From assembly GCA_001780985.1 (NCBI GenBank), contig MFJV01000001.1, forward strand, positions 913,609 to 977,608: 64,000 nucleotides of DNA. The letters are read 5' to 3'. Under the pieces are notes generated by a model. That model saw nothing but the letters and a program-made list of their open reading frames with translations. It had not been told where the DNA came from and ran no database searches. A program made the translations under genes and the position numbers. Origin of the DNA: Candidatus Gottesmanbacteria bacterium RIFCSPLOWO2_01_FULL_43_11b. GTDB lineage: Bacteria > Patescibacteriota > Microgenomatia > UBA10105 > UBA927. Positions 1-64,000 of this stretch are shown piece by piece (position 1 is the first letter of the stretch; the number at the start of each line of letters is the position of its first letter).

Positions 1-8
1 ACGCTCTC

Positions 9-983
9 ATGCTTTTGGCAGGGGGACAGATGGGAGTAGCGATGGCATATGCGATTGCACCGCTTGTTTTAACAAATCGTTGGATTTTTCCGGTACAAGT
101 CATGTTTGACCCGCGGATTGCACTGCTTACTCTCATTGTCGCCTTACGAAAAAATCCGAAACAGTTTATTGTTCCGGTTTTAGTAACAATAATAATCCAC
201 ACGTATTGGTGGGTACCGATACTCAAAAATCCCGCAATTGTCGGAACGCAATTTCAGGAAGCCACAAGTAGTGCAGTCAAATACTTAAGTTTCGCATCAT
301 TTTCCAATAGTCTAAGCTTTCTTCACCCTAATTGGCCTGAAAATATATTCGGGAAAGTGTATTTTCAAAGACCTGAATTTTTGATTATTCCGATCGTTGC
401 CTTTGCAGGATTACTGTTTAAGGCAAATGCCTATTACGCCTTGTTAGCACTCATTGGTGCATTTCTCGCTAAAGGCATCAATGAACCATTTGGCGGAATA
501 TATTTATGGCTTTTTGAAAATGTACCGGGGTTTAGTCTTTTCCGCGACCCCACAAAATTTTATCTCTATATCGCTCTTGGGTATTCAGTGTTAATTTCAC
601 GCATTAAAAAACCGATGTTAGTATTTCTCTTTCTTCTTTTTTGGGCATTTACCCTTCGGGAAGCGATTTTAGGATCATTACCGGGAACTTTTCAGCCGGT
701 TAAAGTGCCGAACGAATACACGAAACTTACGGGTGATAATGTGGGCTGGTATCCCAAAAAATCACGATTTAGCTTTAGCGGGAGTGATTTCATCTCACTT
801 GAAAATATTCGTTACGTTGCAGTACCAACAGATGTCCGCGGAGAAATTTTCGTAACAGACCGAAAGTATGATGAATCAAAACACCAGGACGCAATTTTAT
901 TCATTTCAACGATGTCAGGAGTCCGAAGACTTGACGAATATAAAGAACTAGCTGTGTTTGAAGTCTTCAAGGAGTCTCCTTGA
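9..983 (+). CDS. polytopic membrane protein, possibly 5'-truncated at window edge (GT-C-like C-terminal part?)
   Basis: ORF open to window start; multiple hydrophobic segments then a soluble C-terminal domain; lies in the glycan locus. Confidence 0.45.
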   Translation: MLLAGGQMGVAMAYAIAPLVLTNRWIFPVQVMFDPRIALLTLIVALRKNPKQFIVPVLVTIIIHTYWWVPILKNPAIVGTQFQEATSSAVKYLSFASFSNSLSFLHPNWPENIFGKVYFQRPEFLIIPIVAFAGLLFKANAYYALLALIGAFLAKGINEPFGGIYLWLFENVPGFSLFRDPTKFYLYIALGYSVLISRIKKPMLVFLFLLFWAFTLREAILGSLPGTFQPVKVPNEYTKLTGDNVGWYPKKSRFSFSGSDFISLENIRYVAVPTDVRGEIFVTDRKYDESKHQDAILFISTMSGVRRLDEYKELAVFEVFKESP

Positions 984-999
984 AGTTCTTAAAGTTTTT

Positions 1000-1215
1000 A
1001 TGAAAATACAGGATGTATTTTTTTTCATTGTTTTGACTGTTTTGTTCTTCAAACGGAAACCTCGTTTCTTGGTTATTGCCGGTCTTGCTTGCCTTGCACT
1101 GTCTATCCCACTTTTCTACTTTTGGATCTTCTTTACCGCCGACCGCCTCACCTGGTACGCCGCTGCCTTTTTCTTGGTTTTCTATGTATATGCTACAATA
1201 AAAAAGGTGATATGA
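1000..1215 (+). CDS. small hydrophobic membrane protein (72 aa)
   Basis: ATG at 1000; two predicted TM helices; stop overlaps next start (ATGA at 1212). Confidence 0.35.
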   Translation: MKIQDVFFFIVLTVLFFKRKPRFLVIAGLACLALSIPLFYFWIFFTADRLTWYAAAFFLVFYVYATIKKVI

Positions 1216-1424
1216 AATCCCGCCTCAACCAGGCTCAACTCAAGGCGTTGTCTGACTTTGCCAATACCGTTGCGGCTGCTTGGTTTTCTGGAGGCGTCAT
1301 TTCATTGTTTTTTGCACAAACAACTTCGTTGCTAGAAATGTTGCGATTTCCTTTGATTGGTGTCCTTATGACATGGTTTACATTACGGTGGTCCCTGTCG
1401 CTTTTAGAAGGAGTCAAGCGATGA
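1212..1424 (+). CDS. small membrane protein (70 aa)
   Basis: ATG 1212 overlaps upstream stop; hydrophobic segments; stop overlaps next ATG (1421). Confidence 0.35.
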   Translation: MKSRLNQAQLKALSDFANTVAAAWFSGGVISLFFAQTTSLLEMLRFPLIGVLMTWFTLRWSLSLLEGVKR

Positions 1425-1519
1425 ACCAATGGGGTTTTGCCGATACTTTTTTCTTTGCTTCCATTGTCACGAGCCTATTTTTTATTGGGTTGTATTTCTT
1501 TGTGAGGAGAAAAAAATAA
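1421..1519 (+). CDS. small hydrophobic peptide (32 aa)
   Basis: ATG 1421 in ATGA overlap with upstream ORF; single TM-like segment. Confidence 0.25.
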   Translation: MNQWGFADTFFFASIVTSLFFIGLYFFVRRKK

Positions 1520-1520
1520 T

Positions 1521-1598
1521 ATGGAAAATCAACTTTTTCTACTTGCGGTGGCGCTTGCTTTAGTAGCAGGGTACCTTGCGTATCGGGTGAATAAGTAA
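1521..1598 (+). CDS. small hydrophobic peptide (25 aa, MENQLFLLAVALALVAGYLAYRVNK)
   Basis: ATG 2 nt after upstream stop; single TM helix; not in the supplied ORF track (below its length cut-off). Confidence 0.2.
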   Translation: MENQLFLLAVALALVAGYLAYRVNK

Positions 1599-1671
1599 AC
1601 ATTACCACTGCATTTTTCCTCACCGCAATCTTATTTTCACTTCGGAAGTAGGTTAAGGTACAATAGGGGGT

Positions 1672-2646
1672 ATGAAGGTACTAATTACCGGTGGGGCGGG
1701 GTATATCGGGGCGATTACCAACGACTACCTAAAAAAACAAGACTACGAGACTGTGGTGTTTGACAGCCTCAAAAACGGGCACCGTGAGGCTATAGCAGGC
1801 ACAAAACTGGTCGTTGGTGATCTTACCATCAAAAGTGACATAGACGAGGTATTTAAGGCTGATACGTTTGATGCAGTTATCCATTTTGCAGCTTTAGCTC
1901 TGGCTCCGGAGTCAATGGAGAAGCCCTTTGAGTACTACCAAAATAATGTGTTGGGGAGCCTAAATCTTCTCGAATCCATGCGTAATGCAGGATGCAAGAA
2001 CCTGGTTTTTTCCTCAACCTGTGCTGTTTACGGCTATCCCAAGAAACTTCCGGTAACCGAGGATGAAAAAATAGCTCCGGAGAGTGTGTATGGGTCAAGC
2101 AAGCGCATTGTTGAGGAAATTATCGAGTGGTACGGACAAGTGTATGGGCTAAAATACATGAATCTTCGCTACTTTAACGCTGCAGGTGCTGCACTTGACG
2201 GCACACTCGGAGAAAATCACGCTGTTGAAACGCACATTATTCCAATACTTTTGGATGTCATCTCAGGCACGAGGAAAGTATTTGAACTATACGGTAAAGA
2301 TTATCCGACACCTGATGGCACGTGCATTCGCGACTATATTCATGTCGTTGATCTCGCACGAGCCCATGTTGCGGCACTGAAGGGTCAGTCGGGATCGGTT
2401 AATCTTGGTGTTGGCAAAGGGTATAGTAATCTTGAGGTTATCTCTGTGGTGGAAAAGGTCACCGGCAAAAAGGTTCCTGTTGAGGTAAAGTCACGTCGAC
2501 CGGGAGATCCGGCAAGTATTTATGCGGATAACACGAAAGCAAAGAAACTTCTCGGTTGGGAACCGAAACATTCTGATTTAGAAACCATTGTAGAGAGTGC
2601 GTGGAAGTATCATGAGAAGAGGATTCTCGATGAGAATAGGGATTGA
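1672..2646 (+). CDS. galE: UDP-glucose 4-epimerase
   Basis: N-terminal GGAGYIG Rossmann motif; short-chain dehydrogenase YxxxK context; length about 324 aa typical of GalE. Confidence 0.85.
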   Translation: MKVLITGGAGYIGAITNDYLKKQDYETVVFDSLKNGHREAIAGTKLVVGDLTIKSDIDEVFKADTFDAVIHFAALALAPESMEKPFEYYQNNVLGSLNLLESMRNAGCKNLVFSSTCAVYGYPKKLPVTEDEKIAPESVYGSSKRIVEEIIEWYGQVYGLKYMNLRYFNAAGAALDGTLGENHAVETHIIPILLDVISGTRKVFELYGKDYPTPDGTCIRDYIHVVDLARAHVAALKGQSGSVNLGVGKGYSNLEVISVVEKVTGKKVPVEVKSRRPGDPASIYADNTKAKKLLGWEPKHSDLETIVESAWKYHEKRILDENRD

Positions 2647-3151
2647 TATAAGTCAAATCGTGTACGAGGGGACCGGGGTAGGAAATTATGTCCGGCACAT
2701 GGTGACGGAACTTTTGAAACACGATACAAAGAATGAGTATGTTCTCTTTGGCGCTTCGCTCCGTCGACGAAAAGAATTCCGCGAATATTTTCCGAAAAAA
2801 CATCTTGTTATTGTTCCCATCCCACCAACCCTTCTCGATATTCTCTGGAACAGATTTCATATTTTTCCCGTTGAGTGGTTTACCGGGAGTCTTGATGTTT
2901 TTTGGAGCAGTGACTGGACACAGCCTCCTCTTATTCATGCCAAAGGAGTGACAACAATTCATGATTTAACTGTTTTTAGACATCCGGAGAGTTTCGTAAC
3001 AAAAATTATTGAAGTGCAAAGAAGAAGATTGACAAAAGCCGCAAAACTCTGCAGCGCCTTTTTTTGTGATTCTGAAGCAACAAAAAAAGATGCTATTGAA
3101 CTACTCGGAATACCGCAAAATAAACTATTTGTCGTTTACCCAGGCATATGA
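2630..3151 (+). CDS. GT4-family glycosyltransferase, N-terminal domain only (truncated or split)
   Basis: MRIGIDIS...GVGNY N-terminus paralogous to the GT4 genes at 3148 and 11860; ends at VYPGI exactly where the paralogues continue into the C-domain. Confidence 0.5.
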   Translation: MRIGIDISQIVYEGTGVGNYVRHMVTELLKHDTKNEYVLFGASLRRRKEFREYFPKKHLVIVPIPPTLLDILWNRFHIFPVEWFTGSLDVFWSSDWTQPPLIHAKGVTTIHDLTVFRHPESFVTKIIEVQRRRLTKAAKLCSAFFCDSEATKKDAIELLGIPQNKLFVVYPGI

Positions 3152-4206
3152 ATATCGCAATTGATGGTTACGAAGCAAATGTAAAAAATAGAGTCGGAAT
3201 TGGTCGGTATGCATTTGAAATTCTCTCGCACATCTATAACCTACAACCTAAGCACCTCTTCCGAATATACATCCCCTCCAAGCCGCTTCCCGATATGCCC
3301 AAAGAAACCTCATGGTGGAAATATAGAATTGTTCGACCCAAAACACTGTGGACTTTTTTCGGTTTACCGGGTGCGCTAACTAAAGACAAACCCGATGTTA
3401 TATTTTCGCCCACGCACTATGTGCCACGTTTCGTGAAAATCCCCCGGGTAATGGCAATAATGGATCTCTCATATTTAGAATACCCGGAATTATTTCGCAA
3501 ACAGGACCTCCATAAATTGAAAAACTGGACAGCATACGGTGCCTCGATTGCAAAGAAAATACTCACCATAAGTAACTTCAGTAAGAATGATATAATCAAA
3601 ACGTATAAAATAGATCCCGAGAAGGTTGTAGTCACATATCCAGGTATGAGTAAACAATTAATAAGCGAAGCTCCGGCAGAAAAAAACTATATTCTTTCGG
3701 TAGGGACAATCCAACCACGAAAGAATTACATTCGACTCATTGAGGCATTTTCCATGGTTCTTCCGAACTTTCCCGGCTTGAAACTCGTCATAATCGGAAA
3801 AAAAGGGTGGTTATTCGATGAAACACTTGAAGCACCTTCGAAATTCGGCATTCTAAAAGATGTGATATTTCTTCATAGTGTACAGGATACGCTGCTTAGT
3901 GGATTTTACCAACATGCAAAATGTTTGGTGCTCCCTAGCTTATATGAAGGATTTGGACTTCCTGTTTTGGAAGCCATGGCACTTAAGTGTCCTGTGGTTG
4001 TCAGCCGTATATCAAGCTTACCGGAGATTGCCGGGGATGCCGGCATTTACGTAGACCCGGAAAATGTTGAGAGCATAGCTGACGGCATAATCAAAGCATT
4101 AACCGAAAAAAACGATGACAGAATAAAAAAGGGACTCATTCAAGTCAAAAAATTTTCATGGGAAAAAGCGGCTCGACAAACACTGGAGGTTTTGGAAAGC
4201 ATATGA
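3148..4206 (+). CDS. glycosyltransferase family 4 (GT-B)
   Basis: GT4 N-domain plus C-terminal EGFGLPVLEAMA motif. Confidence 0.8.
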   Translation: MNIAIDGYEANVKNRVGIGRYAFEILSHIYNLQPKHLFRIYIPSKPLPDMPKETSWWKYRIVRPKTLWTFFGLPGALTKDKPDVIFSPTHYVPRFVKIPRVMAIMDLSYLEYPELFRKQDLHKLKNWTAYGASIAKKILTISNFSKNDIIKTYKIDPEKVVVTYPGMSKQLISEAPAEKNYILSVGTIQPRKNYIRLIEAFSMVLPNFPGLKLVIIGKKGWLFDETLEAPSKFGILKDVIFLHSVQDTLLSGFYQHAKCLVLPSLYEGFGLPVLEAMALKCPVVVSRISSLPEIAGDAGIYVDPENVESIADGIIKALTEKNDDRIKKGLIQVKKFSWEKAARQTLEVLESI

Positions 4207-4766
4207 GAGCTATCATTGATTTTTGGATTTTTCTTTGCACTCTGACGGGATTCATTCCCAGCCATACGATACGCCTTTTTTTGTATAGAATGCTGTTTCG
4301 CGTTCGTGTAGGCCGCAACTCCTCTGTTCACTGGCGTGCGCAATTCAATCAACCGGCAGGAGTTTCTATTGGCCACAATACCATTATTGGGAACGATGCG
4401 TTTTTGGACGGACGAATGAAAAACTTTCTTATCTGGCGAAAAAAGCACGGCTACCCATTAACAATCGGCAACAATGTTTCGATTGCGGGTGAAGTTCGGA
4501 TTTATACAATGGAACATGATGTCGACGATCCCGATTTTGCCGAAATCGGTGCTCCGGTTGTCATCGATGACTACGTCGTCATCGGGACTCGGGTAACAAT
4601 TCTTCCCGGAGTAACCATTGGAAAAGGAGCAGTTATTGCCTCTGGTGCAGTCGTCACCAAAGATGTCCCCTCATTTACAGTCGTCGGCGGTGTCCCTGCT
4701 CAATTTATTCGCAACCGCAACAAAAATCTTCGCTACACGCTCAAATTCGCCAAACTCTTTCAATAA
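4203..4766 (+). CDS. sugar O-acetyltransferase, hexapeptide-repeat (LbH) family
   Basis: Tandem [LIV]-G-x-x-x-x hexapeptide repeats (IGNNVSIAGEVRI...); WcaF/NeuD-like; ATGA overlap with upstream gene. Confidence 0.75.
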   Translation: MRAIIDFWIFLCTLTGFIPSHTIRLFLYRMLFRVRVGRNSSVHWRAQFNQPAGVSIGHNTIIGNDAFLDGRMKNFLIWRKKHGYPLTIGNNVSIAGEVRIYTMEHDVDDPDFAEIGAPVVIDDYVVIGTRVTILPGVTIGKGAVIASGAVVTKDVPSFTVVGGVPAQFIRNRNKNLRYTLKFAKLFQ

Positions 4767-5632
4767 TGGATCTTTCTATAGTTATCGTAAGTTTCAATAC
4801 GAAAAAACTTCTTGACGACTGTCTTTCTTCTGTGGAACGGAGTCTCAAAGATACGAATGTTTCGTATGAAGTGATTGTGGTCGATAATGTTTCTATTGAC
4901 GGAACTCGGGAAATGCTCAAAAAGAAATATCCACAGGTTCAAACCGTATTGAATTCGGAAAATGTCGGATTCGGCAGAGCAAATAATCAAGGTACGAGAA
5001 AGGCAAAAGGGGAGTATGTTTTTTATTTAAATTCGGATACCATCGTTTTGAATAAAGCGATAGCTAAACTTCTCTCTTTTGCCCGTCAGCACCCGAAACA
5101 TTTCGTGGGTCCAAAACTCCTCAATCTTGATCGAAGCCCGCAATCATCCTGCGGTCCGTTTTTTTCTCTCCCTGTTGTCTTTGCAGCACTTTTTTTAAGA
5201 GGAGATCGTATAGGACTCACCCGCTGGTCTCCAACTCGAACGCGGAAAGTTAGTTGGGTATCGGGGGCGGCTTTGATGGGACCGAGAAAACAACTCCTCG
5301 ATAACCTCCTCTTTGATGAAAAAATATTCATGTATATGGAAGAAATAGACCTCCTGTATAGGGCAAGAAAAAGAGGCTTTCGAACACTCTTTTACCCTAA
5401 GAGTGTGATTATACATTTGGGAAGTGGTAGTTCTACCAACAAAAAGAAAGGCCCCGTCCTCAATATTTATCGGGGTCTCATCTACTTTTATAAAAAGCAT
5501 CATCCATCATGGAAGGTTCGCATACTTCTATTTTTGCTCAAGGCTAAAGCTGCCATTGCGTGGTCTATCGGGGTAGTCAGCGGCAATTCATATCTCAAGG
5601 AAACATATGCAGAAGCTTTTTGGATCGCTTAA
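4766..5632 (+). CDS. glycosyltransferase family 2
   Basis: MDLSIVIVSFN...VVDNVSIDGT (DxD-type GT-A N-terminus); paralogue of the GT2 at 10994. Confidence 0.8.
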   Translation: MDLSIVIVSFNTKKLLDDCLSSVERSLKDTNVSYEVIVVDNVSIDGTREMLKKKYPQVQTVLNSENVGFGRANNQGTRKAKGEYVFYLNSDTIVLNKAIAKLLSFARQHPKHFVGPKLLNLDRSPQSSCGPFFSLPVVFAALFLRGDRIGLTRWSPTRTRKVSWVSGAALMGPRKQLLDNLLFDEKIFMYMEEIDLLYRARKRGFRTLFYPKSVIIHLGSGSSTNKKKGPVLNIYRGLIYFYKKHHPSWKVRILLFLLKAKAAIAWSIGVVSGNSYLKETYAEAFWIA

Positions 5633-8609
5633 ACAACACTGGGAGGAAATTGGGACGTTATTTTTGCTGGCATTTATCCCTCTCTACCCAAAACTTCCTT
5701 TATTTGACATTGTGCAAACATGGGTATACATACGGCTCGATGATTTTGTCGTATTACTCGTTGTTTTAGGGTTCTTATTAAAACTTTACAGGAGAAAATA
5801 TGTCCCCGATACTCCCTTAACAATCCCGATATTCATGTATTGGGCAGTAGGACTCGTATCTATAGCCTGGTCACTTGCATTCATAGGCCCCAAACTTTTA
5901 GGGTATTTTCCACAACTCGTTATTCTCCATTACCTCCGCCGTATTGAGTATATGATCGTATTTTTCCTGGCTTTAGTCGGCATGGGAAGCATCAAGTATA
6001 TACGTAAGTATCTTTTTGTATTTGCCATCACTCTATGTATCGTATCGCTCTATGGAATTGGCCAGCGGTACATGAGACTTCCGGCATTTTTGACCATGAA
6101 CGAGGAGTTTGCCAAAGGCACGCCCCTTATTCTTTCACCTACATCACGGATTACCTCAACATTTGCAGGCCACTATGATTTGGCAATGTATTTAGCATTT
6201 TCTGTAACACTATTTGCAAGCCTTCTCTTTTCTTTGCGGAGGGTTCTTTCAAAAGTTGTAGTTATTCTCCTCTGTGGTTTAGCAACGCTTGTTTTATTTT
6301 TGACGCAATCAAGGGTTTCTCTTTTTGCTCTTGCTTCCGGTGTTATCTTAGTTTTATGGTGGCATAATCAAAAAAAATGGATACTACCAGCAGTAGTATT
6401 GGTGCTTCTTGCCGTACCTTTCGTTCCGGGCCTCTCCGATCGTTTTGCAAAAACATTCAGAGATAAACCGGTTATTTATGATATTCGAGCAGGTGCGCCG
6501 ATTGGTGCCGCGAATATTTCAGATGACGGGCAAGTGACCATTGAGCAGTCAGCATCACCTGCTTTGGAGAATTTACCGATAGGATCAGGATTTATCCGTG
6601 CCCCGGGAGCTACGCGAATTCCGTTGATTTCCTCCTTTGCAGTGGGAGAACTTCGCGGTTCCCCAGATTATCCGTTCGGTCAAACCCCACCGGGCTTGGG
6701 TGAAGAGATGCAAATGGCGATGGAACGGGGTCAATTGTATCTTTCAATAAATTCACCGCTTAAAGCAACAGACGGGGAGGTCGCAAGCATGTCAGGGAGG
6801 TTTTATCTTGACCGTGCACTCCTCTATGACATTTCCTTTACTACACGTTTCCAAGGACAATGGCCAAGAGCATGGGAAGCATTTGGTCGCAATATTTTCT
6901 TCGGAAGCGGGTATTCAGTATTATCAGTTGCTGCAGACAGCGATTACCTGCGGGCGTTGGGGGAGACGGGACTTCTCGGACTGGGTAGTTTTCTATTTAT
7001 TCTTCTTATCTTTTTTATCTACACCCGTACTGCATTACCAAATGCTTCACCTTTGGTTCGCGCGATGACAATTGGCGTAAATGGGGGACTTGTCGGTCTC
7101 CTTATTACCGCGTCTCTTCTTGATGTTTTTGAAGCGTCCAAGATGGCGTATGTTTTTTGGCTCACTGTGGGGGCAACAATTGCAGGATTAGGGATTACCT
7201 ATAAGAAACAATTTAATCTTTGGAAACATGCCAGAGAAATTATTTCCCATCCGATTGTATTTATTATCCTTGTGGGGCTATTAGTACCGATTGTCTATGC
7301 AGGGGTAAATAGATTTTATTTTGTCGCTGATGATTTTACGTGGCTCCGGTGGGCCGGGGAGGCGAAACTGAGCGATCTTTCACGATACTTTCTCGACTCA
7401 ACAGGATTTTTCTACCGGCCGTTGACCAAATTATATTTTTATTTTGCGTCAATGGTATTTTGGCTAAAACCTGAAGGTTACCACAGTGTCAATCTCGTTT
7501 TGCACTTTGTTGGAACTGTGCTTGCCTATCTTATTGTCAGGCGACTTAAAAACACGATAGCAGCTATTCTGACAGCTTTATTTTTTCTTGTTGCCAGCAT
7601 TCACCATGAGAACGTTATTTGGATATCAGGAGTAAGCAGTTTAGCCGGAAGCGTGTTTGCGCTCCTCTCTCTTTATCTATGGATACTGCGTAGACCGGTA
7701 TTTAGTTTGACGTTTCTTATAACGAGCATGTTATTTTATGAGGAAATGATGTTTGTTCCACTCATACTTACCTCATACAGCTGGATTTTTTGGCCAAAAA
7801 AATCCCGAGTTGTCTCAACACTTCCGGCTCTCACAGTCCCGCTGTATTGGTGGCTTCGTTCTATGGCTCATGCCCTTTCACCAGGCGGAAGTTACGGAAT
7901 AAATCTTGCAGCGTTGCCATTTAATGCAGTTGGAAATATTGTCGGATACGTAGTCGTAACCATCATCGGGGCTTCAATGCTTGTTTGGTACGAATGGATG
8001 CGCGGGTTTATGAGAAATGAGCAACTTATCGCCGCACTTACCGTCACTATTGCACTTCTTGTATTCCTTTACTATCGCAAAAAGATACAGCTTTCAAAAC
8101 CCTCTCTCTTTTTCGTGATTTTTACCTGTATTGCGTTACTTCCTGCATTGGGGCTTGGAAATATTGCAGAGCGGTATGGATATCTTGCTTCAGTTGGCAT
8201 AAGTTTTCTTTTTGTGTCATTTGTTTTGTGGATGTTTCAACGCAGAAAAGTTATTGCAGTAGCCCTTTTTACATTAATTTTTGGGGCAAATTATTTGCAA
8301 CTTCAAAACTACATAACAGAGTGGCAACAAACAGGGAAAGTATCAGAGCGAATCCATTATGAACTGCGCAGAATGTACTATCCGATTGAACCGAATACTC
8401 ACTTTGTTGTTGCCAATGTGCCTACAAGAATTGGCCGTGCCTGGTTATTTCCTGTAGGATTAGAAGATGCTGCCTACCATGTGTTTTATGATTCGACGAT
8501 GAAACTTGATGTTGTGGGGAGTGCAGAAGATGCTCTTTCAGTAAAGGGAGCAAAAGCACTCACCATAGTTGATGATAAAGAATATCCAATAAGAGAATTA
8601 TATGAATAA
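5607..8609 (+). CDS. 1000-aa polytopic membrane protein: O-antigen ligase (WaaL/Wzy_C)-like domain fused to GT-C/PMT-like domain
   Basis: More than 20 predicted TM helices; N-half resembles the O-antigen-ligase family with a large periplasmic loop; C-half has GT-C-like helices and a soluble C-terminal domain. Confidence 0.55.
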   Translation: MQKLFGSLKQHWEEIGTLFLLAFIPLYPKLPLFDIVQTWVYIRLDDFVVLLVVLGFLLKLYRRKYVPDTPLTIPIFMYWAVGLVSIAWSLAFIGPKLLGYFPQLVILHYLRRIEYMIVFFLALVGMGSIKYIRKYLFVFAITLCIVSLYGIGQRYMRLPAFLTMNEEFAKGTPLILSPTSRITSTFAGHYDLAMYLAFSVTLFASLLFSLRRVLSKVVVILLCGLATLVLFLTQSRVSLFALASGVILVLWWHNQKKWILPAVVLVLLAVPFVPGLSDRFAKTFRDKPVIYDIRAGAPIGAANISDDGQVTIEQSASPALENLPIGSGFIRAPGATRIPLISSFAVGELRGSPDYPFGQTPPGLGEEMQMAMERGQLYLSINSPLKATDGEVASMSGRFYLDRALLYDISFTTRFQGQWPRAWEAFGRNIFFGSGYSVLSVAADSDYLRALGETGLLGLGSFLFILLIFFIYTRTALPNASPLVRAMTIGVNGGLVGLLITASLLDVFEASKMAYVFWLTVGATIAGLGITYKKQFNLWKHAREIISHPIVFIILVGLLVPIVYAGVNRFYFVADDFTWLRWAGEAKLSDLSRYFLDSTGFFYRPLTKLYFYFASMVFWLKPEGYHSVNLVLHFVGTVLAYLIVRRLKNTIAAILTALFFLVASIHHENVIWISGVSSLAGSVFALLSLYLWILRRPVFSLTFLITSMLFYEEMMFVPLILTSYSWIFWPKKSRVVSTLPALTVPLYWWLRSMAHALSPGGSYGINLAALPFNAVGNIVGYVVVTIIGASMLVWYEWMRGFMRNEQLIAALTVTIALLVFLYYRKKIQLSKPSLFFVIFTCIALLPALGLGNIAERYGYLASVGISFLFVSFVLWMFQRRKVIAVALFTLIFGANYLQLQNYITEWQQTGKVSERIHYELRRMYYPIEPNTHFVVANVPTRIGRAWLFPVGLEDAAYHVFYDSTMKLDVVGSAEDALSVKGAKALTIVDDKEYPIRELYE

Positions 8610-9918
8610 CAGAAAAATAATATTTTTCATAATTTTTATCCTGACGGTGGCGCTTCGTCTGTATCGAATTGATGCACCGCTGGGGGACTGGCACAGTTGG
8701 CGGCAGTCTGATACTGCCTCAGTGGCCAGAAATTACCTGAAATTCGGTTTTGATCCGCTTCGCCCCCGTTACGATGATCTTTCAAGCATTCCGTCGGGTC
8801 TTGATAATCCCATGGGATACCGTATGGTTGAATTCCCACTCTATCAGTTGATTAGCGCAGGTTTAGCAAAGACATTCCCGCAATACTCTGTGGAGGTGTG
8901 GCTCCGGTTGGTCACAGTTGCAGCTGCAGCAGGGACGGCAGTGCTTTTATCCCGAATAAACCTTGTGGCGGGATTTGTTTATGCAGTTCTTCCATATAGT
9001 ATTTTTTTCGGAAGAACAATCCTACCGGAAACGTTTGCAGTTTTTTGGGCAATATTAAGCTTATCTTTATTACCAAAGCGGGTCGTATTGGCCGCTATTG
9101 CGGGGGCATTAGCATTATTAGTAAAACCAACGACAGGTTTTTTACTCCTACCCGTAGTCTATCTGCTTCGTAGAAATATTATTCAATTATTCTTTTACTC
9201 TGTTATTTCATTATTGCCTTTTGTGCTTTGGCGACAATGGATATCTCAATTTCCTGAAGGCATCCCCGCGTATACCTGGCTTCTTAACTCCAATAATATT
9301 CGATTTAAAGGTGCATGGTTCCATTGGTTATTTGCAAAAAGAATAGGAGAATTGATGCTTGGATTTTGGGGCTTAATCCCATTTGCCCTTGGTATTTCAG
9401 CTTTTTGGGGTATCGGCGCACTTTTATACCTCGTTGTATTTGCTACAGGCAACGTTCAACATGATTACTATCAAATTCTTCTTCTTCCAGCAGTTTGTAT
9501 CTTTGTCGGAAAAGGACTGCGACGTCTTCCTTGGTTTTTAGCATCCGTCTCATTTTTATTTATGCTTGCCTTTTCCTGGTATACAATTCGCACGTACTAC
9601 TGGATTAACCGCCCGGATATAGTTGAAGCCGGAAAACTGGCTGACCAAATATTACCTAAAAACGCCAAAGTAATTGCGCCATATAACGGTGATACAACGT
9701 TTTTGTATCAAACCAATCGTCAGGGTTGGCCCATTGGATTTGATATCGAGAAAAAGCTTAAAATGGGTGCAACAGCCTACGTGACGGTTTCTCCTACTGA
9801 TAATGATACAGAAACAAAACAACTTGCAAACTGCTATACCGTACTTGTTCGTAATGACCGCTACGCCATTATCGATCTTACCAAACCTACAAAAATCTGC
9901 ACAATCACAAATCCATGA
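8602..9918 (+). CDS. GT-C glycosyltransferase (family 39 / ArnT-PMT-like)
   Basis: N-terminal LRLYRIDAPLGDWHSWRQSDTA motif typical of ArnT/PMT-type GT-C enzymes; about 11 TM helices. Confidence 0.65.
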   Translation: MNNRKIIFFIIFILTVALRLYRIDAPLGDWHSWRQSDTASVARNYLKFGFDPLRPRYDDLSSIPSGLDNPMGYRMVEFPLYQLISAGLAKTFPQYSVEVWLRLVTVAAAAGTAVLLSRINLVAGFVYAVLPYSIFFGRTILPETFAVFWAILSLSLLPKRVVLAAIAGALALLVKPTTGFLLLPVVYLLRRNIIQLFFYSVISLLPFVLWRQWISQFPEGIPAYTWLLNSNNIRFKGAWFHWLFAKRIGELMLGFWGLIPFALGISAFWGIGALLYLVVFATGNVQHDYYQILLLPAVCIFVGKGLRRLPWFLASVSFLFMLAFSWYTIRTYYWINRPDIVEAGKLADQILPKNAKVIAPYNGDTTFLYQTNRQGWPIGFDIEKKLKMGATAYVTVSPTDNDTETKQLANCYTVLVRNDRYAIIDLTKPTKICTITNP

Positions 9919-11009
9919 AAATTCTTTTTGTTTCAGCAGTACTTCCATGGCCGCTTCATTCAGGGGGACAAATACGAATATACAATCTCTTAAAACGCTT
10001 GGGGAAGAAACACGAAATAACACTTGTCTCATTCATTCGACACCCTGAAGAACTTTCATATCTTAAAGAACTTTCATTTTGCCGATACGTATACATGATC
10101 CACCGCGGATCTGCATGGCAGCCTCGGTACATAATGAGTACCGCCGGCAGATATCCGTTTTTATTGGCAACGTACAACAATGCGGAAATGAAAAATCTTA
10201 TTACCGGTCTTATGAAAAAAAATACGTATGATCTTATTCACCTCGAGCCTTTCTACGTTTGGCCGTCACTGCCCAAAACAGAAACCCCGGTTATCGTTGG
10301 AGAACATAACATCGAATATGAAATATACCAAGAGTACGTGCGACGGTTTCCAATTTTACCCCTGCGGCCATTTTTATATCTCGACACAATCAAGCTCAAA
10401 TTTTGGGAGGAATATGTGTGGCGCAAAGCTTCCGCGATTACCGCTGTTTCAGAACATGATAAAAAGGTAATTCGTAAAGTAAATAGCAACGTTTACCCTG
10501 TGCCGAATGGTGTCGACATACAGTCATTTCCATTCAAACCTAAGAAAACAAGAAGACTTCTGTTTTTGTATACGGGAAATTTTAAATGGATGGAAAACAG
10601 AGATGCGGCTCAAAATATTGTCCAAAATTACTGGCCAACGATTAAAAAGCAGTACCCTAACGCAAGGCTTCGAATTGTAGGCAAGGGTGCGCCGGATGGT
10701 GGGGTTGCAAGTATTGTCGATGAGTTACACAATGCCGATATTATGTTGGCTCCGATTCGGATTGGCGGCGGAACAAAATTTAAGATTCTTGAAGCGATGG
10801 CAACGGGATTGCCGGTTGTCACGACGACTGTTGGTGCGCAAGGTTTGGATACCGACTGTTTGTGGATCGCGGACCACGTCGATCAATTGAATATCGCCGA
10901 GGTTCTCAAGGATACGAAAAAAATAAAAAAGGCAAGGGATGTAGTCGAACAGCAATACAATTGGGATAAAATTACTTTACAGTTAGATCACGTATGGACC
11001 TCTCTATAG
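9915..11009 (+). CDS. glycosyltransferase family 4
   Basis: GT-B fold; C-terminal KILEAMATGLPVV motif. Confidence 0.8.
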   Translation: MKILFVSAVLPWPLHSGGQIRIYNLLKRLGKKHEITLVSFIRHPEELSYLKELSFCRYVYMIHRGSAWQPRYIMSTAGRYPFLLATYNNAEMKNLITGLMKKNTYDLIHLEPFYVWPSLPKTETPVIVGEHNIEYEIYQEYVRRFPILPLRPFLYLDTIKLKFWEEYVWRKASAITAVSEHDKKVIRKVNSNVYPVPNGVDIQSFPFKPKKTRRLLFLYTGNFKWMENRDAAQNIVQNYWPTIKKQYPNARLRIVGKGAPDGGVASIVDELHNADIMLAPIRIGGGTKFKILEAMATGLPVVTTTVGAQGLDTDCLWIADHVDQLNIAEVLKDTKKIKKARDVVEQQYNWDKITLQLDHVWTSL

Positions 11010-11863
11010 TCATTCTCAATTACAACACTGTTGACTTGACACGGATATGTCTCCAAACAGTGTTTGCCTCCAACCTCGGAAAATATACCATGGAAGTAAT
11101 TGTATGCGATAACGGCAGTAGCGACGGAAGTTTGGAGATGATTAAGAAAGAATTCCCTCAGGTAATCCTCATCGATAACAAAAAAAATCTGGGCTTTGCG
11201 GCAGGGAATAATCCCGGGATAAAACGGGCAAAGGGCAGGTATATTCTTCTCCTAAACACCGATATAGAAATTCCGAAAGATACAATTCGGGTGATGCTCG
11301 AGTTTATGGACGGCAGTCCTCAAGTAGGAGTATCAACATGTAAACTACAGCTGCCCGAAGGCTCCATGGACCCTGCCTGTCACAGGGGATTCCCAACACC
11401 TTGGGCAGCATTTACGTACATGAGTGGTCTGGAAAAAATATTTCCCCACACAAAACTTTTCGGAGAGTATCACCAGGGATATAAAGATTTAAAAACCATT
11501 CATGAAGTTGATTGCATCGTTGGTGCATTTTTCCTGGTGAGAAGAGAAGTAATTAAAGAGGTTGGACTACTTGATGAAGACTATTTTATGTATGCAGAAG
11601 ATATTGATTGGTGTTACCGGATAAGAGAGGCAGGTTGGAAGATTATGTTCAATCCAAAAGTTACAATGCTCCATAAGAAAAAACAAAGCGGACGGGCAAA
11701 TATTTTGCGCAAACGCCGCGTCATAACGGAGATCTATTTCCATAAATACAACTGGCTTTTTTACAAAAAGCACTATGCGAAAAAATACGGATCCTTTGTT
11801 TCCATACCCGTCAATATCTTCTACGCGACACGTTTATTTTTTCTTGAAAAACTCGGTCTATGA
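10994..11863 (+). CDS. glycosyltransferase family 2
   Basis: MDLSIVILNYN...VCDNGSSDGS; paralogue of the GT2 at 4766. Confidence 0.8.
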   Translation: MDLSIVILNYNTVDLTRICLQTVFASNLGKYTMEVIVCDNGSSDGSLEMIKKEFPQVILIDNKKNLGFAAGNNPGIKRAKGRYILLLNTDIEIPKDTIRVMLEFMDGSPQVGVSTCKLQLPEGSMDPACHRGFPTPWAAFTYMSGLEKIFPHTKLFGEYHQGYKDLKTIHEVDCIVGAFFLVRREVIKEVGLLDEDYFMYAEDIDWCYRIREAGWKIMFNPKVTMLHKKKQSGRANILRKRRVITEIYFHKYNWLFYKKHYAKKYGSFVSIPVNIFYATRLFFLEKLGL

Positions 11864-12900
11864 AAATTGGTATTGACGCGAGACTTATTGAAGAAACAGG
11901 AGTCGGCCGCTATATTCAAAACCTTATACGGGAACTCGGGCAAATTGATAAGGAAAATACCTACGTAGTATTTTTACGGAAGAATTATCAATTACCAAAT
12001 AATCGTTGGTCAACCCGCATTGTTGACGTGCCGTGGCATAGCATTAGTGAACAACTGGAGATGCCGAAAATACTTTCGCAAGAAAAACTAGATCTTGTCC
12101 ACATTCCATATCACAATCCGCCAATTTTCTATAACGGCAAAATAGTTATCACTATCCACGATTTAACGATCCTCCATTTTGATACTGGACGCGCAACAAC
12201 ATTGCCGTATCCAATATATAGACTTAAGCGATTAGGGTATTATACGGAGCTTGCCATCGGACTGCGGAGAGCAAAGAAAATTATTACAGTATCGGCGACA
12301 ACAAAACAAGAAATCGTGAATCATTTTCATATTGATCCCGAAATAATTACTGTGACTCCCGAAGCAGCAGATGTAGGGATAAGTCGCGGTAAGAGGCTAG
12401 TTGCAGACGAGTATATATTATATGTGGGCAATGCTTATCCCCATAAGAATCTTGATGCTCTTTTCGATGCGTGGCCGGGGAAAATAGTTTTGGCAACGCC
12501 CGATGATTACTTCTCAAAAAGACTTGCGAAACGTAAAAATGTATTCATGTTTGGGGAGGCAAGTAAAGATGAACTTGCTAATCTCTATACATATGCCCAT
12601 GCATTAGTATTCCCGTCTCTTATGGAAGGATTTGGACTTCCCGGAATTGAAGCAATGGCAATTGGCACACCGGTTATATGTTCTGATATCCAGGTATTTC
12701 GTGAAATGTATGGGAATGCGGCTGTTATGTTTAATCCAAATGACTCAAACGATATAGCAAAAAAAATAAAAGAAGTTTTGGGAAACGAAAAACTGCGGAA
12801 AGATTTAATTGCAAAGGGAAAAAAGCAGGCTTCAAAATACTCCTGGCGCAAAATGGCGGAACAGACACTCAAAATCTATGAAAGTAGCTCTCGTCTATGA
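11860..12900 (+). CDS. glycosyltransferase family 4
   Basis: MKIGIDAR...GVGRY N-terminus; EGFGLPGIEAMA motif. Confidence 0.8.
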   Translation: MKIGIDARLIEETGVGRYIQNLIRELGQIDKENTYVVFLRKNYQLPNNRWSTRIVDVPWHSISEQLEMPKILSQEKLDLVHIPYHNPPIFYNGKIVITIHDLTILHFDTGRATTLPYPIYRLKRLGYYTELAIGLRRAKKIITVSATTKQEIVNHFHIDPEIITVTPEAADVGISRGKRLVADEYILYVGNAYPHKNLDALFDAWPGKIVLATPDDYFSKRLAKRKNVFMFGEASKDELANLYTYAHALVFPSLMEGFGLPGIEAMAIGTPVICSDIQVFREMYGNAAVMFNPNDSNDIAKKIKEVLGNEKLRKDLIAKGKKQASKYSWRKMAEQTLKIYESSSRL

Positions 12901-13945
12901 CCGTGTAAATAAATGGGGAGGGGCGGAGAGGGTGCTGCTGGCACTCCATGAGATTTGGCCTGATGCGCCGCTCTATACAGCTGTCTACGATGAAAAACAA
13001 GCCCCCTGGGCAAAGGTTTTTCAAGTAAAACCATCTTTTTTACAGCACTTTCCCTTTGCCAAAAGCTACCACGAACTCTACCCGTGGTTAACTCCCATGG
13101 CTTTTGAGACGTTTAATTTTGGTGAGTTTGACGTAGTCATTTCCATAACGAGCGCAGAAGCCAAAGGTATTATCACAAAGCCAAAAACACTCCATATCTG
13201 CTATTGTCTTACCCCAACTCGCTACCTTTGGAGCGGGAAAGATGTATACGAGAACACTCCCGGAATGTGGGGACTTGGTTTACGCGTGTGGGGACCAACA
13301 CTTCGAAAATGGGATCTTGTAGCATCAAGTCGCCCCGATCACTACATAGCAATCTCAAAACGGGTGAAAGATAGAATTAAGAAATATTATCAAAGGGATT
13401 CTGACGTTATCTATCCTCCGGTAGATATCTTTCAATCAACAAGCAGTAAAAGCGAATATTTTCTTGTTGTTTCACGGTTCGTCGGTTATAAAAGAGTCGA
13501 TATTATTATTGATGCTTTTAACCATCTCGGATGGCCTTTAGTCATTATTGGAGACGGATTACAGAGAAAAGAACTGCAGGAAAGAGCCGATAAAAACATC
13601 CGATTTATCGATCGGCATTTGACAGAAGAAGAATTACACGCCTATTATGGAAATTGCCGAGCACTTATCTCCGCTGCAGACGAAGATTTTGGTATTGCAG
13701 CAGTTGAAGCAATGGGTGCCGGCAAACCGGTTATCTCATTTTCGGAAAGCGGAATCTCGGAAGTCGTTGAATCAGGGAAAACCGGTATTTTTTTTGAAGA
13801 ACAAAACAAACGTGCTATTATCAGTGCTCTTCAAACGTTTATTAAAAAAAGATTCGATCCGGAATTTTGCAGGAAACAAGCACAGCGGTTTGCCAAAGAA
13901 AGATTTAAGAAAGAATTTAAGAATAAAATACTTTCACTCGTATGA
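12878..13945 (+). CDS. glycosyltransferase family 4
   Basis: ATG 12878 (MKVALVYD...); GT-B; AAVEAMGAGKPVI motif. Confidence 0.8.
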   Translation: MKVALVYDRVNKWGGAERVLLALHEIWPDAPLYTAVYDEKQAPWAKVFQVKPSFLQHFPFAKSYHELYPWLTPMAFETFNFGEFDVVISITSAEAKGIITKPKTLHICYCLTPTRYLWSGKDVYENTPGMWGLGLRVWGPTLRKWDLVASSRPDHYIAISKRVKDRIKKYYQRDSDVIYPPVDIFQSTSSKSEYFLVVSRFVGYKRVDIIIDAFNHLGWPLVIIGDGLQRKELQERADKNIRFIDRHLTEEELHAYYGNCRALISAADEDFGIAAVEAMGAGKPVISFSESGISEVVESGKTGIFFEEQNKRAIISALQTFIKKRFDPEFCRKQAQRFAKERFKKEFKNKILSLV

Positions 13946-15015
13946 AGACAATTATTTTTGCAGGAGGGGTTGGGACAAGACTATGGCCGCTTTCACGGAA
14001 AAAATCTCCCAAGCAATTTGAGAAAATTATCGGAAATAAATCCACGCTGCAGCTTGCAGCCGAACGCCTCCAGCCTGATTTTCCGTGGGATACCCTTTAT
14101 GTTTCAACGGGCAAAGCATACGTTTCCACAGTTGCTGACCAACTGGCAAAAGTTCCTGAGAGTCACATTATAGGGGAGCCTGAAATGCGTGACGTTGGTC
14201 CTGCGGTGGGGCTTATGACTGCACTACTTGCGCGTGAATCTCCCAATGAACCTATGGCTATTATTTGGAGTGATCATCTCGTCAAAAACGTAGAATTATT
14301 TCGCAAAATTCTGGTTAACGCCGGAAAAATTATAGAAAAAAAGGGAGACCGGATTGTTTTTGTTGCACAAAAACCCCGCTTTGCAAGTGAGAATCTTGGC
14401 TGGATAGAGTATGGGAAAGAAGTTATACGAGAAAATGGTACTGCATTTCATGAATTCGTTGATTTCCAGTATAGACCGGACCCGGAAACTGCAAAAAAGT
14501 ATTATAAGAGCGGCCACCACGCATGGAATCTTGGATATTTCGTTACCACCCCCAAGTTCTTATGGTCTCTCTATGAACGGTTTGTACCAAATCTTGCAAA
14601 GGGACTAAAAGATATTGTAAAAAGCGAAAAATTTCAACAGACTCTGGAAAAAATATATCCAACGCTTGAAAAAATAAGCTTTGATAATGCAATTTTAGAG
14701 AGTCTCAATCCGAAAGATGCACTTGTTATCTCAGAAAATATTGAATGGAGTGATATAGGAGCCTGGGAAGCGCTTAAAGAAGCACTTGAAAATAGCACGG
14801 ATAAAAACGTAACGCAGGGAAAAGTCATGCTTACGGATACGAGCGATAGTCTCGTTTATAACTACACAAATCAAACAGTCACCACGATCGATGTAAAAGG
14901 AATGCTCGTTGTTGTTACCGATGACGTTGTGTTGGTTTGCCCGAAAGGATCAGTCCCCAAAATCAAAAAATTCGTTGAAAGTCTCTCGGGCACAAAAAAC
15001 GAACATCTTGTTTAA
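13942..15015 (+). CDS. manC: mannose-1-phosphate guanylyltransferase
   Basis: IIFAGGVGTRLWPLSR nucleotidyltransferase motif characteristic of ManC/GMP. Confidence 0.8.
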   Translation: MKTIIFAGGVGTRLWPLSRKKSPKQFEKIIGNKSTLQLAAERLQPDFPWDTLYVSTGKAYVSTVADQLAKVPESHIIGEPEMRDVGPAVGLMTALLARESPNEPMAIIWSDHLVKNVELFRKILVNAGKIIEKKGDRIVFVAQKPRFASENLGWIEYGKEVIRENGTAFHEFVDFQYRPDPETAKKYYKSGHHAWNLGYFVTTPKFLWSLYERFVPNLAKGLKDIVKSEKFQQTLEKIYPTLEKISFDNAILESLNPKDALVISENIEWSDIGAWEALKEALENSTDKNVTQGKVMLTDTSDSLVYNYTNQTVTTIDVKGMLVVVTDDVVLVCPKGSVPKIKKFVESLSGTKNEHLV

Positions 15016-15022
15016 ACAACCC

Positions 15023-15661
15023 ATGCTGTATTCTTTTACAAAACGAATTATTGATATTGTGGGAGCAACGATTCTCCTCATTTTCTTTTTCCCCATATGT
15101 ATTCTGGTAGCACTCGCCATAAAACTTGACCGACCCGGACCGATTTTTGCCGATACGCCGGAGCGTGTTGGGCAAGGCGGAAAGCCATTTAAACTTTTTA
15201 AATTCCGCTCCATGATAATGAACGCACACAAAAAATTACGGCAGGATCCGCGAATGGCACGGCTCTATCAGGAGTATAAGCGGGGTAGCTACAAGTTACG
15301 TCATGATCCCCGGGTAACCCGAGTCGGCAGGTTTATCAGAAAGCACTCACTCGATGAAATCCCCCAACTACTTAATGTTTTACGGGGCGATATGAGTTTG
15401 GTCGGTCCGAGGCCGTACTACCCGGACGAACTAGTTGAACAACAACGGAAATACCCGAACACAAAAAATCTCGTCAAAGTAGTGCTTTCGGCAAAACCCG
15501 GGATAACAGGCTACTGGCAGGTATCAGGGAGAAGCGAGGTCAATTTTGATAAACGGATTAAAATGGATGCAGATTACGTCAAGAGGGAATCGTTATTTCT
15601 TGACCTCCTCATTCTCGCCAAAAGCCCCTGGGCTATGATTTCCGGAAAGGGTGCAGTTTGA
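15023..15661 (+). CDS. initiating phosphoglycosyl transferase (bacterial sugar transferase, WbaP/PglC-like)
   Basis: ATG 15023; single N-terminal TM then conserved KRIIDIV...DRPGPIF...KFRSM sugar-transferase core. Confidence 0.8.
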   Translation: MLYSFTKRIIDIVGATILLIFFFPICILVALAIKLDRPGPIFADTPERVGQGGKPFKLFKFRSMIMNAHKKLRQDPRMARLYQEYKRGSYKLRHDPRVTRVGRFIRKHSLDEIPQLLNVLRGDMSLVGPRPYYPDELVEQQRKYPNTKNLVKVVLSAKPGITGYWQVSGRSEVNFDKRIKMDADYVKRESLFLDLLILAKSPWAMISGKGAV

Positions 15662-15693
15662 CATATAAAATATAAAGTGATAATGTTAGCGCC

Positions 15694-15936
15694 ATGACGG
15701 GCCGACTATTTAAGGAATCGATTAACGACGAACAGAGTATCAATTTTTTTCAGGACGGTGCAGTTTTCTATACGGCTGATGCCGGAAGACTCCCAATAAC
15801 CATTAAGTTTAAGAAAGAGGGGTTTACTGTTATCTATCGAGAATCAAGAGGGGTAGAAAATCACCAACCTCCCATTGATGTGAACCCGACAGAAACTTTT
15901 GAGTTGGCATCGGGAAAAATCCTTCTTGCAGAATAA
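15694..15936 (+). CDS. hypothetical small protein (80 aa)
   Basis: ORF only; the upstream sequence ttagcgccatga is shared with the start of the 21937 paralogue gene. Confidence 0.3.
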   Translation: MTGRLFKESINDEQSINFFQDGAVFYTADAGRLPITIKFKKEGFTVIYRESRGVENHQPPIDVNPTETFELASGKILLAE

Positions 15937-15985
15937 TTTTCTCCCCCCGTTGACAAATTACCCTGAAACAGGAACAATATATAAC

Positions 15986-17938
15986 ATGCCCGATGAGCTT
16001 AAAAAAATAGATTTACCAATAGACTCCCCAATCAAGCCGGAATCTCCAAAGCGCAAAATTAACTGGAAAAAGTTGAAGGTGCCTGCAATTATAATTGGCG
16101 CAATTTTTCTCCTCCTTCTCATTCTCCTTTTACCCCTTCGAGGCGTTATTGCCCAAGGACGGCAGGCGGTTGCGGCTGGCAGGCTGTTATTAGAAGCAGC
16201 TAAAAATCAGGATTTAGCTAAAGCCAAAGAAGGACTGGCCGCAACAAGAAAAGAATTAGAAGACGTACAGCGAGAATTTAATAAGATTAGATTTCTCAAG
16301 TTTATTCCGTATATCGCTGATTTAGAGCATGGGATTAATGCTGCACTTGCCGGAATTTCTGCAGGAGACAAAGCGATTGAAGCGCTCGAACCAAATGCGG
16401 ACCTTTTGGGACTCAAAGGGGAGAGTAAGTTTGTGCAGGGATCAGCAGATGACCGCATCCAAACAGCAGTCAAAACAATGAGCGCCTTAACTCCGAAAGT
16501 TAACGAAATGGCATTGCACATCGATACATTACGAAAAGAACTTAACCAGATTAATCCGAACCGCTATCCAAAAAAGATTGGCAAAACCGTGATACGCGAG
16601 CGTCTTGCATCCACTAAAGAAACAGTTGAAAACGCAGCAAATTTATTCGTCAATGCCCAGCCACTTCTTATAAACCTTCCTGCAATGCTTGGGGAACCAC
16701 AAACAAGACGGTATCTCATCCTTTTCCAAAATGACAAAGAACTTCGGGCAACCGGCGGATTTATTACTGCTTATGCCCAGTTTCGTCTGGAGCGGGGCAA
16801 GATGATTTTAGAAAGAGCCGATGATATTTATAATCTCGACAACGCAAAACGAAAAACTTTTCCAGCTCCCCGCGAGATTACAACATTTCATAAAGGCGTC
16901 TATACGTTAAATATCAGAGATAGCAACCTTTCACCTGACTTTAAACTTTCCATGCAAAAATTTGAGGAGATTTATGACACAGTGAGCGGGAAAGAAGCAA
17001 TTGACGGAATTATCACTGTTGATACACATGTCTTGGTTGAGGCATTCAAGATTCTTGGTCCAATGAACGTTTACGGCCGAGAATTTAGTGCAGAAATTGA
17101 TAAGCGTTGTGACTGCCCGCGAGCGGTTTATGAACTTGAGGATTATTCAACCAGGCCGGTAGGATACGTCCGCGACGCACGGAAAGATATTATTGGTGTA
17201 CTTTTGCAGTCACTCATGCAAAAAGCACTCGGCGTCTCACCATCTCAATATTGGGGGAAACTTTTCCAGATGTTAATTGCTGAAATTAACCAAAAGCATG
17301 TGTTGGGTTACTTCCTTGAAGAAAACGCCCAAAAGGCAGCAGAGAGCTTTAACATGGCAGGCCGGATTATGACCGCAACCGAAACCGCAACACTTCTTAA
17401 ATACCAAGAAGGAGGATGGGATTATATTCACATCAATAACAGCAATATGGCTGGGGCAAAAGCGAACATGTTTGTCTCCCAAAAGGTGACCAAAGATACG
17501 ACAGTAAATGGCAACACGGCAACAACAAAGCTTACGGTTGAATATAAAAATCCGTATCCGGGCAGCGACTGCGGACTGGAAAGCGGGGGGCTATGTCTTA
17601 ATGCACCTCTTCGAAACTGGGTGAGAATTTACGTACCGGCAGGCAGTAAACTAACGGAGAGTAAAGGCAGCCAATCGCCTAAAGATAATCAGCCAGTGCC
17701 ATTGGACGCCTACGATGATCTCGGTAAAACCGTTTTTGAAGGGTTTCTCATAGTCAATCCTATGGGAACAGCACGACTGGATCTTACCTATACTTCACCC
17801 GTTAAATCAGAAGACGGTAAATACCACCTTCTCATCCAGAAACAGCCAGGAACTGAAGGAGACGAGTGGTTGATGAAATTAGCAGGTCGAGAAAAAAAGA
17901 AATTCATGCTCGAAACAGATACAGAACTTGCCCTCTAA
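15986..17938 (+). CDS. large membrane-anchored extracytoplasmic protein of unknown function (possibly DUF4012-like)
   Basis: ATG 15986; N-terminal TM anchor, coiled-coil region, then a large soluble domain; follows the glycan locus. Confidence 0.5.
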   Translation: MPDELKKIDLPIDSPIKPESPKRKINWKKLKVPAIIIGAIFLLLLILLLPLRGVIAQGRQAVAAGRLLLEAAKNQDLAKAKEGLAATRKELEDVQREFNKIRFLKFIPYIADLEHGINAALAGISAGDKAIEALEPNADLLGLKGESKFVQGSADDRIQTAVKTMSALTPKVNEMALHIDTLRKELNQINPNRYPKKIGKTVIRERLASTKETVENAANLFVNAQPLLINLPAMLGEPQTRRYLILFQNDKELRATGGFITAYAQFRLERGKMILERADDIYNLDNAKRKTFPAPREITTFHKGVYTLNIRDSNLSPDFKLSMQKFEEIYDTVSGKEAIDGIITVDTHVLVEAFKILGPMNVYGREFSAEIDKRCDCPRAVYELEDYSTRPVGYVRDARKDIIGVLLQSLMQKALGVSPSQYWGKLFQMLIAEINQKHVLGYFLEENAQKAAESFNMAGRIMTATETATLLKYQEGGWDYIHINNSNMAGAKANMFVSQKVTKDTTVNGNTATTKLTVEYKNPYPGSDCGLESGGLCLNAPLRNWVRIYVPAGSKLTESKGSQSPKDNQPVPLDAYDDLGKTVFEGFLIVNPMGTARLDLTYTSPVKSEDGKYHLLIQKQPGTEGDEWLMKLAGREKKKFMLETDTELAL

Positions 17939-17942
17939 CTCC

Positions 17943-18506
17943 ATGAGTGTGCCTCGGGTTTACAAAGCAGATGCAATTATCCTTAAACGAAGGAATTTCG
18001 GTGAAACAGACAGGATCCTGACTGTATTTACTAAACAGTACGGCAAACTCCGGTTGATTGCCAAAGGTATCCGTAGAGTGACGAGTCGCAGAGCACCGCA
18101 TCTGGAAGTTTTTACCAGAGTGAACGTACTTATCTATCGAGGTGCATCATTAGATAGTCTTTCTGAAGTTATGCCAGTAGAGATTTACAAAAACATTCGA
18201 ACTGACCTTGGGAGAGTGAGTATTGCCTATCTCTATTGTGAACTTATTGACGCACTTCTCCCTGAGAAACAGGAACACAGGGATATATTTGATCTATTTG
18301 TGAACTCGCTTCACACACTTAATGGAAAAAACGCGAGCGATACATATCAAAATAGCAGGCAATTTGCGCTCGAACTATTGTGGAGATTGGGTTTTCTGCC
18401 CAGAAGCAAAACATTAAAGGGAGATACCCTCAAATCATTTATTGAAAGTATTACCGAGAAACGCCTCCGCACCCCCCCTTTTGCACGGCATATCGCTTCC
18501 TGGTAG
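17943..18506 (+). CDS. recO: DNA repair protein RecO
   Basis: N-terminal OB-fold signature (VYKADAIILKRRNFGETDRILTVFTKQYGKLRLIAKGIRR). Confidence 0.7.
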   Translation: MSVPRVYKADAIILKRRNFGETDRILTVFTKQYGKLRLIAKGIRRVTSRRAPHLEVFTRVNVLIYRGASLDSLSEVMPVEIYKNIRTDLGRVSIAYLYCELIDALLPEKQEHRDIFDLFVNSLHTLNGKNASDTYQNSRQFALELLWRLGFLPRSKTLKGDTLKSFIESITEKRLRTPPFARHIASW

Positions 18507-18515
18507 AATTTATCT

Positions 18516-19766
18516 ATGGTAGCACTTGATGCTGTTGTTTCACTTGCAAAACGAAGAGGATTTATTTATCCAGGAAGTGAGATTTACGGCGGATTAACAG
18601 GCTTTTGGGACTACGGACCACATGGCGCTGAACTTAAACGCAACCTCAAAAACGAATGGTGGAAGGCAATGGTATATGGCCGTGACGATGTTGTAGGACT
18701 TGATGCGGCAATTATCATGAATCCGAAAGTATGGGAAGCCTCAGGCCACACAAAAGCATTTGCCGATCCACTTATCGAATGTAAAGTATGTCATAAACGA
18801 TTTCGAGCGGATAATAAAGACATACTTAGTGCACATGAAAAAGAACACAAAGAAACTGTTTCGTGGACAGAAGCTAAACAATTTAATCTACTTACTGAAG
18901 TATATCTGGGTGTAACAGAACCAAAAGATAAAGCATACCTTCGCGGAGAAATAACACAAGGAGTATTTGTTAATTTTGCTAACGTCGTTGCTTCCTCCAG
19001 GGTGAAAATTCCATTCGGTATTGCTCAAATAGGGAAAGCATTCAGAAATGAAATAACTCCAGGAAACTTTACCTACAGAAGCAGGGAATTTGAACAGATG
19101 GAATTGGAGTATTTCGTAAAACCCGGAGAAGATAAATCGTTTGATTACTGGAAAAAGGAACGAATGAAATGGTATGTGTCCTTGGGGATGGATCAAAAAC
19201 ACCTGCGATTTCGTGATCATGAGGAGCATGAACGGGCTCACTACGCACGGTTTGCCACAGATATTGAGTATGAAGCGCCATTCGGGTGGAGTGAATTCGA
19301 GGGAATACATCACCGCGGGGATTTTGATTTAAAAAATCATAAGATTACCTATGAAGACTATACGCCATGGGTAATAGAAACCTCCGGGGGCGTGGATCGG
19401 GCAGCCCTCTTTTTTCTCCTTGAGGCATATCACGAAGAAGACAAGCGCGTCATCTTAAAACTTCACCCGCTCCTTGCGCCAATTAAGGTTGCTGTATTTC
19501 CGCTCGTTGCTAATAAACCACAACTGGTTGAGAAAGCGCAGAGTATTTATAGAGAACTCAAAAAGAATCTCGTTGTTTCCTGGGATGACCGGGGAAATAT
19601 AGGGAAGAGGTATCTTGCCCAGGATGAAATTGGAACTCCATGGTGTGTAACCATTGATTATGATACTCTAGAAAATGACACGGTAACCGTGCGTGATAGG
19701 GATACAACAAAACAGGAGCGAGTGAACGTGAGTAAGCTCGCTTCATACTTTTCTGAAAAACTATGA
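18516..19766 (+). CDS. glyQS: glycine--tRNA ligase (dimeric class II type)
   Basis: RRGFIYPGSEIYGGLTGFWDYGPHG N-terminal motif of GlyRS. Confidence 0.85.
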   Translation: MVALDAVVSLAKRRGFIYPGSEIYGGLTGFWDYGPHGAELKRNLKNEWWKAMVYGRDDVVGLDAAIIMNPKVWEASGHTKAFADPLIECKVCHKRFRADNKDILSAHEKEHKETVSWTEAKQFNLLTEVYLGVTEPKDKAYLRGEITQGVFVNFANVVASSRVKIPFGIAQIGKAFRNEITPGNFTYRSREFEQMELEYFVKPGEDKSFDYWKKERMKWYVSLGMDQKHLRFRDHEEHERAHYARFATDIEYEAPFGWSEFEGIHHRGDFDLKNHKITYEDYTPWVIETSGGVDRAALFFLLEAYHEEDKRVILKLHPLLAPIKVAVFPLVANKPQLVEKAQSIYRELKKNLVVSWDDRGNIGKRYLAQDEIGTPWCVTIDYDTLENDTVTVRDRDTTKQERVNVSKLASYFSEKL

Positions 19767-20215
19767 ATAAAAAACTGCTCTATGCAATTTTAGGTATACT
19801 CCTCGTTATCTCAGGATTTGTTATTTTTAAGGCAATTACATCAAAGCCAGCAGAAGTTGTTGAAGAGGAACCAGTTGAGGTCTTACCGGAAGTTGATGCA
19901 TCAGTTATCGTCGACGTCACCAAAAGTCGGTCAAAAGATAATTCAGTAGTTCTTTCCATAGATGGATTGGGAGGAAAATATACGTCAATCACGTATGAAA
20001 TAAGTTACGATACCCAGGGAGTAGTCCAGGGAGTGACTAGCCAGCCGTTGAATATAAGCGGAAAAGATTCATTTACCCGCGAGGATATATATCTTGGAAC
20101 GTGCTCGAGGAATGTCTGCAGACCGCATTTAGGGGTTAAAAAAGTTTCCGTTGTTATCCAGTTTACCGACACATCAGGCTCCCGCAGCCGATTCTCCAAA
20201 GATTTTGACCTATAA
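19763..20215 (+). CDS. membrane-anchored hypothetical protein
   Basis: N-terminal TM/signal anchor; beta-rich soluble part; ATGA overlap with glyQS. Confidence 0.45.
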   Translation: MNKKLLYAILGILLVISGFVIFKAITSKPAEVVEEEPVEVLPEVDASVIVDVTKSRSKDNSVVLSIDGLGGKYTSITYEISYDTQGVVQGVTSQPLNISGKDSFTREDIYLGTCSRNVCRPHLGVKKVSVVIQFTDTSGSRSRFSKDFDL

Positions 20216-20216
20216 A

Positions 20217-20930
20217 TTATCTTGCAGATGCAGGAAGCTGTATTGGTTTTTGTGATTCTTGAAGCAATACGTTATCTACTTGTAATTTAAATGCCGGAGC
20301 TACACGACTCCTTGCATATTTATCCGGATCTCGAAAATCTGGATTAGGGATTATCCAATGTCGATCAAATTTTTCGTGTTTTAAGAATTTCATTAGAGAA
20401 TTCGTAGGATCTACTTTCAAGATTTCTAGAAATTTTACCCATGCGTCAATGGGATGAATTTGAAGACAAAGAACAGATGCTGCAGAAGTTCTTCCACTAG
20501 GTATGCCCTTAGGCGCATATATCGCAGCCCTTTCCCAACTGATGTTGCCAGCCATAACAGCAGTGCTGGTATCATTTCTGTGATCATTATAGTAGAACCC
20601 ATAAAGATGATAAGGTTGTGGCGTTGACTCAGTTGCCATGTGGCTTAAACGAGACGGTAAGATGTCTGTAAGTATATATGTTATGTCGTATTCTGTTGAA
20701 TAATTTGGGTAGCCCTGCTTAAAATGAGGTGTTTGAATGAATCGTGGACCCATTTGAAGACATTCTCCTTGAAAAGCGCCATACGAGACAGCAACGGTAT
20801 TTTTTACTGTTTTACCAATAATATCGGCGCTTCTTGCGCTTTCGTTTTTATTTCCCTGTAAGTCATCTTTCGCATCTAGATTAGTCATGTGTCGACAATT
20901 ATAACAAATTTGATTCCGACACTTTATCAC
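20217..20930 (-). CDS. hypothetical protein (237 aa; probable start at internal Met near 20888)
   Basis: Long ORF on the strand opposite all neighbours; no competing plus-strand ORF; no confident family assignment. Confidence 0.45.
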   Translation of the reverse strand: MIKCRNQICYNCRHMTNLDAKDDLQGNKNESARSADIIGKTVKNTVAVSYGAFQGECLQMGPRFIQTPHFKQGYPNYSTEYDITYILTDILPSRLSHMATESTPQPYHLYGFYYNDHRNDTSTAVMAGNISWERAAIYAPKGIPSGRTSAASVLCLQIHPIDAWVKFLEILKVDPTNSLMKFLKHEKFDRHWIIPNPDFRDPDKYARSRVAPAFKLQVDNVLLQESQKPIQLPASAR

Positions 20931-20999
20931 TTTTTATCACTTCGCAGATGGAATTGCTTTGCACAATGGTCTCCAAAGACTTCGACCTCTAATCCCGAC

Positions 21000-21050
21000 G
21001 TGGCGTACCTGCCTGCCGGCAGGCAGGTCTGTTCCACATCGGATGTGGAA
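21000..21050. repeat. composite palindromic repeat: GTGGCGTACCTG + 20-nt palindrome CCTGCCTGCCGGCAGGCAGG + TTCCACATCGGATGTGGAA
   Basis: The outer parts match 25607-25637 contiguously; the inner 20-nt palindrome matches 50899-50918. Confidence 0.8.
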
Positions 21051-21123
21051 ATAGCTTTGCACATCGGGTATTTTACCTCAGTAAAACTTGACAACTTTAA
21101 GTACCAAGAGTACTATCGTCGCC

Positions 21124-21540
21124 ATGAAACGAGAAATTGATCCATTGCATCATACATTTTTCAAATCCCGTTTATCTTCTTACAAATCTCCACTTCCTCG
21201 ACAAAATCTCTTATTTAATGTAAGAAGTTATCATTCGGGAGAAATGAGGATTTCCCCAGAAAAAAGTAGTACTAATAAAGTGCTTATTGTACGGATGGAA
21301 GAAGTTGAATATTTAGAATCAAAATTTCAAATCTCACCTTATATAATTACTGATCCGTATCTACAAGTAAGATTAGAAACATCTCCTAATGAGTTACTAG
21401 TAGGGCAAAAACCCAGACCATCTGGGTATTTTGAGGATACTGAAGAACATAGAAAGTTGCTTGCTGATGGAAATTTTCAGGAAGAGCAACCTCGACTTAT
21501 TCTACTTTTTCACACAAGTCTTCGTCAAACACTTGAATAG
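21124..21540 (+). CDS. hypothetical protein, paralogue A1 (MKREIDP...FFKS family)
   Basis: Protein-level paralogue of the 21937 gene, with conserved frame and synonymous third-position changes; shared upstream element gtaNtatNNgNcgccATGaaacgaga. Confidence 0.55.
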   Translation: MKREIDPLHHTFFKSRLSSYKSPLPRQNLLFNVRSYHSGEMRISPEKSSTNKVLIVRMEEVEYLESKFQISPYIITDPYLQVRLETSPNELLVGQKPRPSGYFEDTEEHRKLLADGNFQEEQPRLILLFHTSLRQTLE

Positions 21541-21578
21541 TTGACTATTCCGACATATTTATTTAAGATCGGCCTATT

Positions 21579-21893
21579 ATGACAACCAGAATTGAGGCAA
21601 ACGGGGAAACATTGATCATCCACAATAAGTATAAAAGAACTATTTTGGGTAAGACTGATCCGTTTCTATTTGTTTGGACGAGAGACATGAAGACAGGTTT
21701 AAAGTCGCTCTTCGGAGCAAGTTTTAGAAAAAAAGATAATGATTATACCGTGATAATGGATGGAAATACTCTGACACCTACGGAAATAGAAGATGCAGTT
21801 ACGTTCACAATTGGCGGCAAAAAGTTGGAAATTTTAGACGAAACAAAAAAACCAATCTACACCGCCTTCTGGTCGGAAACCGGTCTTGGTTAA
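21579..21893 (+). CDS. hypothetical small protein (104 aa)
   Basis: ORF lying between the two paralogues; beta-rich and hydrophilic. Confidence 0.4.
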   Translation: MTTRIEANGETLIIHNKYKRTILGKTDPFLFVWTRDMKTGLKSLFGASFRKKDNDYTVIMDGNTLTPTEIEDAVTFTIGGKKLEILDETKKPIYTAFWSETGLG

Positions 21894-21936
21894 TGATATT
21901 TGACAAACCATAAGAAAAGAGCGTAGTATTAGCGCC

Positions 21937-22320
21937 ATGAAACGAGAGTTTGATCCAACACAACAGACCTTTTTTAAATCTCCTCGGCCCCATACCGGAC
22001 TTCTTTCTCGCGTTCGTTCATATCACCCCGGAGTGTATAACATGGAAGGTCATCCACCATTAAAGATTCTTGTTCTCGGCGCAGCAGAAGTAAAGTATCT
22101 CAAAGAAAAGGTCGGAACAATCCCAGTAACTGAGATCACTGATCCAAACACGCAAGTATGGTTTAAGAACCGTCGGGACGAGGGGACTACGACACTTTCT
22201 GAGAAACCGATTGGATTCGTTCAGGACACAGAAGGTGCGAGAATGGATTTAAAAAAAGGCAAGTTTAAGGAAAAAAAACCGGAACTTTCTTTGGTTCCTG
22301 ACAAAAACTTCAATTACTAA
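21937..22320 (+). CDS. hypothetical protein, paralogue A2 (MKREFDP...FFKS family)
   Basis: Paralogue of the 21124 gene (MKREFDPTQQTFFKS...SYHPG...KILVLGAAEVKYLKEKV). Confidence 0.55.
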   Translation: MKREFDPTQQTFFKSPRPHTGLLSRVRSYHPGVYNMEGHPPLKILVLGAAEVKYLKEKVGTIPVTEITDPNTQVWFKNRRDEGTTTLSEKPIGFVQDTEGARMDLKKGKFKEKKPELSLVPDKNFNY

Positions 22321-22391
22321 CCTACGGGTAGCGTGTAATCTTCGAATCTAACTCAACCTATAGTTTCGTGAAACATGCTTTGTGAAACCCC

Positions 22392-22420
22392 TTGACAAAC
22401 CGTGAAAAATGGGTAACTAT
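22392..22420 (+). promoter_or_regulatory. candidate sigma70-type promoter of the dcw operon (TTGACA, 17 nt, AACTAT)
   Basis: TTGACA at 22392-22397, a 17-nt spacer, then the -10-like AACTAT at 22415-22420; 35 nt upstream of the mraZ ATG. Confidence 0.4.
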
Positions 22421-22443
22421 GGATATTAGTGGGAATAAGTGGT
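22408..22443 (+). promoter_or_regulatory. MraZ-box array: four TGG(G) repeats at 10-nt phasing
   Basis: aaTGGGtaactaTGGatattagTGGGaataagTGGtag; this resembles the direct TGGGN repeats to which MraZ binds in its own promoter. Confidence 0.5.
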
Positions 22444-22454
22444 AGACTTCGGGC

Positions 22455-22859
22455 ATGAAGTTATTCCTTGGGGAATACGACCATAGCTTGGATGATCGGG
22501 GCCGCGTAACGCTCCCAAGAAAAATTAGGGCAGAGATAGAAGAACGGGAACTGATACTTGCCAAAGGATTTGATCCGTGCATATTTGGCTTTGACAAAAC
22601 AAGTTGGGAGAAGGAAGCGGCAAAGCACCTTGAAAGTCCGGTAACCGACGAGGGAGGAAGAAAGTTACGACGGTATCTTTTTTCCTCGGCCGAGAAAGTT
22701 GAAATTGATAAGCTTGGTCGTATTCTACTGCCTGCCCAGCTCAAGGAATACGCTTCGATAGGAAAAGATGTTGTTGTGATCGGTGCCGGAGACCATTTTG
22801 AAATATGGGATAAGGCCCGTTGGGAGGAATATGAAGCCGCACATACCGGTACTTCTTAA
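22455..22859 (+). CDS. mraZ: transcriptional regulator MraZ
   Basis: Duplicated MraZ fold signatures (HSLDDRGRVTLP and KLGRILLP). Confidence 0.85.
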   Translation: MKLFLGEYDHSLDDRGRVTLPRKIRAEIEERELILAKGFDPCIFGFDKTSWEKEAAKHLESPVTDEGGRKLRRYLFSSAEKVEIDKLGRILLPAQLKEYASIGKDVVVIGAGDHFEIWDKARWEEYEAAHTGTS

Positions 22860-23628
22860 CCAGGTTATAGCAGGCCTCCAGGTAGCAGCTGGAAAGCGCT
22901 ATATAGATGCGACCTTTGGGGGCGGAGGGCATGCAAGGGAAATAGAAAGACGAGGAGGAAAGGTTTTAGGAATAGATACGGATCCAGATACCGATGCGGT
23001 ACACGGAAATTTTAGAGACATTAAAAAAATTGCGCAAGAGAATGGATTTAGTAAGGTGAGCGGGATTTTGTTTGATTTGGGAGTATCGAGTCACCAGCTT
23101 GATACACCAGAGAGAGGATTCAGTTATCGGTTTACCAACGCTCCTTTGGATTTACGCATGGATCAATCGAAAGGAGAAACGGCTGCCCAGCTGATAAACC
23201 GGTTACCTGAGAGTGAACTGTATGACATTTTTGTTCGATATGCTGAAGAGGAGTTGGCTCGGCCAATTGCTCACGCTATTTATCGCGCCCGTGCCGTAAA
23301 ACCAATTGAAACAACAGGAGACTTGGTAAAAATTATTGGAAACAGACCGGGAGTGTTATCAAGAATATTTCAGGCGTTACGGATTGCAGTCAATGACGAG
23401 TTCGGAGCATTAAAAGAAGGATTAGCCGGAGCGGAAGAATTGTTAGAACAGGAAGGAAGACTTGTTGTTCTTACGTTTCATTCGCTTGAGGATAGGATTG
23501 TAAAAAAGTTTTTGGAAAGAAGCGGATTTAGACGCATTACCAAAAAACCAATCGTTGCGACACAAGAGGAAAAAGAGCTCAATCCGAGAGCTCGAAGCGC
23601 AAAACTTCGGATAGGTGAAAAACTATGA
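22831..23628 (+). CDS. rsmH: 16S rRNA (cytosine1402-N4)-methyltransferase
   Basis: HIPVLLNQV...DATFGGGGHA SAM-binding motif; overlaps the mraZ end. Confidence 0.85.
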   Translation: MKPHIPVLLNQVIAGLQVAAGKRYIDATFGGGGHAREIERRGGKVLGIDTDPDTDAVHGNFRDIKKIAQENGFSKVSGILFDLGVSSHQLDTPERGFSYRFTNAPLDLRMDQSKGETAAQLINRLPESELYDIFVRYAEEELARPIAHAIYRARAVKPIETTGDLVKIIGNRPGVLSRIFQALRIAVNDEFGALKEGLAGAEELLEQEGRLVVLTFHSLEDRIVKKFLERSGFRRITKKPIVATQEEKELNPRARSAKLRIGEKL

Positions 23629-23903
23629 TTCGATTTCTTCCAATAGTAGCAATTGTTTTCCTGATTATTGAAGTTATTTTTATTAATCAGCTCGCCGGAA
23701 TGGGTGAGAAGGTATCAGCATATGACGTTGCGATTGATAAACTTCAGGAAGAAAATGCTCTCCTTGAGCAGGCAGTTGCTTCAGCCTCATCGCTCCTTTT
23801 AATTGAACAGAAAGCCAAAGAATACGGGTTTACTGAAAGTCATCCCACATCCTACATTCATCTTGACGACGAGCTGCCTCTTGCACTCAAGGAAAGCCAG
23901 TAG
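23625..23903 (+). CDS. ftsL: FtsL/DivIC-like cell-division protein
   Basis: Single TM then a coiled-coil; sits in the canonical position between rsmH and ftsI. Confidence 0.55.
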   Translation: MIRFLPIVAIVFLIIEVIFINQLAGMGEKVSAYDVAIDKLQEENALLEQAVASASSLLLIEQKAKEYGFTESHPTSYIHLDDELPLALKESQ

Positions 23904-23915
23904 TACGGTTAAGAA

Positions 23916-25595
23916 ATGCGAATGTGGCGCATTTGGTTTATCTTCTGGATATTCGGAATAGGGTTTTCTCTTGTCGGATTACGCCTGTTTTACTGGTCAA
24001 TTCTTGCCGGTGAAAGCTTACGGCAGGAAGCATCGAGCCAATACCTCATTGAATTTCAGCTTCCCTCCTCCCGTGGATCAATTTCCGATCAAAAAAATAA
24101 CAACTTGGCTTTGAGTCAGCCTGCCTTTCTGGTATACGCCCAACCAAAACTCATAAAAGACATAAGAAATTTTGCCTCAAAAGTTGCAGGCATTCTTTTC
24201 ATTGATGAAGAAAGTGTAGTTGCTGATCTCAATGTCGAGAATCGATTCTGGGTACCTCTAGCTCATAAAATTGAGCAACCGGTTGTCGAAAAACTGAAAG
24301 AGTTAAACCTTGAGGGGCTTGGATTTGAAAAAGAAGCGAAACGGTACTATCCGGAAGCCTCCATGGCAGCACAGCTATTGGGATTTGTGGGTCTGGATGA
24401 GCAGGGGAATGATACAGGGTATTTTGGTTTGGAAGGATTCTATGAGCGGGAACTCCGCGGAAAACCGGGCGCTCTCCAACGGGAAAAAGATGCCAAAGGA
24501 AACCCGATTTTAATAGGTGAAGCACTTCGGGTTGAACCTGAACACGGGAGATCCCTCGTTTTATGGATGGATAGATCCATTCAGCGCATGGTGGAAAAGA
24601 GACTTCTTGAGGGAATTGAAAAATACGGAGCAAAAGAAGGATCAGTCGTGATTATGGATCCAAAAACCGGAGGAATAGTTGCTATGGCATCAACACCAAG
24701 CTATGACCCGATTTCCTATAACACTTACCCAAGTGAACTTTTCAAAAATCCCGTTGTTTCAGGAAGTTACGAGCCGGGAAGTACGTTTAAAGTATTGATT
24801 ATGAGTGCAGCACTTGAAGAAAAACTTGTAACGCCAACGACAACGATGGAGGAAGGCGGACCGACACGCGTCGGCGAATATCTTATTAAAACCTGGAATG
24901 AGCAGTATAGCGGCACAATTTCTATGACAAAGGTTTTAGAGAAATCCAGCAACGTCGGTATGGTTTTTGTAGGACAGAAACTGGGAACTGAGAAAATGTT
25001 GGGATTTCTCAAGCGCTTTGGCATTGGAGAGGTCACGGGAATCGACTTGGAGGAAGAAATTTCACCCGAACTTCGGCAAGAGAAAGAGTGGAGGGATATT
25101 GATCTCGCCACAGCCTCTTTCGGCCAGGGAATAGCAGTCACACCCATTCAGATGCTTCGTGCTGTAGGGGCTTTGGCAAATGACGGATGGCTTATGGAAC
25201 CCCACGTGGTCAAAGAAATTGTTGACACCAAGGGAAAATCAGTTGAAATAAAGCCAAAGAAAGTCCGTCAGGTGATCTCCGCAGCAACAGCCAGAATCAT
25301 TTCTGAAATGATGATTGCAGCAGTTGATAACGGGGAGGCAAAGTGGGCAAAGCCAAAGGGGTATAGGATAGCAGGGAAAACAGGAACAGCGCAGATTCCA
25401 GTCGCCGGCCACTACGATGATAAGAAAACAATTGCATCATTTGTCGGATTTGCACCGGCAGATGACCCGAAATTCGTCATGCTCGTTACCCTTCGTGAGC
25501 CACAGAGCTCTCCCTGGGGTTCAGAAACAGCAGCGCCACTGTTTTTTACCCTTGCAAGAGATATATTCACCTACTGGGGCATTTCACCGCAGTAG
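23916..25595 (+). CDS. ftsI: peptidoglycan D,D-transpeptidase (class B PBP)
   Basis: N-terminal TM anchor; STFK, SSN and KTGT active-site motifs. Confidence 0.85.
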   Translation: MRMWRIWFIFWIFGIGFSLVGLRLFYWSILAGESLRQEASSQYLIEFQLPSSRGSISDQKNNNLALSQPAFLVYAQPKLIKDIRNFASKVAGILFIDEESVVADLNVENRFWVPLAHKIEQPVVEKLKELNLEGLGFEKEAKRYYPEASMAAQLLGFVGLDEQGNDTGYFGLEGFYERELRGKPGALQREKDAKGNPILIGEALRVEPEHGRSLVLWMDRSIQRMVEKRLLEGIEKYGAKEGSVVIMDPKTGGIVAMASTPSYDPISYNTYPSELFKNPVVSGSYEPGSTFKVLIMSAALEEKLVTPTTTMEEGGPTRVGEYLIKTWNEQYSGTISMTKVLEKSSNVGMVFVGQKLGTEKMLGFLKRFGIGEVTGIDLEEEISPELRQEKEWRDIDLATASFGQGIAVTPIQMLRAVGALANDGWLMEPHVVKEIVDTKGKSVEIKPKKVRQVISAATARIISEMMIAAVDNGEAKWAKPKGYRIAGKTGTAQIPVAGHYDDKKTIASFVGFAPADDPKFVMLVTLREPQSSPWGSETAAPLFFTLARDIFTYWGISPQ

Positions 25596-25600
25596 AATTT

Positions 25601-25637
25601 CCCGATGTGGCATACCTGTTCCACATCGGATGTGGAA
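25601..25637. repeat. repeat copy CCCGATGTGGCATACCTG-TTCCACATCGGATGTGGAA, without the inner palindrome
   Basis: Near-identical to the 21000 copy minus the 20-nt insert; contains two mutually exclusive 9-bp stems. Confidence 0.8.
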
Positions 25638-25643
25638 TTTATT
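25619..25643 (+). terminator. candidate intrinsic terminator hairpin (TTCCACATC-G-GATGTGGAA followed by TTTATT)
   Basis: 9-bp inverted repeat plus a T-rich tract 24 nt after the ftsI stop; an alternative upstream pairing (25602-25629) is also possible. Confidence 0.4.
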
Positions 25644-26022
25644 AACGACTTTCCTTTACTTTTACCTCAAAACAGGATGATTTATTTAGAGTTATGATCG
25701 TATCGTGAGAAGTTATTTTTTCCACGAAATCACCACTAGCAATACCTTCAGTATTAACCCCACTACAGACACTTGGTGCTAACTGACAACGCAAACAGGT
25801 ATTAAAAGCTTCAGCGGCTCTTAACCTTTTCGCGCTAACCCTGAAAAAAGAGCTATCATCAAGTTTGTGAAAGGAAGCTCCACTGAATTCATTTAACTTG
25901 TGCGATCGTATTATTAGTTTTTCTATAATCATAAACTCTCCAAGCAAATATAGTGAGGAAGTATAGTAGGAGAGAGAGGAATTGTCAAGCCTATAGTGTT
26001 TTTTGGTTAAATTGGGGCTTAT

Positions 26023-26031
26023 TGGTATAAT
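26023..26031 (+). promoter_or_regulatory. extended -10 promoter element TGgTATAAT upstream of murE
   Basis: The TGN-TATAAT element ends 7 nt before the murE ATG at 26038, which implies a leaderless or very short-leader transcript. Confidence 0.4.
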
Positions 26032-26037
26032 AAACAC

Positions 26038-27195
26038 ATGCTCAGAAGCCTCAAGGGGCTATATCACCTTCTCGTTGCTGTACTTGCCAATATTTGGTTC
26101 GGTTTCCCCAGCCGCAGGCTTACCGTCATAGGTATAACAGGTACGGATGGCAAAACTACGACAACCACACTTATCTACGAAATTCTCAAAGCAGCAGGAT
26201 ACAAAGCCTCAATGATCACATCAGTTCATGCAGTGATTGCCGGAAAAAAGTATGATACAGGCTTCCATGTGACTACTCCGAATGCCTTTTGGGTTCAAAA
26301 ATACCTCCGGGAGGCAGTAAATGGTGGAGATACGCACATGGTTCTTGAAGTAACCTCACACGGACTGTCTCAATTCAGGGTCTTTGGAGTCAAATTTGCC
26401 GTTGGAGTCATTACAAACGTGACCCACGAGCACCTGGATTGGCACGGGACATTTGAACAGTACCTAAAAACTAAACTCTCTCTTCTTAAACGTGCAAAAA
26501 TTGCTGTCATTAATCGGGACGAACTCTCTTATCGCCCAAGGAATAAATACATAACATACGGCATTGTTCGTGAGGCGAGCGTAACGCCCAAAACATATCC
26601 TTTCAAAACAAAACTACTCGGTGATTTCAACCGATACAACATTCTTGCTGCCCTTGCCGCAACGTGTGAAGCATTAAGGGTAGATAAGGAGGTCGCGCTT
26701 AGAAGTATGCGAACCTTCCATGGTGTACCTGGGAGGATGGAGGTTGTGGCAACAAAACCATTTCGAGTAATTGTTGACTTTGCCCATACCCCCCATGCCA
26801 TTGACGTAGCACTCAAAGCGACAAAAAAGTTTACAAAAGGGAGAATAATCCATGTTTTTGGGTCAGCCGGTGCAAGAGACAGAACGAAACGCCCGATTAT
26901 GGGAGAAATGTCGGGAAAATATGCAAAAGTCATAGTTTTGACTGAAGAAGATTACCGGAAAGAGAACGTAAATGACATAATGGATGAAATTACAAAAGGA
27001 ATTTCACCAAATATTGACGTACATCGCTATCCAAACCGTCAGGACGCTATAAATTTTGCCATTTCAATCGCAAAACCAGGAGATACAGTGATAGTCACCG
27101 GCAAAGCGCATGAAAAAAGCCTTTGCCGCGGGACAAAAGAATACCCGTGGAGTGAACATGAGGCAATAAAAAAGGCGCTTAAAAAATATACATAA
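26038..27195 (+). CDS. murE: UDP-MurNAc-L-Ala-D-Glu:diamino acid ligase, lacking the usual N-terminal domain
   Basis: GITGTDGKTTT P-loop, DFAHTP motif and GSAGARDRTKRP C-terminal motif; only 385 aa. Confidence 0.75.
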   Translation: MLRSLKGLYHLLVAVLANIWFGFPSRRLTVIGITGTDGKTTTTTLIYEILKAAGYKASMITSVHAVIAGKKYDTGFHVTTPNAFWVQKYLREAVNGGDTHMVLEVTSHGLSQFRVFGVKFAVGVITNVTHEHLDWHGTFEQYLKTKLSLLKRAKIAVINRDELSYRPRNKYITYGIVREASVTPKTYPFKTKLLGDFNRYNILAALAATCEALRVDKEVALRSMRTFHGVPGRMEVVATKPFRVIVDFAHTPHAIDVALKATKKFTKGRIIHVFGSAGARDRTKRPIMGEMSGKYAKVIVLTEEDYRKENVNDIMDEITKGISPNIDVHRYPNRQDAINFAISIAKPGDTVIVTGKAHEKSLCRGTKEYPWSEHEAIKKALKKYT

Positions 27196-27196
27196 T

Positions 27197-27931
27197 ATGT
27201 TCAAGGAAACAATACCAGGAGTATTTCAATCGGAACTACTTTCTCAGCAAAAAATTCTACACGGATTCTCGAATCGTTTAATCGGGGACATGCGAATGGT
27301 TGAACCACGACACAAGCTCAAGGAACTACTTGGTCTTTCATCATACAGGTTAGTTGCAGCTGAGCAGGTGCATGGGGATTCCGTCCACACGGTAACGGAA
27401 AATGATCTGGGTAAGACTGTTTCTGGTGTAGACGGATTGGTTTATAGCAGAGAAAAAGTGAATGCAAATGTGGCTTTGGGAATTATCGCTGCCGACTGCG
27501 TACCACTGCTTCTTGTTGACACCCGAGCTAAGGTTATCGGAGCAGCCCACGCGGGATGGAAGGGGACACTTAGTAGAATAACGACGAATACCATAGATGA
27601 AATGAAAAAACTTGGTGCGAACGCGTCAGACATAGTTGCATCCATCGGTCCACATATCGGAATGTGCCATTACAATGTACCGACGGAGCGCGCGAGAAGA
27701 TTTCAAGAAGCGTTTAATTATGATCAAAAAGCAGTTACTTTTTTTGATAACAGGTGGCATGTTGATATCGGTTGGGCAAATTACCTGCAACTAATTGCAG
27801 CTGGTATTCCTCCGGAGCACATCGATGCTCCGCCAACATGTACGGCATGCCAAATAGACAATTTCTTTTCCTTTAGAAGGGATACTGCGGAAACCTACGG
27901 AGAAATTATGGGAGTAATAGGATTTATATGA
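27197..27931 (+). CDS. pgeF: peptidoglycan editing factor / purine nucleoside phosphorylase (YfiH/DUF152 family)
   Basis: Conserved HG...AADC...GAAHAGWKG...C-H motifs of the YfiH (Cu-oxidase_4) family. Confidence 0.75.
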   Translation: MFKETIPGVFQSELLSQQKILHGFSNRLIGDMRMVEPRHKLKELLGLSSYRLVAAEQVHGDSVHTVTENDLGKTVSGVDGLVYSREKVNANVALGIIAADCVPLLLVDTRAKVIGAAHAGWKGTLSRITTNTIDEMKKLGANASDIVASIGPHIGMCHYNVPTERARRFQEAFNYDQKAVTFFDNRWHVDIGWANYLQLIAAGIPPEHIDAPPTCTACQIDNFFSFRRDTAETYGEIMGVIGFI

Positions 27932-29292
27932 AACATATTTACTTTGTCGGAATAAAGGGAGTTGGGATGGCAGCTTTGGCCATTTACTGCAAAGAAGCCG
28001 GGATGAAAGTATCCGGATGCGATACAGCCGAAGAATTTCCTACAGATGATGAACTCAAAAAGGCAAATATTCCGGTTGATTTTGGATTTGATCCACAGTT
28101 ATTGAAAAAAGCAGATTTGGTTATTTACACAGGCGCTCATGAAGGCCGTGATAATCCGGTTGTTGTAAAAGCGAGGGAGCGCGGAATAGAAACGCTCCCT
28201 CATGGTAAGGCTTTGGGGATGTTTATGGAGGGTAGTCGTCAGATTACTGTTGCAGGAAGCCATGGAAAAACAACAACTGCTGCTATGATTGCTACAATAT
28301 TAAAATCCGCAGGGAAAGATCCGTCCTATGCAATCGGAGCCGGAGCAATCGGAGAGAGTGCTGCCGGTCATTTTGGAAAAGCAAATATATTTATCGCAGA
28401 AGGGGACGAATATGTTACTGATCATGGACACGACGAAACACCGCGTTTTTTATGGCAAAAACCCGAACTTCTTGTTGTGACCAATATTGATTTTGATCAT
28501 CCTGATGTGTATGCAAATATACGTAATGTGCAAGACGCTTTTGTCAGTCTTCAAGAAAAAAGTTCAACAACAATTATCAACAGAGACGACCATAATAGCC
28601 GAATATTACGCGAAGGAATTTCTTTTGGATTTTCACCACAAGCTGATTTTCGGATTACCCATAGCGGTGTGGGACGGGAACGTATGTTTTTTACCCTTGA
28701 ACAAAAAGGCGTGAAGCTTGGAGAATTTGCACTGAAAGTTCCCGGAGCACATAACGTTTCAAATGCAACAGCAGCTGTTGTTACATGCCAGGCATTGGGG
28801 ATATCGATTGATAAAATTCACAAAGGACTTCTGGATTTTTCCGGAACAAAACGACGATTTGAAAAAACAGGCGAGGCAAATGGAGTGATCTATTACGATG
28901 ATTATGCCCACCATCCAGCAGAAATTAAAGCGACACTGAAAGCAGCGCGGGAGTGGTATCCTGAGAAAAAAATTATTGCCGTTTTTCAGCCGCATACCTA
29001 TTCCCGAACCAAAGCATTACTTCCTGATTTTGCGCGAAGTTTCCAAGATGCTACGATGGTAATACTCACCGATATTTATGCATCAGCACGTGAATCTTAC
29101 TCTCATGGAATAACGGGGAAAACTCTCGTAGAAGAAACACTCAAACATCATGGGTCTGTCCGATACGGAAAAGATTTTTTTGAAGTAGAAAAAATACTCG
29201 AGCGTGAATCAGGAGACATAGTCATTTTCATGGGTGCAGGAGATATATACACATGGGCAAAAAAACTATGGATGAAAAACTCAAAAAGTTAA
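27928..29292 (+). CDS. murC: UDP-N-acetylmuramate--L-alanine ligase
   Basis: MurC-type N-terminal Rossmann domain (VGIKGVGMAALA); GSHGKTTT P-loop. Confidence 0.8.
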   Translation: MKHIYFVGIKGVGMAALAIYCKEAGMKVSGCDTAEEFPTDDELKKANIPVDFGFDPQLLKKADLVIYTGAHEGRDNPVVVKARERGIETLPHGKALGMFMEGSRQITVAGSHGKTTTAAMIATILKSAGKDPSYAIGAGAIGESAAGHFGKANIFIAEGDEYVTDHGHDETPRFLWQKPELLVVTNIDFDHPDVYANIRNVQDAFVSLQEKSSTTIINRDDHNSRILREGISFGFSPQADFRITHSGVGRERMFFTLEQKGVKLGEFALKVPGAHNVSNATAAVVTCQALGISIDKIHKGLLDFSGTKRRFEKTGEANGVIYYDDYAHHPAEIKATLKAAREWYPEKKIIAVFQPHTYSRTKALLPDFARSFQDATMVILTDIYASARESYSHGITGKTLVEETLKHHGSVRYGKDFFEVEKILERESGDIVIFMGAGDIYTWAKKLWMKNSKS

Positions 29293-30248
29293 AAAACATT
29301 TTAGGAGAAAAAGCGAAAGAAAACGAACCGCTCGGACGATACACGACGTTAAAAATCGGTGGTCCTGCGGATCTGTTTTTTGATGCAAAAACAATAGATG
29401 AGCTTACGGAAGCAATTACGTCAGCACGAAAATTAGGAATTCCATATTTCATGCTCGGCGGAGGCACGAATATTCTCATAGGCGATCGGGGAATCCGCGG
29501 ACTTGTCATTAAAAATTCGACAGATAGAATCGCAATCGCCGGAGCAAAAGGCAAATTTGAGGGTGGAGAAAACAAAAGTACTGTGTATGTGGAGGCTGAT
29601 AGCGGTGTCATTATGAATAAATTAGTACGTTTCACAATTGAAGAAGGGCTTGGGGGACTTGAAATGCAATTAGGACTTCCCGGAACTGTCGGAGGAGCAA
29701 TGTATATGAATTCAAAATGGACACAACCGGAAGGTTACGTGGGAGACGCTGTATACCAGGCGACGATTCTCAACGGAAAGAATGAGGTGAAAGTTGTTCC
29801 TCGTTCATATTTTCAGTTTGGATACGACAAAAGCATCCTTCAGGAAATTCCGGATGTAGTTTTGAGAGTCGTGTTTATTCTCAAACGCGAGCCAAAGGAA
29901 AAACTATGGGAAGTTGCCAATTCTGTCATGGCATATAGGAGAGGTACACAGCCACAGGGAGTAAAAAGCCCGGGATGTACATTTCGAAACATATCAAAGT
30001 CCGAAGCCATGTCGGTCCCGACTCCTAACCACACAACATCAGCAGGATTTCTCATTGATCACGCGGGACTCAAAGGAACCAGAGTCGGTGATGCTCAAAT
30101 TTCACCGGTTCATGCCAATTTTATTGTAAACCTTGGGAGCTCATCTGCTTCTGACGTGGTAAAATTAATAGAGATTATCAGGGCAAAAGTGAAACAACAA
30201 TTCGGAGTCACGCTCAAAGAAGAAATAGTCCGAGTAGGAGAATTTTAG
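29253..30248 (+). CDS. murB: UDP-N-acetylenolpyruvoylglucosamine reductase
   Basis: FAD-binding LGRYTTLKIGGPADLF...GGGTNIL motif; alternative start at 29268. Confidence 0.8.
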   Translation: MGKKTMDEKLKKLKNILGEKAKENEPLGRYTTLKIGGPADLFFDAKTIDELTEAITSARKLGIPYFMLGGGTNILIGDRGIRGLVIKNSTDRIAIAGAKGKFEGGENKSTVYVEADSGVIMNKLVRFTIEEGLGGLEMQLGLPGTVGGAMYMNSKWTQPEGYVGDAVYQATILNGKNEVKVVPRSYFQFGYDKSILQEIPDVVLRVVFILKREPKEKLWEVANSVMAYRRGTQPQGVKSPGCTFRNISKSEAMSVPTPNHTTSAGFLIDHAGLKGTRVGDAQISPVHANFIVNLGSSSASDVVKLIEIIRAKVKQQFGVTLKEEIVRVGEF

Positions 30249-30291
30249 ATACCTTTAAAGGTCGGACCTTTAAAGAGTAAGGAGACGTTTA

Positions 30292-30696
30292 ATGAAAAAA
30301 TATAAAATTAATGCTTCTGATTTTGCCAAACGACTAGGTGCGTACTCTCACGGGTATAAAGTTGAGGTAGGAGATGCAGAAATAATATTTACCACTGGGC
30401 AAATTGCTCTTGATAAGAAGGGAGAAGTTCTCTATCCAGACGATCCTGTCAAACAAACAGAATTTATTTTTGAATCACTCCAAAAAATTCTTCATCAATC
30501 GGGTGCAAGCCTCGATGATGTAGTAAAAACTACAATATTTTTAACTAATATTCGTGATTTCCCGAAAATATCACCGGTTAGGAATAAATATTTCAAAAAT
30601 TCTGAGCCTGTCTCTACGTTAGTTGAGGTGAATAAATTGGTAAAAGAAGGGTGTAAAGTAGAAATTGAAGTGATTGCTATAAAACAAAAAGAGTAA
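30292..30696 (+). CDS. ridA: RidA/YjgF family reactive-intermediate deaminase
   Basis: YjgF/chorismate-mutase-like fold signature (KTTIFL...); about 130 aa. Confidence 0.7.
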   Translation: MKKYKINASDFAKRLGAYSHGYKVEVGDAEIIFTTGQIALDKKGEVLYPDDPVKQTEFIFESLQKILHQSGASLDDVVKTTIFLTNIRDFPKISPVRNKYFKNSEPVSTLVEVNKLVKEGCKVEIEVIAIKQKE

Positions 30697-30699
30697 CCT

Positions 30700-32040
30700 A
30701 TGGATACGTTTGTTATTAAAGGAGGAAAACCATTGCATGGAGAAGTGAGTGTTGGTGGGGCGAAAAATGTAGCGCTCAAGATTCTCATTGCCTCGCTTTT
30801 GACCGATGCAGAAATTGTTATTAAAAATGTTCCCCATTTATCTGATGTTACGGCGCTTATCGATGTGCTTAGCGAGCTCGGGGTTCGGGGGACATTTGAG
30901 GGGCACGCGGTAAAAATAAAAAACGGCAACGTAACGGGGGAACCGACTGTTTCCCTTGATGCAGGAGCGAGGCTCCGAACCTCATCGATGGTTTTGGGGC
31001 CACTCCTTGCTCGTTACGGGAAAGCAACGGTTCCTGACCCAGGCGGCTGTCGCATCGGAGCCCGCCCAATTGACCGACATATCGAGGGACTACGGGCAAT
31101 GGGTGCTGACATTTCCTATAATTCAGAAGACGGATTTTTCCATGCGACCGCAAAAAAACTTCATGGCGCAACAATAACATTTCCTAAAAATACCCACACG
31201 GGCACTGAAACAATTATTCTTGCGGCAGTTTTAGCTCAAGGACAAACGACAATTGAAAACGCAGCAGAGGAAGTTGAAATTGATGATCTGATCCTCTGTC
31301 TCAATCAAATGGGTGCAAAAATTACAAGAACAAAGCCGCGCACAATTGTTATTGACGGTGTTAAATCACTCCATGGTGTTCACTATACGATTATGCCTGA
31401 CCGCAATGAGGAAGTGACATTTGCAATTGCAGCTGCTGTAACTTCCGGAAACGTCATTGTGCAAAATTCGCAGTTAAATAACCTTTCTGCATTTTTAGAC
31501 GCGTTTACAAAAGCGGGTGGTACGTACAAAAAACTTGATGGTCAAAGGACCCAATATACTCGTGGTGATTTTTTGAAGCAGACAGATATTATAACCAATC
31601 CCTATCCGGGTTTTATGACTGATTGGCAGGCGCCGTGGGCAGTTCTCATGACTCAGGCAAAAGGGACGTCAACAATACATGAAACGGTCTTTGAAAGCAG
31701 ATTTAAGTATGTCGACGAACTTCGAAAAATGGGAGCAACCATTGACTTTTTTAATCCTAAAATTGAAAACCCTCAAATATTTTACAACTTTAACTGGGGA
31801 GATAGGGCACCGGAATCGCACCAGGCAATTCGGATTACCGGTCCGACGAAACTTCACAATGCGGTCATGGTAGCTGACGACATTCGGGCCGGTGCAACGC
31901 TCGTTTTAGCAGCATTAATTGCCTCCGGGGTAAGTTACATCCACGGAGTCGAGCGTATTGACCGGGGATATGAGAAAATAGAAGAGCGCTTAAGGAAACT
32001 AGGGGCAAAAATTAAGCGGACGGAGAGAATCGTACCATGA
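30700..32040 (+). CDS. murA: UDP-N-acetylglucosamine 1-carboxyvinyltransferase
   Basis: EPSP-synthase-fold MurA N-terminus (GGAKNVALKIL); about 446 aa. Confidence 0.85.
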   Translation: MDTFVIKGGKPLHGEVSVGGAKNVALKILIASLLTDAEIVIKNVPHLSDVTALIDVLSELGVRGTFEGHAVKIKNGNVTGEPTVSLDAGARLRTSSMVLGPLLARYGKATVPDPGGCRIGARPIDRHIEGLRAMGADISYNSEDGFFHATAKKLHGATITFPKNTHTGTETIILAAVLAQGQTTIENAAEEVEIDDLILCLNQMGAKITRTKPRTIVIDGVKSLHGVHYTIMPDRNEEVTFAIAAAVTSGNVIVQNSQLNNLSAFLDAFTKAGGTYKKLDGQRTQYTRGDFLKQTDIITNPYPGFMTDWQAPWAVLMTQAKGTSTIHETVFESRFKYVDELRKMGATIDFFNPKIENPQIFYNFNWGDRAPESHQAIRITGPTKLHNAVMVADDIRAGATLVLAALIASGVSYIHGVERIDRGYEKIEERLRKLGAKIKRTERIVP

Positions 32041-33329
32041 AAAATCTCACAGCACTCATTCTTGCAGCCGGGGCTGGAAAACGCTTTTGGCCATTCTCAC
32101 AGAAAGTCCTTTTCCCTTTCATGGGGAAAACATTTTTTGAACATGCGATTGTTAGCATATTACCAAAGGAAGTTGAGCGTGTTGTAATTGTCGGAAGTAG
32201 TGAAAATGAAAAAGCACTGCGATCAATTAAATTTTCAGTGCCTTCTACAATTGTCGTACAAAAAACACCATCCGGTATGGCAAATGCCATTGTAACTGCA
32301 GAAGATGAAATAAAGGATTCATCGCTCCTGGTTATTAACGCCGATGACATTGAGAATCCAAATGTATACGAAGAAATTATTAAAAAGGCACAATTATCCC
32401 AAGCGTTCGGTATAGTTCCAGCAATTCATACAGATTCATATGAAGAAGCAGGATACCTTGTTTTAGACGGCACAAAGATTAAAAAAATAGAGGAAAAGCC
32501 AGGGGCAGGAAACGAACCAAGCAAGTTAATATTCATGGTGAGTTATTTTGTTCGTGACGCCAATACTCTCATAAATAGCTTAAAACAAACACAAAGTGAT
32601 AAAGATGATGTGCATGAACGCGCACTTACATCTTTGATGCAGTCACATAATTTTGAATTGTATGAACATGAAGGTGCATTTGTTTCTCTCAAATATCCAT
32701 GGCATGTGCTCTCTGCGATGGAGATACTATTGAAAAAAATAGAAAGCTTCAGGGGAAATAATGTTACTACACACAAAAACGTAACAATAGAAGGAGATGT
32801 TTATATAGGTGACAATGTAAAAATATTTGAGGGGACGAAGATAATTGGACCCTGTTATATCGGCCCAAATACAATTATTGGGAATAATAATCTTATTAGA
32901 GAAAGTCATATTGGAAGTAACTGTGTAACAGGATTTAACACCGATATTACGAGAAGCTACGTCGGAGATAGGTGCTGGTTCCACAGCAATTACATAGGTG
33001 ACAGCATCCTTGAATCAGACATTACACTCGGCGCAGGGACAATTCTGGCAAATTTACGTCTTGATGAGGGCGAAATTTTAACTTCCGGTCGTACCAAACT
33101 CGGAGCAATAATTGGAACAGATACACATATCGGGGTTAACACAAGTATCATGCCCGGAATAAAAATCGGCTCTCATTGTTTTATCGGTGCGCAAGTTAGC
33201 ATTGATCGCGACATACAAGATGACAGTTTTTGTATAGGAAAAACAGAACTTATTATTAAAAAGAACACACGAACGATTGCAAAACAATCACGGGAAAGTT
33301 TTCGAGAGAAAATGAAAAAATATGTATGA
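32037..33329 (+). CDS. sugar-1-phosphate nucleotidyltransferase with a C-terminal left-handed beta-helix (GlmU-like)
   Basis: LAAGAGKRF nucleotidyltransferase motif plus C-terminal hexapeptide repeats. Confidence 0.65.
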   Translation: MKNLTALILAAGAGKRFWPFSQKVLFPFMGKTFFEHAIVSILPKEVERVVIVGSSENEKALRSIKFSVPSTIVVQKTPSGMANAIVTAEDEIKDSSLLVINADDIENPNVYEEIIKKAQLSQAFGIVPAIHTDSYEEAGYLVLDGTKIKKIEEKPGAGNEPSKLIFMVSYFVRDANTLINSLKQTQSDKDDVHERALTSLMQSHNFELYEHEGAFVSLKYPWHVLSAMEILLKKIESFRGNNVTTHKNVTIEGDVYIGDNVKIFEGTKIIGPCYIGPNTIIGNNNLIRESHIGSNCVTGFNTDITRSYVGDRCWFHSNYIGDSILESDITLGAGTILANLRLDEGEILTSGRTKLGAIIGTDTHIGVNTSIMPGIKIGSHCFIGAQVSIDRDIQDDSFCIGKTELIIKKNTRTIAKQSRESFREKMKKYV

Positions 33330-34060
33330 AGTTTCCATTCTTCAAACAAACAATCGTCATACTTCATGGTTGGAACCTTTCCGGTGAACGATTTCTTCCC
33401 TTAACTAATGAATTCAAAAAATTGAGATACAAAGTTTTTGCTCCGGATCTGCCGGGGTTTGGAGAGGAAAAGGCACCGGAAACCCCATGGCACATTAAGG
33501 ATTATGCAGATTTTCTGCAAGGGTATTTTCGAAAAAAACACATAAAAAACCCAATTCTTGTCGGTCATTCATTCGGCGGGAGGGTAAGCCTCAAATACCA
33601 ACAGTTGTACCCAAAAAATGTTCGAGCAATAATTTTATCCGGAACACCAGGATTTTCACCTGTTCCCAAGAAAAAAATGTTCATTTTTTTCATCCTTTCG
33701 AAAATCGGAAAAATAATTTTTTCCATTCCGCCTTTAACACTCTTTTCCGATGTAGCACGCCGCTATCTCTATTATGTTGCCGGAACGAGAGAATTTTTCC
33801 ATGCGGAGGGGAGTATGCGGCAGACATTCAAACATATAGTTGCTGATGATTTAGTTGTTTCCATGGAATCAATGCAGGTGCCGTGTTTACTCTTGTGGGG
33901 GGAATACGATGTCATCGTGCCTGTGTCAATTGCCAAGAGAATGCAGGAAGTGATTCCAAACGCTACGCTCAAAGTAATTCCAGAAGCAGATCATGGTGTC
34001 CCTTTTAAACAGTCGGATATCTTTGCCTCCTACGTCGAAGGATTTCTAAAAACCTTATGA
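33326..34060 (+). CDS. alpha/beta hydrolase
   Basis: GHSFGG nucleophile elbow; C-terminal DHG catalytic His. Confidence 0.7.
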   Translation: MKFPFFKQTIVILHGWNLSGERFLPLTNEFKKLRYKVFAPDLPGFGEEKAPETPWHIKDYADFLQGYFRKKHIKNPILVGHSFGGRVSLKYQQLYPKNVRAIILSGTPGFSPVPKKKMFIFFILSKIGKIIFSIPPLTLFSDVARRYLYYVAGTREFFHAEGSMRQTFKHIVADDLVVSMESMQVPCLLLWGEYDVIVPVSIAKRMQEVIPNATLKVIPEADHGVPFKQSDIFASYVEGFLKTL

Positions 34061-35451
34061 ATGTTGTAACAATCCTCCTAGCAATTGCATGGTTTATCCG
34101 AATTTTTGGCAATCTTGTAAGTTTTATTGCACTTTGGTGGATAAAAGAATATCGCATTGATAGGATGATGATTCAGTTTCGGACGAGTGGTTTGAAATTA
34201 CTGTTTTTCCCGCCATATCGGTTGCCTCCATTAAGCCCAAAGACCATGACAATATTTTTATTAGCTTCAGTAAGTATTGTTTCTTTTCTTTTATTTTCGA
34301 AAATTACACTGATAATTGAATTACTTATCGTTGATCTGTTACTTTTTTCATTAACACTGATTTTTGTTGAGTTACTATCTTTACCTACAAAAATTTATCA
34401 TCGTATTCTTATTTCATTGGCAATATCAAAACTTCGAGCCCACAAAGGACTTTACGTTATTGGTATTACAGGAAGTTACGGAAAAACTTCGGTCAAGGAC
34501 TATTTAACAACCATACTTAGTTCAAAATTCCGTGTACTCAAAACTGAAGCGAGTAAAAATTCTCCGATCGGTATTGCAGAGGTCGTATTATCTAAACTTC
34601 ATGCTGATCATGAAATTTTTGTTGTTGAAATGGGAGCGTATAAACGCGGAGAAATAAGAGAAATGACAAATATGGTGAGGCCGCAAATCGGAATAATTAC
34701 AGCAATAAATCCACAGCACCAGGATCTATTCGGAACAATAGAAAACACAATGGCCGCAAAATATGAACTCATAGTAGGATTAACAGGAAAAAAAATGGGA
34801 ATATTTAATGGAGACGACCCGAGAGTACGACAGATGAGTCAATGGGCCAAACGTGATGGGAAACAGGTGCGGATGTGGTCAATTGAAAACGCACAAGACG
34901 TTCGTGCTGATTTGGATGGGGTGCAATTTACATTGAATACATCAGTTCATGTTAAGTCTCCAGTATTAGGAGAGCACCAGGTGAGTAATATTCTCGCGGC
35001 CATTGTTGCGGCTCATGCGTGTGGCATGAATATTTCTGAGGCAGCCAAAGCAGCAACTGAGATAAAACCAGCAAAAGGAGTCATGCAAAAAATCAAAGGA
35101 GTCAATGGATCCCTTTTTATCGATGACACATTTAACAATAATCCCGACGGAGCAAAAGCAGCAATTGCTTTTCTGGAAAAAATGAAAGGAAGAAAAATTC
35201 TCGTATTTCAACCGATGATTGAACTTGGATCATATGCATTAATTTCGCATCGTGAAGTGGGAAAATTCGCAGAGCGAGTATGTGATGAGATTATTTTGAC
35301 AAATAATAGCTATGAGAAGAAACTTCACGGAAAAGTTATGAATACAAAAGATGCGACGGATTATCTGCAAAAAAATATCAAAAAAGGAGACACGGTGTTA
35401 TTTAAAGGAAAAGAAGCAGGTAAAATATTAAAGCTATGTTTAGAAAAATAA
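34057..35451 (+). CDS. murF: UDP-MurNAc-pentapeptide synthetase with an atypical N-terminal membrane domain
   Basis: GITGSYGKTS P-loop and the MurF-specific DDTFNNNP...MIELG C-terminal motifs; the first 120 aa or so are 3-4 TM helices in place of the usual N-domain. Confidence 0.7.
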   Translation: MNVVTILLAIAWFIRIFGNLVSFIALWWIKEYRIDRMMIQFRTSGLKLLFFPPYRLPPLSPKTMTIFLLASVSIVSFLLFSKITLIIELLIVDLLLFSLTLIFVELLSLPTKIYHRILISLAISKLRAHKGLYVIGITGSYGKTSVKDYLTTILSSKFRVLKTEASKNSPIGIAEVVLSKLHADHEIFVVEMGAYKRGEIREMTNMVRPQIGIITAINPQHQDLFGTIENTMAAKYELIVGLTGKKMGIFNGDDPRVRQMSQWAKRDGKQVRMWSIENAQDVRADLDGVQFTLNTSVHVKSPVLGEHQVSNILAAIVAAHACGMNISEAAKAATEIKPAKGVMQKIKGVNGSLFIDDTFNNNPDGAKAAIAFLEKMKGRKILVFQPMIELGSYALISHREVGKFAERVCDEIILTNNSYEKKLHGKVMNTKDATDYLQKNIKKGDTVLFKGKEAGKILKLCLEK

Positions 35452-36560
35452 TATCATGCGCGTTGTCGCCTAATACTGAAATTGATGATGTTTTCCTTGC
35501 GCTACAAACAATCTGCACACCATGGAAATGGAAATATGGCAAAGCGATAGACAAAGTGGAGAAAAAACTGGGCGCTATTACATTTAATAGCGGCAGATCT
35601 GCATTCCTCGCTCTCCTTGAGGCATTTGATATAGGAGAGGGTGATGAAGTAATTGTTCAGGCATTCACCTGCGTTGCCGTACCCAATAGTGTTCTTTGGG
35701 CTGGAGCAAAACCGGTTTTTGCAGATATAGATGAGACGTATAATATTGATCCTAAAGACATCGAGAAAAAAATCACAAAAAAAACGAAAGCAATAGTTGT
35801 GCAACATACTTTTGGAATTCCTGCCGACATGAATGCTATTCTTGCTCTCTCAAAAAAACATAACGTTTTTGTCATAGAAGATTTTGCTCACACGATGTCT
35901 ATACCTATGAGGGGTGATGCGGCATTTTTCAGCTTTGGCAGGGACAAGGTACTTTCGAGCGTGTGGGGTGGGGCAGCCTCAATAAGTTCAAAGTTAAAAG
36001 TTCAAAGTGAAAAGTTAAAAGAATTTCAATCCAATCTTCTGGTGCCGGGAAATTTTTGGATATTTCAACAACTTTTGCACCCAATCGCCTTCTCTATCAT
36101 CCTTACATTGTACGACGTCATCATAGGAAAACTATTTCTTGTCTTGCTTCAAAAACTGAGATTGCTATCGTTTCCGGTCTATAAAGAGGAAAAATCCGGC
36201 GGTCAGCCAAGTGATTTTCCGGCCAAATATCCAAATGCGTTGGCGTGTTTACTATTAAATCAACTCAAGAAACTTGATCGGTATACAGAAAAAAGAGAAC
36301 AAGCCGTGCGTTTCTATGGTGGAAAACTACCGTTATTGCGATACCCAATGCGTGTTAATGAACCTGAAAAAATAATTCAAAGGGCAAAAGAACACGGTGT
36401 TCTTCTTGGGAATTGGTACCACAATGTCATTGATCCCCAAGGGGTAACGTACCGGGCAGCCAATTGTCCGAAGGCAGAAGAGGCGGCAGCTCACATTATA
36501 AATCTGCCAACACTTATTTCTATTGCTGAGGCGAAGCGGGTATGGAAACACTTATCGTAG
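35436..36560 (+). CDS. DegT/DnrJ/EryC1/StrS-family PLP-dependent sugar aminotransferase
   Basis: Fold-type I aminotransferase pattern with the FSFGRDK lysine region. Confidence 0.6.
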   Translation: MFRKIISCALSPNTEIDDVFLALQTICTPWKWKYGKAIDKVEKKLGAITFNSGRSAFLALLEAFDIGEGDEVIVQAFTCVAVPNSVLWAGAKPVFADIDETYNIDPKDIEKKITKKTKAIVVQHTFGIPADMNAILALSKKHNVFVIEDFAHTMSIPMRGDAAFFSFGRDKVLSSVWGGAASISSKLKVQSEKLKEFQSNLLVPGNFWIFQQLLHPIAFSIILTLYDVIIGKLFLVLLQKLRLLSFPVYKEEKSGGQPSDFPAKYPNALACLLLNQLKKLDRYTEKREQAVRFYGGKLPLLRYPMRVNEPEKIIQRAKEHGVLLGNWYHNVIDPQGVTYRAANCPKAEEAAAHIINLPTLISIAEAKRVWKHLS

Positions 36561-37093
36561 GGGCTATGGCGACCAATTGTTACATCGTCGATGGGATTAT
36601 TATAGATCCGGGAGATGATGCAGAATATATAATGGCGCACGTTAAAAATCCTAAAATGATTATTGCAACCCACGGTCATTTTGACCATATTATGGCAGCG
36701 TATGCCCTCCAGCTTGCCTACAATATTCCCTTTTATATTCACCAGGATGATATATTTCTCCTAAAAACTATGCGCTCTTCTGCGCAACATTTTTTAGGAT
36801 TAAAAGATGTCGATCCACCCCCTACACCCTCACTCATTCGTGATATAGAATTTATTCATACCCCAGGACATACTCCGGGAAGTATGTGTTTAAAGTTTGG
36901 AGATGCGTTATTCGTCGGCGATACAATATTTGCCGACGGCAGTGTCGGTCGCACCGATTTTTCATATTCAGATCCTGAAAAACTCGAACTTTCGTTAAAA
37001 ACTATTTTGTCTTATCCAAAAAACACAAAACTATACCCAGGTCACGGCGAAGAGACAACGGTTGAAGCTGAAACTACATACCATCGTGTATAA
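36542..37093 (+). CDS. MBL-fold metallo-hydrolase
   Basis: ATHGHFDH (HxHxDH) motif. Confidence 0.75.
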   Translation: METLIVGAMATNCYIVDGIIIDPGDDAEYIMAHVKNPKMIIATHGHFDHIMAAYALQLAYNIPFYIHQDDIFLLKTMRSSAQHFLGLKDVDPPPTPSLIRDIEFIHTPGHTPGSMCLKFGDALFVGDTIFADGSVGRTDFSYSDPEKLELSLKTILSYPKNTKLYPGHGEETTVEAETTYHRV

Positions 37094-37104
37094 TACCTAT
37101 ATAT

Positions 37105-37443
37105 ATGTTTGTGATAATCGCAAACTGGTTTATTAGTGCAATAGCCCTCTATATCGTTTCAAGACTTATTTCCGGCATTACACTTTCTGATTTTGGAAGT
37201 GCATTGGTTGCTGTTGTTATCATCGGTCTTGTCAATGCACTGATAAAACCATTATTTCTTCTCTTGACTCTCCCAATTAATATTTTGAGTCTTGGGCTTT
37301 TTACATTCGTCATTAACGCCGCAATGCTCATGCTTGCAGGAAATCTCACACCCGGCTTTCAAGTGAACGGATTCGGCACTGCACTTGTTGGCTCAATACT
37401 TCTCTCTGTTATCACAATGCTTCTCCATTCTTTGGTGAAATAG
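37105..37443 (+). CDS. 4-TM holin-like family protein (PF04020-like)
   Basis: 112 aa with four predicted TM helices; glycine-rich loops. Confidence 0.5.
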   Translation: MFVIIANWFISAIALYIVSRLISGITLSDFGSALVAVVIIGLVNALIKPLFLLLTLPINILSLGLFTFVINAAMLMLAGNLTPGFQVNGFGTALVGSILLSVITMLLHSLVK

Positions 37444-37444
37444 T

Positions 37445-38365
37445 ATGACACCTCAAATATGGGAACAATTCCTCATAAAATATAGCCCCAGCGCTCTTTT
37501 TCAATCGTGGAAGTGGGGAGAAGTTGAGAAAAAACTGGGAAACAAAATTTGGAGATTAGAGTGGGAGGACGATGCAATTGCACTGGTTGTTAAAGTAACC
37601 GCGCGGCGCGGAACGTTTTTACATATACGCCACGGACCAGTGGTTTCTGATAAGAGATATTTCAAAAAAATTCTTTCAGACTTAATAGAACTTGCAAAGA
37701 AGGAACACGCATGGTTTGTGCGAATTAGCCCTCAAGTACAGTCACTTCCTGATTTGGGATTAGTATCTGCTCCGATTCATGCCATGGACGCGGAACTTTG
37801 CTGGGTTTTGGATTTGGACAAAAGCGAAGAGGATCTTCTTAGTAACATGCGTAAAACCACTCGCTATGAAATTAAACATGCTCAAGAAGTAACTGTTGAA
37901 AAAACCAAGAAATTAGAACGGTTTTTTCATCTCTACGATGCGACGAGTACGCGGCATAAATTTGTACAGCATACGGGGATTCGTGAAGAATTTGAAACAC
38001 TTGATGCAGAACTTTTTGTAGCATCACATCAAGGGACTGATTTAGCAGCAGCTATCATCGTTTATTATGGTGATCAGGCAATCTACCGCCACGGCGCCTC
38101 TCTTCCATCAAAAGTTCCTGCTTCATATACAACCCAATGGGAGGCAATCCGTGAAGCTAAATATAGAGGTAAAAAATTGTACAATTTTTGGGGTATAGCG
38201 CCTGAGGATAAACTAAATCATCCATGGAGAGGAATAACACTGTTCAAAAAGGGCTTTGGAGGGAGGGAAATTAAGTATATCCACGCTCAAGACTTGCCTA
38301 TTTCACCACTCTATACGATTACACGATCGGTTGAGACAATGAGGAGGATTGTCAAAGGGTATTAA
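37445..38365 (+). CDS. FemAB-family peptidoglycan aminoacyltransferase
   Basis: FLQSWKWGEVK N-terminal signature of the FemABX (GNAT-like) family; about 306 aa. Confidence 0.65.
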   Translation: MTPQIWEQFLIKYSPSALFQSWKWGEVEKKLGNKIWRLEWEDDAIALVVKVTARRGTFLHIRHGPVVSDKRYFKKILSDLIELAKKEHAWFVRISPQVQSLPDLGLVSAPIHAMDAELCWVLDLDKSEEDLLSNMRKTTRYEIKHAQEVTVEKTKKLERFFHLYDATSTRHKFVQHTGIREEFETLDAELFVASHQGTDLAAAIIVYYGDQAIYRHGASLPSKVPASYTTQWEAIREAKYRGKKLYNFWGIAPEDKLNHPWRGITLFKKGFGGREIKYIHAQDLPISPLYTITRSVETMRRIVKGY

Positions 38366-38385
38366 GAATGTAGTACAATCGTTTT

Positions 38386-38754
38386 ATGCGGGAGATACTG
38401 CGTAAACATCACATATCCTTCAAAAACGCATTTGCCGGGATCTTTTGGAGTCTGCGGACACAACCAAATTTCCGTGTGCATATTTTCCTCTCTACCCTTG
38501 CCTTGATTCTCGCCTGGTATTTACGTATTTCTCGATTAGAAACACTCGTAATTATTTTTACGATAATTCTTGGTTTAACCGCTGAGATGATTAATACCTC
38601 ACTTGAATCCATGACTGATTTAATTACCAAAGAATGGAAATCTGAAGCCAAGGTTGCTAAAGACGTCTCAGCAGGTATGATGCTCACAGTAGCAATAGGA
38701 GCCGTGATTATTGCGGCGTTTATTTATGTACCCTACTTATGGAAATTCTTTTAG
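38386..38754 (+). CDS. dgkA: diacylglycerol / undecaprenol kinase
   Basis: Three TM helices plus the DgkA signature (FRVHIF...GLTAEMINTSLE). Confidence 0.7.
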   Translation: MREILRKHHISFKNAFAGIFWSLRTQPNFRVHIFLSTLALILAWYLRISRLETLVIIFTIILGLTAEMINTSLESMTDLITKEWKSEAKVAKDVSAGMMLTVAIGAVIIAAFIYVPYLWKFF

Positions 38755-39785
38755 GTCTGCTTTTGTTTTCGTGGCTGATATCCAGCATTCTCTATATTCC
38801 TTTCATTAAGCTTCTCTATAAATGGAGGTTTCAACGTCTCCGCCAGACAACGCGTGACGCATTTAATAAACGAACTCCCATTTTTGACCGCTTCCATGCA
38901 AAAAAAGCAGGAACACCGGTCGGTGGAGGACTCCTTATAATTCTCGTGGCAACCGTGCTTTTTCCTCTCGTACTTATTTTGATGCGCTATTTCTGGATTC
39001 CTATTTCATCAGTCTACCCGCTTTCAAGCGAGATTAAAATATTACTCTTTACGTTCGTTTCATTCGGCGTACTGGGACTTCTCGATGATATTAAAAAGAC
39101 GTTTCTTTGGGTAAAGCCGAAGTTTTTTGGGCTACGTCTTCGGCATAAATTATTTCTTGAAATAGTTCTTGCCGCAATTGTTTCGTTTTGGATGATGTTC
39201 GAGCTTAAAATTAGTATCTTCTATATTCCCGGATTTGGTGTCATTGAGCTCGGGTGGTGGTATATACCATTTGCCGTATTTGTCATTATTGCATTTGCCA
39301 ATGCATTCAATATTACCGATGGTTTAGATGGGCTCGCTTCCGGGGTACTCATGGTTGCCCTCATGGCGTTTTGGTTTTTATCAGCCTCAATTCTCGATAC
39401 ACCGCTTTCCGTTTTTATCGCATTGTGGCTCGGCGCCCTTCTTTCTTTCCTCTACTTCAATATCCACCCTGCAAGGATTTTTTTAGGTGATGTGGGCGCT
39501 TTATCCTTTGGGGCAACGTTTGCCGTTGTTGGGCTTATTTTAGGGAAAGCGCCGGCACTTGTTGTCATCGGAGCTATTTTTGTCGTTGAGGCTGCCTCTT
39601 CCCTCCTTCAGCTTACGTCAAGATCAGTGTTAAATAAAAAAATATTTGCCGTTGCGCCGTTTCACCTCTGGCTCCAATTGAAGGGATGGGAAGAATCAAA
39701 AATAGTCATGCGCTTCTGGATTATTGCAATTGTGTTGGCAATTTTTGGTTTATGGCTAGCATTACTCATAAAACCCACCGTCTAA
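38739..39785 (+). CDS. mraY: phospho-N-acetylmuramoyl-pentapeptide transferase
   Basis: NAFNITDGLDGLASG motif. Confidence 0.85.
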   Translation: MEILLGLLLFSWLISSILYIPFIKLLYKWRFQRLRQTTRDAFNKRTPIFDRFHAKKAGTPVGGGLLIILVATVLFPLVLILMRYFWIPISSVYPLSSEIKILLFTFVSFGVLGLLDDIKKTFLWVKPKFFGLRLRHKLFLEIVLAAIVSFWMMFELKISIFYIPGFGVIELGWWYIPFAVFVIIAFANAFNITDGLDGLASGVLMVALMAFWFLSASILDTPLSVFIALWLGALLSFLYFNIHPARIFLGDVGALSFGATFAVVGLILGKAPALVVIGAIFVVEAASSLLQLTSRSVLNKKIFAVAPFHLWLQLKGWEESKIVMRFWIIAIVLAIFGLWLALLIKPTV

Positions 39786-40843
39786 CCCCCCCTGATTACT
39801 GGTTAACGGTCGTGACCATTATCCTGAGTATTTTCGGCCTCATCATGGTCTATGATTCCTCTGTTGCTATTGCACTTCGGGATTTTTCAGACCAATATCA
39901 CTTTGTCCGTGAGCAGATTCGATGGTTTTTTGTCGGAAGTATTGCCCTTATAATTGGTTCGTTTTTTGACTATCACCGCCTGTATAAGCTCGCAGTTCCT
40001 TTACTTCTTGTAACGCTTTTTCTTCTCCTTCTCGTATTTATTCCTAGTATAGGGATTGCCGCATTAGGAGCTCATCGTTGGATTAATTTTGGTTTCTTTG
40101 TTTTTCAGCCGGCGGAACTTGCCAAACTTAGCCTTATTATTTATCTGGCAGCATGGTTTTCATATCCTGAAAAAGGAAGAATCTTGCCATTTCTCTTTTT
40201 ACTGGGTTTAGTTATTGGATTAGTTGTTGCTGAGCCGGATTTAGGAACGGCGTTTATTATTTTAATGATCGCGCTCACCATGTATTTTTTTTCAGGCGCA
40301 TCTTTATGGCAATTTGCACTGCTTATTCCGGCCTTAGCTACATCTGTCGGTGCACTTGCGGTATTTTCTCCGTATCGACTCAGGCGTATTACTACATTTT
40401 TTAATTCAGATATAGACCCTCTGGGGGCTTCATATCAAATCCGTCAAGTACTTCTTGCTTTAGGATCCGGCGGATTATGGGGTCTGGGTCTTGGGAAATC
40501 ACGCCAGAAGTACGAATACCTTCCTGAGGCCAATACGGATTCAATTTTTGCAATTATTGGAGAAGAGATAGGGTTTATCGGTGCAGCAGCAGTCATTTTC
40601 CTTTTTTTATTCCTCGTATGGCGGGGATTCCGTATCGCAAGACGCGCCCCGGATACGTTTGGGAAGCTCCTTGCTCTCGGAATTTCTTCCTGGATTGGCC
40701 TCCAGGCGCTTGTAAACCTCGGGGCGATGGTTGCACTCATTCCCTTAACAGGCGTCCCATTGCCGCTTATTTCATACGGCGGATCAAGTTTGATTCTTAT
40801 GCTTTTTGGTATTGGTATACTTTTAAATATAAGTAGGCAATGA
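39752..40843 (+). CDS. ftsW: SEDS-family peptidoglycan glycosyltransferase / lipid II flippase FtsW
   Basis: 10-TM SEDS signature; position between mraY and murG; start taken at ATG 39752. Confidence 0.75.
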   Translation: MASITHKTHRLTPPDYWLTVVTIILSIFGLIMVYDSSVAIALRDFSDQYHFVREQIRWFFVGSIALIIGSFFDYHRLYKLAVPLLLVTLFLLLLVFIPSIGIAALGAHRWINFGFFVFQPAELAKLSLIIYLAAWFSYPEKGRILPFLFLLGLVIGLVVAEPDLGTAFIILMIALTMYFFSGASLWQFALLIPALATSVGALAVFSPYRLRRITTFFNSDIDPLGASYQIRQVLLALGSGGLWGLGLGKSRQKYEYLPEANTDSIFAIIGEEIGFIGAAAVIFLFLFLVWRGFRIARRAPDTFGKLLALGISSWIGLQALVNLGAMVALIPLTGVPLPLISYGGSSLILMLFGIGILLNISRQ

Positions 40844-41889
40844 AAATACTTATTACCGGCGGCCATATTACCCCAGCGCTTGCTGTTGCGGAAGAAATAA
40901 GGGAGCGATACCCGGACTGGGAATTAGTGCTCGTGGGGCGCCGGTTTTCTCTGGAAGCGAATAAAATTCAATCAGAAGAGGAGCGGTTAGCAAAAAAATA
41001 CAACCTTGAATTTATCCCATTTAAAACAGGAAGATTCACCCGTGCATTTGCCCTCACAACACTTATCTCTTTATCTAATGTACCCGTCGGATTTATTAGC
41101 GCAATCAACATTGTTTCCTCAGTCCGCCCGAACCTCATTATTTCTTTTGGTGGTTACATAGCGCTTCCCGTCGTTATTGCCGGAAAACTCATGGGAATTC
41201 CGACTGTCACACATGAGCAGACGCGTAAACGCGGACTTTCGAACAGAATTATTGGTCTTTTTGCCCGTAAAGTTTGCGTGAGCTACCCTGATCAAAAAGG
41301 AGTCTATACAGGATTACCCATACGAAGAAGTATTTTTGAAAAATCGAAACCACCTGCAGGAGTTGATTCCAAGCGCCCGTTATTGTTTTTTTCCGGCGGT
41401 AGCACCGGATCGCAATCATTGAACACAATTTTTTTTGAATGTATTACTCTGCTAACCAAGCGATACATGGTCGTCCACCAAACGGGGAGAGCGTCAGAAT
41501 CAAAACAAATGGAGAACTACCAATCGTTTCCATACATAGATTTACCCGAGTATGCATGGATTTTACAAAATGCAAAACTCATTATCGGAAGAAGCGGAGC
41601 AAACACAGCAGGAGAAGTAGCGGCTCTTGGGAAAGTTGCACTCTGGATTCCGCTTCCGTGGTCAGGTGCGAATGAACAATACGAAAACGCTGCATTTCTT
41701 GTAAATAAAGGAACAAGCGAGCTCATACAACAAAAAAATCTTACCCAAGCCACTCTCATAAGTATGATTGAAAAAATGGTGAGTAATTATGAATCCTACA
41801 AAAACAATGCGGAAAAATACTCACGGGAGATTTCCCGGAACGCCGCCGGAAAGCTTGTTGACGAAATAGTAAAACTCCCGGAAGTATGA
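40840..41889 (+). CDS. murG: UDP-GlcNAc:lipid I GlcNAc transferase
   Basis: MKILITGGHITPALAV N-terminus (GT28); position in the dcw cluster. Confidence 0.8.
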   Translation: MKILITGGHITPALAVAEEIRERYPDWELVLVGRRFSLEANKIQSEEERLAKKYNLEFIPFKTGRFTRAFALTTLISLSNVPVGFISAINIVSSVRPNLIISFGGYIALPVVIAGKLMGIPTVTHEQTRKRGLSNRIIGLFARKVCVSYPDQKGVYTGLPIRRSIFEKSKPPAGVDSKRPLLFFSGGSTGSQSLNTIFFECITLLTKRYMVVHQTGRASESKQMENYQSFPYIDLPEYAWILQNAKLIIGRSGANTAGEVAALGKVALWIPLPWSGANEQYENAAFLVNKGTSELIQQKNLTQATLISMIEKMVSNYESYKNNAEKYSREISRNAAGKLVDEIVKLPEV

Positions 41890-42545
41890 AATTCATAAGA
41901 AGGAAAAAAATCGGACGTATTATTTTTGCCATTCTCATTGTCATAGGAATCACCATCGGATTGTGGATTGCAGTCCGGGATCTTTTTCAAATTACTCATG
42001 TAGAAGTTATCGGAGCTCAGATTGACGTACGAATTGACCAGGAAAAGATGAACAAGAATCTTCTTTTTTTCCCCACACAAAAAATACGGACGCAACTTTT
42101 AAGTCAGAATCCTCTTGTTGAAAATATAGAAATTCAAAAAAAATTTCCTCATACAATACGGATTATCGTAACCTCACGAATGCCTATTGCCCGTGTTGCA
42201 CTTTCGGATCGCACAGTTTTGGTCGATCGAGAGGGTGTTGTCATTGGACTTTCCGGTGACGCTGATAATTTTCCTTTACTTTCTCTTAACAATGATGAAT
42301 CTCTCCTTATTGAAAGCCTTGAAATAGTAGCAGGTATGGAACAAGGAGAATTACTTTCGATAACAAAGATTGATAACGCGACCTTACTTGCTAAATCGAC
42401 AACAACAGATATATATTTTCCTCAAAGTGATCAGATTCAAAATAAAGTGGCTACTTTACAAAGCATCTTGAGCGGGTTTAGAATAAAAGGAACTCTGCCC
42501 AAAGTAATAGATCTCCGGTTTGAAAAACCAATAGTAACCTTTTAA
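41886..42545 (+). CDS. ftsQ: cell-division protein FtsQ/DivIB (POTRA domain)
   Basis: N-terminal TM then a POTRA-like domain; canonical position upstream of ftsA. Confidence 0.65.
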   Translation: MKFIRRKKIGRIIFAILIVIGITIGLWIAVRDLFQITHVEVIGAQIDVRIDQEKMNKNLLFFPTQKIRTQLLSQNPLVENIEIQKKFPHTIRIIVTSRMPIARVALSDRTVLVDREGVVIGLSGDADNFPLLSLNNDESLLIESLEIVAGMEQGELLSITKIDNATLLAKSTTTDIYFPQSDQIQNKVATLQSILSGFRIKGTLPKVIDLRFEKPIVTF

Positions 42546-42549
42546 GTAT

Positions 42550-43848
42550 ATGGCGCGAACGAGCACAATAACCGGTATAGATGTAGGAACATCAAAAATA
42601 ACTACGCTCGTTTCTTCTATAGGCGAAGAAGGTGAAGCCCGTGTCATTGGAGTATCCACAGCAGTAAGCCGCGGCCTTCGGAAAGGCCAGGTTGTTAATA
42701 TTGAGGAAGCAACAGCTGCAATATCTTCATCTCTGGAAGGGACTGAACGGATGGCAGGGTCATCCATAGGCCGGGCATATGTTTGTGTAGGTGGAGCACA
42801 TATAGCATCGATTAATTCACACGGAGTAGTTGCGGTAGCAGAACCTGAACGGGAAATTACGGAGTTTGATATAAAAAGAGTCATCGATGCGGCAAAAGCA
42901 GTCTCCCTTCCATCTTCCCGTGAAATTCTCCATGTGTTGCCGCGAGGATATGTAGTCGATGGTCAGGAGGGAATTGTTGACCCAATTGGCATGACAGGGA
43001 TTCGGCTTGAGGTCGATACCCACATTGTGACAGGAGGGGCAACGGCGATACGAAACTTACGTAAATGCGTTGAAGAACTGGGAGTTGAAGTTTCAGGGAT
43101 GGTATTTAGCGGACTGGCATCAGCTGCAGCAAGTTTGTCAGATACGGAAAAGGAGCTGGGTGTAATTTTAATTGATATTGGAGGCGGCACGACCGACGTT
43201 GCAATATTTGTTGAAGGAGCACTTTCCTACTCGTCAGTTATTCCGATAGGTGCCATAAATATCACAAAAGATTTAGCAGCGGGGCTTCGCGTGTCGCTCG
43301 AAAGCGCTGAAAAAATAAAGTTGGCATTGGGGGAGGCGCCAAAATTGCCGGCAATCCTTGAAGAAGAAAGTGTAAAAGGGGGAAAATCGGATAAGACCGA
43401 TGAAATTGATCTTACCAAACTGGGACTACCTGAAGAACTCAAAACTGTCTCGAAGAAGACGTTGGTCGAAGGGATAATTAAACCACGACTTAATGAAATA
43501 TTCACAATGGTTGGCCTTGAGATAAAACGGAGTGGATTTGGCGGAATGACGCCATCGGGAATTGTATTAACAGGCGGAGGAGCCCAAACAGTCGGAGCGG
43601 TTGAGGCTGCACGAAGAAATCTGGCCATGCCGGTTCATGTCGGCATACCACAACATATTACAGGGCTTATTGATGAAATCATGAATCCTGCATATACTGC
43701 TTCTGTCGGGTTAATTCTCGGAAGTACGAAGACCGGTATGGGAGAAAGCTCATCAGGACTTTCAGGTTTTCGGAAAGTCGGAGAACGAATTCAAATAAAA
43801 GGAATGGCCGGAAAAGTCATTGATTTTGTGAAATCATTCTTGCCCTAA
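42550..43848 (+). CDS. ftsA: cell-division protein FtsA
   Basis: Actin-fold [11 protein letters not shown] phosphate-1 motif. Confidence 0.85.
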
Positions 43849-43882
43849 TGTACTAATTTTTCTGCCCCAAGATTTACTTTTT

Positions 43883-44998
43883 ATGCTCATAAAGCCCGAA
43901 ATTGCCCGCTTTGCAAAAATTAAAGTCGTTGGAATTGGTGGTGGTGGCTGTAATGCGGTTACTTCGATGATCAGTATAAGCCAAATTAATGGTGTTGATT
44001 TTATCGGCATTAATACAGACGCCCAAGCTCTCCTCATGTGTCAGGCTGCAACGAAGATTCAAATCGGAGAAAATTTAACGCGGGGCTTAGGAGCAGGGGG
44101 TGACCCGGAAATCGGAATAAAGGCAGCTGAAGAGTCTAAGGAAAAAATAAAAGAATACCTTCGCGATAGCGACATGGTGTTTCTTACCTGTGGCGAGGGA
44201 GGAGGAACAGGAACCGGTGCAACACCACTCATTGCTGAAATTGCAAAAGAGCTTGGCGCTTTGACAGTTGCTGTTGTTACAAAACCATTCCAATTTGAGG
44301 GCACGCGAAGGATGATAAATGCAGAAGAGGGAATTACAAACCTCAAAGATAAAGTGGATACCCTCATTGTCATTCCGAATCAACGACTCCTAGAGGTAAT
44401 TGATAAAAAAATGACCCTTCTTGAGGCATTTAGAGTTACAGACTCAGTATTATCTCAGGGTGTACAGGGTATTTCTGACCTTATTACCATGCCGGGGCTT
44501 ATTAACGTCGACTTTGCAGACGTACGAACCATTATGACGAGTGCAGGATCTGCACTTATGGGAATTGGAACCGGGGTCGGAGAAAATAGAGCCGCAACAG
44601 CAGCCAGGACTGCAATTGCCTCGCCGCTTCTTGAAATGTCGATTGAAGGGGCTAAGGGAGTGCTTTTCAATATTACCGGAGGCCCGGATCTCACCATGTC
44701 AGAAGTTGATGAGGCAGCCAAACAAATTGCTGCTGCAGTTGACCCGGATGCAAATATTATTTTTGGCGCGACCATTGACGAACATCTTGTTGATCAGGTA
44801 AAAATTTCAGTGATCGCAACAGGATTTGATGAAACGAGAAGGAGATTAAGGGAGCTTTCATCGCGGCCATCCCCCGTAGGCCAAGTTCCACCCCCACTAA
44901 CAACGACACAACAGCCTCCGGTAACACAACTCACGGATGATCTTCCTCCCGAAGAGGACGAATTCGACATCCCCGCATTCCTCCGTCAAAGAAGCTAG
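43883..44998 (+). CDS. ftsZ: cell-division GTPase FtsZ
   Basis: [10 protein letters not shown] and GGGTGTG tubulin-signature motifs. Confidence 0.9.
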
Positions 44999-45010
44999 CC
45001 ACGAATCCCT

Positions 45011-45319
45011 ATGATTAATCTTGAATGTCTAAGGGATTGTGAAGCCGCTTGTTGCAAAAAACAACATAACCACCGAGTGACATTTGACTTCAATGAACAA
45101 GAGGGTTCCATGTTTCAACAAAGAGGAGTTATATTAATTCCCCATGAGGGTGGAGGATTCACGATGCAAGAGGATTGTATTTTTTTACAAGGAAAATTAT
45201 GCACATTGCATGGACAACCAACTCAACCAAAATGCTGTGTAGATAACAAAGCAGGTGAAGAGTTATGTTTAAGGGTGAGAGAATCAGTTGCCGGTAAACG
45301 ATGGAGTGAAGTTGAATAA
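45011..45319 (+). CDS. YkgJ-family Cys-rich Zn/Fe-chelating protein (UPF0153)
   Basis: CLRDCEAACC N-terminal cysteine cluster and a second cluster (CTLHGQPTQPKCC); about 100 aa. Confidence 0.5.
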   Translation: MINLECLRDCEAACCKKQHNHRVTFDFNEQEGSMFQQRGVILIPHEGGGFTMQEDCIFLQGKLCTLHGQPTQPKCCVDNKAGEELCLRVRESVAGKRWSEVE

Positions 45320-45339
45320 TAGAAGTATGCGAACCTTCT

Positions 45340-48189
45340 ATGCCTACGAGGAGTCTCCTTGTAGGGAAGAAGCCCCAATTTGTCAAGAACAAAAGCGCCG
45401 TTTATAATAAGTGGATGGCGTTTAAATCAGTCTCACCACAAGTAAATTTTCCGGAGTTGGAGCAGGAAGTGCTCGAGTACTGGAAAAAGAATAAGATTTT
45501 TGAAAAATCAATTGAATCCCGGCCAGTTGAGAAATCCTGGACGTTTCTTGACGGCCCTCCGTTTATAACAGGCCTTCCGCACTACGGCACGTTACTTTCA
45601 AGTATTCCAAAAGATCTTTTCCCCAGATACTGGACAATGAAAGGGTATAGAGTACGAAGGGTCTGGGGTTGGGATTGCCACGGACTTCCTGCAGAAAACA
45701 AAGTTGAAGAGAAATTACACATAAAAAGAAAACGGGATATAGAAGAAAAAATCGGTGTCAAGAAATTTATTAACGAATGTAAACTCTACGTTAAAAATGT
45801 TTCTTCAGAGTGGGAATGGTACGTTGACCACATAGCCCGATGGGTTGATTTCCAAAACGCATATAAAACCATGGACAAAGACTACATGGAAACCGTGATA
45901 TGGGTATTTAAACAAATGTATGACAAAGGCTTGATTTATAAAGGGCTCCGCGTTTCCCTCTACTGCCCCCACTGCGGTACTCCCATTTCAAACTTTGAGG
46001 TTGCAATGGATGCGGATAACTATAAGGAAATGACGGAACCGACTGCAGTATTTATGTATCAGCTTGAAGATAAAAAAGATACGTATTTACTCGCCTGGAG
46101 TACGACACCATGGAATAAGATTGCCACCCCGGCACTCGCTGTTAATCCAAAACTTACGTATGTGAAAGTTAAACAAGGGGATAAATTTTTCATTTTGGCA
46201 AAACCCACGATGGCAATGATCAACGGTGAGTATAAAATTACTGAAGAATTTAAAGGAAAAGAACTCATCGGGAAAAAGTTTGTTAAACATTATGATTTTT
46301 ACTCATATGACCCCGGGATTATCATAGCAGGGGATTTTGTGACAGCAGAGGAAGGAACAGGAATTGTGACAATCGCAGCGTACGGTGAGGAAGATTTAGC
46401 GGTCATGCAGAAAGAAAAAATCCAACTTGTCCTCCATGTTGATGATGAAGGAATGATGAAAAGACAAGTGCCAAAATGGGCCGGGAAATACTATTTGGAC
46501 GTTGACTCTTTGGTTATCGATGATTTGAAATCACGCGGACTCATTTATAGAGTTGATAGCTACACTCACACAATTCCCACCTGCTGGAGATGCCACACAC
46601 GACTCTACTACGCTCCGCAGGATGCTTGGTATGTAAACGTGCAAAAACTGAAACCCGCCATGTATAAAACCAATGAAGCGGTCAATTGGTTTCCGGAACA
46701 CTTTAAGTACGGCAGATTCCTCAAAAGCATGGAGTCAGCGCCTGATTGGTGTATATCCAGGAGCCGATTTTGGGGTTCGCCCGTACCTGTTTGGGAATGC
46801 ACGAACGGCCATAGATTTGTACCGGGATCAATTAAAGAGCTTGAGAAAGCAAGCGGGGTAAAAATAACCGATCTCCACAAACCTGAGATAGATGAAATAA
46901 AAGTGACATGCAAGGAATGCAAAAAACCAGGCTCGAGAGTACCAGAGGTATTAGATAGCTGGATTGAGGCAGGAAGCGCATCATTTGCAGAGCGACATTT
47001 TCCCTTCAGTAAAGTCGATCTCAAATCCTTTTTCCCTCCTGACTTTATCGTTGAATACACAGGACAAATAAGAGCATGGTTTTACGTGCTCCATGTGATT
47101 TCTACTGCCCTTTTCGATAGCCATGCATTTAAAAACGTGGTTGTCTCCGGAGTTATTTTAGGTACAGACGGACGAAAGATGAGCAAAAACTATGGAAATT
47201 ACCCTGATCCAAAAGAGATGCTTCTCAAATACGGCGGTGACGCGCTAAGACTATATTTATTGGGTTCACCTGTCATGCACGGAGAAGACATTCGGATTTC
47301 TGAGGTGGAATACAGAGATCAAGTAAGGGGTTTGCTCCTCAAGCTTTGGAACGTGTATAACTTTTTTGTGACATATGCAAACGTTCATAAATGGAAACCG
47401 AACGGCAAAGAGTCGAAACATATTCTTGATCGGTGGATACATGCACGTCTTCAAAAACTCAATAGCGATGTGACAGAGGCACTTGAGGGATATGATTCTG
47501 TAGTAACTGTACGCGCTTATGAAGACTTCGTAAACGATCTATCGACCTGGTACATACGAAGAAGCAGAAATAGGATTGGTGATGAATTCTATCAAACGTG
47601 TTACCAAGTCTTAACGACTTTGTCACAACTTCTTGCACCAACTGCCCCGTTTATTGCTGAGGCAATATATAGAAATTTGACCGGCGAAGAGTCTGTGCAC
47701 CTCACTAGTTGGCCAACAGCAGCAAAATTACAACACTTCGATCTATCGATAGATGAAAGTATGAAGATTGTTCGACGAATCTGCGAGCTTGGACATGCAC
47801 AGAGAAAAGAAAATAAAATAAAAGTACGACAGCCACTTAGCCTTTGTAGTGTCAAAAACATCCAAATAGATCTTGATGATGAATATCTTGCATTGATTCG
47901 GGATGAACTAAATGTAAAAACCGTTCGTTTAGAGAAAGGTAAAGGGGAGATGGGTGTAGCTCTCGATACGAAATTAACTCCGGAACTTATGCAAGAAGGA
48001 CAGGCGAGAGAACTTATTCGTGAAATTCAGAAACTTCGCAAAGTTAAAGGATGTAGAATAGATGAACGGATCACCGTCACCCTTCCGAAATCGTTTAAGG
48101 AATTACCTAAGGATCTCATTGATTTTATTAAAAAAGAAACATTGACTGGTAGTCTTCTATGGGGAGAACAACTGACGATTGGATCATAA
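45340..48189 (+). CDS. ileS: isoleucine--tRNA ligase (type 2)
   Basis: DGPPFITGLPHYG HIGH-region variant, GWDCHGLP and KMSKNYGN motifs; the true start may be the internal Met (MAFKS...). Confidence 0.85.
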   Translation: MPTRSLLVGKKPQFVKNKSAVYNKWMAFKSVSPQVNFPELEQEVLEYWKKNKIFEKSIESRPVEKSWTFLDGPPFITGLPHYGTLLSSIPKDLFPRYWTMKGYRVRRVWGWDCHGLPAENKVEEKLHIKRKRDIEEKIGVKKFINECKLYVKNVSSEWEWYVDHIARWVDFQNAYKTMDKDYMETVIWVFKQMYDKGLIYKGLRVSLYCPHCGTPISNFEVAMDADNYKEMTEPTAVFMYQLEDKKDTYLLAWSTTPWNKIATPALAVNPKLTYVKVKQGDKFFILAKPTMAMINGEYKITEEFKGKELIGKKFVKHYDFYSYDPGIIIAGDFVTAEEGTGIVTIAAYGEEDLAVMQKEKIQLVLHVDDEGMMKRQVPKWAGKYYLDVDSLVIDDLKSRGLIYRVDSYTHTIPTCWRCHTRLYYAPQDAWYVNVQKLKPAMYKTNEAVNWFPEHFKYGRFLKSMESAPDWCISRSRFWGSPVPVWECTNGHRFVPGSIKELEKASGVKITDLHKPEIDEIKVTCKECKKPGSRVPEVLDSWIEAGSASFAERHFPFSKVDLKSFFPPDFIVEYTGQIRAWFYVLHVISTALFDSHAFKNVVVSGVILGTDGRKMSKNYGNYPDPKEMLLKYGGDALRLYLLGSPVMHGEDIRISEVEYRDQVRGLLLKLWNVYNFFVTYANVHKWKPNGKESKHILDRWIHARLQKLNSDVTEALEGYDSVVTVRAYEDFVNDLSTWYIRRSRNRIGDEFYQTCYQVLTTLSQLLAPTAPFIAEAIYRNLTGEESVHLTSWPTAAKLQHFDLSIDESMKIVRRICELGHAQRKENKIKVRQPLSLCSVKNIQIDLDDEYLALIRDELNVKTVRLEKGKGEMGVALDTKLTPELMQEGQARELIREIQKLRKVKGCRIDERITVTLPKSFKELPKDLIDFIKKETLTGSLLWGEQLTIGS

Positions 48190-49208
48190 CCCTCCTCCTT
48201 GTTTTTCTCACAAGCGTGGGTTTGTTTGTCCTCTCGACTCTTTCTCAAGCACTATTTCTCCAGCAGTTTGTCTTTGTTATATTTGCTGTTGTATTTTTCA
48301 GACTGTTTTCGCGTATTGATGGAGCGGTTCTTTGGTGGTTTGCACCATGGGGGTATATTTTAAGCCTCATTTTATTGCTCGTTTCGTTTTTGGGACCTGA
48401 AATTCGCGGTGCAACACGGTGGATTATGATAGGAACTATTCAAATTCAACCGTCTGAACTGGTCAAGCCTTTGCTTCTTTTGGCATTTAGTCGATTCATG
48501 ACACAATTTTCGCCCCGGCAGTTTAAAAATGTACTCCTCCATATGCTCCTTTTTGCCTTACCGGTACTTCTTGTCATACGGCAACCGGACCTTGGAACAA
48601 GCATAATTTACACGAGTTCCTGGGTTGCCATGATGGTTGCCGCCGGACTTCCTCTCTGGACATTAATTCTAGCGGGTATTGGAGTTGGGTTCATTTTCCC
48701 CTTTCTCTGGAATCTTCTGGCGCCTTACCAGAGAGATCGGCTTACAACATTCCTCGCTCCCACACTTGATCCGAAAGGGGCAGGGTACAATGCGCTGCAA
48801 TCTATGATTGCAGTGGGAAGCGGCCAGTTTTTTGGAAGAGGTTTAGGGCGGGGTACGCAGAGCCATCTCCGTTTCTTACCGGAGCACCATACGGATTTTA
48901 TTTTTGCGACCCTTGTTGAAGAGCTCGGATTTTTTGGTGGCATTGCACTTTTATTATCCTATTTTGCACTCTTTGTCCGCATGCTCATGCCGCTTCTTCG
49001 GGGGTTCACTGATGATCTTTTTGCGTTTATCTTTAGCATTGGGTTATTTGCCGTCATTATGGCTCAGGTTTTTATTCATGTCGGGATGAATATGGGGGTA
49101 CTTCCCATTACCGGTATTACTCTACCGCTTGTTTCTTACGGCGGAAGTTCCGTCATTTCAATAGCAATCTCATTCGGAATCTGGTTTGCGCTGGTGCGAC
49201 GCAGATGA
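48159..49208 (+). CDS. rodA: SEDS-family protein RodA/FtsW paralogue
   Basis: Second 10-TM SEDS protein. Confidence 0.7.
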   Translation: MGRTTDDWIITLLLVFLTSVGLFVLSTLSQALFLQQFVFVIFAVVFFRLFSRIDGAVLWWFAPWGYILSLILLLVSFLGPEIRGATRWIMIGTIQIQPSELVKPLLLLAFSRFMTQFSPRQFKNVLLHMLLFALPVLLVIRQPDLGTSIIYTSSWVAMMVAAGLPLWTLILAGIGVGFIFPFLWNLLAPYQRDRLTTFLAPTLDPKGAGYNALQSMIAVGSGQFFGRGLGRGTQSHLRFLPEHHTDFIFATLVEELGFFGGIALLLSYFALFVRMLMPLLRGFTDDLFAFIFSIGLFAVIMAQVFIHVGMNMGVLPITGITLPLVSYGGSSVISIAISFGIWFALVRRR

Positions 49209-49224
49209 TACAATTAGCCTTGCT

Positions 49225-49542
49225 ATGTTCGCAGTCGTCACCATTTCCGGAAAGCAGTATAAGGTGAGTGTTGGTGACACAATAGTCGTTGACCAGATTG
49301 ACGGAAAGGTGGGTTCAGTCGTTACCTTTGACCACGTGTTACTCTCATCTGACGGCAAAAAAACCACTGTCGGCAAACCAACCCTGAAAAAAGTCGTGGT
49401 AAGCGCAAAAATTTTAGCTCACCAAAAAGGAGAAAAAATTCAGGTTCGTCGCTTTAAATCCAAAGTCCGCTACCGCCGCTCTGTGGGTTTTAGAGCGCGA
49501 CAAACGAAACTCGAAATTGTCAAGATATCTACTTCTTCATGA
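49225..49542 (+). CDS. rplU: 50S ribosomal protein L21
   Basis: MFAVVTISGKQYKV N-terminus. Confidence 0.85.
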   Translation: MFAVVTISGKQYKVSVGDTIVVDQIDGKVGSVVTFDHVLLSSDGKKTTVGKPTLKKVVVSAKILAHQKGEKIQVRRFKSKVRYRRSVGFRARQTKLEIVKISTSS

Positions 49543-50657
49543 CTTCCTACCTTTTCTTATTTGGGAAAACGCCAGAGCTTTCGTGGCTTGAACTTAGGTC
49601 ACTCTATTCTCAAGCTCGTCTTATCAGCCCGCTTGTTGCCTTTGTGGAAGCAGTTTTAGATCCAATTGCCGTGATGCGACAACTCGGAGGAACCGTTAAA
49701 ATTGCCAAAGTAGTGGGAACGGTAACAGAGATTTCAGTTAAAACTCTTGTTCCCCTTCTTACAAAAGAAAAACGATCCAATCATATTACCTTCGGGGTAA
49801 GTCGATACGACACCAATGAACCTATTTCCAAAGGTCTTCTTGCGGACATTAAAAACCAGCTTGAACTTACTGGTATAGGCGCACGATTTGTTGAAGCACG
49901 TGCCGATAGTCGCTTGGGGAGCGTTATTATTGCAAAGCAGGATGTCGTTGATCTTGTTATTACCCGTGAAAAGAAAACGTATCTGATTGCACGAACTATT
50001 GCAGTGCAACTATTTGAAGAATGGAATAGACGCGATTACGGCAGACCGAACGCTGACCCTAAAAGCGGCATGCTCCCTCCAAAAGTAGCACGCATGCTTG
50101 TGAATATTGCCCTTCGGCAAGCTCAGGGTAAACCGATTCTTCTTGATCCATTTTGCGGGATGGGGACAATTCTTGCAGAGGCGTTGCTCACAGGATGGGC
50201 AGTTTTGGGGAGTGACCAATCATCTGACGTAATCAAAAAAGTTGAAGAAAATCTTCGATGGCTTTCCCGCGAATATCCCTCTATTGAATCGAGTTTAGAT
50301 CTCTACGTTTCCGATGCAACACATATTTCCCAGAATGTAAAACCAGAAAGCATTGACGCAATTGTGACAGAACCATATATGGGCCCTGCGAAACTTAAAA
50401 GTCCCATTAAAAATATTATAAAAGGACTGGAGAAACTCTACATTGGATGCCTCAAAGACTGGCACGGCGTGCTTAAAACTGGAGGTAAGATTGTCATGGC
50501 CATCCCAAAATATTCGATAAACAACAAAACATATTTCGTGAAAAAAGTCATTGACAGCTGTGAAATGCTCGGCTATACTACCATCGCTGGACCTATAGAA
50601 TATAGTCGTCCACAAGCGGTCGTACGAAGACAGTTTTATATATTACAAAAGAAATAA
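49539..50657 (+). CDS. THUMP-domain RNA (guanine-N2) methyltransferase (Trm11/RlmL-like)
   Basis: [16 protein letters not shown] motif typical of THUMP-linked m2G methyltransferases. Confidence 0.65.
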
Positions 50658-50659
50658 CT

Positions 50660-50941
50660 ATGGCTCATATTAAAGCAGGCGGAACCACTCGAGCAAATAA
50701 AGATTCAGCCTCCAAGAGACTTGGAGTTAAAATTTATGGTGGACAACGCGCAATTGCTGGAAATATCATTGTTCGTCAAAAGGGAACAAAAGTATACCCG
50801 GGAGACGGGGTGAGTATTGGGAGAGATTTTACAATTTTTGCATTGACTTCTGGTTTAGTTGAATTTTTTACCAAAAGAGGGAAACAATACGTTTCGGTCC
50901 TGCCTGCCGGCAGGCAGGTCCTGCCCGCCAAGAGCCAATAA
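50660..50941 (+). CDS. rpmA: 50S ribosomal protein L27 with a 7-aa in-frame C-terminal insertion encoded by a palindromic repeat
   Basis: [17 protein letters not shown]-terminus; the C-terminus [16 protein letters not shown] contains the 21-nt repeat at 50896-50921. Confidence 0.85.
50899..50918. repeat. 20-nt perfect palindrome CCTGCCTGCCGGCAGGCAGG (copy 2, inside the rpmA 3' end)
   Basis: Identical to 21008-21027; flanked by CCTG direct repeats (tCCTG ... tCCTG). Confidence 0.8.
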
Positions 50942-50942
50942 C

Positions 50943-51752
50943 ATGGCCGACACCCAACAGGTTTTACATCTTGAGATTGATCTTGTTCAACCCAACCCAC
51001 TGCAGCCCCGTGGTTTGATTTCACCTGACTCCCTTGCAGAACTGGTCAACTCCATTAAAGAACACGGAATTATTGAGCCATTGGTTGTAGCTAAGACACC
51101 TGCTGGCTACCAAATTATTGCGGGGGAGAGACGGTGGCGGGCAAGTAAATTAGCAGGACTGTCAACCGTTCCCGTCATCCTTAAGGAAACATCAGCAAAA
51201 GGAATGCTCGAGATGGCATTGGTTGAAAACGTACAACGCGAGGATTTAAATCCCATTGACCGCGCGCAGGCATTTCAACGGTTAATTGAAGAATTTGGGT
51301 TGCCAGTTTCAGAGATTGCAAAACGCATTGGAAAAAGCGAATCGTATGTGAGCAACACAATGCGTCTTTTAGCCCTTCCTGATGCGATAAAAGACGGATT
51401 AATTTCAGGTTCTATTTCTGAAGGGCATGCGCGGGCAATTGCAGGCCTTGGTGATGTCAAACTCATGGTGGATGCGTATAAAACAATTCTTACGGAAAGC
51501 GCGTCTGTTCGTAGAGCAGAAGATTTAGCACGAAGACTCAAAGCGCAAATAAATAAAAAACCTGTCCATAAATTACAGCGAATTCACAGCGACGAGCTGG
51601 ATAACATGGCAAAGGGCATGGCGCAGGCAGTCAACGGACTCGTTAAAATTACCCAATCGAAAGTCGAAGCACGATTGGTCTTTGTCATCCGTGGCAACCT
51701 CGAATCAACAAGCAAAATCCTCAAGGATATAAATAAAAAACTCACCTCTTAA
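50943..51752 (+). CDS. parB: chromosome partitioning protein ParB/Spo0J
   Basis: IAGERRWRA ParB-box motif and HTH region; ATG at 50943. Confidence 0.85.
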   Translation: MADTQQVLHLEIDLVQPNPLQPRGLISPDSLAELVNSIKEHGIIEPLVVAKTPAGYQIIAGERRWRASKLAGLSTVPVILKETSAKGMLEMALVENVQREDLNPIDRAQAFQRLIEEFGLPVSEIAKRIGKSESYVSNTMRLLALPDAIKDGLISGSISEGHARAIAGLGDVKLMVDAYKTILTESASVRRAEDLARRLKAQINKKPVHKLQRIHSDELDNMAKGMAQAVNGLVKITQSKVEARLVFVIRGNLESTSKILKDINKKLTS

Positions 51753-52315
51753 GGGATCTCGTAGGAAGGCTGTGGGACAACGCCGAATTTAGAAAACGGC
51801 CAATAGCGAAGAAACGCTTTTCCGATAAAATCTTCTTTCGGAACCGTTCCAAATTCCCGTGAATCAGCACTATGCGGGCGATTGTCACCCATGACAAAAT
51901 ATTCTCCTTCGGGTACAACAATCTCTTGATCTTCGGTTAAATACGATCCGCCGAAAATCGTTATGTCTGGCGAGAGATACGGTTCCTCAACTTCACTGTC
52001 GTTGACATACATCGTATCGTTACGAAGCATCACCGTATCACCGGGAAGACCGATAATTCTTTTAATGTAATCAATTTCAGGATTACCGGGGGATTTAAAA
52101 ATTACAACTTCACCACGTTTGGGATCTTTAATTTTATAAAGAATTTTGTTGGTGAGGATGTATTCCCCGTTGATAAACGACGGCTCCATGCTTGCCCCTT
52201 TAATTTCCTGTGGCGACATAACGAAGAGGTAAATCATGACCATAATTGCCATGACAACAACGATAGATTGGAGAAAATCAAAAATGGCCACCACGGCCCG
52301 CTTAATAAAATCCAT
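51749..52315 (-). CDS. lepB: signal peptidase I
   Basis: N-terminal TM, GASMEPS serine box, KRIIGLPGD and GDNR boxes. Confidence 0.85.
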   Translation of the reverse strand: MDFIKRAVVAIFDFLQSIVVVMAIMVMIYLFVMSPQEIKGASMEPSFINGEYILTNKILYKIKDPKRGEVVIFKSPGNPEIDYIKRIIGLPGDTVMLRNDTMYVNDSEVEEPYLSPDITIFGGSYLTEDQEIVVPEGEYFVMGDNRPHSADSREFGTVPKEDFIGKAFLRYWPFSKFGVVPQPSYEIP

Positions 52316-52360
52316 AATTTTCCTACGTTTAGTCTAAGTGATATAATAACCCTCGTCAAG

Positions 52361-52381
52361 GACGACTAGCTCAGCTGGTTT
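52361..52381 (+). other. tRNA 5'-fragment-like sequence (acceptor plus D-arm only)
   Basis: GGACGACTAGCTCAGCTGGTT matches the 5' acceptor/D-arm of a tRNA but no anticodon or T arm follows. Confidence 0.25.
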
Positions 52382-52426
52382 ACCCGATCAAGTTTTTTTG
52401 CAAAGCAAAAAATTTGTGCGGGTGAA

Positions 52427-52439
52427 GAGCGTTTCATTG
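52427..52439 (+). repeat. 13-nt direct repeat GAGCGTTTCATTG (left copy)
   Basis: Repeated at 52764-52776; together they bracket the GIY-YIG gene and tRNA-Val. Confidence 0.6.
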
Positions 52440-52705
52440 TGTATTACGTGTATATTTTAAAAAGTTTGACTGACAAGAAATTGTATTCCGGATATACTGA
52501 TAATTTGAAAAGGCGTTTTCGAGAGCATAATAATGGAGAAGTGGAGAGTACGAGGAATAGAAAACCTTTTACGTTGGTATATTACGAAGCGTATCAGCAT
52601 CAACAAGATGCTACCGCAAGAGAAAAGTTCTTTAAAACACAGTGGGGAAGGAATTATTTGAAAAAGGTTTTAAAAAATTATTGGGCGCGCATAGCTCAGG
52701 GGTAG
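52439..52705 (+). CDS. GIY-YIG family nuclease (small stand-alone)
   Basis: YVYILKS...KLYSGYTDNLKRRFREHN is the classic GIY-YIG motif; GTG start; its 3' end overlaps tRNA-Val by 21 nt. Confidence 0.75.
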   Translation: MYYVYILKSLTDKKLYSGYTDNLKRRFREHNNGEVESTRNRKPFTLVYYEAYQHQQDATAREKFFKTQWGRNYLKKVLKNYWARIAQG

Positions 52706-52756
52706 AGCGCTTCGTTGACATCGAAGAGGTCTATGGTTCAAATCCATATGCGCGCA
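52685..52756 (+). tRNA. tRNA-Val (anticodon GAC)
   Basis: Hand-folded cloverleaf: acceptor GCGCGCA/TGCGCGC, D-arm GCTC-AGGGGTA-GAGC, anticodon stem CTTCG/CGAAG with loop TTGACAT, T-arm TATGG-TTCAAAT-CCATA, discriminator A; no encoded CCA. Confidence 0.8.
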
Positions 52757-52763
52757 CAAGGAT

Positions 52764-52776
52764 GAGCGTTTCATTG
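52764..52776 (+). repeat. 13-nt direct repeat GAGCGTTTCATTG (right copy)
   Basis: Identical to 52427-52439; a related TGCGCGGGTTGA motif downstream mirrors TGCGGGTGAA upstream of the left copy. Confidence 0.6.
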
Positions 52777-52832
52777 ACCCGAACAAATTTTCTCAAGAAA
52801 ACTTGCGCGGGTTGACATTGAAAAGGGTCCAC

Positions 52833-54089
52833 ATGAATAAAAATCTTCGCGCATGGCTCCTCTACGATGCCGGTAATTCTTTCATCGTTTCCGCGACAGG
52901 AGGGCTATTCCTGGCACAATGGTTCGTGTTAGACAAAGGGATTCCTGAAGCCTGGTATGGATTTGCGTTTTCAGCCGCCACAGTTTTTGTATTGCTTTCC
53001 TCTCCCATCATTGGTGCTTGGTCGGATACACTCGGCTACAGAAAACCATTTATCAATTTTTTTACCATCGCACTTCTTCTTGCGGGATCGTTGATGATTT
53101 TCACAACGAATGTAGCTGGTTTTGGAAATCTGTTTCCACTTCTCACACTCTTACTTTTCTTTTTTGTGCAATACACCTACCAGTTAAGTTTTTTATTTTT
53201 CAATACATTGTTAGAAAAACTCTCCTCGAAACAAACTCTTGCTCGTATATCAGGATTAAGCACTCTTTATAATCAAATAGCCTACGTATTAGCGAATGCA
53301 ATTCTTTTACTGTTTGCCATGGGCAAAATAACGCTCATTGGAATTCCCGGACGTTCTCAAGTATTTTTGCCGGCAGTAGTAATCTGCACAATTTTTTCTT
53401 TACCGCTTATTCTGCAATTTCAGGAGAAACGTACGGTGAAAGAGGGAAGTACAAGACAAACGAGTGCGCTTGCAGAAACAATCGGTGGAATTCGAATGCT
53501 TTTTAAGAAAGAAAGAAATGTTGGAGTGTTTCTTTTGGGATTTAGTTTTGTATCTGACGCGCTTCTCACAATCTCGCTGTATTTTGCTCTCGTCATGAAT
53601 GAACTCTACCGCATGAGCGACGTGCAAAAACTTATCGCCATCTCTTTAATGTATGTCTGTGCGGGATTAATTGGCGCGCTGCTTGGAAAAGTCGCTGGTC
53701 GGTTTGGGATGAAGCGAAGCTTACTTTTTATGGCGTTGATGCTTACTGGATCCTTTACCGTTGCACTTTTGGGGTCAAACTTTTCCGTGTTGCTGGTAAC
53801 CTTAATTTTTGCAGGGATAGGATGGGGCGGATTTTACAGTCTGACGAGAGCGATGCTCATTCGAATTGCGCCCCCTGCGCGATTGGGAGAATACTTTGGG
53901 TTTTACTCAACATTTGAGCGCTTCGCATCAATTATTGGACCGACGATTTGGGGAGTGATCGTCACATGGCTTGCAGTAACTGGAGGATTCAGATATAGAA
54001 TTGCAGGGATTACAGAGGTAGTACTTATGGTCATAGGAATAGTTTTATTGTCGAAAGTAAAAGTAAGTAGATCCTATGGCAAACTATAA
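52833..54089 (+). CDS. MFS transporter
   Basis: 12 predicted TM helices in a 6+6 arrangement; ATG at 52833. Confidence 0.7.
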   Translation: MNKNLRAWLLYDAGNSFIVSATGGLFLAQWFVLDKGIPEAWYGFAFSAATVFVLLSSPIIGAWSDTLGYRKPFINFFTIALLLAGSLMIFTTNVAGFGNLFPLLTLLLFFFVQYTYQLSFLFFNTLLEKLSSKQTLARISGLSTLYNQIAYVLANAILLLFAMGKITLIGIPGRSQVFLPAVVICTIFSLPLILQFQEKRTVKEGSTRQTSALAETIGGIRMLFKKERNVGVFLLGFSFVSDALLTISLYFALVMNELYRMSDVQKLIAISLMYVCAGLIGALLGKVAGRFGMKRSLLFMALMLTGSFTVALLGSNFSVLLVTLIFAGIGWGGFYSLTRAMLIRIAPPARLGEYFGFYSTFERFASIIGPTIWGVIVTWLAVTGGFRYRIAGITEVVLMVIGIVLLSKVKVSRSYGKL

Positions 54090-54768
54090 TTCAACCATTC
54101 TTGATACTCTCATTCCTAAAATAAAAGCAGTTATTTTTGATATGGATGGGGTGCTGGTTGATTCCGAATCTCAACATTTCCGTGCGCATAAAATGGCAAT
54201 AGAAGAAAATGGAGGAACATTAACCAAAGAATTTTATAGTACGCATGGGATTTCTCGCGACCCCTTACTGTTTTACGCGGATTGTTTTCCTGATAAAAAG
54301 AATAACAAAGAATTTTTATCATGCGTGTCACGGCGAAAACTTCAAATATATAGACAGTTGCAGGAGAAAGAGGGAATTCTTTCTGTCAAACCAGCGATAT
54401 CGCTAGTCAAATTTCTTTACGGAAAACATATTCCGCTTGCAGATGGAACAGCGGTCTACAAGAATGAAGCAATGAAAAATCTTACGACACTGGGAGTAAG
54501 TAATTTTTTCCGAGTGATTGTAACTCTTGATGATGTTGGCGGTAAACGGAAACCAGCTCCAGATATTTATTTAAAAGTTTCACAACTTCTTAAAGTTCCT
54601 CCCAATCGCTGTCTAGTGATTGAGGATTCAGAAAATGGCGTTAAGGCGGCAGCAGCCGCGGGTATGCCTGTTGTCGTTGTTCCGAATGCGTTTACCAAAA
54701 CGCACAATTTTACCGGTGTAATCATCGTTTCCTCATTTGAGCAGATCAAAAAAACATTTAGTATCTAG
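54076..54768 (+). CDS. HAD-IA family hydrolase (beta-phosphoglucomutase-like)
   Basis: VIFDMDGVLVDSE motif I, K at motif III and EDS.NG motif IV. Confidence 0.75.
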   Translation: MANYNSTILDTLIPKIKAVIFDMDGVLVDSESQHFRAHKMAIEENGGTLTKEFYSTHGISRDPLLFYADCFPDKKNNKEFLSCVSRRKLQIYRQLQEKEGILSVKPAISLVKFLYGKHIPLADGTAVYKNEAMKNLTTLGVSNFFRVIVTLDDVGGKRKPAPDIYLKVSQLLKVPPNRCLVIEDSENGVKAAAAAGMPVVVVPNAFTKTHNFTGVIIVSSFEQIKKTFSI

Positions 54769-54833
54769 ACAAAAGAAGTAAATTGTGAGGTAATATACGT
54801 AAACTGTTTTTTATGAAGGCGAGGTGATACGAA

Positions 54834-55079
54834 ATGCAAAACGTACCTGGCGTCACTGATCATCTAAAGACACATATCGGTAAATGGCCGGCGACAAAAG
54901 CAGAACTGGTTGCGGCTTGTAATGCTTTAAGCGATTTTACTCCGGAAGATAAAGCAGAATTTGAATCGAAACTGCCGGATGGGACATACAACAGCGCCGA
55001 CGATGTGATGAGAGCATTGGGAATGGAGGCAAGTCCGCCAGTTGGTGGAACGCCACCATCTGCGCCGATGCCAAGCTAA
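54834..55079 (+). CDS. hypothetical small protein (81 aa)
   Basis: ORF only; hydrophilic with a Pro-rich C-terminus. Confidence 0.35.
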   Translation: MQNVPGVTDHLKTHIGKWPATKAELVAACNALSDFTPEDKAEFESKLPDGTYNSADDVMRALGMEASPPVGGTPPSAPMPS

Positions 55080-55138
55080 TGTGAAAACCAATTCATAAAG
55101 CGCGCTTGCGAAATTACGTTTGACCTCAAGCGCGTTTT

Positions 55139-55561
55139 CTATTTGGAAGTCCGTTGAATGGAAGGGTGCGCTATATATATGTACCCGGTTTCACGAATAG
55201 TCTGAACTATTGCAGGAAGAGAAGTATCCGCGAATCGAAGGTTTGAACGAACCCGAGAAGCACATTGACGAAAAGCACTTATCATAGCTTCTTTAACAAA
55301 TTTATTACTGTTTTTTAAAGTGTCACCATTTTTAAAAAATAATGCCTCGAGTAGGACTTCGTATGTTTGAATAGAGTTTGGATTTATGAGCAATTTTAAA
55401 AAAAATGAGTGATCAAGAGGGAATAACCGCGCGATTACGTTTTTATTGACCAGCAATTCATGGTTGAGTATGTCATAGGAAACATATTTATTTTTCCTGT
55501 CGAGCAATTTCAGGTAGGTTTCTACGCCTAATCGTTCTCGATTAATCTCGATGCGATTCAT
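55139..55561 (-). CDS. hypothetical protein (140 aa)
   Basis: ORF on the minus strand in an accessory-looking stretch. Confidence 0.35.
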   Translation of the reverse strand: MNRIEINRERLGVETYLKLLDRKNKYVSYDILNHELLVNKNVIARLFPLDHSFFLKLLINPNSIQTYEVLLEALFFKNGDTLKNSNKFVKEAMISAFRQCASRVRSNLRFADTSLPAIVQTIRETGYIYIAHPSIQRTSK

Positions 55562-55594
55562 AATTGACGCTATTATACTTTAGCCCACCAGTAT

Positions 55595-55948
55595 TTGACA
55601 AATTATTGTTTCCTTGACAAAATAGCGCATATGCCAAATATTGAAGCGCTTTATGACGGAGTTGCACATACCGTTGATTGTGTGAATGTGAAGATCAAAA
55701 ATGGAGGACGGGTTGTCATCCTTGAAGTGCCCAAAGGATCTGTTTGGGGATTACGTGACCTTATCCGGCACGAATCCTATGGTATGCAAATAACTCCGGA
55801 GAGCGAAGGGGATGCAACTACTGAAGATGTTATTTCATTGGATGCAAGGCGGACACCGATAGCCGGACCCATGAAGATTTTGAAAAAGGATCAAGACGGA
55901 CGCCGTGTAGCAATAAAAGTCCGCCGCTTCCGCCCGTTCCCAATATGA
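55595..55948 (+). CDS. hypothetical protein; its C-terminal 10 codons are duplicated downstream of the next gene
   Basis: ORF; the C-terminus IKVRRFRPFPI* is re-encoded as IKVRRFHPFPAT* at 56684-56722. Confidence 0.4.
   Translation: MTNYCFLDKIAHMPNIEALYDGVAHTVDCVNVKIKNGGRVVILEVPKGSVWGLRDLIRHESYGMQITPESEGDATTEDVISLDARRTPIAGPMKILKKDQDGRRVAIKVRRFRPFPI
55912..55941 (+). repeat. 30-nt direct repeat (left copy) AATAAAAGTCCGCCGCTTCCGCCCGTTCCC
   Basis: 27/30 identity with 56683-56713; brackets the lipoprotein gene. Confidence 0.75.
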
Positions 55949-56649
55949 GACGACCCGGTCCTGAAATTATTATACTGAGCAGTTTATTCCTTGGTTCGTG
56001 TAATCCTGTTCGAGCAACACAACAACCTGAAATTATTGATACACCCTCTAGGTTTACTCCCGCTCTGCCGATTCCTTCAATGACCCCTAAGCCAGAACAA
56101 ATCCCCTCAGCCGGTATTCATCAAATAGAACCAGGAGAAATTTTAAATTTGGAGCATTTTACGTTTGAAAATCAGATGAGAGGGTATTCGGTTCGGATAG
56201 TCACCCTCCAACTTAACGAGGTGTCAAAACGGTATGACGTACCATTAGATGTGGGACAAGATACAACTATAATCCTCTCACCAGAAATTTTTGAAGGTGA
56301 GAATGGAAGCGCCGTACGTTTTTTCGACGAAGAGAATGGCAAACAACGCATCGAAATTTCAGGCGGACTGTTTGAACAAGTTGTTTCGTTAATTACGGGT
56401 AGAGTTCCAAGAGACTTAAGAGATCAAACGCTTTTATCGGTTATGTTAAGTGAAAAAATGATTTTTGCCCTTGCTCGCATTGCTGAGCAACGGGGACAAC
56501 TTCCTGAGGGTTCATCTCAAATTATTGAAAGCCAGTACATAGAAGATATACTAAATTTGGAAGCAAAATTAGTGGCAGGGATGCAGATTTTGGGAAATCC
56601 TCTTCCTGAACCTGCCGAACCTCCCCCCGGCAACCCTCCCTCTGCTTAA
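55945..56649 (+). CDS. lipoprotein of unknown function
   Basis: Signal peptide with the lipobox LFLGSC; Pro-rich C-terminus; flanked by 30-nt direct repeats. Confidence 0.55.
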   Translation: MRRPGPEIIILSSLFLGSCNPVRATQQPEIIDTPSRFTPALPIPSMTPKPEQIPSAGIHQIEPGEILNLEHFTFENQMRGYSVRIVTLQLNEVSKRYDVPLDVGQDTTIILSPEIFEGENGSAVRFFDEENGKQRIEISGGLFEQVVSLITGRVPRDLRDQTLLSVMLSEKMIFALARIAEQRGQLPEGSSQIIESQYIEDILNLEAKLVAGMQILGNPLPEPAEPPPGNPPSA

Positions 56650-56682
56650 CATTAGAAGTATGCGAACCTTCTCTGTCTTTCT

Positions 56683-56713
56683 AATAAAAGTCCGCCGCTT
56701 CCACCCTTTTCCC
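56683..56713 (+). repeat. 30-nt direct repeat (right copy)
   Basis: aataaaagtccgccgcttccacccttttccc. Confidence 0.75.
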
Positions 56714-56714
56714 G

Positions 56715-57128
56715 CTACTTAGCCTGCGGGACGTAGGTAATTCCCACTCCTTTAATTGTTTTAACACTCTCCGCGAGGGTTGGATCAACAGATTTTAATT
56801 TATTTCGCAATTGAGTTATGATTCCTGTGGTAAGCTTCAGGACTTTGAATGCTTCATATTCATTTTCGGGGAGTGGGGTTGACGGAAAGAGTAATCGAAA
56901 TACATCTGTGCGTGAGAGAATTTCATCGGGATGGGCTATTAAATGCGAGAAGAGCTTACTCCGTTGTTTTGAAAGTCGTACCCTTGATTCTCCATTTGAG
57001 AGCATACGTTTTCTGGGCGCATAATAAATGCTTTTCTTTCCATTTTGGTTTAGTTGAATAAGACCTTCCCCCTCCGGCGCTTTCATAAATTTATTATAGC
57101 AGAGCGCATATTGATAACAATAATTCAA
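56715..57128 (-). CDS. winged-helix DNA-binding protein (OmpR/PhoB C-terminal-type trans_reg_C domain, stand-alone)
   Basis: RVRLSKQRSKLFSHLIAHPDEILSRTDVF...KLTTGIITQLRNKLK...IKGVGITYV matches the OmpR-type effector domain; the start may be an internal Met. Confidence 0.55.
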   Translation of the reverse strand: MNYCYQYALCYNKFMKAPEGEGLIQLNQNGKKSIYYAPRKRMLSNGESRVRLSKQRSKLFSHLIAHPDEILSRTDVFRLLFPSTPLPENEYEAFKVLKLTTGIITQLRNKLKSVDPTLAESVKTIKGVGITYVPQAK

Positions 57129-57148
57129 ATTCCTATAATGCCATTAGG

Positions 57149-58198
57149 ATGAAATACCGAACGCTTGGGAAAACAGGACTGAATGTGTCCGAAGTCGGCA
57201 TGGGGACGTGGCAACTGGCTGGTAAACCATGGGGTTGGGATGCACCTGATGAAGCCGAAAGCATAAGGGCTCTGTATAAATTTGTAGAGCTTGGCGGAAA
57301 CTTTATTGACACTGCCTGGGTATACGGAAGAGCAGATGAATCAAGTGCACCGAAAGAAATGCATACATCGGAAGAGTTAATTGGAAAATTTATTAAAGAA
57401 TCAGGTACAAGAAATAAAGTTATTATTGCTACAAAAATACCAGGTAAAAACAGAAAGTGGCCGGCATGGCGAGGAACTCCAATTTCAGAGGTTTTCCCGG
57501 ATTCATATATAGAGGAGATGGTGGATAGTTCGCTGCAAAGTTTGGGAGTGGATTCAATTGATCTCATGCAATTCCATGTGTGGCAGGACGATTTTGCCAA
57601 AGAGGACGGATGGAAAAATACAATTAAGAAAATTACGCAGTCGGGAAAAGTGAAACATTGGGGGATTTCAATGAATGATTACCAACCAAGCAATTGTCTC
57701 AAAACACTCGACACTGGACTCATTTCATCTATTCAATGCATATTTAATATTTTCCATCAAAAACCGACCGAGAAACTTCTCCCATATGTAAAAACACACA
57801 ATATAGGTCTCATTACAAGAGTTCCGCTTGATGAAGGAGGACTGTCCGGGAAATTAACACTGGATACGGTGTTTACTGACGAAATGAGACCACACTATTT
57901 TAGCAAAGCGAGACTGCAAGAGTATATGCCAAGAATAAGAGAGTTAGAAAAATTGTTGGGAACGGAAGCAAAAACATTGCCGGAGTTAGCTCTTCGATAT
58001 TTATTATCCTGGGATGAAGTTTCTGTAGTAATTCCGGGAACGAGAAAAGTCAAAAATGTTGAAGCAAACGTATCTGTTTCTGATGGGCGAAAATTATCAC
58101 AAAAATTAATGGAAGAGCTTAAGTATCACGCCTGGGAACGAAACTTCTACCTCGACCTCGACCCTTCACTGGAGAAGGATGGATATATAGAGAAATGA
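57149..58198 (+). CDS. aldo/keto reductase
   Basis: MKYRTLGKTGLNVSEVGMGTW N-terminal AKR signature. Confidence 0.8.
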   Translation: MKYRTLGKTGLNVSEVGMGTWQLAGKPWGWDAPDEAESIRALYKFVELGGNFIDTAWVYGRADESSAPKEMHTSEELIGKFIKESGTRNKVIIATKIPGKNRKWPAWRGTPISEVFPDSYIEEMVDSSLQSLGVDSIDLMQFHVWQDDFAKEDGWKNTIKKITQSGKVKHWGISMNDYQPSNCLKTLDTGLISSIQCIFNIFHQKPTEKLLPYVKTHNIGLITRVPLDEGGLSGKLTLDTVFTDEMRPHYFSKARLQEYMPRIRELEKLLGTEAKTLPELALRYLLSWDEVSVVIPGTRKVKNVEANVSVSDGRKLSQKLMEELKYHAWERNFYLDLDPSLEKDGYIEK

Positions 58199-58207
58199 TA
58201 GAAAATG

Positions 58208-60541
58208 TTATTGAATCGGTTCGTCGAGAGGGGTCGTTGGATCGAAGGAGATGGTTAAAAACTTGGGCAAAATATTTTTGAGTTTGTATTTTTTCCACAG
58301 ATTTTTTCCGTTAGCCAAAAATTGACCGATAATGACCGTTGTTTCGTTACTTTTAGGGATGAGACGTAATTGATAGTTGCCACTTTTGGGATTGACTATA
58401 CCGACAAGCCCATCTGAATCTTTAACCGTTTTACTTTGAGGATCGACCACCCAAAAAATAGCCGGATAGCCAATGATGGTAAGGGCGGAGCTGGGAGTAA
58501 TAGAGTCTGCCATTAAAGTTGCTGGAATAGGAATGTCAAGAAAATTGAAAATTTCACCGATCCCCTCAGCCGAGTTAATTAAGCCACCATGATCGAGGTT
58601 TACTACCTTTTTGTAAGCTCCGGGAATAAGACTACTTGATGTCATAATCCTGCCATCACCGGTTGAGTCTTCGACTGTTTTGAACAATTTGCCGTCAAGC
58701 CAATTCTCCAGCTTGATATCATGTTTGGAAGGATCTTTGACGATAATATTTCTGAGTGTATTAAAACCATTTCCGGCTAAACTTCCGATGGTGACTCCAA
58801 AGAAATCCTCGGGAAGATACGTGTTTGGTAACCAGTTATTTTTATTAATGTCATGCATGGATGCGATTGGAATCGGATCACCAGATTTACTCATGAGGTA
58901 ATCGACGGTTGGCAAAAGATTTCTTAGTGACGGAGCCTGAGTCCGCATGGTCGCTCCGTCATCACCGCCCAAACCACCACACTCTTTGAGGAGAAAAGTA
59001 GCAGCAAATCTGAAGAGCAAATCTTCTTTAGAGACATCCCCCGCCGCCCAGAGAGGATAAGCAAATGCTGTGCCTTGGTGGGGAGAGCCGACGGTCATGA
59101 ATCTCTCCAATCTGTTATTAGTCTGTTGATTTTCTAAATAAGCTCGACCAACCAGTCCTCCCATGCTGTGGCCAACTAGATGAAATCTTTCATCCTCAAC
59201 CGTGGTATTCGTATTTATCCAATTACTTAATTTGGGGATATTATCAATGACATCTTTTCGCCAATCATAGTAAAAAGGTAAAGGTGTATATCCCGAAGTG
59301 GTAATTGCATTGAGGATCGGATTGTAGGCGCCAGCGGCCAAGGGATTAAGTACCCATTCACCATTATCAAGAAAACCGCAACTGAGCAAACTTGCTGCAT
59401 TCCAACTCCCTCCGAATCCGGGAATAATCACAACCTTATCTGCTGGAATTGGTGTTGGGGTGGGCGTTGAGGTGGGAGTGGGCGTCGCCACAACCTCAAT
59501 TGCGGGATTAGTGGCTAACCCCACTGCCCAATTACTTCCATTGTACCCGGAGAAGTATAGTCGATAATGATCAGATTCTTTGAGAATATCACTTAGAGTG
59601 AAGCGTATACTATCAAACGATCCAGAGGTTCGAGTGAGTACAGGATTTTCGCTAGCAGGTTTTATCCAGTTTATACCATCTTCTGAATAAGCATATACTA
59701 TATCAGTTGGAGCCTCTCCTTCTCCCGCTGTATACCACATTTTGTATAATCCGTCCTCCAAGAGAACCGTCGGGTAACTTACATTATTAAGCTCCCACCA
59801 CATAGTCGGATTAATTACAGGGTTGCCCCCATTTTGTTTCGTCCAGTTAACACCATTTGATGATGTAGCATATCCTATTCTCCAAAACGGGTACGTAACA
59901 AGGTTATCATTGTTCGTGCCTGCATACCACATATGATATATTCCATCTTTATAAATGATCGAGTTGCCTCGATTAATGCCGCCGCTATCCCACATACCTG
60001 AGGATCCAGTAAATATCCAACCATCAGTTTTTGTCCAATTAATACCATCCGTAGAGGTCGCAAATCTTAGTCGAAATCTATCTGGTCCTGAAAGCCAATA
60101 AGAGTTTATGGATGAATACCACATTTGATAAATATTATTTGTGGAATTATAAAGCACTCGAGGGTCACTGATAAGCGCTTCCCATCCGTCGGATGAACCT
60201 ACGCTAATAACTGGGTGATTTAATCTTAACCAACCAGTGATACCGTCACTTGATGATGCGTAGCCAATTTTCCAAACGCCACTTCCTTCATTGGCTTGAT
60301 ACCACATTTTATAGATACCATCACGTTTAAGAAGAGAAGGGGATGCTACATATCGACCATCCCAACTTCCTAAAGGACCTGGTAAGAATATTGGATTGTT
60401 CAGGTATTTAACAAAACCGGTTACTGCTACAGCAGGTTTTAAAAGCAACGTAAACGGAAGTGTAAAAAGGATTAAAGTTAAAAAAGAAAATCTCTTTAAG
60501 GGCATTGTTCTATAAATAATACATTTAAATCGACCGGTCAA
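58208..60541 (-). CDS. secreted two-domain protein: Asp-box beta-propeller (glycosidase/sialidase-like) + Thr/Pro linker + alpha/beta-hydrolase lipase-like domain
   Basis: N-terminal signal/TM; five or so repeats of DGxYxMWY...IGYAxSxDGxxW with Asp-box-like SxDGxxW; TPTPTSTPTPTP linker at about 59428-59479; C-domain with the GHSMGG nucleophile elbow (about 59170). Confidence 0.6.
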   Translation of the reverse strand: MTGRFKCIIYRTMPLKRFSFLTLILFTLPFTLLLKPAVAVTGFVKYLNNPIFLPGPLGSWDGRYVASPSLLKRDGIYKMWYQANEGSGVWKIGYASSSDGITGWLRLNHPVISVGSSDGWEALISDPRVLYNSTNNIYQMWYSSINSYWLSGPDRFRLRFATSTDGINWTKTDGWIFTGSSGMWDSGGINRGNSIIYKDGIYHMWYAGTNNDNLVTYPFWRIGYATSSNGVNWTKQNGGNPVINPTMWWELNNVSYPTVLLEDGLYKMWYTAGEGEAPTDIVYAYSEDGINWIKPASENPVLTRTSGSFDSIRFTLSDILKESDHYRLYFSGYNGSNWAVGLATNPAIEVVATPTPTSTPTPTPIPADKVVIIPGFGGSWNAASLLSCGFLDNGEWVLNPLAAGAYNPILNAITTSGYTPLPFYYDWRKDVIDNIPKLSNWINTNTTVEDERFHLVGHSMGGLVGRAYLENQQTNNRLERFMTVGSPHQGTAFAYPLWAAGDVSKEDLLFRFAATFLLKECGGLGGDDGATMRTQAPSLRNLLPTVDYLMSKSGDPIPIASMHDINKNNWLPNTYLPEDFFGVTIGSLAGNGFNTLRNIIVKDPSKHDIKLENWLDGKLFKTVEDSTGDGRIMTSSSLIPGAYKKVVNLDHGGLINSAEGIGEIFNFLDIPIPATLMADSITPSSALTIIGYPAIFWVVDPQSKTVKDSDGLVGIVNPKSGNYQLRLIPKSNETTVIIGQFLANGKNLWKKYKLKNILPKFLTISFDPTTPLDEPIQ

Positions 60542-60588
60542 GTAGGAATATCACTTTTTTTCGATAGATATAGTAAGATAATTGAAAT

Positions 60589-61413
60589 ATGTCGGACATA
60601 ATTCACTGTTTAGTCTGTAACAAAGTTCAATTTACTTTGATAGATGGTTACCGAAGGTGCGAAAAATGTAGAACATACATCGCCGAAAGTTTGCCAAATG
60701 AAAGAAGAGTTCAAAAAGTACTTGAGGAACACGCTTCCTCTTTTATAGTCGGTAGTCAGGAATCAAAAGATATTCGTACTGAGGAAATGAGACTTTCATT
60801 AATTAAAAAATTTTCCAAAGTTGCCAGTATCGTTATCGATTTTGGTTGTGGGAAAGGTAAGTTTGTCGAATTTTTATCTTCAAAAAAATATAAAGTTTTT
60901 GGTTACGATAAATCAGAAGTAATTAAAAAATATCTGGTTTCAAAAAATATAGCTTTTTACGAAAGTGTAAAAGAAATACCAACTGGGTATTTTGATGTTG
61001 CAACCTGTTTTGATGTTATAGAGCATGTAACTAATCCACGGCATCTTATTTGGACCATTGTACGGAAGTTAAAAAAAGATGGAATCTTTATAATATCTAC
61101 CCCAAATTCAATAGGTTTTTCAGCAAGGATTTTAGGTAAAAGATGGTGGGTATTCAGTGCGAGGTCTCACTTTATTTTGTTTTCTCCATATTCACTTAAA
61201 CTTCTATTAGCAGATATGGGGTTTGAGATTCTCGACGCCAAAACAGATACAATAACACCATGGTTTACACCATCAGAGAGATTTGTTTTTAAAATATTTA
61301 ATAAACTCATTTATTTAATATTTCTTCCGTTTAAATCAATTCTATTTGATAATTATTTGGGTGATAACATACAGATTGTCGCAAAGTTGGCGGGCAGTAA
61401 AAACGCAGGGTAA
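60589..61413 (+). CDS. class I SAM-dependent methyltransferase with an N-terminal Zn-ribbon
   Basis: CxxC...CxxC N-terminus; VIDFGCGKG motif I; DVIEHV motif. Confidence 0.7.
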   Translation: MSDIIHCLVCNKVQFTLIDGYRRCEKCRTYIAESLPNERRVQKVLEEHASSFIVGSQESKDIRTEEMRLSLIKKFSKVASIVIDFGCGKGKFVEFLSSKKYKVFGYDKSEVIKKYLVSKNIAFYESVKEIPTGYFDVATCFDVIEHVTNPRHLIWTIVRKLKKDGIFIISTPNSIGFSARILGKRWWVFSARSHFILFSPYSLKLLLADMGFEILDAKTDTITPWFTPSERFVFKIFNKLIYLIFLPFKSILFDNYLGDNIQIVAKLAGSKNAG

Positions 61414-61422
61414 AAAATAGAT

Positions 61423-62133
61423 ATGAATATTGCTTTTGTCGTTGTTACATATAAACCAAATAAAAAAGCTTTAGGGAGTTTAGTTGACACTCTTGGAAAA
61501 AAAGACGTGATTGTGGTGGATAACACAGGGAATAACCGGGGTTATGCAGGAGGGGCGAATGTGGGGGTGAGGAAGGCATTGGAACAAGGATACGAGTGGA
61601 TTGTGATGGTCAATGACGACGTCACGTTGAGTAAATATGCACTTTCTCAATTCTTAGACATCGTCAACAAAAGTGAACCGGCAATCATCGGTCCCGTTGC
61701 CGGGAGAATCGATGCGAAGCGCTGGACAACTATTGTTCCCGCGACACAAATGGACTGGATCGACGGTGCATTCACCGCAATCCACGCCAAGATTTTCCAG
61801 ACTATCGGAGAATTTTATGCGCCGTACTTTATTTACTACGAAGATATTGATCTTTGCATACGAGCCAAACGCGCAGGATTTCCTCTTCGTTGGTTTCCCA
61901 TCGACGGAATCCGTCACGAAGGATCAGTAGTTTTAGGTCGGGGATCATTCCGGCACCAATACTACGCTGCTCGAAATCACCTTAAATTTGTCGAACGTCT
62001 TGCGCCGTTACGGGTTAAGATATATGAATATATGAGACTCCCGAAAACAGTTTACGAACATGTCATTCGAAGAGAGTGGGGAGCACTCCTTGGGATTTTT
62101 CACTATTTTATTCGTCGATTCGGACGCCTATGA
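61423..62133 (+). CDS. glycosyltransferase family 2
   Basis: GT-A N-terminus (VVVTYKP...VVDN); DDD-like region. Confidence 0.7.
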   Translation: MNIAFVVVTYKPNKKALGSLVDTLGKKDVIVVDNTGNNRGYAGGANVGVRKALEQGYEWIVMVNDDVTLSKYALSQFLDIVNKSEPAIIGPVAGRIDAKRWTTIVPATQMDWIDGAFTAIHAKIFQTIGEFYAPYFIYYEDIDLCIRAKRAGFPLRWFPIDGIRHEGSVVLGRGSFRHQYYAARNHLKFVERLAPLRVKIYEYMRLPKTVYEHVIRREWGALLGIFHYFIRRFGRL

Positions 62134-63134
62134 ATATTGGAGTTGATGCGGGAGCACTGTCGATTACTGATAACCGATTAAAACTCGGTGTCTACTGGGT
62201 CAATGTCAATTTATTGCGGGAACTATCTAAAATCGACAAAACGAACACGTACTATTTATACAGCTTTATCCCAATTGAAGAAAACTTCGGGCCTCGTATG
62301 TTAAATAAAGTTTTACGACCTGCTTCGGGATGGTTTTCTCTTCGACTGCCGCTAGAGCTTTCACTTCATCCGGTTGACGTTTTTCTCGGCCTCTCGCAAG
62401 CAATTCCAGTGAGCAAATGCAGAAATATCGGATTTATTTATGATTTAGGATTTTTGCATCACCCCGAGGCATATCCGGAATCAGCTACAAAACTAAAAAA
62501 ACAAACAGAGGATCTCATAAAAAGATCAGATCATATCGTATGTATTTCACAGGTTGTTAAAAATGACGTGATCACAACATACGGGAAAAAAAATATTACC
62601 GTAGCATATCCGGGTGTCGATAACACATTTACCTCATCTGGAGCGAAATATAAGAATAAAAATCCGTATTTTCTATTTGTCGGAGCATTGAAACGGGGAA
62701 AGAATATTCCGTTTCTTTTGAGGTCTTTTGCAAAATTCCTCAAACAAATAAAAAAACCCTATGATCTTATTCTTGTGGGAAGCGACTACTGGTTGGATCC
62801 CGGAATTTCGTTTGGTCCGCACGTAAAGTTTTTGGGATTTGTTGAAGATAAGATTCTTGCATCGCTCTATCGGGGGGCACTTGCATTTGTGTCGCCCTCA
62901 CTGTGGGAGGGATTTTGTCTGCCTGCAGCCGAGGCATTGTCTTGCGGTACAGCTGTGATTGCATCAAAAACAGGGGCGTTTCCTGAAATAGTCGGGAAAT
63001 CCGGAACACTCGTTGATCCGACAAACGAAGAGGAGTTAACGAAGGCATTCCATACATATGCTAAAAAAATTTCCATTCAACCCAAAAAATTCTCCTGGTC
63101 AACATTTGCACACACAGTCCACAAACTTCTATGA
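62130..63134 (+). CDS. glycosyltransferase family 4
   Basis: ATG 62130 in ATGA overlap; GT-B with the EGFCLPAAEALSCGTAV motif. Confidence 0.75.
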   Translation: MNIGVDAGALSITDNRLKLGVYWVNVNLLRELSKIDKTNTYYLYSFIPIEENFGPRMLNKVLRPASGWFSLRLPLELSLHPVDVFLGLSQAIPVSKCRNIGFIYDLGFLHHPEAYPESATKLKKQTEDLIKRSDHIVCISQVVKNDVITTYGKKNITVAYPGVDNTFTSSGAKYKNKNPYFLFVGALKRGKNIPFLLRSFAKFLKQIKKPYDLILVGSDYWLDPGISFGPHVKFLGFVEDKILASLYRGALAFVSPSLWEGFCLPAAEALSCGTAVIASKTGAFPEIVGKSGTLVDPTNEEELTKAFHTYAKKISIQPKKFSWSTFAHTVHKLL

Positions 63135-64000
63135 GAGTTGCTCTAATCCGGGGTAAATTTCTCAACGCCTACGAAATGCAGTTATTCGAAAAATTGCCCC
63201 GCAAATATAAAATTACTGCTTTTGCCTCACTCACTCCGTTCCACGGGAAGTTTTCGTTTCCCGTAATAAAACTTCCTTCCCCTATGGACCTACCGGATTT
63301 TTCATACAAAATGCCGATTTTAAATAGATTATTCATCGATGCGCATTATCTTTTTGGATTAGAAGAGAAACTTAGAGGTTTCGATCTTGTGCACAGTGCG
63401 GAAAACTACTATCACTACACCCAACAAGCGCTCAATGCAAAAAAACATGGATACGTTAAGAAAGTTGTCGCTACGGTATTGGAAAATATTCCGTTTAACA
63501 ATGAAGGCATTTGGGGAAGACGCGCGTTTAAAAAACGGGCACGGCAAGAACTCGATCACATAATTTCGTTAACACAAAAAACGAAAGACGCCCTTATTTT
63601 GGAAGGATGCGAACCTTCTAAAATTACTGTCATCGGCCATGCGATTGATACGGATAGATTCACGCCCGTGCCTATTCGGAAAACAAAACGTCTTGTGATT
63701 CTTTTTGTCGGTAGATTGGAAGAGGAAAAAGGAGTACTGGACATTGTTGAGGCAGCAAAACTACTGCATAACGACAATCTAAAATTTATTATGATCGGCA
63801 CGGGCAGTAAAAAAAATCTGCTTCCAAAATTTATTACACAGAAAGTTGTGTCGTACAAAAATATGCCACGGGAGTATCAGGCGGCTGATATTTTTGTCGC
63901 ACCAAGTAAACCGATAAAAACATGGGATGAGCAGTATAACACTGCACTTTTAGAAGCCCAAGCATCCGGACTTCCAATCGTAACAACTAAAACCGGAGGA
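63131..64000 (+). CDS. glycosyltransferase family 4 (3'-truncated by the window end)
   Basis: ATG 63131 in ATGA overlap; hand translation gives an open frame to the window end, which is why it is absent from the ORF track; C-terminal ...LEAQASGLPIVTT motif. Confidence 0.7.
   Translation, partial: MRVALIRGKFLNAYEMQLFEKLPRKYKITAFASLTPFHGKFSFPVIKLPSPMDLPDFSYKMPILNRLFIDAHYLFGLEEKLRGFDLVHSAENYYHYTQQALNAKKHGYVKKVVATVLENIPFNNEGIWGRRAFKKRARQELDHIISLTQKTKDALILEGCEPSKITVIGHAIDTDRFTPVPIRKTKRLVILFVGRLEEEKGVLDIVEAAKLLHNDNLKFIMIGTGSKKNLLPKFITQKVVSYKNMPREYQAADIFVAPSKPIKTWDEQYNTALLEAQASGLPIVTTKTGG

Follow-up and report, generated by a model that had tools for sequence, protein, structure and literature searches.

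A conserved 1000-aa protein combining WaaL/Wzy_C-like and GT-C_A modules in a putative cell-surface glycan locus of Microgenomates

Candidate phyla radiation (CPR) bacteria account for a large share of bacterial diversity and, Microgenomates included, are bounded by a single membrane; to our knowledge their cell envelopes are almost unstudied. The window analysed here, a stretch of 64,000 nucleotides from a Candidatus Gottesmanbacteria genome, raises the question of how such a cell might move lipid-linked glycans to acceptors outside its membrane, and what part could be played by one long protein in which two classes of membrane glycosyltransferase are combined. GT-C_B enzymes use diphosphate-linked donors and GT-C_A enzymes typically monophosphate-linked ones. 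The protein and its two modules are as follows.

5607..8609, plus strand: ORF of the 1000-aa fusion protein, with homologues along its full length at 37-70% identity
5607..7211, plus strand: N-module, aa 1-535, 12-TM GT-C_B, WaaL/Wzy_C-like
7212..8606, plus strand: C-module, aa 536-1000, 13-TM GT-C_A glycosyltransferase

The initial annotation described a single ORF with more than 20 TM helices, in which a Wzy_C/WaaL-like N-half is joined to a PMT/ArnT-like GT-C C-half, and the description is borne out by the full-length homologues, by conservation across genomes, by a Wzy_C match above threshold and by two GT-C folds. Helices assigned by DSSP, combined with counts of Lys and Arg in the loops, give approximately 25 TM helices with the N-terminus inside and the C-terminus outside, and the AF2 model (pLDDT 87.9, pTM 0.88) is that of a single compact protein. 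The length of the ORF is unusual, and this is the one observation in favour of an assembly or annotation artefact that joined two genes. The compactness of the model at this pTM speaks against such a joining, and since the same uninterrupted ORF is found in independent assemblies (ENA, Logan, JGI and NCBI), the artefact has a practically negligible probability and is ruled out by the evidence of conservation. The link of the fusion to solved structures comes from fold comparison and not from sequence, as no relevant match to solved structures at E ≤ 10 came from phmmer with the fusion, from a profile built on 36 sequences or from one built on standalone relatives of the C-half.

Two features lie within the N-module.

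6456..6827, plus strand: beta-rich insertion, aa 284-407, part of the N-module's long extracytoplasmic loop (strands at 284-407 by DSSP of the model)
6828..6995, plus strand: canonical Wzy_C catalytic loop, aa 408-463 (Wzy_C profile positions 78-149 in family member P0113)

The N-module has the 12-TM WaaL-type fold (CAZy GT121, GT-C_B) and scores 39.2 bits with Pfam Wzy_C (PF04932) over aa 222-332, above the gathering score of 31.7; Wzy_C matches at E ≤ 0.1 occur in 31 of 36 members of the fusion family. The beta-rich insertion is family-specific, and the loop is kept across a 119-sequence alignment with a mean length of approximately 155 aa. The catalytic loop carries the motif R414, W419-P420, G433xG435 and D444-S-D-Y-L-R-A-L-G-E453-T-G455-L-L-G458, of which R414, D444, E453, G455 and G458 are invariant in the 119 sequences. 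With the register read from the motif and from Pfam profile coordinates, D444 stands at the position of the ligase catalytic His (H313 in 7TPG), before the LxxxxExGxxG helix, and on that register the 119 sequences contain no conserved His in the loop where a ligase would have one. R236 and R414, both invariant, fall by motif register where the motifs lead one to expect them (TxSR, with which the Wzy_C profile begins, and RxQxxWP before GxG). In the ligase, two conserved Arg residues bind the diphosphate of Und-PP (R191 and R265 in 7TPG; PMC10920833), and an acidic residue in place of the ligase His, together with one or two conserved Arg, has been described both in inverting polymerases and in SEDS proteins (PMC10920833). 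The invariant D444, R236 and R414 follow this inverting-polymerase and SEDS pattern (clan GT-C1), again on the motif-based register.

The N-module is a member of the superfamily that contains the Wzy polymerases and, because D444 is invariant at the ligase-His position, its residues suggest that a Wzy-type polymerisation step is as likely as a ligase step. From WaaL itself (7TPG/7TPJ) the fusion differs in having D444 in place of the ligase His (on the register above), a loop with a beta-rich insertion of about 120 aa, a second 13-TM enzyme in the same chain, and a single-membrane host that presumably lacks a lipid A-core acceptor. In comparison with Wzy polymerases (GT-C1) and the SEDS proteins RodA and FtsW (GT119), the N-module is closer to WaaL than to SEDS in both sequence and structure; unlike Wzy-type systems, the locus has no Wzx or chain-length regulator nearby, and polymerase activity of the module is putative.

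The C-half has the GT-C_A fold (PMT/ArnT/OST/ALG type), with a small alpha/beta domain at its C-terminus (aa ~930-1000) and a candidate active site.

7329..7334, plus strand: D575-D576, candidate catalytic acid pair, where the C-module's first extracytoplasmic loop begins

In GT-C enzymes, donor binding and catalysis take place in the extracytoplasmic region after TM1 (PMC11127046). In the model, D575-D576 directly follow TM1 (549-563) and precede two short loop helices (576-585 and 588-596); as is characteristic of the first loop of GT-C_A enzymes, these acidic residues are conserved, D576 being invariant and D575 present in more than 90% of 119 sequences. R604, E668 and R856 are likewise invariant, and E855 and Y857 are conserved in more than 90% of the same set. 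The C-half of the window protein falls below every Pfam and NCBIfam model and gives no match to PMT_2 (PF13231) even at E=10; PMT_2 is matched by 1 of 36 fusion-family members (27.5 bits, gathering score 26.1) and by 4 of 40 standalone relatives of the C-half. These failures, and the lack of a sequence-level link to any solved GT-C, could be taken to mean that the GT-C fold of the C-half has no catalytic activity and merely binds the acceptor or provides a scaffold for the N-module, or that the roles are reversed. We consider this very improbable, given that D576 (with D575), R604, E668 and R856 lie where a GT-C_A active site is expected, that the standalone relatives share the core motifs FVxDDFxWL, FYRPL and HxExVxWIS, and that the N-module is conserved equally well. 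In comparison with the GT-C_A enzymes of the PMT/ArnT/PMT_2 type (GT39, GT83) and with TMTC-like TPR proteins, the fusion stays below the Pfam thresholds, contains no MIR domains or TPRs, has only the small C-terminal alpha/beta domain, and carries a GT-C_B module fused upstream.

Further GT-C proteins are encoded on both sides of the fusion.

8602..9918, plus strand: 438-aa PMT_2/GT39-like GT-C_A enzyme, with an 8-nt overlap with the stop codon of the fusion
3..983, plus strand: last 326 aa of a polytopic protein of 433 aa, probably from an AftD-like GT-C family (full gene L001:8011-9312)

The presence of a second GT-C enzyme immediately after the fusion was correctly recognised in the initial annotation, as the protein at 8602 has the GT-C_A fold: Foldseek retrieves ALG12 (E 3.6e-6, TM-score 0.60), and the fold also matches STT3 and PglB. 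Homologues with 57-84% identity match PMT_2 in 28 of 41 cases and PMT in 15 of 41; the window copy, with 438 aa compared to about 480 aa in the homologues, matches neither; it is 100% identical to a Gottesmanbacteria RIFCSPLOWO2_01_FULL_43 protein. A homologue lies directly downstream of the fusion in 65 of the 70 loci with room for it. The description of this protein as a paralogue of the C-half does not hold, as the BLASTP comparison gives E=2.1, the profile-profile probability is 8.8%, and only the GT-C_A fold is common to the two; neither BLASTP nor hhalign finds homology in the TM core. A weak similarity of the C-terminal domains of these two proteins (E 0.0037, probability 8.8%) is not relied on here.

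The protein ending at 983 had been counted as a third enzyme of the same sort. It probably belongs to a GT-C family, one that is AftD-like: the 433-aa protein itself has no Pfam match, it is similar to the neighbouring 1111-aa protein (BLASTP E 2e-8), both fall in one 65-member cluster, and the 1111-aa neighbour passes Pfam GT-C_AftD (PF11847; 27.3 bits, gathering score 26). Farther upstream, where the genes were read in a close, 78% identical relative and not in the same genome, another two PMT_2 proteins are encoded, as are two paralogues of the C-half that stand alone (L088 g555 and g565); such paralogues are also present in L068 and L077. A 107-aa protein upstream has four TM helices predicted by eye and no family match.

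The remaining genes around the fusion encode enzymes of sugar activation and glycan assembly.

1672..2646, plus strand: GalE, UDP-glucose 4-epimerase (NCBIfam TIGR01179, 396 bits, cut-off 262)
2630..3151, plus strand: orphan GT4 N-domain protein, 173 aa (Pfam Glyco_transf_4 only)
3148..4206, plus strand: GT4 glycosyltransferase (Pfam Glycos_transf_1, 2.2e-35)
4203..4766, plus strand: hexapeptide-repeat (WcaF/Maa-type) acetyltransferase (Pfam Hexapep)
4766..5632, plus strand: GT2 glycosyltransferase with a C-terminal TM helix (aa 253), overlapping the start of the fusion (Pfam Glycos_transf_2)
9915..13945, plus strand: GT4 9915-11009, GT2 10994-11863, GT4 11860-12900 and GT4 12878-13945 (Pfam, start-codon check, conserved order)
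13942..15015, plus strand: ManC-type mannose-1-phosphate guanylyltransferase (Pfam NTP_transferase and ManC_GMP_beta-helix)
15023..15661, plus strand: initiating phosphoglycosyltransferase (PGT), small Bac_transf type, 212 aa (Pfam Bac_transf, 3.1e-61)
15899..17938, plus strand: membrane-anchored DUF4012 protein, whose gene consistently closes the locus (Pfam DUF4012)

With the PGT, ManC, GalE, GT4 and GT2 enzymes all present, the proposal of a lipid-linked oligosaccharide pathway stands. The PGT starts at the ATG at 15023, in agreement with its 211-215-aa homologues, and also matches NCBIfam EPS_sugtrans and the WbaP C-terminal region. The acetyltransferase scores 3.9e-24 against an NCBIfam WcaF-family subfamily, below the cut-off. 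The GT2 at 4766 has generic PDB and NCBIfam matches only, and when the GT2 genes flanking the GT-C genes were considered as polyprenyl-phosphate sugar synthases, the matches were again generic (DPMS 26.9 bits, ArnC 22.8 bits). The DUF4012 protein has no PDB sequence match; in the literature the family is described as enriched in CPR and Gram-positive bacteria and linked to EPS clusters, and nothing more is stated.

At least 349 species-level genomes, from Gottesman-, Levy- and Woesebacteria, encode the fusion, which lies in a nearly invariant gene order: GalE, GT4 N-domain protein, GT4, acetyltransferase, GT2, fusion, PMT_2-like GT-C, GT4, GT2, GT4, GT4, ManC, PGT, DUF4012. The GT4 N-domain protein is a separate gene in nearly all loci, and where a locus extends far enough, the gene after the PGT is almost always that of DUF4012. 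Because the fusion and its neighbourhood of approximately 14 genes are kept together across hundreds of Microgenomates genomes, they point to an uncharacterised core cell-surface glycan pathway, and a vertically inherited core cell-envelope glycopolymer locus forms part of the best explanation of these data.

Lipid-linked intermediates made by such a pathway would have to cross the membrane, and the initial annotation saw no Wzx or ABC exporter in the window and suggested a search just upstream. Pfam scans of all polytopic ORFs confirm the first point, a search of every frame of the window for the LSGGQ ABC signature is negative, and the 8.3 kb upstream contain no flippase or ABC exporter. Wzx, MurJ, ABC and GtrA proteins were found neither in the window and these 8.3 kb nor within 10 kb on either side in 80 related genomes; the locus neighbourhoods yielded no GtrA, SMR or MATE proteins, and the Polysacc_synt, MurJ and Wzz families are absent from the window, from L001 and from 40 polytopic ORFs of no assigned family taken from about 80 loci. 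This absence applies to the neighbourhood, approximately 82 kb of the approximately 1-Mb genome having been inspected.

The conclusion that the pathway is not a classical Wzx/Wzy route was overstated, given the place of the N-module in the Wzy superfamily with an invariant Asp at the His position. It is possible, if doubtful, that the pathway is an ordinary Wzx/Wzy one with its flippase elsewhere in the genome, the N-module being the Wzy and the C-module an incidentally fused decorator of side branches, with nothing mechanistically new. An Asp at the His position is what has been reported for inverting polymerases and SEDS proteins (PMC10920833), the PGT and glycosyltransferase genes have the standard layout for building repeat units, and the inspection covered approximately 82 kb of an approximately 1-Mb genome. 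A wzx gene is normally present in Wzx/Wzy loci, and none of the 80 syntenic loci contains Wzx or a chain-length regulator; the near-invariance of the locus is also unlike typical Wzy-dependent loci. That at least 349 species strictly retain the fusion further argues for functional coupling of the modules and against an incidental fusion.

We consider it rather probable that the fusion is a bifunctional extracytoplasmic enzyme, in which en-bloc transfer of an Und-PP-linked glycan is coupled to transfer of a single sugar from a lipid-phosphate donor. The data show the two folds, the topology, the conserved residues and synteny and the taxonomic spread; which donors and acceptor are used, in what order the steps occur and whether the N-module ligates or polymerises are inferred. 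In this scheme, the PGT and the GT4 and GT2 enzymes would assemble an O-acetylated, hexose- and mannose-containing oligosaccharide on undecaprenyl diphosphate in the cytoplasm, and a putative flippase would export it. The N-module would then transfer the glycan en bloc, in ligase mode to an acceptor or in polymerase mode to a further repeat unit, with R236 and R414 holding the diphosphate and D444 acting as the base. The C-module, through D575-D576 and R604, E668 and R856, would move a single sugar, probably a hexose such as mannose, from a polyprenyl-monophosphate donor, and this sugar might either prime the acceptor or decorate the product. The fusion would physically couple both transfers in a WadA-like manner, and the enzyme at 8602 and the upstream AftD-like proteins could add further sugars outside the membrane.

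A stronger version makes the fusion the central machine of a Microgenomates-specific pathway for an envelope glycoconjugate, and we regard it as unlikely. Drawing on a lipid-monophosphate donor, the C-module would set a primer sugar on an acceptor, either a lipid or a protein; in the same polypeptide the WaaL-like N-module, with Asp in place of His, would ligate or polymerise the Und-PP-linked oligosaccharide onto this primer, and the flippase would be of an unrecognised type, either a conserved polytopic or small membrane protein of no assigned family or the GT-C_B module itself.

Protein O-glycosylation offers another scenario, with the N-module as an O-OTase of the PglL/WsfB type transferring the Und-PP-glycan to Ser, Thr or Tyr, the C-module and the enzyme at 8602 as PMT-type O-mannosyltransferases, and S-layer proteins, pilins or other secreted proteins as possible targets. 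We find it improbable: the catalytic His typical of ligases and O-OTases is replaced by Asp on the motif-based register, the conserved locus contains no candidate acceptor protein, the fusion lacks TPRs and the MIR domains of PMT proteins, and the lipid- or polysaccharide-directed enzymes ArnT, ALG12 and AftA score nearly as well in the comparisons.

The closest conceptual precedent for the coupled priming and ligation of the favoured bifunctional scheme would be WadA of Brucella and Mesorhizobium, in which one chain holds a GT121 O-antigen ligase domain and a GT25 domain responsible for the last core sugar (PMC10920833). By analogy, the fusion would likewise join a ligase-type module to a glycosyltransferase acting on the same acceptor; the partner in WadA is a soluble GT-A enzyme using nucleotide sugars, whereas here it is a 13-TM GT-C_A module with a presumably lipid-linked donor outside the membrane. 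Three-component systems (GtrA/GtrB/Gtr*; CsbB/GtcA/YfhO; polyprenyl-phosphoribose synthase, MATE flippase and GT136) resemble the locus in that GT-C enzymes add single sugars from lipid-monophosphate donors, as is presumed here, and in that GT2 genes adjoin GT-C genes (PMC11127046, PMC8035078). They differ in that no GtrA, SMR or MATE protein was found in the neighbourhoods studied here, none of the GT2 enzymes could be identified as a synthase of lipid-phosphate sugars, and the GT-C is fused to a ligase-like module. The mycobacterial GT-C arrays (AftA-D, EmbA-C, PimE and MptA/B, of arabinogalactan and LM/LAM synthesis) resemble the locus in the clustering of many GT-C genes, to which the upstream AftD-like 1111-aa protein and its 433-aa relative belong, and in that ManC is present; they belong to another phylum, evidence of arabinose or decaprenyl donors is absent here, and the locus also encodes a WaaL-like module and a Bac_transf PGT.

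The fusion combines two membrane glycosyltransferase classes in one chain at the centre of a GT-C-rich glycan-assembly unit. It is an expressible target for three questions: the identity of the surface polymer in Microgenomates, how en-bloc and single-sugar transfers are coupled, and what protein acts as the flippase for the lipid-linked intermediates of a pathway whose genes have no Wzx, ABC or GtrA gene beside them. Our literature searches found no description of the fusion or of a GT-C_B and GT-C_A combination in the searchable literature. Public records label members of the family as 'O-antigen ligase family protein', 'tetratricopeptide repeat protein' or hypothetical.

All ORFs named in the initial annotation are present and tightly packed, all of them in + orientation. 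The fusion begins 26 nt within the GT2 gene that precedes it, and its stop codon lies 8 nt beyond the start of ORF 8602. The initial annotation stood as an observation, while its interpretation was only partly supported. The features discussed first are:

5607-8609 (+), the fusion, a 1000-aa membrane protein with an N-module (aa 1-535) and a C-module (aa 536-1000)
8602-9918 (+), ORF 8602, a PMT_2-like GT-C
3-983 (L001:8011-9312 in the copy of the locus that reaches further upstream), a 433-aa GT-C-like protein

The proposed ligase-like/GT-C composition of the fusion was confirmed: the N-half passes Pfam Wzy_C (aa 222-332, 39.2 bits compared to a gathering score of 31.7), 31 of 36 aligned family members also match it at E≤0.1, and matches to the PMT/ArnT/ALG-type fold (GT-C_A) are assigned to the C-half. 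The AlphaFold2 model, derived from 119 full-length homologues, has a pLDDT of 87.9 and a pTM of 0.88, and each of its fold matches aligns ~300-370 residues. From this length and the position of Wzy_C in the N-half, we infer that the WaaL match belongs to the N-half, with the C-half accounting for the GT-C_A matches. The family member P0113 provides a sequence bridge that supports this assignment, as it passes PMT_2 (27.5 bits, gathering score 26.1) in the region equivalent to aa 614-748 of the window protein, and its Wzy_C profile positions 78-149 map to aa 408-463. The C-half of the window protein (aa ~536-1000) has no Pfam or NCBIfam match even at E=10, and sequence searches of PDB chains with the single protein or with profiles found nothing for it. 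The topology predicted from DSSP helices and K+R counts in the 119-sequence alignment is N-in, with 12 TM helices in the N-module, 13 in the C-module (parity corrected for loop helices 650-671), and a small alpha/beta domain (~aa 930-1000) placed outside.

In this predicted topology, the invariant polar residues of the N-module in the same alignment (including R43, D46, R111-R112, E114, N165-E166, K170, R181, R236, R279, D408, R414, R428, D444, R449, E453, D506, and K512) are located on outer loops or outer helix ends. The model also contains a family-specific beta-rich insertion (aa 284-407) inside a long outer loop (aa 273-454). The sequence of the canonical Wzy_C loop is R414-x-Q-x-x-W-P...G433-x-G435...D444-S-D-Y-L-R-A-L-G-E453-T-G455-L-L-G458, and by motif register D444 appears to occupy the position of the ligase His, where SEDS (RodA/FtsW-type) proteins and inverting polymerases have Asp or Glu (PMC10920833). 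Because of this apparent substitution, we regard the N-module as a WaaL-fold enzyme with a polymerase/SEDS-like acid and do not file it as a bona fide O-antigen ligase.

In the C-module, D575-D576 directly follows the first TM helix, ahead of two short loop helices. Conservation also extends to R604-P605, E668 (in 'HHENV'), W672, N773, N777, R799, and E855-R856-Y857. The motifs FVxDDFxWL, FYRPL, and HxExVxWIS are common to the C-module and its standalone relatives. Genuine paralogues of the C-half occur as standalone genes (for example L068:2811-4577 and L077:2020-3672), and a close relative carries a tandem pair (555 and 565 aa) that lies ~12-16 kb upstream of its fusion gene. An exhaustive search of the representatives with the C-half matched 7810 proteins at E≤1e-3, of which 68 reached E≤1e-30, and the matches listed include at least 37 complete standalone relatives of 430-560 aa. 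Among 40 standalone relatives, four have a PMT_2 match and two have C-terminal TPRs.

The fusion has 1623 homologues in a word-indexed search. The best 120 are ~1000 aa long and match with 93-100% query coverage and 37-70% identity, except for two partial matches (P0008 and P0048). In a scan of one genome per species, 349 genomes encode a relative, and the informative record titles among them name Gottesman-, Levy(i)- or Woesebacteria, Microgenomates, or Patescibacteria. Many of the species-representative MAGs with the locus (L007-L086) are titled 'uncultured Gammaproteobacteria bacterium' and one (L075) 'Candidatus Sulfotelmatobacter sp.'; such titles contradict the gene content and are placeholders or the result of mis-binning. 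The fusion is intact in 77 of the 80 fetched loci; two copies are cut by contig ends and one is split at ~aa 230, away from the domain boundary. Gene order is nearly invariant: GT4 N-domain, GT4, hexapeptide acetyltransferase, GT2, fusion, PMT-like, GT4, GT2, GT4, GT4, ManC, PGT, DUF4012, and then RecO. Among the 70 loci with room for it, 65 have the ORF 8602 homologue as the next gene after the fusion. This pattern indicates that the locus, which adjoins housekeeping genes, belongs to a vertically inherited core and is no variable island of the capsule or O-antigen kind. In a close relative (L088:17853-19968), toxin-antitoxin-like NTP_transf_2/Polbeta and HEPN gene pairs, absent from the window genome, lie between an AftD-like block and an epimerase.

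ORF 8602 had been described as an adjacent GT-C paralogue. Its model (pLDDT 75.8, with low confidence at aa 220-287) matches ALG12, STT3, PglB, and ALG9, so it has a GT-C_A fold, but no sequence paralogy to the C-half was detectable (BLASTP E 2.1; hhalign probability 8.8%, E 0.0037, confined to the C-terminal domains). The weak likeness joins fusion aa ~905-955 (window ~8320-8470) and ORF 8602 aa 338-381 (window ~9614-9745), which lead into C-terminal soluble domains ('W..AG...FVNxPxRxGRAWxFPxGL' vs 'EAG..AD...YQTxRQGWPxGFD'); at these scores it is too weak to indicate homology. The window copy of ORF 8602 has no Pfam match and is ~40 residues shorter than most homologues (438 vs ~480 aa). Its close homologues match PMT_2 in 28 and PMT in 15 of 41 cases, and the copies that lose Pfam detectability are the shorter ones (roughly 431-450 aa).

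The 433-aa protein shares a significant segment (E 2e-8) with its 1111-aa neighbor, which passes Pfam GT-C_AftD. Both cluster in one 65-member family with typical members of 640-720 aa, and the 433-aa protein may be a truncated or minimal version. Still further upstream, the close relative encodes a polytopic protein of 493 aa and another two PMT_2 proteins. The extended region is thus a GT-C array, with roughly eight or nine such modules surrounding a single WaaL-like one.

The cytoplasmic machinery of the proposed lipid-linked oligosaccharide pathway is present, comprising a PGT of the hexose-1-phosphate type, five GT4-type and two GT2 genes, an acetyltransferase, ManC, and GalE (equivalog match, 396 bits). 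Both fusion modules are catalytically plausible, with conserved residues facing outside, and the fusion is strictly conserved. The N-module would act as a ligase or a polymerase that moves an Und-PP-linked glycan en bloc, the C-module would add a single sugar taken from a polyprenyl-monophosphate donor, and the fusion would couple the two; the acceptor may be a lipid, a protein, or a wall polymer. A serious rival is protein O-glycosylation by an O-oligosaccharyltransferase plus a PMT. The nearest precedent for a coupled enzyme is WadA, in which a GT25 domain is fused to a GT121 ligase (PMC10920833). Single-sugar GT-C enzymes with lipid-monophosphate donors are normally partnered by a GT2 synthase and a small flippase (PMC11127046, PMC8035078), whereas neither partner is assignable at the fusion locus.

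The reported lack of a Wzx or ABC exporter is correct for the neighborhood and holds across the loci scanned in the clade. None was found among the window ORFs with ≥5 predicted TM helices; apart from the GT-C proteins, these comprise MraY, a pair of SEDS proteins, and a single MFS transporter at a distance of 43 kb. The ABC signature motif is absent from every frame of the window. Following the suggestion to look upstream, we found no Polysacc_synt, MurJ, ABC-2, or GtrA family in the adjoining 8.3 kb, in a further ~10 kb in the close relative, or in four annotated loci from more distant genomes. A scan of 40 polytopic ORFs of the loci that had no assignment yielded only EamA (4), PMT_2 (2), and one each of DUF2079, MBOAT, Acyl_transf_3, and YfhO. 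An ordinary Wzy pathway with wzx located elsewhere is the other serious rival to the coupled transfer proposed here.

Several small or unassigned membrane proteins and a division/cell-wall cluster were also observed:

L001:7686-8009, ~320-640 nt upstream of the window start, a 107-aa protein between the 1111-aa and 433-aa proteins
958-1215 and 1212-1424, hydrophobic proteins of 85 and 70 aa between the GT-C-like gene and galE
34057-41889, 48159-49208, and 52803-54089, a division/cell-wall cluster, a second SEDS gene, and a transporter

The 107-aa protein, with four TM helices predicted by eye, resembles SMR/GtrA-type lipid-sugar flippases in size and topology and has no family match at E≤1; L004 and L005 have proteins of 121-122 aa at the corresponding place. 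The 85- and 70-aa proteins appear among the gene calls for the ENA and Logan copies of the locus, and their sole match is a sub-threshold Na_Ca_ex in the former (E 0.03, 14.7 bits vs a cut-off of 24.9). The division/cell-wall cluster encodes a Mur ligase, a FemAB-family protein, diacylglycerol kinase, MraY, FtsW, and MurG; the window contains no MurJ, and the MFS/ATG22-like transporter adjoins a HAD hydrolase. Two recurrent polytopic families without Pfam matches lie upstream of the conserved block. Family X (~620 aa, 12-13 TM helices; L012, L013, L019, L033, L034, L048, L050, L071, L076) relates to the AftD-like family with 79.6% hhalign probability, and family Y (~527 aa; L003, L006, L045, L046, L053, L056, L066, L082, L084) is possibly a flippase or a further GT-C.

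Both fusion modules come from known superfamilies, and the protein is therefore not a new kind of enzyme. The searchable literature holds no account of a GT-C_A and a WaaL/Wzy_C-type (GT-C_B) fold in one chain of ~25 TM helices, of the Asp-for-His state or beta-rich insertion of this family, or of such a fusion central to a clade-wide, GT-C-rich locus without a flippase. Source annotations call family members 'O-antigen ligase family protein', 'tetratricopeptide repeat protein', or hypothetical.

Two further genes of the locus deserve mention:

2630-3151, a 173-aa protein consisting of a GT4 N-terminal (Glyco_transf_4) domain alone, followed by a complete GT4
15899-17938, a 679-aa DUF4012 protein with one N-terminal TM helix

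The lone GT4 N-domain has its own gene in nearly all 80 loci, and the counterpart of the window GT4 at 11860-12900 is divided in several relatives, with one gene for the N-domain and one for the C-domain (lone or split GT4 genes also at L003:16273-17266, L005:16447-17512, and L006:16452-17448). The arrangement suggests a conserved split GT-B in the style of Alg13/Alg14 rather than a pseudogene. The DUF4012 protein, which has no PDB sequence match, comes after the PGT in nearly every locus that extends far enough for it to be seen. The literature on DUF4012 reports only enrichment in CPR and Gram-positive bacteria and occurrence in a Bifidobacterium EPS cluster; the protein may be a chain-length or export accessory protein.

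Follow-up and report, generated by a model that had tools for sequence, protein, structure and literature searches.

The question raised by this locus is whether four small genes, located between the transcription unit that includes glyS and the division gene mraZ, constitute a single acquired module, as the preliminary description of the sequence had proposed, or have a more heterogeneous origin. The genes were analyzed within a window, i.e. the whole stretch of 64,000 nucleotides under study, and are annotated as A3A79_05175 to _05190 (Candidatus Gottesmanbacteria bacterium RIFCSPLOWO2_01_FULL_43). All four open reading frames are present where they had been placed, and the public annotation of the contig contains the four genes as well. 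On the left, the islet is preceded by a plus-strand gene for an N-terminally anchored membrane protein of 150 aa (19763 to 20215), the last gene of a DUF4012-recO-glyS unit. A minus-strand orphan gene of 223 aa follows (20217 to 20888), and three plus-strand genes complete the set: a gene of 138 aa (21124 to 21540, paralogue A), an orphan gene of 104 aa (21579 to 21893) and a gene of 127 aa (21937 to 22320, paralogue B), A and B belonging to a family here named MKRE from its first residues. The right border is given by the plus-strand promoter and operator of mraZ, read from the sequence at 22392 to 22454.

The minus-strand gene had been described as a frame of 237 aa, a length which is obtained when the frame is extended to a GTG at 20930; the annotated ATG at 20888 gives 223 aa. 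The latter is the better start, because an extended -10 element, TGTTATAAT (20898 to 20906), ends 9 nt upstream of it, within an upstream region (20889 to 20969, minus strand) that contains no Shine-Dalgarno sequence. The gene is not strictly the sole sizeable one on its strand within 20 kb, as had been stated, since a minus-strand gene of 96 aa is called at 25642 to 25932. None of the four proteins was expected to contain a transmembrane segment, and in all of them the maximum Kyte-Doolittle hydropathy, calculated over 19 residues, does not exceed 1.27; the neighboring 150-aa membrane protein reaches 2.42 at residue 5. A search of the whole window for stable RNAs, by using Rfam at gathering thresholds and ARAGORN, detected only a tRNA-Val at 52685, and nothing within the intergenic region.

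The relationship between A and B was confirmed by BLASTP (39% identity over 129 aligned positions, E 5e-19). The upstream sequence that they had been reported to share is part of a 75-nt direct repeat (21093 to 21167 and 21906 to 21980, 73% identity), which comprises the promoter -10 element, a 7-nt spacer and the first 15 codons. The corresponding 15 residues form the N-terminal motif of the family, MKRE[IF]D..., ...TFFK[ST], conserved together with a C-terminal one. According to the Nei-Gojobori method, dN between A and B is 0.63 and dS is saturated, for a dN/dS of about 0.2; over six pairs of family members the ratio ranges between 0.19 and 0.41. MKRE genes are thus real coding genes under purifying selection. 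Two further sequences, P0015 and P0018, appeared to be variants of A and B with unrelated C-termini, and were rejected: the scaffolds concerned (L107 and L108) match the window and then switch abruptly, L107 into RNA polymerase beta-like sequence, and both are taken to be chimeric assemblies rather than structural variants.

That some of the reading frames, chiefly the 104-aa one, arose by chance in an AT-rich spacer is excluded for the other three genes by the existence of homologues under purifying selection, and is very improbable for the 104-aa gene itself. Its relatives are near-identical copies from the same population only, GC1 and codon adaptation are low, and it ranks above only 3 of 59 reference genes, as might be expected of such a frame. 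Its third-position composition is native-like. Against a chance origin, the frame fills exactly the gap between A and B, is directly preceded by a promoter of leaderless geometry, and appears among the annotated genes of independent assemblies; a related assembly, L084, shows conservation of its 3' end. The possibility that it encodes a truncated MKRE paralogue, raised by a common TDP..VW motif, was discarded, the hhalign probability being 0.6%.

Searches for known families confirmed that no family is recognizable. Against Pfam, NCBIfam, PHROGs and PADLOC, the four proteins gave only noise at E<=1, and profiles of the 223-aa and MKRE families found no match at E<=10 among PDB sequences. In particular, no PADLOC model of a defence-system protein matches any of the four, neither Pfam nor NCBIfam nor PADLOC revealed a toxin or antitoxin domain at E<=1 beyond noise, with no PDB sequence match either, and no recognizable fold emerged for the islet proteins, the predicted MKRE model having a pLDDT of 41. 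In a word-indexed protein search, the 223-aa protein and paralogue A match themselves only; a profile built on the two paralogues adds P0005 and P0006. Scans of metagenome contigs with both family profiles, and of viral contigs with both profiles and the 104-aa protein, returned zero confirmed relatives, the latter result indicating no phage link. A 775-aa FG-GAP repeat protein, P0008, matched the 223-aa protein over five weak stretches (E 3e-7), and was discarded as a spurious, repeat-driven match; Pfam finds no FG-GAP domain in the 223-aa protein. Direct comparison also rejected kinship between the MKRE and the 223-aa families. Literature searches on direct repeats in CPR bacteria, and on Gottesmanbacteria, found no report covering these genes.

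The content of the region was compared among related genomes. In L003 and L004, whose GlyRS is about 71% identical and whose contigs include mraZ, the membrane-protein gene is followed, after about 145 nt, by mraZ, with no islet gene between them. Membrane-protein genes occupy the position of the 150-aa gene in L003, L004 and L005, and in L083 a 62%-identical orthologue of the 150-aa protein follows glyS. Two small membrane-protein genes are found in L083 in place of the 223-aa gene. In both L083 and L084, a MKRE homologue is located directly upstream of mraZ, and paralogue B is the orthologue of these genes; the L084 contig begins too near its MKRE gene to show whether a 223-aa gene is present upstream. 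The location beside mraZ, common to three genomes, could have a functional and not a historical cause.

The 223-aa family is very rare, with three real homologues among 1.8 billion representatives. The only full-length one, in L085, lies between a 499-aa gene of unknown function and a M23 peptidase gene; a second, in L086, is found 3' of dnaJ, before a PIN pair and nusA; the third, in L087 to L089, follows a SpoU methylase gene. These three neighborhoods are mutually unrelated and none contains a MKRE or 104-aa homologue. Outside this strain the two families, each found in only three genomes and hence compared over few cases, never occur together in L083 to L089, where no conserved gene pairing was detected for any islet gene. 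The co-occurrence of the MKRE family with the minus-strand protein, on which the idea of a module depended, is therefore not seen elsewhere.

Composition also differs from gene to gene, and the deviation anticipated for the whole segment was found only in part. The 223-aa gene (GC3 0.27, z -2.0) and paralogue A (GC3 0.187, z -3.8) deviate from the surrounding DNA; paralogue B (GC3 0.383) and the 104-aa gene are native-like. The GC3 of the 223-aa family gene is the lowest locally, or nearly so, in all three genomes. In addition, the L086 copy is frameshifted and another member, P0009, contains an internal deletion. Low GC3 and decayed copies suit a transient, acquired gene.

Each gene is preceded by its own promoter. 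On the plus strand, the one for paralogue A (21088 to 21116) consists of TTGACA and TACTAT separated by 17 nt, and ends 7 nt before the ATG; that of the 104-aa gene (21541 to 21569) consists of TTGACT and TAAGAT, also separated by 17 nt, and ends 9 nt before the ATG; that of paralogue B (21900 to 21929) combines TTGACA and TAGTAT at a distance of 18 nt, and ends 7 nt before the ATG. The geometry of the A promoter is also found in L083 and L084, so that the distance from promoter to ATG is conserved among A, B and the two homologues, and the B promoter is about 97% conserved in L084. Next to the islet, mraZ has a TTGACA at 22392 to 22397, followed by four TGG(G/A/T) boxes with an exact period of 10 nt (22410, 22420, 22430 and 22440), an arrangement conserved in both L083 and L084. 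Promoters ending 7 to 9 nt before each ATG point to leaderless mRNAs, and promoters of this type are common at first genes within the window. Each of the four genes would then give a leaderless mRNA of its own from a sigma-70-type promoter.

The left end of the islet shows a different feature. The last 7 codons and stop of the 150-aa gene (20193 to 20215, reading ...SKDFDL before the stop codon with which the repeat ends) are found again on the same strand at 20970 to 20992, where an in-frame VSKDFDL and stop constitute a relic of the 3' end of that gene. The two copies match at 20 of 23 positions and are 777 nt apart; in 20 Markov-simulated windows, the mean number of such pairs is 0.05. Their three differences (T/C, T/C and A/C) are all synonymous, third-position changes. 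The L085 homologue is bracketed in the same way, by copies at 5941 to 5979 and 6728 to 6766 (35 of 39 positions matching, 787 nt apart), which correspond to the last 11 codons and stop of the upstream gene. In both cases, the stop codon of the bracketed gene lies 1 to 4 nt from one of the repeat copies. A scan of 1.39 Mb revealed this geometry only in L085, twice in the window and in two unrelated cases of paralogues or tandem arrays. The second occurrence in the window, at 55.9 to 56.7 kb, brackets a 234-aa lipoprotein-like gene, for which a comparison rejected kinship with the 223-aa family. A flanking repeat is absent in L086, and the downstream flank in L087 is too short to show one.

The 223-aa gene looks like an inserted cassette. 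Misassembly was discarded as an origin of the repeats, given that independent assemblies, obtained from several samples, contain the same junctions and the copies are not identical. Inverted repeats were not found at the ends of the insert, by reading the sequence of both the window and L085, and neither family libraries nor gene calls revealed a transposase, integrase or recombinase domain in it or beside it. Among contigs carrying identical flanking proteins, none shows an empty site: every contig with an identical membrane protein also contains the 223-aa gene, and in the relatives devoid of it (L083, L003 and L004) the flanking proteins are only about 62 to 71% identical. Of the 7 single-base differences in the two window repeats taken together, 6 are synonymous and fall at third positions. 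A simple duplication in place, followed by neutral decay of the relic, does not fit this pattern, which requires a donor allele or a later allelic replacement. A second, weak repeat (20953 to 20970 and 21051 to 21068, 14 of 18 positions matching) brackets the relic and the hairpin that follows it, and may be due to chance. Diversity-generating retroelements, characterized by a nearby reverse transcriptase and by template and variable repeats, about 100 nt long, whose differences fall at adenines, were also considered and rejected: no reverse transcriptase is found among the called genes, the repeats are 23 nt long, and their differences are not adenine-specific.

The nested palindromic repeats reported between 20931 and 21123 are indeed present, and form a compound hairpin (20993 to 21050, plus strand) directly after the stop codon of the relic. 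Its outer 9-bp stem pairs 20995 to 21003 with 21034 to 21042, and the loop contains a perfect 22-nt palindrome (21007 to 21028); the folding energy is -28.8 kcal/mol (z -2.3). After the ftsI stop codon, at about 25599 to 25640, the outer hairpin is found again; the hairpin also recurs within the 3' end of rpmA, and the 22-nt palindrome at 50899 to 50922. Since copies follow stop codons elsewhere in the window, the structure is terminator- or REP-like and not a divergent operator. It is probably an old terminator, or REP-like element, of the glyS unit.

These data can be set against the proposal that the four genes are one functional cassette, for toxin and immunity, anti-phage defence, or a regulator with its effectors, in which the 223-aa protein would act on the small proteins or together with them, and the palindromes would act as a shared operator. 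The genes are adjacent and divergent, their four products are small, soluble and fast-evolving, and the region is missing from L003 and L004. Paralogue B varies strongly between strains, its proteins being 66% identical, with some segments only about 50% identical at the nucleotide level, where mraZ is about 96% identical; such strain-to-strain variation is common in conflict genes. The proposal is nonetheless unlikely, as the families do not co-occur elsewhere, PADLOC, Pfam, NCBIfam and PHROGs are blank, each gene has a separate promoter, the palindromes copy the hairpins found after stop codons at ftsI and rpmA, composition changes from gene to gene, and the 223-aa gene has an insertion scar of its own. 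The presence in L083 of a MKRE gene without a 223-aa gene also speaks against a four-gene module. What stands of the earlier interpretation is that the region is accessory and lineage-specific, considering its absence from L003 and L004, the scar and the low GC3. The islet is, on balance, probably a composite, lineage-specific one, set between the terminator of the glyS unit and the mraZ promoter, and not a module inherited as a whole.

MKRE proteins might assist the division and cell-wall cluster as accessory factors peculiar to this lineage, such as modulators of MraZ or of dcw expression, and the duplication in this strain would then provide dosage or specialization; all three assemblies that carry a MKRE gene have it immediately before the mraZ promoter. 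Purifying selection and the conserved terminal motifs agree with such a role, as does the -35 region of B, which resembles that of mraZ (TTGACAAACC). The three carriers are, however, close relatives, and the common position may simply be inherited; furthermore, the closest relatives with an intact dcw cluster have no MKRE gene, and neither a fold nor a domain ties the family to division. We regard this role as rather doubtful.

The 223-aa protein might itself be a mobility enzyme, a nuclease or recombinase of a new type, belonging to a minimal, autonomous element of about 0.78 kb that targets the last codons of host genes. This would account for two homologues inserted at unrelated targets, with target-derived repeats at similar spacing and a gene stop codon adjoining one copy in both, and would agree with the patchy distribution, decaying copies and low GC3 of the family. 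On the other side, terminal inverted repeats are lacking, the repeats differ in length (23 and 39 nt), and a four-sequence alignment of the family contains no invariant acidic catalytic residues. Moreover, the unrelated 234-aa gene is bracketed likewise, and the mechanism need not be encoded by the cargo. An enzymatic role of the protein is accordingly a poor candidate explanation. In a broader form, also unlikely, the family would mark a minimal mobile unit not previously described in CPR bacteria, consisting of a cassette of about 0.78 kb with a single gene. Such a unit would enter a host gene within its last 7 to 12 codons, in one orientation or the other, and rebuild the gene end as a direct repeat of 23 to 39 nt. 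Its movement could be due to the encoded protein, as a nuclease or recombinase of a new kind, or to a general way in which CPR bacteria gain genes, by DNA uptake and recombination over short homologies; the bracketed orphan gene at 55.9 to 56.7 kb would be another product of this general way.

Among known processes, the scar resembles insertion with long target duplication (Nobusato et al. 2000; Furuta, Abe and Kobayashi 2010, PMC2853133), known chiefly from bacteria that are naturally transformable, in which repeats overlap gene 3' ends, inserts are low in GC, the cargo consists of restriction-modification genes and repeats range from 30 bp to over 400 bp (PMC2853133). Here too the bracketing repeats derive from an otherwise single-copy target and overlap the 3' end of the host gene, the segment is short, with GC below that of the genome, and contains no transposase, integrase or other mobile-element gene. 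Unlike the published cases, the cargo is one orphan gene, not a recognizable restriction-modification gene, and the window repeat, 23 nt long, falls short of the criterion of more than 30 bp (PMC2853133), although that of L085 measures 39 nt.

Integrase-mediated islands at gene 3' ends offer a second parallel, in that the repeat contains the last codons and stop of the host gene, which therefore stays intact, and the copies differ slightly. Copies of attL and attR often do so. Unlike such islands, the insert contains no integrase or recombinase domain, is only about 0.75 kb long, and carries homologous cargo at unrelated targets. It also differs from insertion sequences and DNA transposons, having neither a transposase, nor terminal inverted repeats, nor a short, fixed-length target duplication. 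In Neisseria, variable gene islets between conserved flanking genes are termed minimal mobile elements, and the region between the glyS unit and mraZ similarly holds nothing in L003 and L004, two membrane-protein genes and one MKRE gene in L083, and four genes in the window; the genomes compared here, however, are different species, not strains. Finally, like type II toxin-antitoxin and small defence cassettes, the islet genes are small, fast-evolving, lineage-restricted and AT-rich, with no housekeeping homologues, but they show no operon pairing, known fold, PADLOC match or conserved partner.

A composite origin of the islet may be reconstructed as three layers. Paralogue B, encoding a small, soluble and fast-evolving protein, would be the resident MKRE gene, whose normal place in this sub-lineage would be directly upstream of mraZ. 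The much more divergent, AT3-rich paralogue A, in which promoter and N-terminal motif are both present as a separate copy, and then the unrelated 104-aa orphan, would have been added upstream of B. Independently, the 223-aa gene would have been acquired as a single-gene segment of about 0.75 kb, which entered the membrane-protein gene within its last 23 nt and duplicated that gene end, with no recognizable transposase or integrase involved. The old stop codon and its hairpin would have been stranded as a relic, now located within a seemingly divergent promoter region.

With respect to the initial proposal, these results are of value mainly as a negative finding: the adjacency of the genes, the change of strand and the palindromes do not add up to a defence or toxin module. 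Despite being small and largely syntenic, CPR genomes are rich in orphan genes, and the locus provides a concrete, datable example of how an orphan gene arrives, as a single-gene segment deposited where a housekeeping operon ends. Its scar can still be read, in the duplicated end of the host gene and in the terminator hairpin left stranded, and recurs in a homologous gene of another genome and in an unrelated orphan gene of the window. If this is general, the repetition of a neighboring stop-codon region beyond an orphan gene would be a test for recent gene gain in uncultivated bacteria, and insertion with long target duplication would extend beyond restriction-modification genes.

The stretch derives from Candidatus Gottesmanbacteria bacterium RIFCSPLOWO2_01_FULL_43, a CPR/Microgenomates genome. 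In the public gene calls for this contig, plus-strand genes for a DUF4012 protein, RecO, GlyRS and a 150-aa membrane protein (19763-20215) are followed by a minus-strand gene of 223 aa (20217-20888), by plus-strand genes of 138, 104 and 127 aa (21124-21540, 21579-21893 and 21937-22320) and by the genes for MraZ, RsmH, FtsL, a PBP and a Mur ligase. This order agrees with the placement, in the preliminary description, of four ORFs between glyS and the dcw operon; all four are present where they had been placed, annotated as 'hypothetical protein' (A3A79_05175 to _05190). Here, between two operons, orphan genes form a patchwork islet. The minus-strand ORF, described as 237 aa long, is readable in that form from a GTG at 20930, while the annotated start is the ATG at 20888. 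It had been considered the sole sizeable reverse-strand gene within 20 kb, which holds except for a 96-aa gene also called on the minus strand (25642-25932). The latter, an orphan lying between ftsI and murE (25642-26037), has no Pfam match and the lowest codon adaptation of the window, and is another small lineage-specific insertion within the dcw cluster; in the related contig L003 the gene after ftsI follows without a gap. As anticipated, no family was recognised for the four islet proteins: no match was obtained in Pfam, NCBIfam, PHROGs, PADLOC or PDB sequences, and no hydrophobic segment was detected in any of them.

The 223-aa gene looks like an inserted cassette whose scar can still be read. 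The 150-aa gene ends in 23 nt (20193-20215, with SKDFDL and TAA) that recur as a direct repeat at 20970-20992, with 20/23 matching positions; in this relic copy VSKDFDL-stop is still readable in frame, and together the copies enclose precisely the 223-aa gene plus the 81 nt upstream of it. Only three pairs of like quality, 100-1500 nt apart, occur in the 64-kb window, against a mean of 0.05 in Markov-simulated windows. On contig L085, the gene for a homologue, P0007, is bracketed by a 39-nt repeat (35/39 matching, copies 787 nt apart), made up of the last 11 codons and the stop of the upstream 499-aa gene. In both cases 1-4 nt separate the stop of the cargo gene from one copy of the repeat; relative to the target gene, the cargo runs antiparallel in the window and parallel in L085. 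When 1.39 Mb were scanned for repeats containing the stop codon of a long ORF in the first copy, two such cases were found in the window and one in L085; the only two others were unrelated paralogue or tandem-array cases.

The second case in the window involves a 234-aa orphan gene (55945-56649), unrelated to the 223-aa gene, which has no Pfam match and a lipoprotein-like N-terminus ending in LGSC. Its repeats (55912-55942 and 56683-56713, within 55908-56714) match at 27/31 positions, 771 nt apart; the first is the 3' end of an upstream 105-aa gene (IKVRRFRPFPI, stop), and the second (IKVRRFHPFPAT, stop) comes shortly before the stop codon of a winged-helix regulator gene in convergent orientation. 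An empty site for this gene was sought in the other contigs and not found.

Among described processes the nearest is insertion with long target duplication, in which segments lacking mobility genes lie between target-derived repeats that may overlap the 3' end of a gene; many of the inserts are low in GC, and naturally competent species supply most cases (PMC2853133). The present repeats are shorter, and the cargo is an orphan gene instead of restriction-modification genes. Since an unrelated orphan, the 234-aa gene, shows the same kind of bracketing, a route at host level or by uptake and recombination is favoured over an enzyme encoded by the cargo. Of the single-base differences within the two window repeats, 6/7 are synonymous third-position changes (binomial p about 0.007), including 3/4 core differences in the 234-aa bracket; with the L085 repeat added the figure is 7/11 (p about 0.04). 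This excess hints, speculatively, that the relic copy might derive from a functional allele of another lineage, in keeping with what would be expected from Campbell-type integration of a donor-derived circle or by later allelic replacement.

Directly 3' of the relic stop lies a hairpin (20993-21050) of the form TCCCGACGTGGCGTACC-[22-nt palindrome]-TGTTCCACATCGGATGTGGAA, without match in Rfam. The same hairpin, devoid of the nested palindrome (TCCCGATGTGGCATACCTGTTCCACATCGGATGTGGAA, 9-bp stem), follows the ftsI stop at about 25599-25640, and an exact copy of the palindrome itself (CCTGCCTGCCGGCAGGCAGGTC) lies at 50899-50922, within the 3' end of rpmA, whose reading frame it extends. Given these copies, the elements are repeats following coding regions, probably of terminator- or REP-like type. 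The palindromes in the intergenic region had been correctly reported, and read as part of a repeat-rich divergent promoter; their copies at other gene ends rule out an operator built for the divergent pair. Most simply, the hairpin marks where the glyS transcription unit once ended, left behind when the 223-aa gene inserted.

Three real homologues of the 223-aa protein, P0007, P0009 and P0010, emerged when 1.84 billion representatives were searched exhaustively with HMMER; they have in common the motifs GAFQGECLQFG, GGNISWE and KHxKFxxSW; a fourth match, to a FG-GAP repeat protein, was discarded as repeat-driven noise. Only P0007 (240 aa, E 3e-23) is full-length. The homologous genes lie in three unrelated neighbourhoods: between the 499-aa gene and a M23 peptidase gene (L085), between hrcA-grpE-dnaK-dnaJ and a PIN pair followed by nusA (L086), and 3' of a SpoU methylase gene (L087-89); tblastn detected no homologue of the other islet genes near them. 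In three genomes GC3 of the gene is the lowest, or nearly so, locally: it is 0.27 in the window (mean 0.37), 0.32 in L085 (0.47-0.61 in the genes on either side) and 0.35 in L086 (0.41-0.58). In L086 a one-base frameshift near TCTATTTGG interrupts the gene (5895-6561) and leaves the N-terminal FGTFQGEAMRYG in another frame; this could be a pseudogene or reflect an assembly error in a T-run; P0009 misses the central third of the protein. Both look like decayed copies. Taken together, the scattered occurrence, the foreign composition, the repeats derived from target genes and the decay argue for a transient gene, probably acquired horizontally.

The 138- and 127-aa genes (A and B) are true paralogues, as proposed (39% identity, E 5e-19), with saturated synonymous sites and dN/dS about 0.2. 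The duplicated upstream sequence noticed earlier belongs to a 75-nt repeat (73% identity) spanning the -10 hexamer, a 7-nt spacer and the first 15 codons. A profile built on the two retrieved two more members, P0005 (66% identical to B) and P0006 (56-58%), dN/dS being 0.19-0.41 in six pairwise comparisons. Judging from its codons, the N-terminal MKRE motif is conserved as protein, since it is kept despite synonymous changes. A is far more divergent (38-42% identity to the group of B and the L083 and L084 members, against 56-66% otherwise); given its strikingly low GC3 (0.19, z -3.8) and the native-like values of B, it is either old and drifting or derived from an AT-richer relative. Three of the four islet genes are real genes. 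The 104-aa gene, unrelated to the MKRE family, has near-identical copies from the same population as its only relatives, and the case for it as a gene draws on its promoter, on how exactly it fits between A and B and on a 3' end conserved in L084.

L083 carries, one after another, recO, glyS, the gene for a 152-aa membrane protein (62% identical to that of the window), two tiny membrane-protein genes, a MKRE gene and the mraZ promoter, with no 223-aa gene between glyS and mraZ. In L084 a MKRE gene lies directly 5' of mraZ, whose product is identical to that of the window over its first 94 residues; in L003 and L004 (GlyRS 71% identical) mraZ follows the membrane-protein gene after about 145 nt. 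Within a small sub-lineage, B is thus the resident gene, to which A and the genes for the 104- and 223-aa proteins were added later; the 223 and MKRE families have independent histories. The evidence speaks against a functional module: of the laterally acquired accessory module initially proposed, the accessory and partly acquired character stands, while the 223 and MKRE families do not co-occur on the other contigs. A toxin, defence or regulator role found no support. Between the window and L084, mraZ (dS 0.21, dN 0.005) is about 96% identical, whereas the adjacent B (21937-22320; L084 52-435) has dS 0.91 and dN 0.24 and is a mosaic, in which codons 51-60 are nucleotide-identical and codons 71-90 agree at about 50% of nucleotides. 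The pattern is suggestive of recombination, or of local hypervariability or strong diversification; it is the sole feature fitting a conflict-type role, yet not evidence for one.

L083 encodes a GlyRS with an insertion of ~120 aa (413-2032; 539 aa vs 416), and its MKRE gene appears frameshifted (3230-3290) just 5' of the conserved C-terminal VPDK.F.Y motif. In L005, from a related genome, a 23-nt direct repeat (247-269 and 1616-1638, 20/23) brackets glyS; it resembles promoter/leader sequence, reused before the downstream membrane-protein gene. The short scaffolds L107 and L108 join the locus to unrelated DNA, once RNA polymerase beta-like, and were taken as chimeric assemblies, not structural variants; they yield false variant proteins in 90% clusters.

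A promoter scan placed a sigma-70-type promoter directly 5' of each plus-strand islet gene, ending 7, 9 and 7 nt before the ATG, with the same geometry at the L083 and L084 MKRE genes; an extended -10 (TGTTATAAT) ends 9 nt upstream of the ATG of the 223-aa gene. No Shine-Dalgarno sequence precedes the four genes. The same arrangement before murE and several other first genes of the window suggests that leaderless mRNAs may be widespread, a trait of the genome and not of the locus. Examples of such sigma-70-type promoters, which lie ahead of the first gene in many transcription units and end 5-10 nt before the ATG without Shine-Dalgarno, are 26004-26037, 55562-55601 (minus strand) and 57111-57148. 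Downstream of the mraZ promoter, within 22392-22454, come four TGG(G/A/T) boxes with an exact 10-nt period (22410, 22420, 22430 and 22440), conserved in L083 and L084, which look like a putative operator for MraZ autoregulation.

Patchwork islets of orphan genes at operon boundaries are ordinary in CPR genomes; the instructive feature of this one is the apparent one-gene insertion with its scar, a pattern seen again at the homologue in L085 and at the unrelated 234-aa gene of the window.

Follow-up and report, generated by a model that had tools for sequence, protein, structure and literature searches.

A GC-rich 20-bp palindrome that may be mobile in Patescibacteria, other bacterial phyla and viral contigs

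The window analysed here, a stretch of 64,000 nt from Candidatus Gottesmanbacteria bacterium RIFCSPLOWO2_01_FULL_43_11b, contains two copies of a perfect 20-nt palindrome, CCTGCCTGCCGGCAGGCAGG (hereafter PAL). The first is intergenic and lies within a hairpin-forming repeat (locus A) of which an empty paralogue is also present (locus B). The second lies inside rpmA, the gene for ribosomal protein L27, which is followed by parB and, further on, by a cassette comprising a tRNA fragment, a gene for a small GIY-YIG nuclease and an intact tRNA-Val gene (Table 1). This tRNA-Val is the only known RNA family found within the window. A sequence-only reading of the same DNA had pointed to locus A, locus B and the rpmA site, and all three are present as it described them. 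The 17-nt core that it proposed has to be enlarged, as the unit common to both copies is 20 nt long; the two copies are in fact identical over 22 nt, CCTGCCTGCCGGCAGGCAGGTC. Allowing up to three mismatches, the window contains no others, and 100 shuffles of the sequence gave none. PAL has a G+C content of 80%, against about 42% for the window, and as a single strand it is predicted to form an 8-bp stem with a 4-nt loop (-8 kcal/mol). Read from the sequence, it contains no stop codon in any frame.

Table 1. Positions of PAL, its host sequences and the neighbouring nuclease cassette in the window.
Feature	Position	Strand	Remarks
Host repeat, filled copy (locus A)	20994..21050	+	CCCGACGTGGCGTAC[20 nt]CTGTTCCACATCGGATGTGGAA; PAL in the loop of the parent hairpin
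PAL copy 1	21008..21027	.	CCTGCCTGCCGGCAGGCAGG; intergenic; palindrome extends to 22 nt at 21007-21028
Host repeat, empty paralogue (locus B)	25601..25637	+	5 nt past an ftsI-like gene
rpmA (ribosomal protein L27, 93 aa, PF01016)	50660..50941	+	insertion near the C-terminus
9-nt direct repeat, copy 1	50896..50904	+	GGTCCTGCC; native V-L-P codons, conserved in relatives
PAL copy 2	50899..50918	.	inside rpmA, translated L-P-A-G-R-Q
21 nt without counterpart in the empty allele	50905..50925	+	TGCCGGCAGGCAGGTCCTGCC, one of several equivalent registers
9-nt direct repeat, copy 2	50917..50925	+	GGTCCTGCC
parB	start 50943		directly after rpmA
tRNA 5' fragment	52360..52439	+	D-loop broken by a 47-nt imperfect hairpin (core 52382-52423)
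Direct repeat GAGCGTTTCATTG, copy 1	52427-52439	+	13 nt, at the end of the tRNA fragment
Small GIY-YIG nuclease gene	52439..52705	+	88 aa, catalytic domain only; PF01541, E = 1.7e-16
tRNA-Val(GAC), intact	52685..52757	+	closes the GIY-YIG cassette; nuclease stop codon lies inside
Direct repeat GAGCGTTTCATTG, copy 2	52764-52776	+
ACCCGnnCAA...TTGnGCGGGT hairpin, second copy	52777-52812	+	directly after GAGCGTTTCATTG copy 2

Locus B reads CCCGATGTGGCATACCTG/TTCCACATCGGATGTGGAA and folds into a 9-bp stem with a 10-nt loop. When the two loci are aligned by eye, locus A corresponds to locus B with 20 nt added within the 10-nt loop of the parent hairpin, the exact placement being ambiguous over the three nucleotides CTG. 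The locus A copy of PAL is found on four strain contigs (L128-L131).

For the rpmA copy, an empty allele is available from a near-identical strain. The closest L27 protein in a collection of 5.8 billion sequences (P0001) is 100% identical at the aligned residues, is 85 residues long and ends in VSVLPAKS. The corresponding DNA of that strain (contig L121, from the same aquifer study) reads GTCCTGCCTGCC/AAGAG where the window has GTCCTGCCTGCC[GGCAGGCAGGTCCTGCCCGCC]AAGAG, and this comparison bears out the proposal that rpmA has gained exactly 21 nt, or seven codons, in frame. The filled allele is present on 13 contigs from several independent assemblies. Both rpmA alleles are found in aquifer samples (SAMN03842435, SAMN03842437 and SAMN03842431). 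PAL is absent from all of the approximately 70 related L27 genes recovered from metagenomes, nearly all of which encode the C-terminal V-L-P(-A) with the codons GTC (C/T)TG CC(C/T) (GCN). Whether the L27 segment is restricted to one lineage had been set beforehand as a test, and because the near-identical strain and the roughly 70 relatives are all without the 21 nt, the seven-residue insertion appears to be recent and lineage-specific. The most apt description of it is PAL with one additional T, sitting immediately 5' of the native CCTGCC. The native Leu-Pro-Ala codons on the 3' side of PAL (CCTGCCYGCC) themselves resemble a PAL arm. The CCTG at this site had been taken for half of a 4-nt target duplication; it forms part of the native GTC CTG CC(C/T) GCC codons (V-L-P-A). 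These codons are conserved throughout the clade, the empty relatives included, so that the CCTG is native coding sequence rather than a duplicated target.

The same site has been altered in other L27 genes. In a second lineage, whose L27 (P0013) is 73% identical, 21 nt have been inserted at the same position and have decayed slightly, GGTCCTGCC[TGCtGGCAGGCAGGaCCTGCC]CCAA; the relatives of this L27 are empty, reading GTCCTGCCCCAA. Several L27 variants of 91 residues have diverged 18-nt LP(A)xxxLP(A) duplications there, which may be old events of the same kind. The presence of such duplications in related genes without an intact PAL could also suggest that the insertion arose within rpmA itself, by a fold-back event that copied the native CCTGCCTGCC first inverted and then direct, with nothing imported and the match to PAL a coincidence. 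In keeping with this, the empty allele (GTCCTGCCTGCC/AAG) already holds the whole left arm, and the 21 inserted nucleotides can be derived from the adjacent 11 nt save for one T/C difference. We nevertheless regard a local origin as distinctly improbable: the relatives of the second lineage lack a full arm, yet the insertion in that lineage contains TGCTGGCAGGCAGG; the product in the window is the same as the locus A copy over 22 nt and as more than 150 copies elsewhere over 20 nt; and locus A is not derivable from the 5-nt overlap available there.

A search for further copies, as the sequence-only reading had proposed, was run and revealed that the phenomenon is broader and stranger than one window could show. 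In a one-genome-per-species collection of 596 Gb, where by our own estimate an exact 20-mer would be expected by chance about 0.5 times, at least 120 stretches with exact PAL were recovered, no two of them from one genome record. PAL also occurs in 35 viral contig stretches, with a maximum of six copies on one 29-kb contig. The identical 20-mer is present in at least 10 phyla, and the flanks of the copies are mutually unrelated in genomes and viral contigs alike. Among the matches listed, the carriers include Patescibacteria (many classes), Bacteroidota, Omnitrophota, Planctomycetota, Verrucomicrobiota, Elusimicrobia, Thermodesulfovibrionales, Thermodesulfobacteriota, Bdellovibrionales, Ignavibacteria and Chloroflexi. 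One of the Omnitrophota carriers is a single-cell genome, some of the records are titled complete chromosomes, and the cultured Bacteroidota with PAL are Winogradskyella echinorum, Flagellimonas yonaguniensis, Longitalea luteola, Flavivirga sp., Aquiflexum lacus, Agriterribacter humi and Aestuariivivens sediminis. The Winogradskyella echinorum carrier is strain KCTC 22026, and carriers with complete genomes include a WWE3 genome (MEWB01000001, 897 kb) and Flagellimonas NZ_OZ247584. Since several cultured Flavobacteriia and Chitinophagia carry PAL, the question of its movement can be tested at the bench. Decayed copies with one or two mismatches are found near exact PAL in the same 8-kb blocks. 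PAL is thus multicopy, is polymorphic between near-identical strains and gathers point mutations after insertion. Exact PAL was found in none of 72,556 curated plasmids and none of 50,697 cultured-phage records; these collections gave chance partial matches only, in high-GC taxa. In the literature searched, no mention of the PAL sequence or of the peptides LPAGRQ, PACRQAG and CLPAGR was found, and keyword searches returned no description, so that PAL appears to be undescribed as far as that literature goes.

Copies within genes obey a strict rule of length. The net gain is a multiple of three, being +21 in rpmA and +18 in rpsF, the S6 gene of a Daviesbacterium, where PAL adds six residues (18 nt) in one of 50 homologues. 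Each of the nine clear coding copies is translated as LPAGRQ, in the sole PAL frame without cysteine; among them are genes for FtsK-, GatB-, dTDP-glucose dehydratase-, S6- and ScpB-like proteins. Within genes, PAL survives only when the net length keeps the reading frame, and it is a natural source of small in-frame LPAGRQ insertions in essential proteins such as L27, S6, FtsK and GatB.

These observations bear on a technical origin, in which a synthetic or chimeric PAL would have entered the data at the stage of library preparation or assembly. A 20-mer that is identical across phyla is suspicious in this respect, most of the hits are in metagenome-assembled genomes, and short contigs break at PAL, which can indeed break metagenome assemblies. 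We find such an origin hardly credible. The same insertion recurs at the same site in independent samples and assemblies, and the presence of both the filled rpmA allele and the locus A copy on contigs of independent assemblies indicates that neither is an assembly artefact. PAL is also present in cultured isolates, in complete-chromosome records and in the single-cell genome, and orthologous copies contain point mutations. The multiple-of-three lengths are confined to genes, and together with the reading-frame bias they are what is expected from selection acting on real insertions, which argues against an artefact.

The signature of insertion is most clearly seen in about a dozen filled/empty pairs from other genomes, drawn from paralogous repeats and duplicated pieces of tRNA genes. 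In these pairs the difference is exactly 20 bp, with no duplication, no deletion and no CCTG at the site (L164, L022, L078, L106, L109, L091/L046, L149, L153 with two copies, L161 and L108). The left and right flanks differ from pair to pair, for example GGTA and GAGC in L164, TTTT and AATT in L109, CGGA and TTAG in L078, and TTAA and CTGT in L149. Two pairs (L030 and L086) have the base preceding PAL replaced by A. The comparisons confirm that a tiny palindromic unit has been inserted relative to empty sites, as had been suggested from the window, and they speak against a 4-nt CCTG duplication as the rule. The wider set of copies does the same, with no consistent flank repeat and no CCTG after the palindrome (125 and 165 copies). 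The flank repeats of 125 copies show no target duplication of consistent length, and junction microhomology over 165 distinct copies is at background level. There are four apparent 7-nt flank repeats, two of which lie inside 7-nt tandem repeats. The flanks of the 125 copies contain neither a GTAG/CGTC tag nor a conserved tetranucleotide on either side, and their composition shows a weak preference for A at -1 and for T at +1.

Most copies of PAL are intergenic. A subset lies in loops or at loop-stem junctions, in the D-arm, anticodon and variable regions of tRNA sequences and in REP-like hairpins, and in two unrelated genomes (L018 and L042) PAL is nested in the loop of another PAL. With PAL deleted, the flanks of 143 copies are no more prone to form hairpins than 843 control sites (p = 0.5), which gives no support to the idea that PAL favours hairpin loops in general. 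The tRNA sequences that bear PAL are mostly 5' fragments or pseudogenes beside an intact copy. The possibility that PAL is a tRNA intron was considered and rejected, since the interrupted tRNAs are almost all fragments of this type; a viral tRNA-Met in L157 appears intact with PAL in its variable loop. A longer parent transposon with the PAL arms as terminal repeats was likewise rejected, as no pairs of separated half-sites were found.

The predominance of intergenic sites raises the possibility that PAL is a functional site selected by its hosts, such as an operator, a terminator or an RNA-stabilising hairpin, whose function keeps the sequence identical. Loci A and B lie at gene boundaries, and PAL is found 16-46 nt upstream of the start codons of GIY-YIG genes, a position from which a 5' hairpin could control or stabilise the transcript. 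A host function would have difficulty, however, in accounting for copies nested in other repeats or lying within conserved proteins and dead tRNA fragments, for presence or absence that differs between near-identical strains, and for an identical 20-mer that at least 10 phyla and also phages carry without a common neighbouring gene. PAL is also seldom followed by a T-run and is therefore not a typical intrinsic terminator. We consider this explanation very improbable.

An indication of a possible mobilising enzyme comes from the small GIY-YIG nucleases. A profile of the PF01541 proteins of 80-90 residues that consist of the catalytic domain only gave 12 hits across all the DNA examined, and all 12 are in loci selected for the presence of PAL or in the window; the 476 kb of L27-syntenic loci and the 526 kb of other viral loci gave none. 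In six of the seven full-length GIY-YIG genes of the PAL-selected loci (the window excluded), PAL lies 20-40 nt upstream of the domain. One more case is truncated at the locus end. Clustering of all ORFs against each other across 120 loci, and likewise of the ORFs within 200 nt of PAL, gave no shared protein family apart from the GIY-YIG proteins, which only the profile detected, and no Y1 transposase was found in the 8-kb blocks around the copies. PAL is thus strongly associated with small GIY-YIG genes, their adjacency far exceeding chance, although this is an association only and about 95% of PAL copies have no GIY-YIG gene nearby.

The genes recur across phyla in the same layout, in which a tRNA 5' fragment containing a hairpin is followed by the GIY-YIG ORF and then by an intact copy of that tRNA. 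This layout is seen in L037, L106, L118, L164, L077, L039 and the window, the hairpin being PAL or another sequence. The cassette in the window spans 52360-52812 and has its hairpin at GGT/GAGC, the position at which homologous cassettes carry PAL; the L039 cassette is homologous to it and of the same design. The window gene is 1.5 kb from the rpmA copy of PAL and not adjacent to it, and the hairpin of its own cassette differs from PAL. When the question was approached from the protein side, the six viral cassettes with examined upstream DNA included one with an exact PAL at this upstream position and one with a different hairpin. The association may have an indirect origin, PAL being tolerated only in the dead tRNA fragments that the cassettes create, or being selected there. 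PAL within the fragment may also guard the cassette against the nuclease it encodes, or against deletion by way of its repeats. UvrC- and Slx1-type GIY-YIG nucleases cleave branched DNA, and the ends they leave can be ligated. On this ground, and because PAL lies 20-40 nt upstream of the small GIY-YIG genes far more often than chance would allow, we propose the linked family as a reasonable candidate for the enzyme that mobilises PAL. The link thereby offers a testable function for a very common and uncharacterised family of catalytic-domain-only proteins lodged in tRNA genes.

The reading that we favour, with a probability of roughly one half, is that PAL is a very small, GC-rich and perfectly palindromic mobile unit of 20 bp, non-coding, that comes and goes by way of its hairpin as one exact block, with no target duplication. 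The mechanism that we infer is as follows. PAL would move in the hairpin form, with a structure-specific nuclease cutting the extruded or single-stranded hairpin at its base, and the self-paired 20-mer, its 5' and 3' ends abutting, would then be joined into a nick or break elsewhere. A hairpin sealed into a nick as a three-way junction would, after replication, add 20 bp with no duplication, and precise loss would be possible. The nuclease could be the small GIY-YIG family that adjoins PAL in several phyla. One point against hairpin mobility is the identity of PAL across phyla, which would call for a mobilising agent that is both sequence-specific and horizontally transferred. A bolder proposal is that PAL is mobile DNA of a new type: a bare hairpin of 20 nt, excised at the base by the structure-specific GIY-YIG enzyme and joined into nicks by host ligase with neither transposase nor target duplication. 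In this form, which would resist nucleases, it could be carried between phyla by phages or environmental DNA. This is tentative and we hold it to be unlikely; were it true, PAL would be the smallest mobile element known.

The main rival to a mobile unit is template switching, an enzyme-free copying error in which the growing strand switches by a few bases of pairing to a PAL copy elsewhere or to the opposite strand, copies the palindrome, stalls at the hairpin and returns, PAL spreading as a strong hairpin with no recognition by a protein. Both copies in the window, unlike most, are in sites that share 5-11 nt with a PAL arm. The filled rpmA allele can be written as X, inverted X and X again (TCCTGCCTGCC, GGCAGGCAGG, TCCTGCCCGCC), with a full arm already present in the empty allele, and the locus A target has ACCTG in common with PAL. 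The rpmA site has been hit twice, and the net length varies between +18, +20 and +21. For the window copies, a homology-primed copying error fits as well as enzymatic insertion. It does not fit the homology-free insertions elsewhere, where a dozen or so pairs have gained exactly 20 bp at sites unlike PAL and where the junction microhomology of the 165 copies does not rise above background. Copying errors should moreover give rise to many different palindromes, whereas one dominates: in 0.9 Mb around PAL copies a single sequence accounts for 129 hits and the next three for 8, 8 and 3. As a general explanation for PAL, template switching seems to us rather unlikely.

Should PAL prove to be mobile, it would lower the size limit for a mobile element to 20 bp with no spacer between the arms, and would reveal one and the same selfish sequence able to pass between Patescibacteria, Bacteroidota, Omnitrophota, Planctomycetota and their phages. 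PAL does not appear to belong to the REP, IS200/IS605, MITE, RPE or mitochondrial GC-cluster families, as judged by tag, flank, duplication, size and distribution. REPs are imperfect palindromes of 20-40 nt with a GTAG or CGTC tag (PMC3733652). With REP/BIME elements, which RAYT (Y1, HUH) transposases mobilise, and with the related IS200/IS605 'peel-and-paste' transposons PAL shares the character of a short palindromic multicopy repeat (in the case of REPs), the lack of target duplication and precise gain and loss. A further likeness to REPs and IS200/IS605 is the single-stranded DNA hairpin as the likely active form, and PAL is often nested in hairpin repeats. REPs, however, are lineage-specific and extragenic, whereas PAL is perfect, untagged, identical across phyla and also found in genes (rpmA, rpsF, ftsK-like and gatB-like). 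For IS200/IS605 elements the point of insertion is 3' of a fixed tetra- or pentanucleotide; neither the 125 copies of PAL nor the filled/empty pairs show a conserved flank of this kind. The MITEs (Correia, NEMIS) resemble PAL in being non-autonomous, with inverted ends, presumably moved in trans and able to affect neighbouring genes, but they are 100-300 bp long, depend on DDE transposases and duplicate their target (TA for Correia); PAL consists of arms only and makes no duplication. The suggestion from the window sequence that PAL might belong with the REP/BIME or Correia elements is therefore not sustained, there being no GTAG/CGTC tag and no TA duplication, and PAL being also intragenic and spread over many lineages.

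Two other groups of elements provide parallels for the copies inside genes. The Rickettsia palindromic elements (RPEs), reportedly described by Ogata et al. in 2000, are palindromic selfish DNA of 100-150 bp, known only from Rickettsia, that lie in frame in conserved protein genes and have no known encoded function. PAL too is inserted in frame in protein genes without destroying them, but it is 20 bp long and occurs in many phyla; as both size and taxon differ, the relationship is one of analogy and not of membership. The GC clusters of yeast mitochondria are optional, short, GC-rich imperfect palindromes of about 30-60 bp, one of which is in the var1 ribosomal protein gene. They are organellar, family-specific and reported with short flanking repeats, and they spread among alleles. 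PAL is likewise GC-rich, palindromic, optional and in frame in a ribosomal protein gene, within a genome that is richer in A+T.

The PAL-linked nuclease genes also invite comparison with homing endonucleases, such as SegB of phage T4, whose free-standing GIY-YIG gene lies in a phage tRNA gene cluster (PMC13096335). In the same way, the small GIY-YIG genes linked to PAL are embedded in tRNA genes and flanked by a duplicated target, and by sequence they appear to conform to the homing-endonuclease cassette layout, with a duplicated or disrupted target in a host gene. They differ in that the proteins are of 80-90 residues and comprise the catalytic domain only, with no DNA-binding domain, and in that, unlike in homing-endonuclease genes, the 5' part of the tRNA is duplicated and the hairpin lies in the duplicated copy. 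No link between GIY-YIG homing endonucleases and a 20-bp palindrome was found in the literature searched. One of the units made up of PAL and a GIY-YIG gene lies inside an hsdS-like gene.

The window also holds a cassette of selfish appearance, in which a small, catalytic-domain-only GIY-YIG nuclease gene is enclosed by tRNA sequence (see table). A 47-nt hairpin occupies the D-loop of its tRNA 5' fragment, and its edges are marked by a 13-nt direct repeat, GAGCGTTTCATTG, together with an ACCCGnnCAA...TTGnGCGGGT hairpin that is present twice. Cassettes built in this way recur in the fetched loci L037, L039, L077, L106, L118, L164 and L305, where the hairpin is often the 20-nt palindrome (PAL) itself. 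PAL is also found within a tRNA gene in the viral contig L157 (position 2284), where it lies in the variable loop of an otherwise apparently intact tRNA-Met gene. This insertion would produce a tRNA with a long variable arm. The related contig L134 carries the same insertion and, additionally, a 13-nt deletion of the T-arm.

Some L27 genes of relatives show changes at the position that PAL occupies in the rpmA gene of the window. Variants of 91 residues (L311, L312 and L313) contain diverged 18-nt duplications located exactly at the PAL insertion site, reading LPAQTGLPA, LPAETDLPQ and LPKESNLPM, which may be older, decayed PAL-type insertions. A parB-like gene lies directly downstream of PAL in the window (start at 50943, 25 nt away), in the PAL-bearing locus L001 (2538, 72 nt away) and in the viral contigs L146 and L158; this proximity may be coincidental.

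Unrelated genomes that bear PAL hold two other exact GC-rich micro-palindromes, which suggests that a class of such elements exists. The first, TCCGCCAGCTGGCGGA, is present in 8 copies in 0.85 Mb, against about 2e-4 expected by our own estimate; it also occurs in 55 viral contigs, where the enrichment is weaker. The second, (T)CCCGATAGCTATCGGG(A), accounts for three copies in PAL-bearing loci. Separately, a tandem array of a 44-nt unit at 1893-2300 of locus L112 has the palindrome GGGACAGGTCGCGACCTGTCCC in every unit, and a PAL copy adjoins the array.

Table. Coordinates and locations of the cassette, repeats and paralogues
Feature	Location	Description
GIY-YIG cassette	window 52360-52812	tRNA 5' fragment, 88-aa GIY-YIG nuclease gene, intact tRNA-Val, in that order
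17-mer GAAGTATGCGAACCTTC	window 5512-5528 (-), 26702-26718, 45322-45338, 56655-56671, 63602-63618	
Paralogous small genes	window 21124-21540; 21937-22320	MKREIDP...; MKREFDP...
TCCGCCAGCTGGCGGA	L011, L015, L016, L032, L040, L108, L110	
(T)CCCGATAGCTATCGGG(A)	L052, L062, L070	

Among strain contigs covering window positions 21000-21130, L131 begins exactly at PAL, L132 just past it and L129 a few bases upstream. All three are short metagenome contigs, and the assembly breaks appear to be caused either by the palindrome or by a filled/empty polymorphism. The PAL-filled hairpin repeat here (locus A) lies approximately 100 nt upstream of the first of two paralogous small genes, whose start regions are about 73% identical at the nucleotide level. 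A further repeat, the non-palindromic 17-mer GAAGTATGCGAACCTTC, has five copies in the window, one with a single mismatch and one within a murE-like gene; the four exact copies read RSMRTF in one frame.
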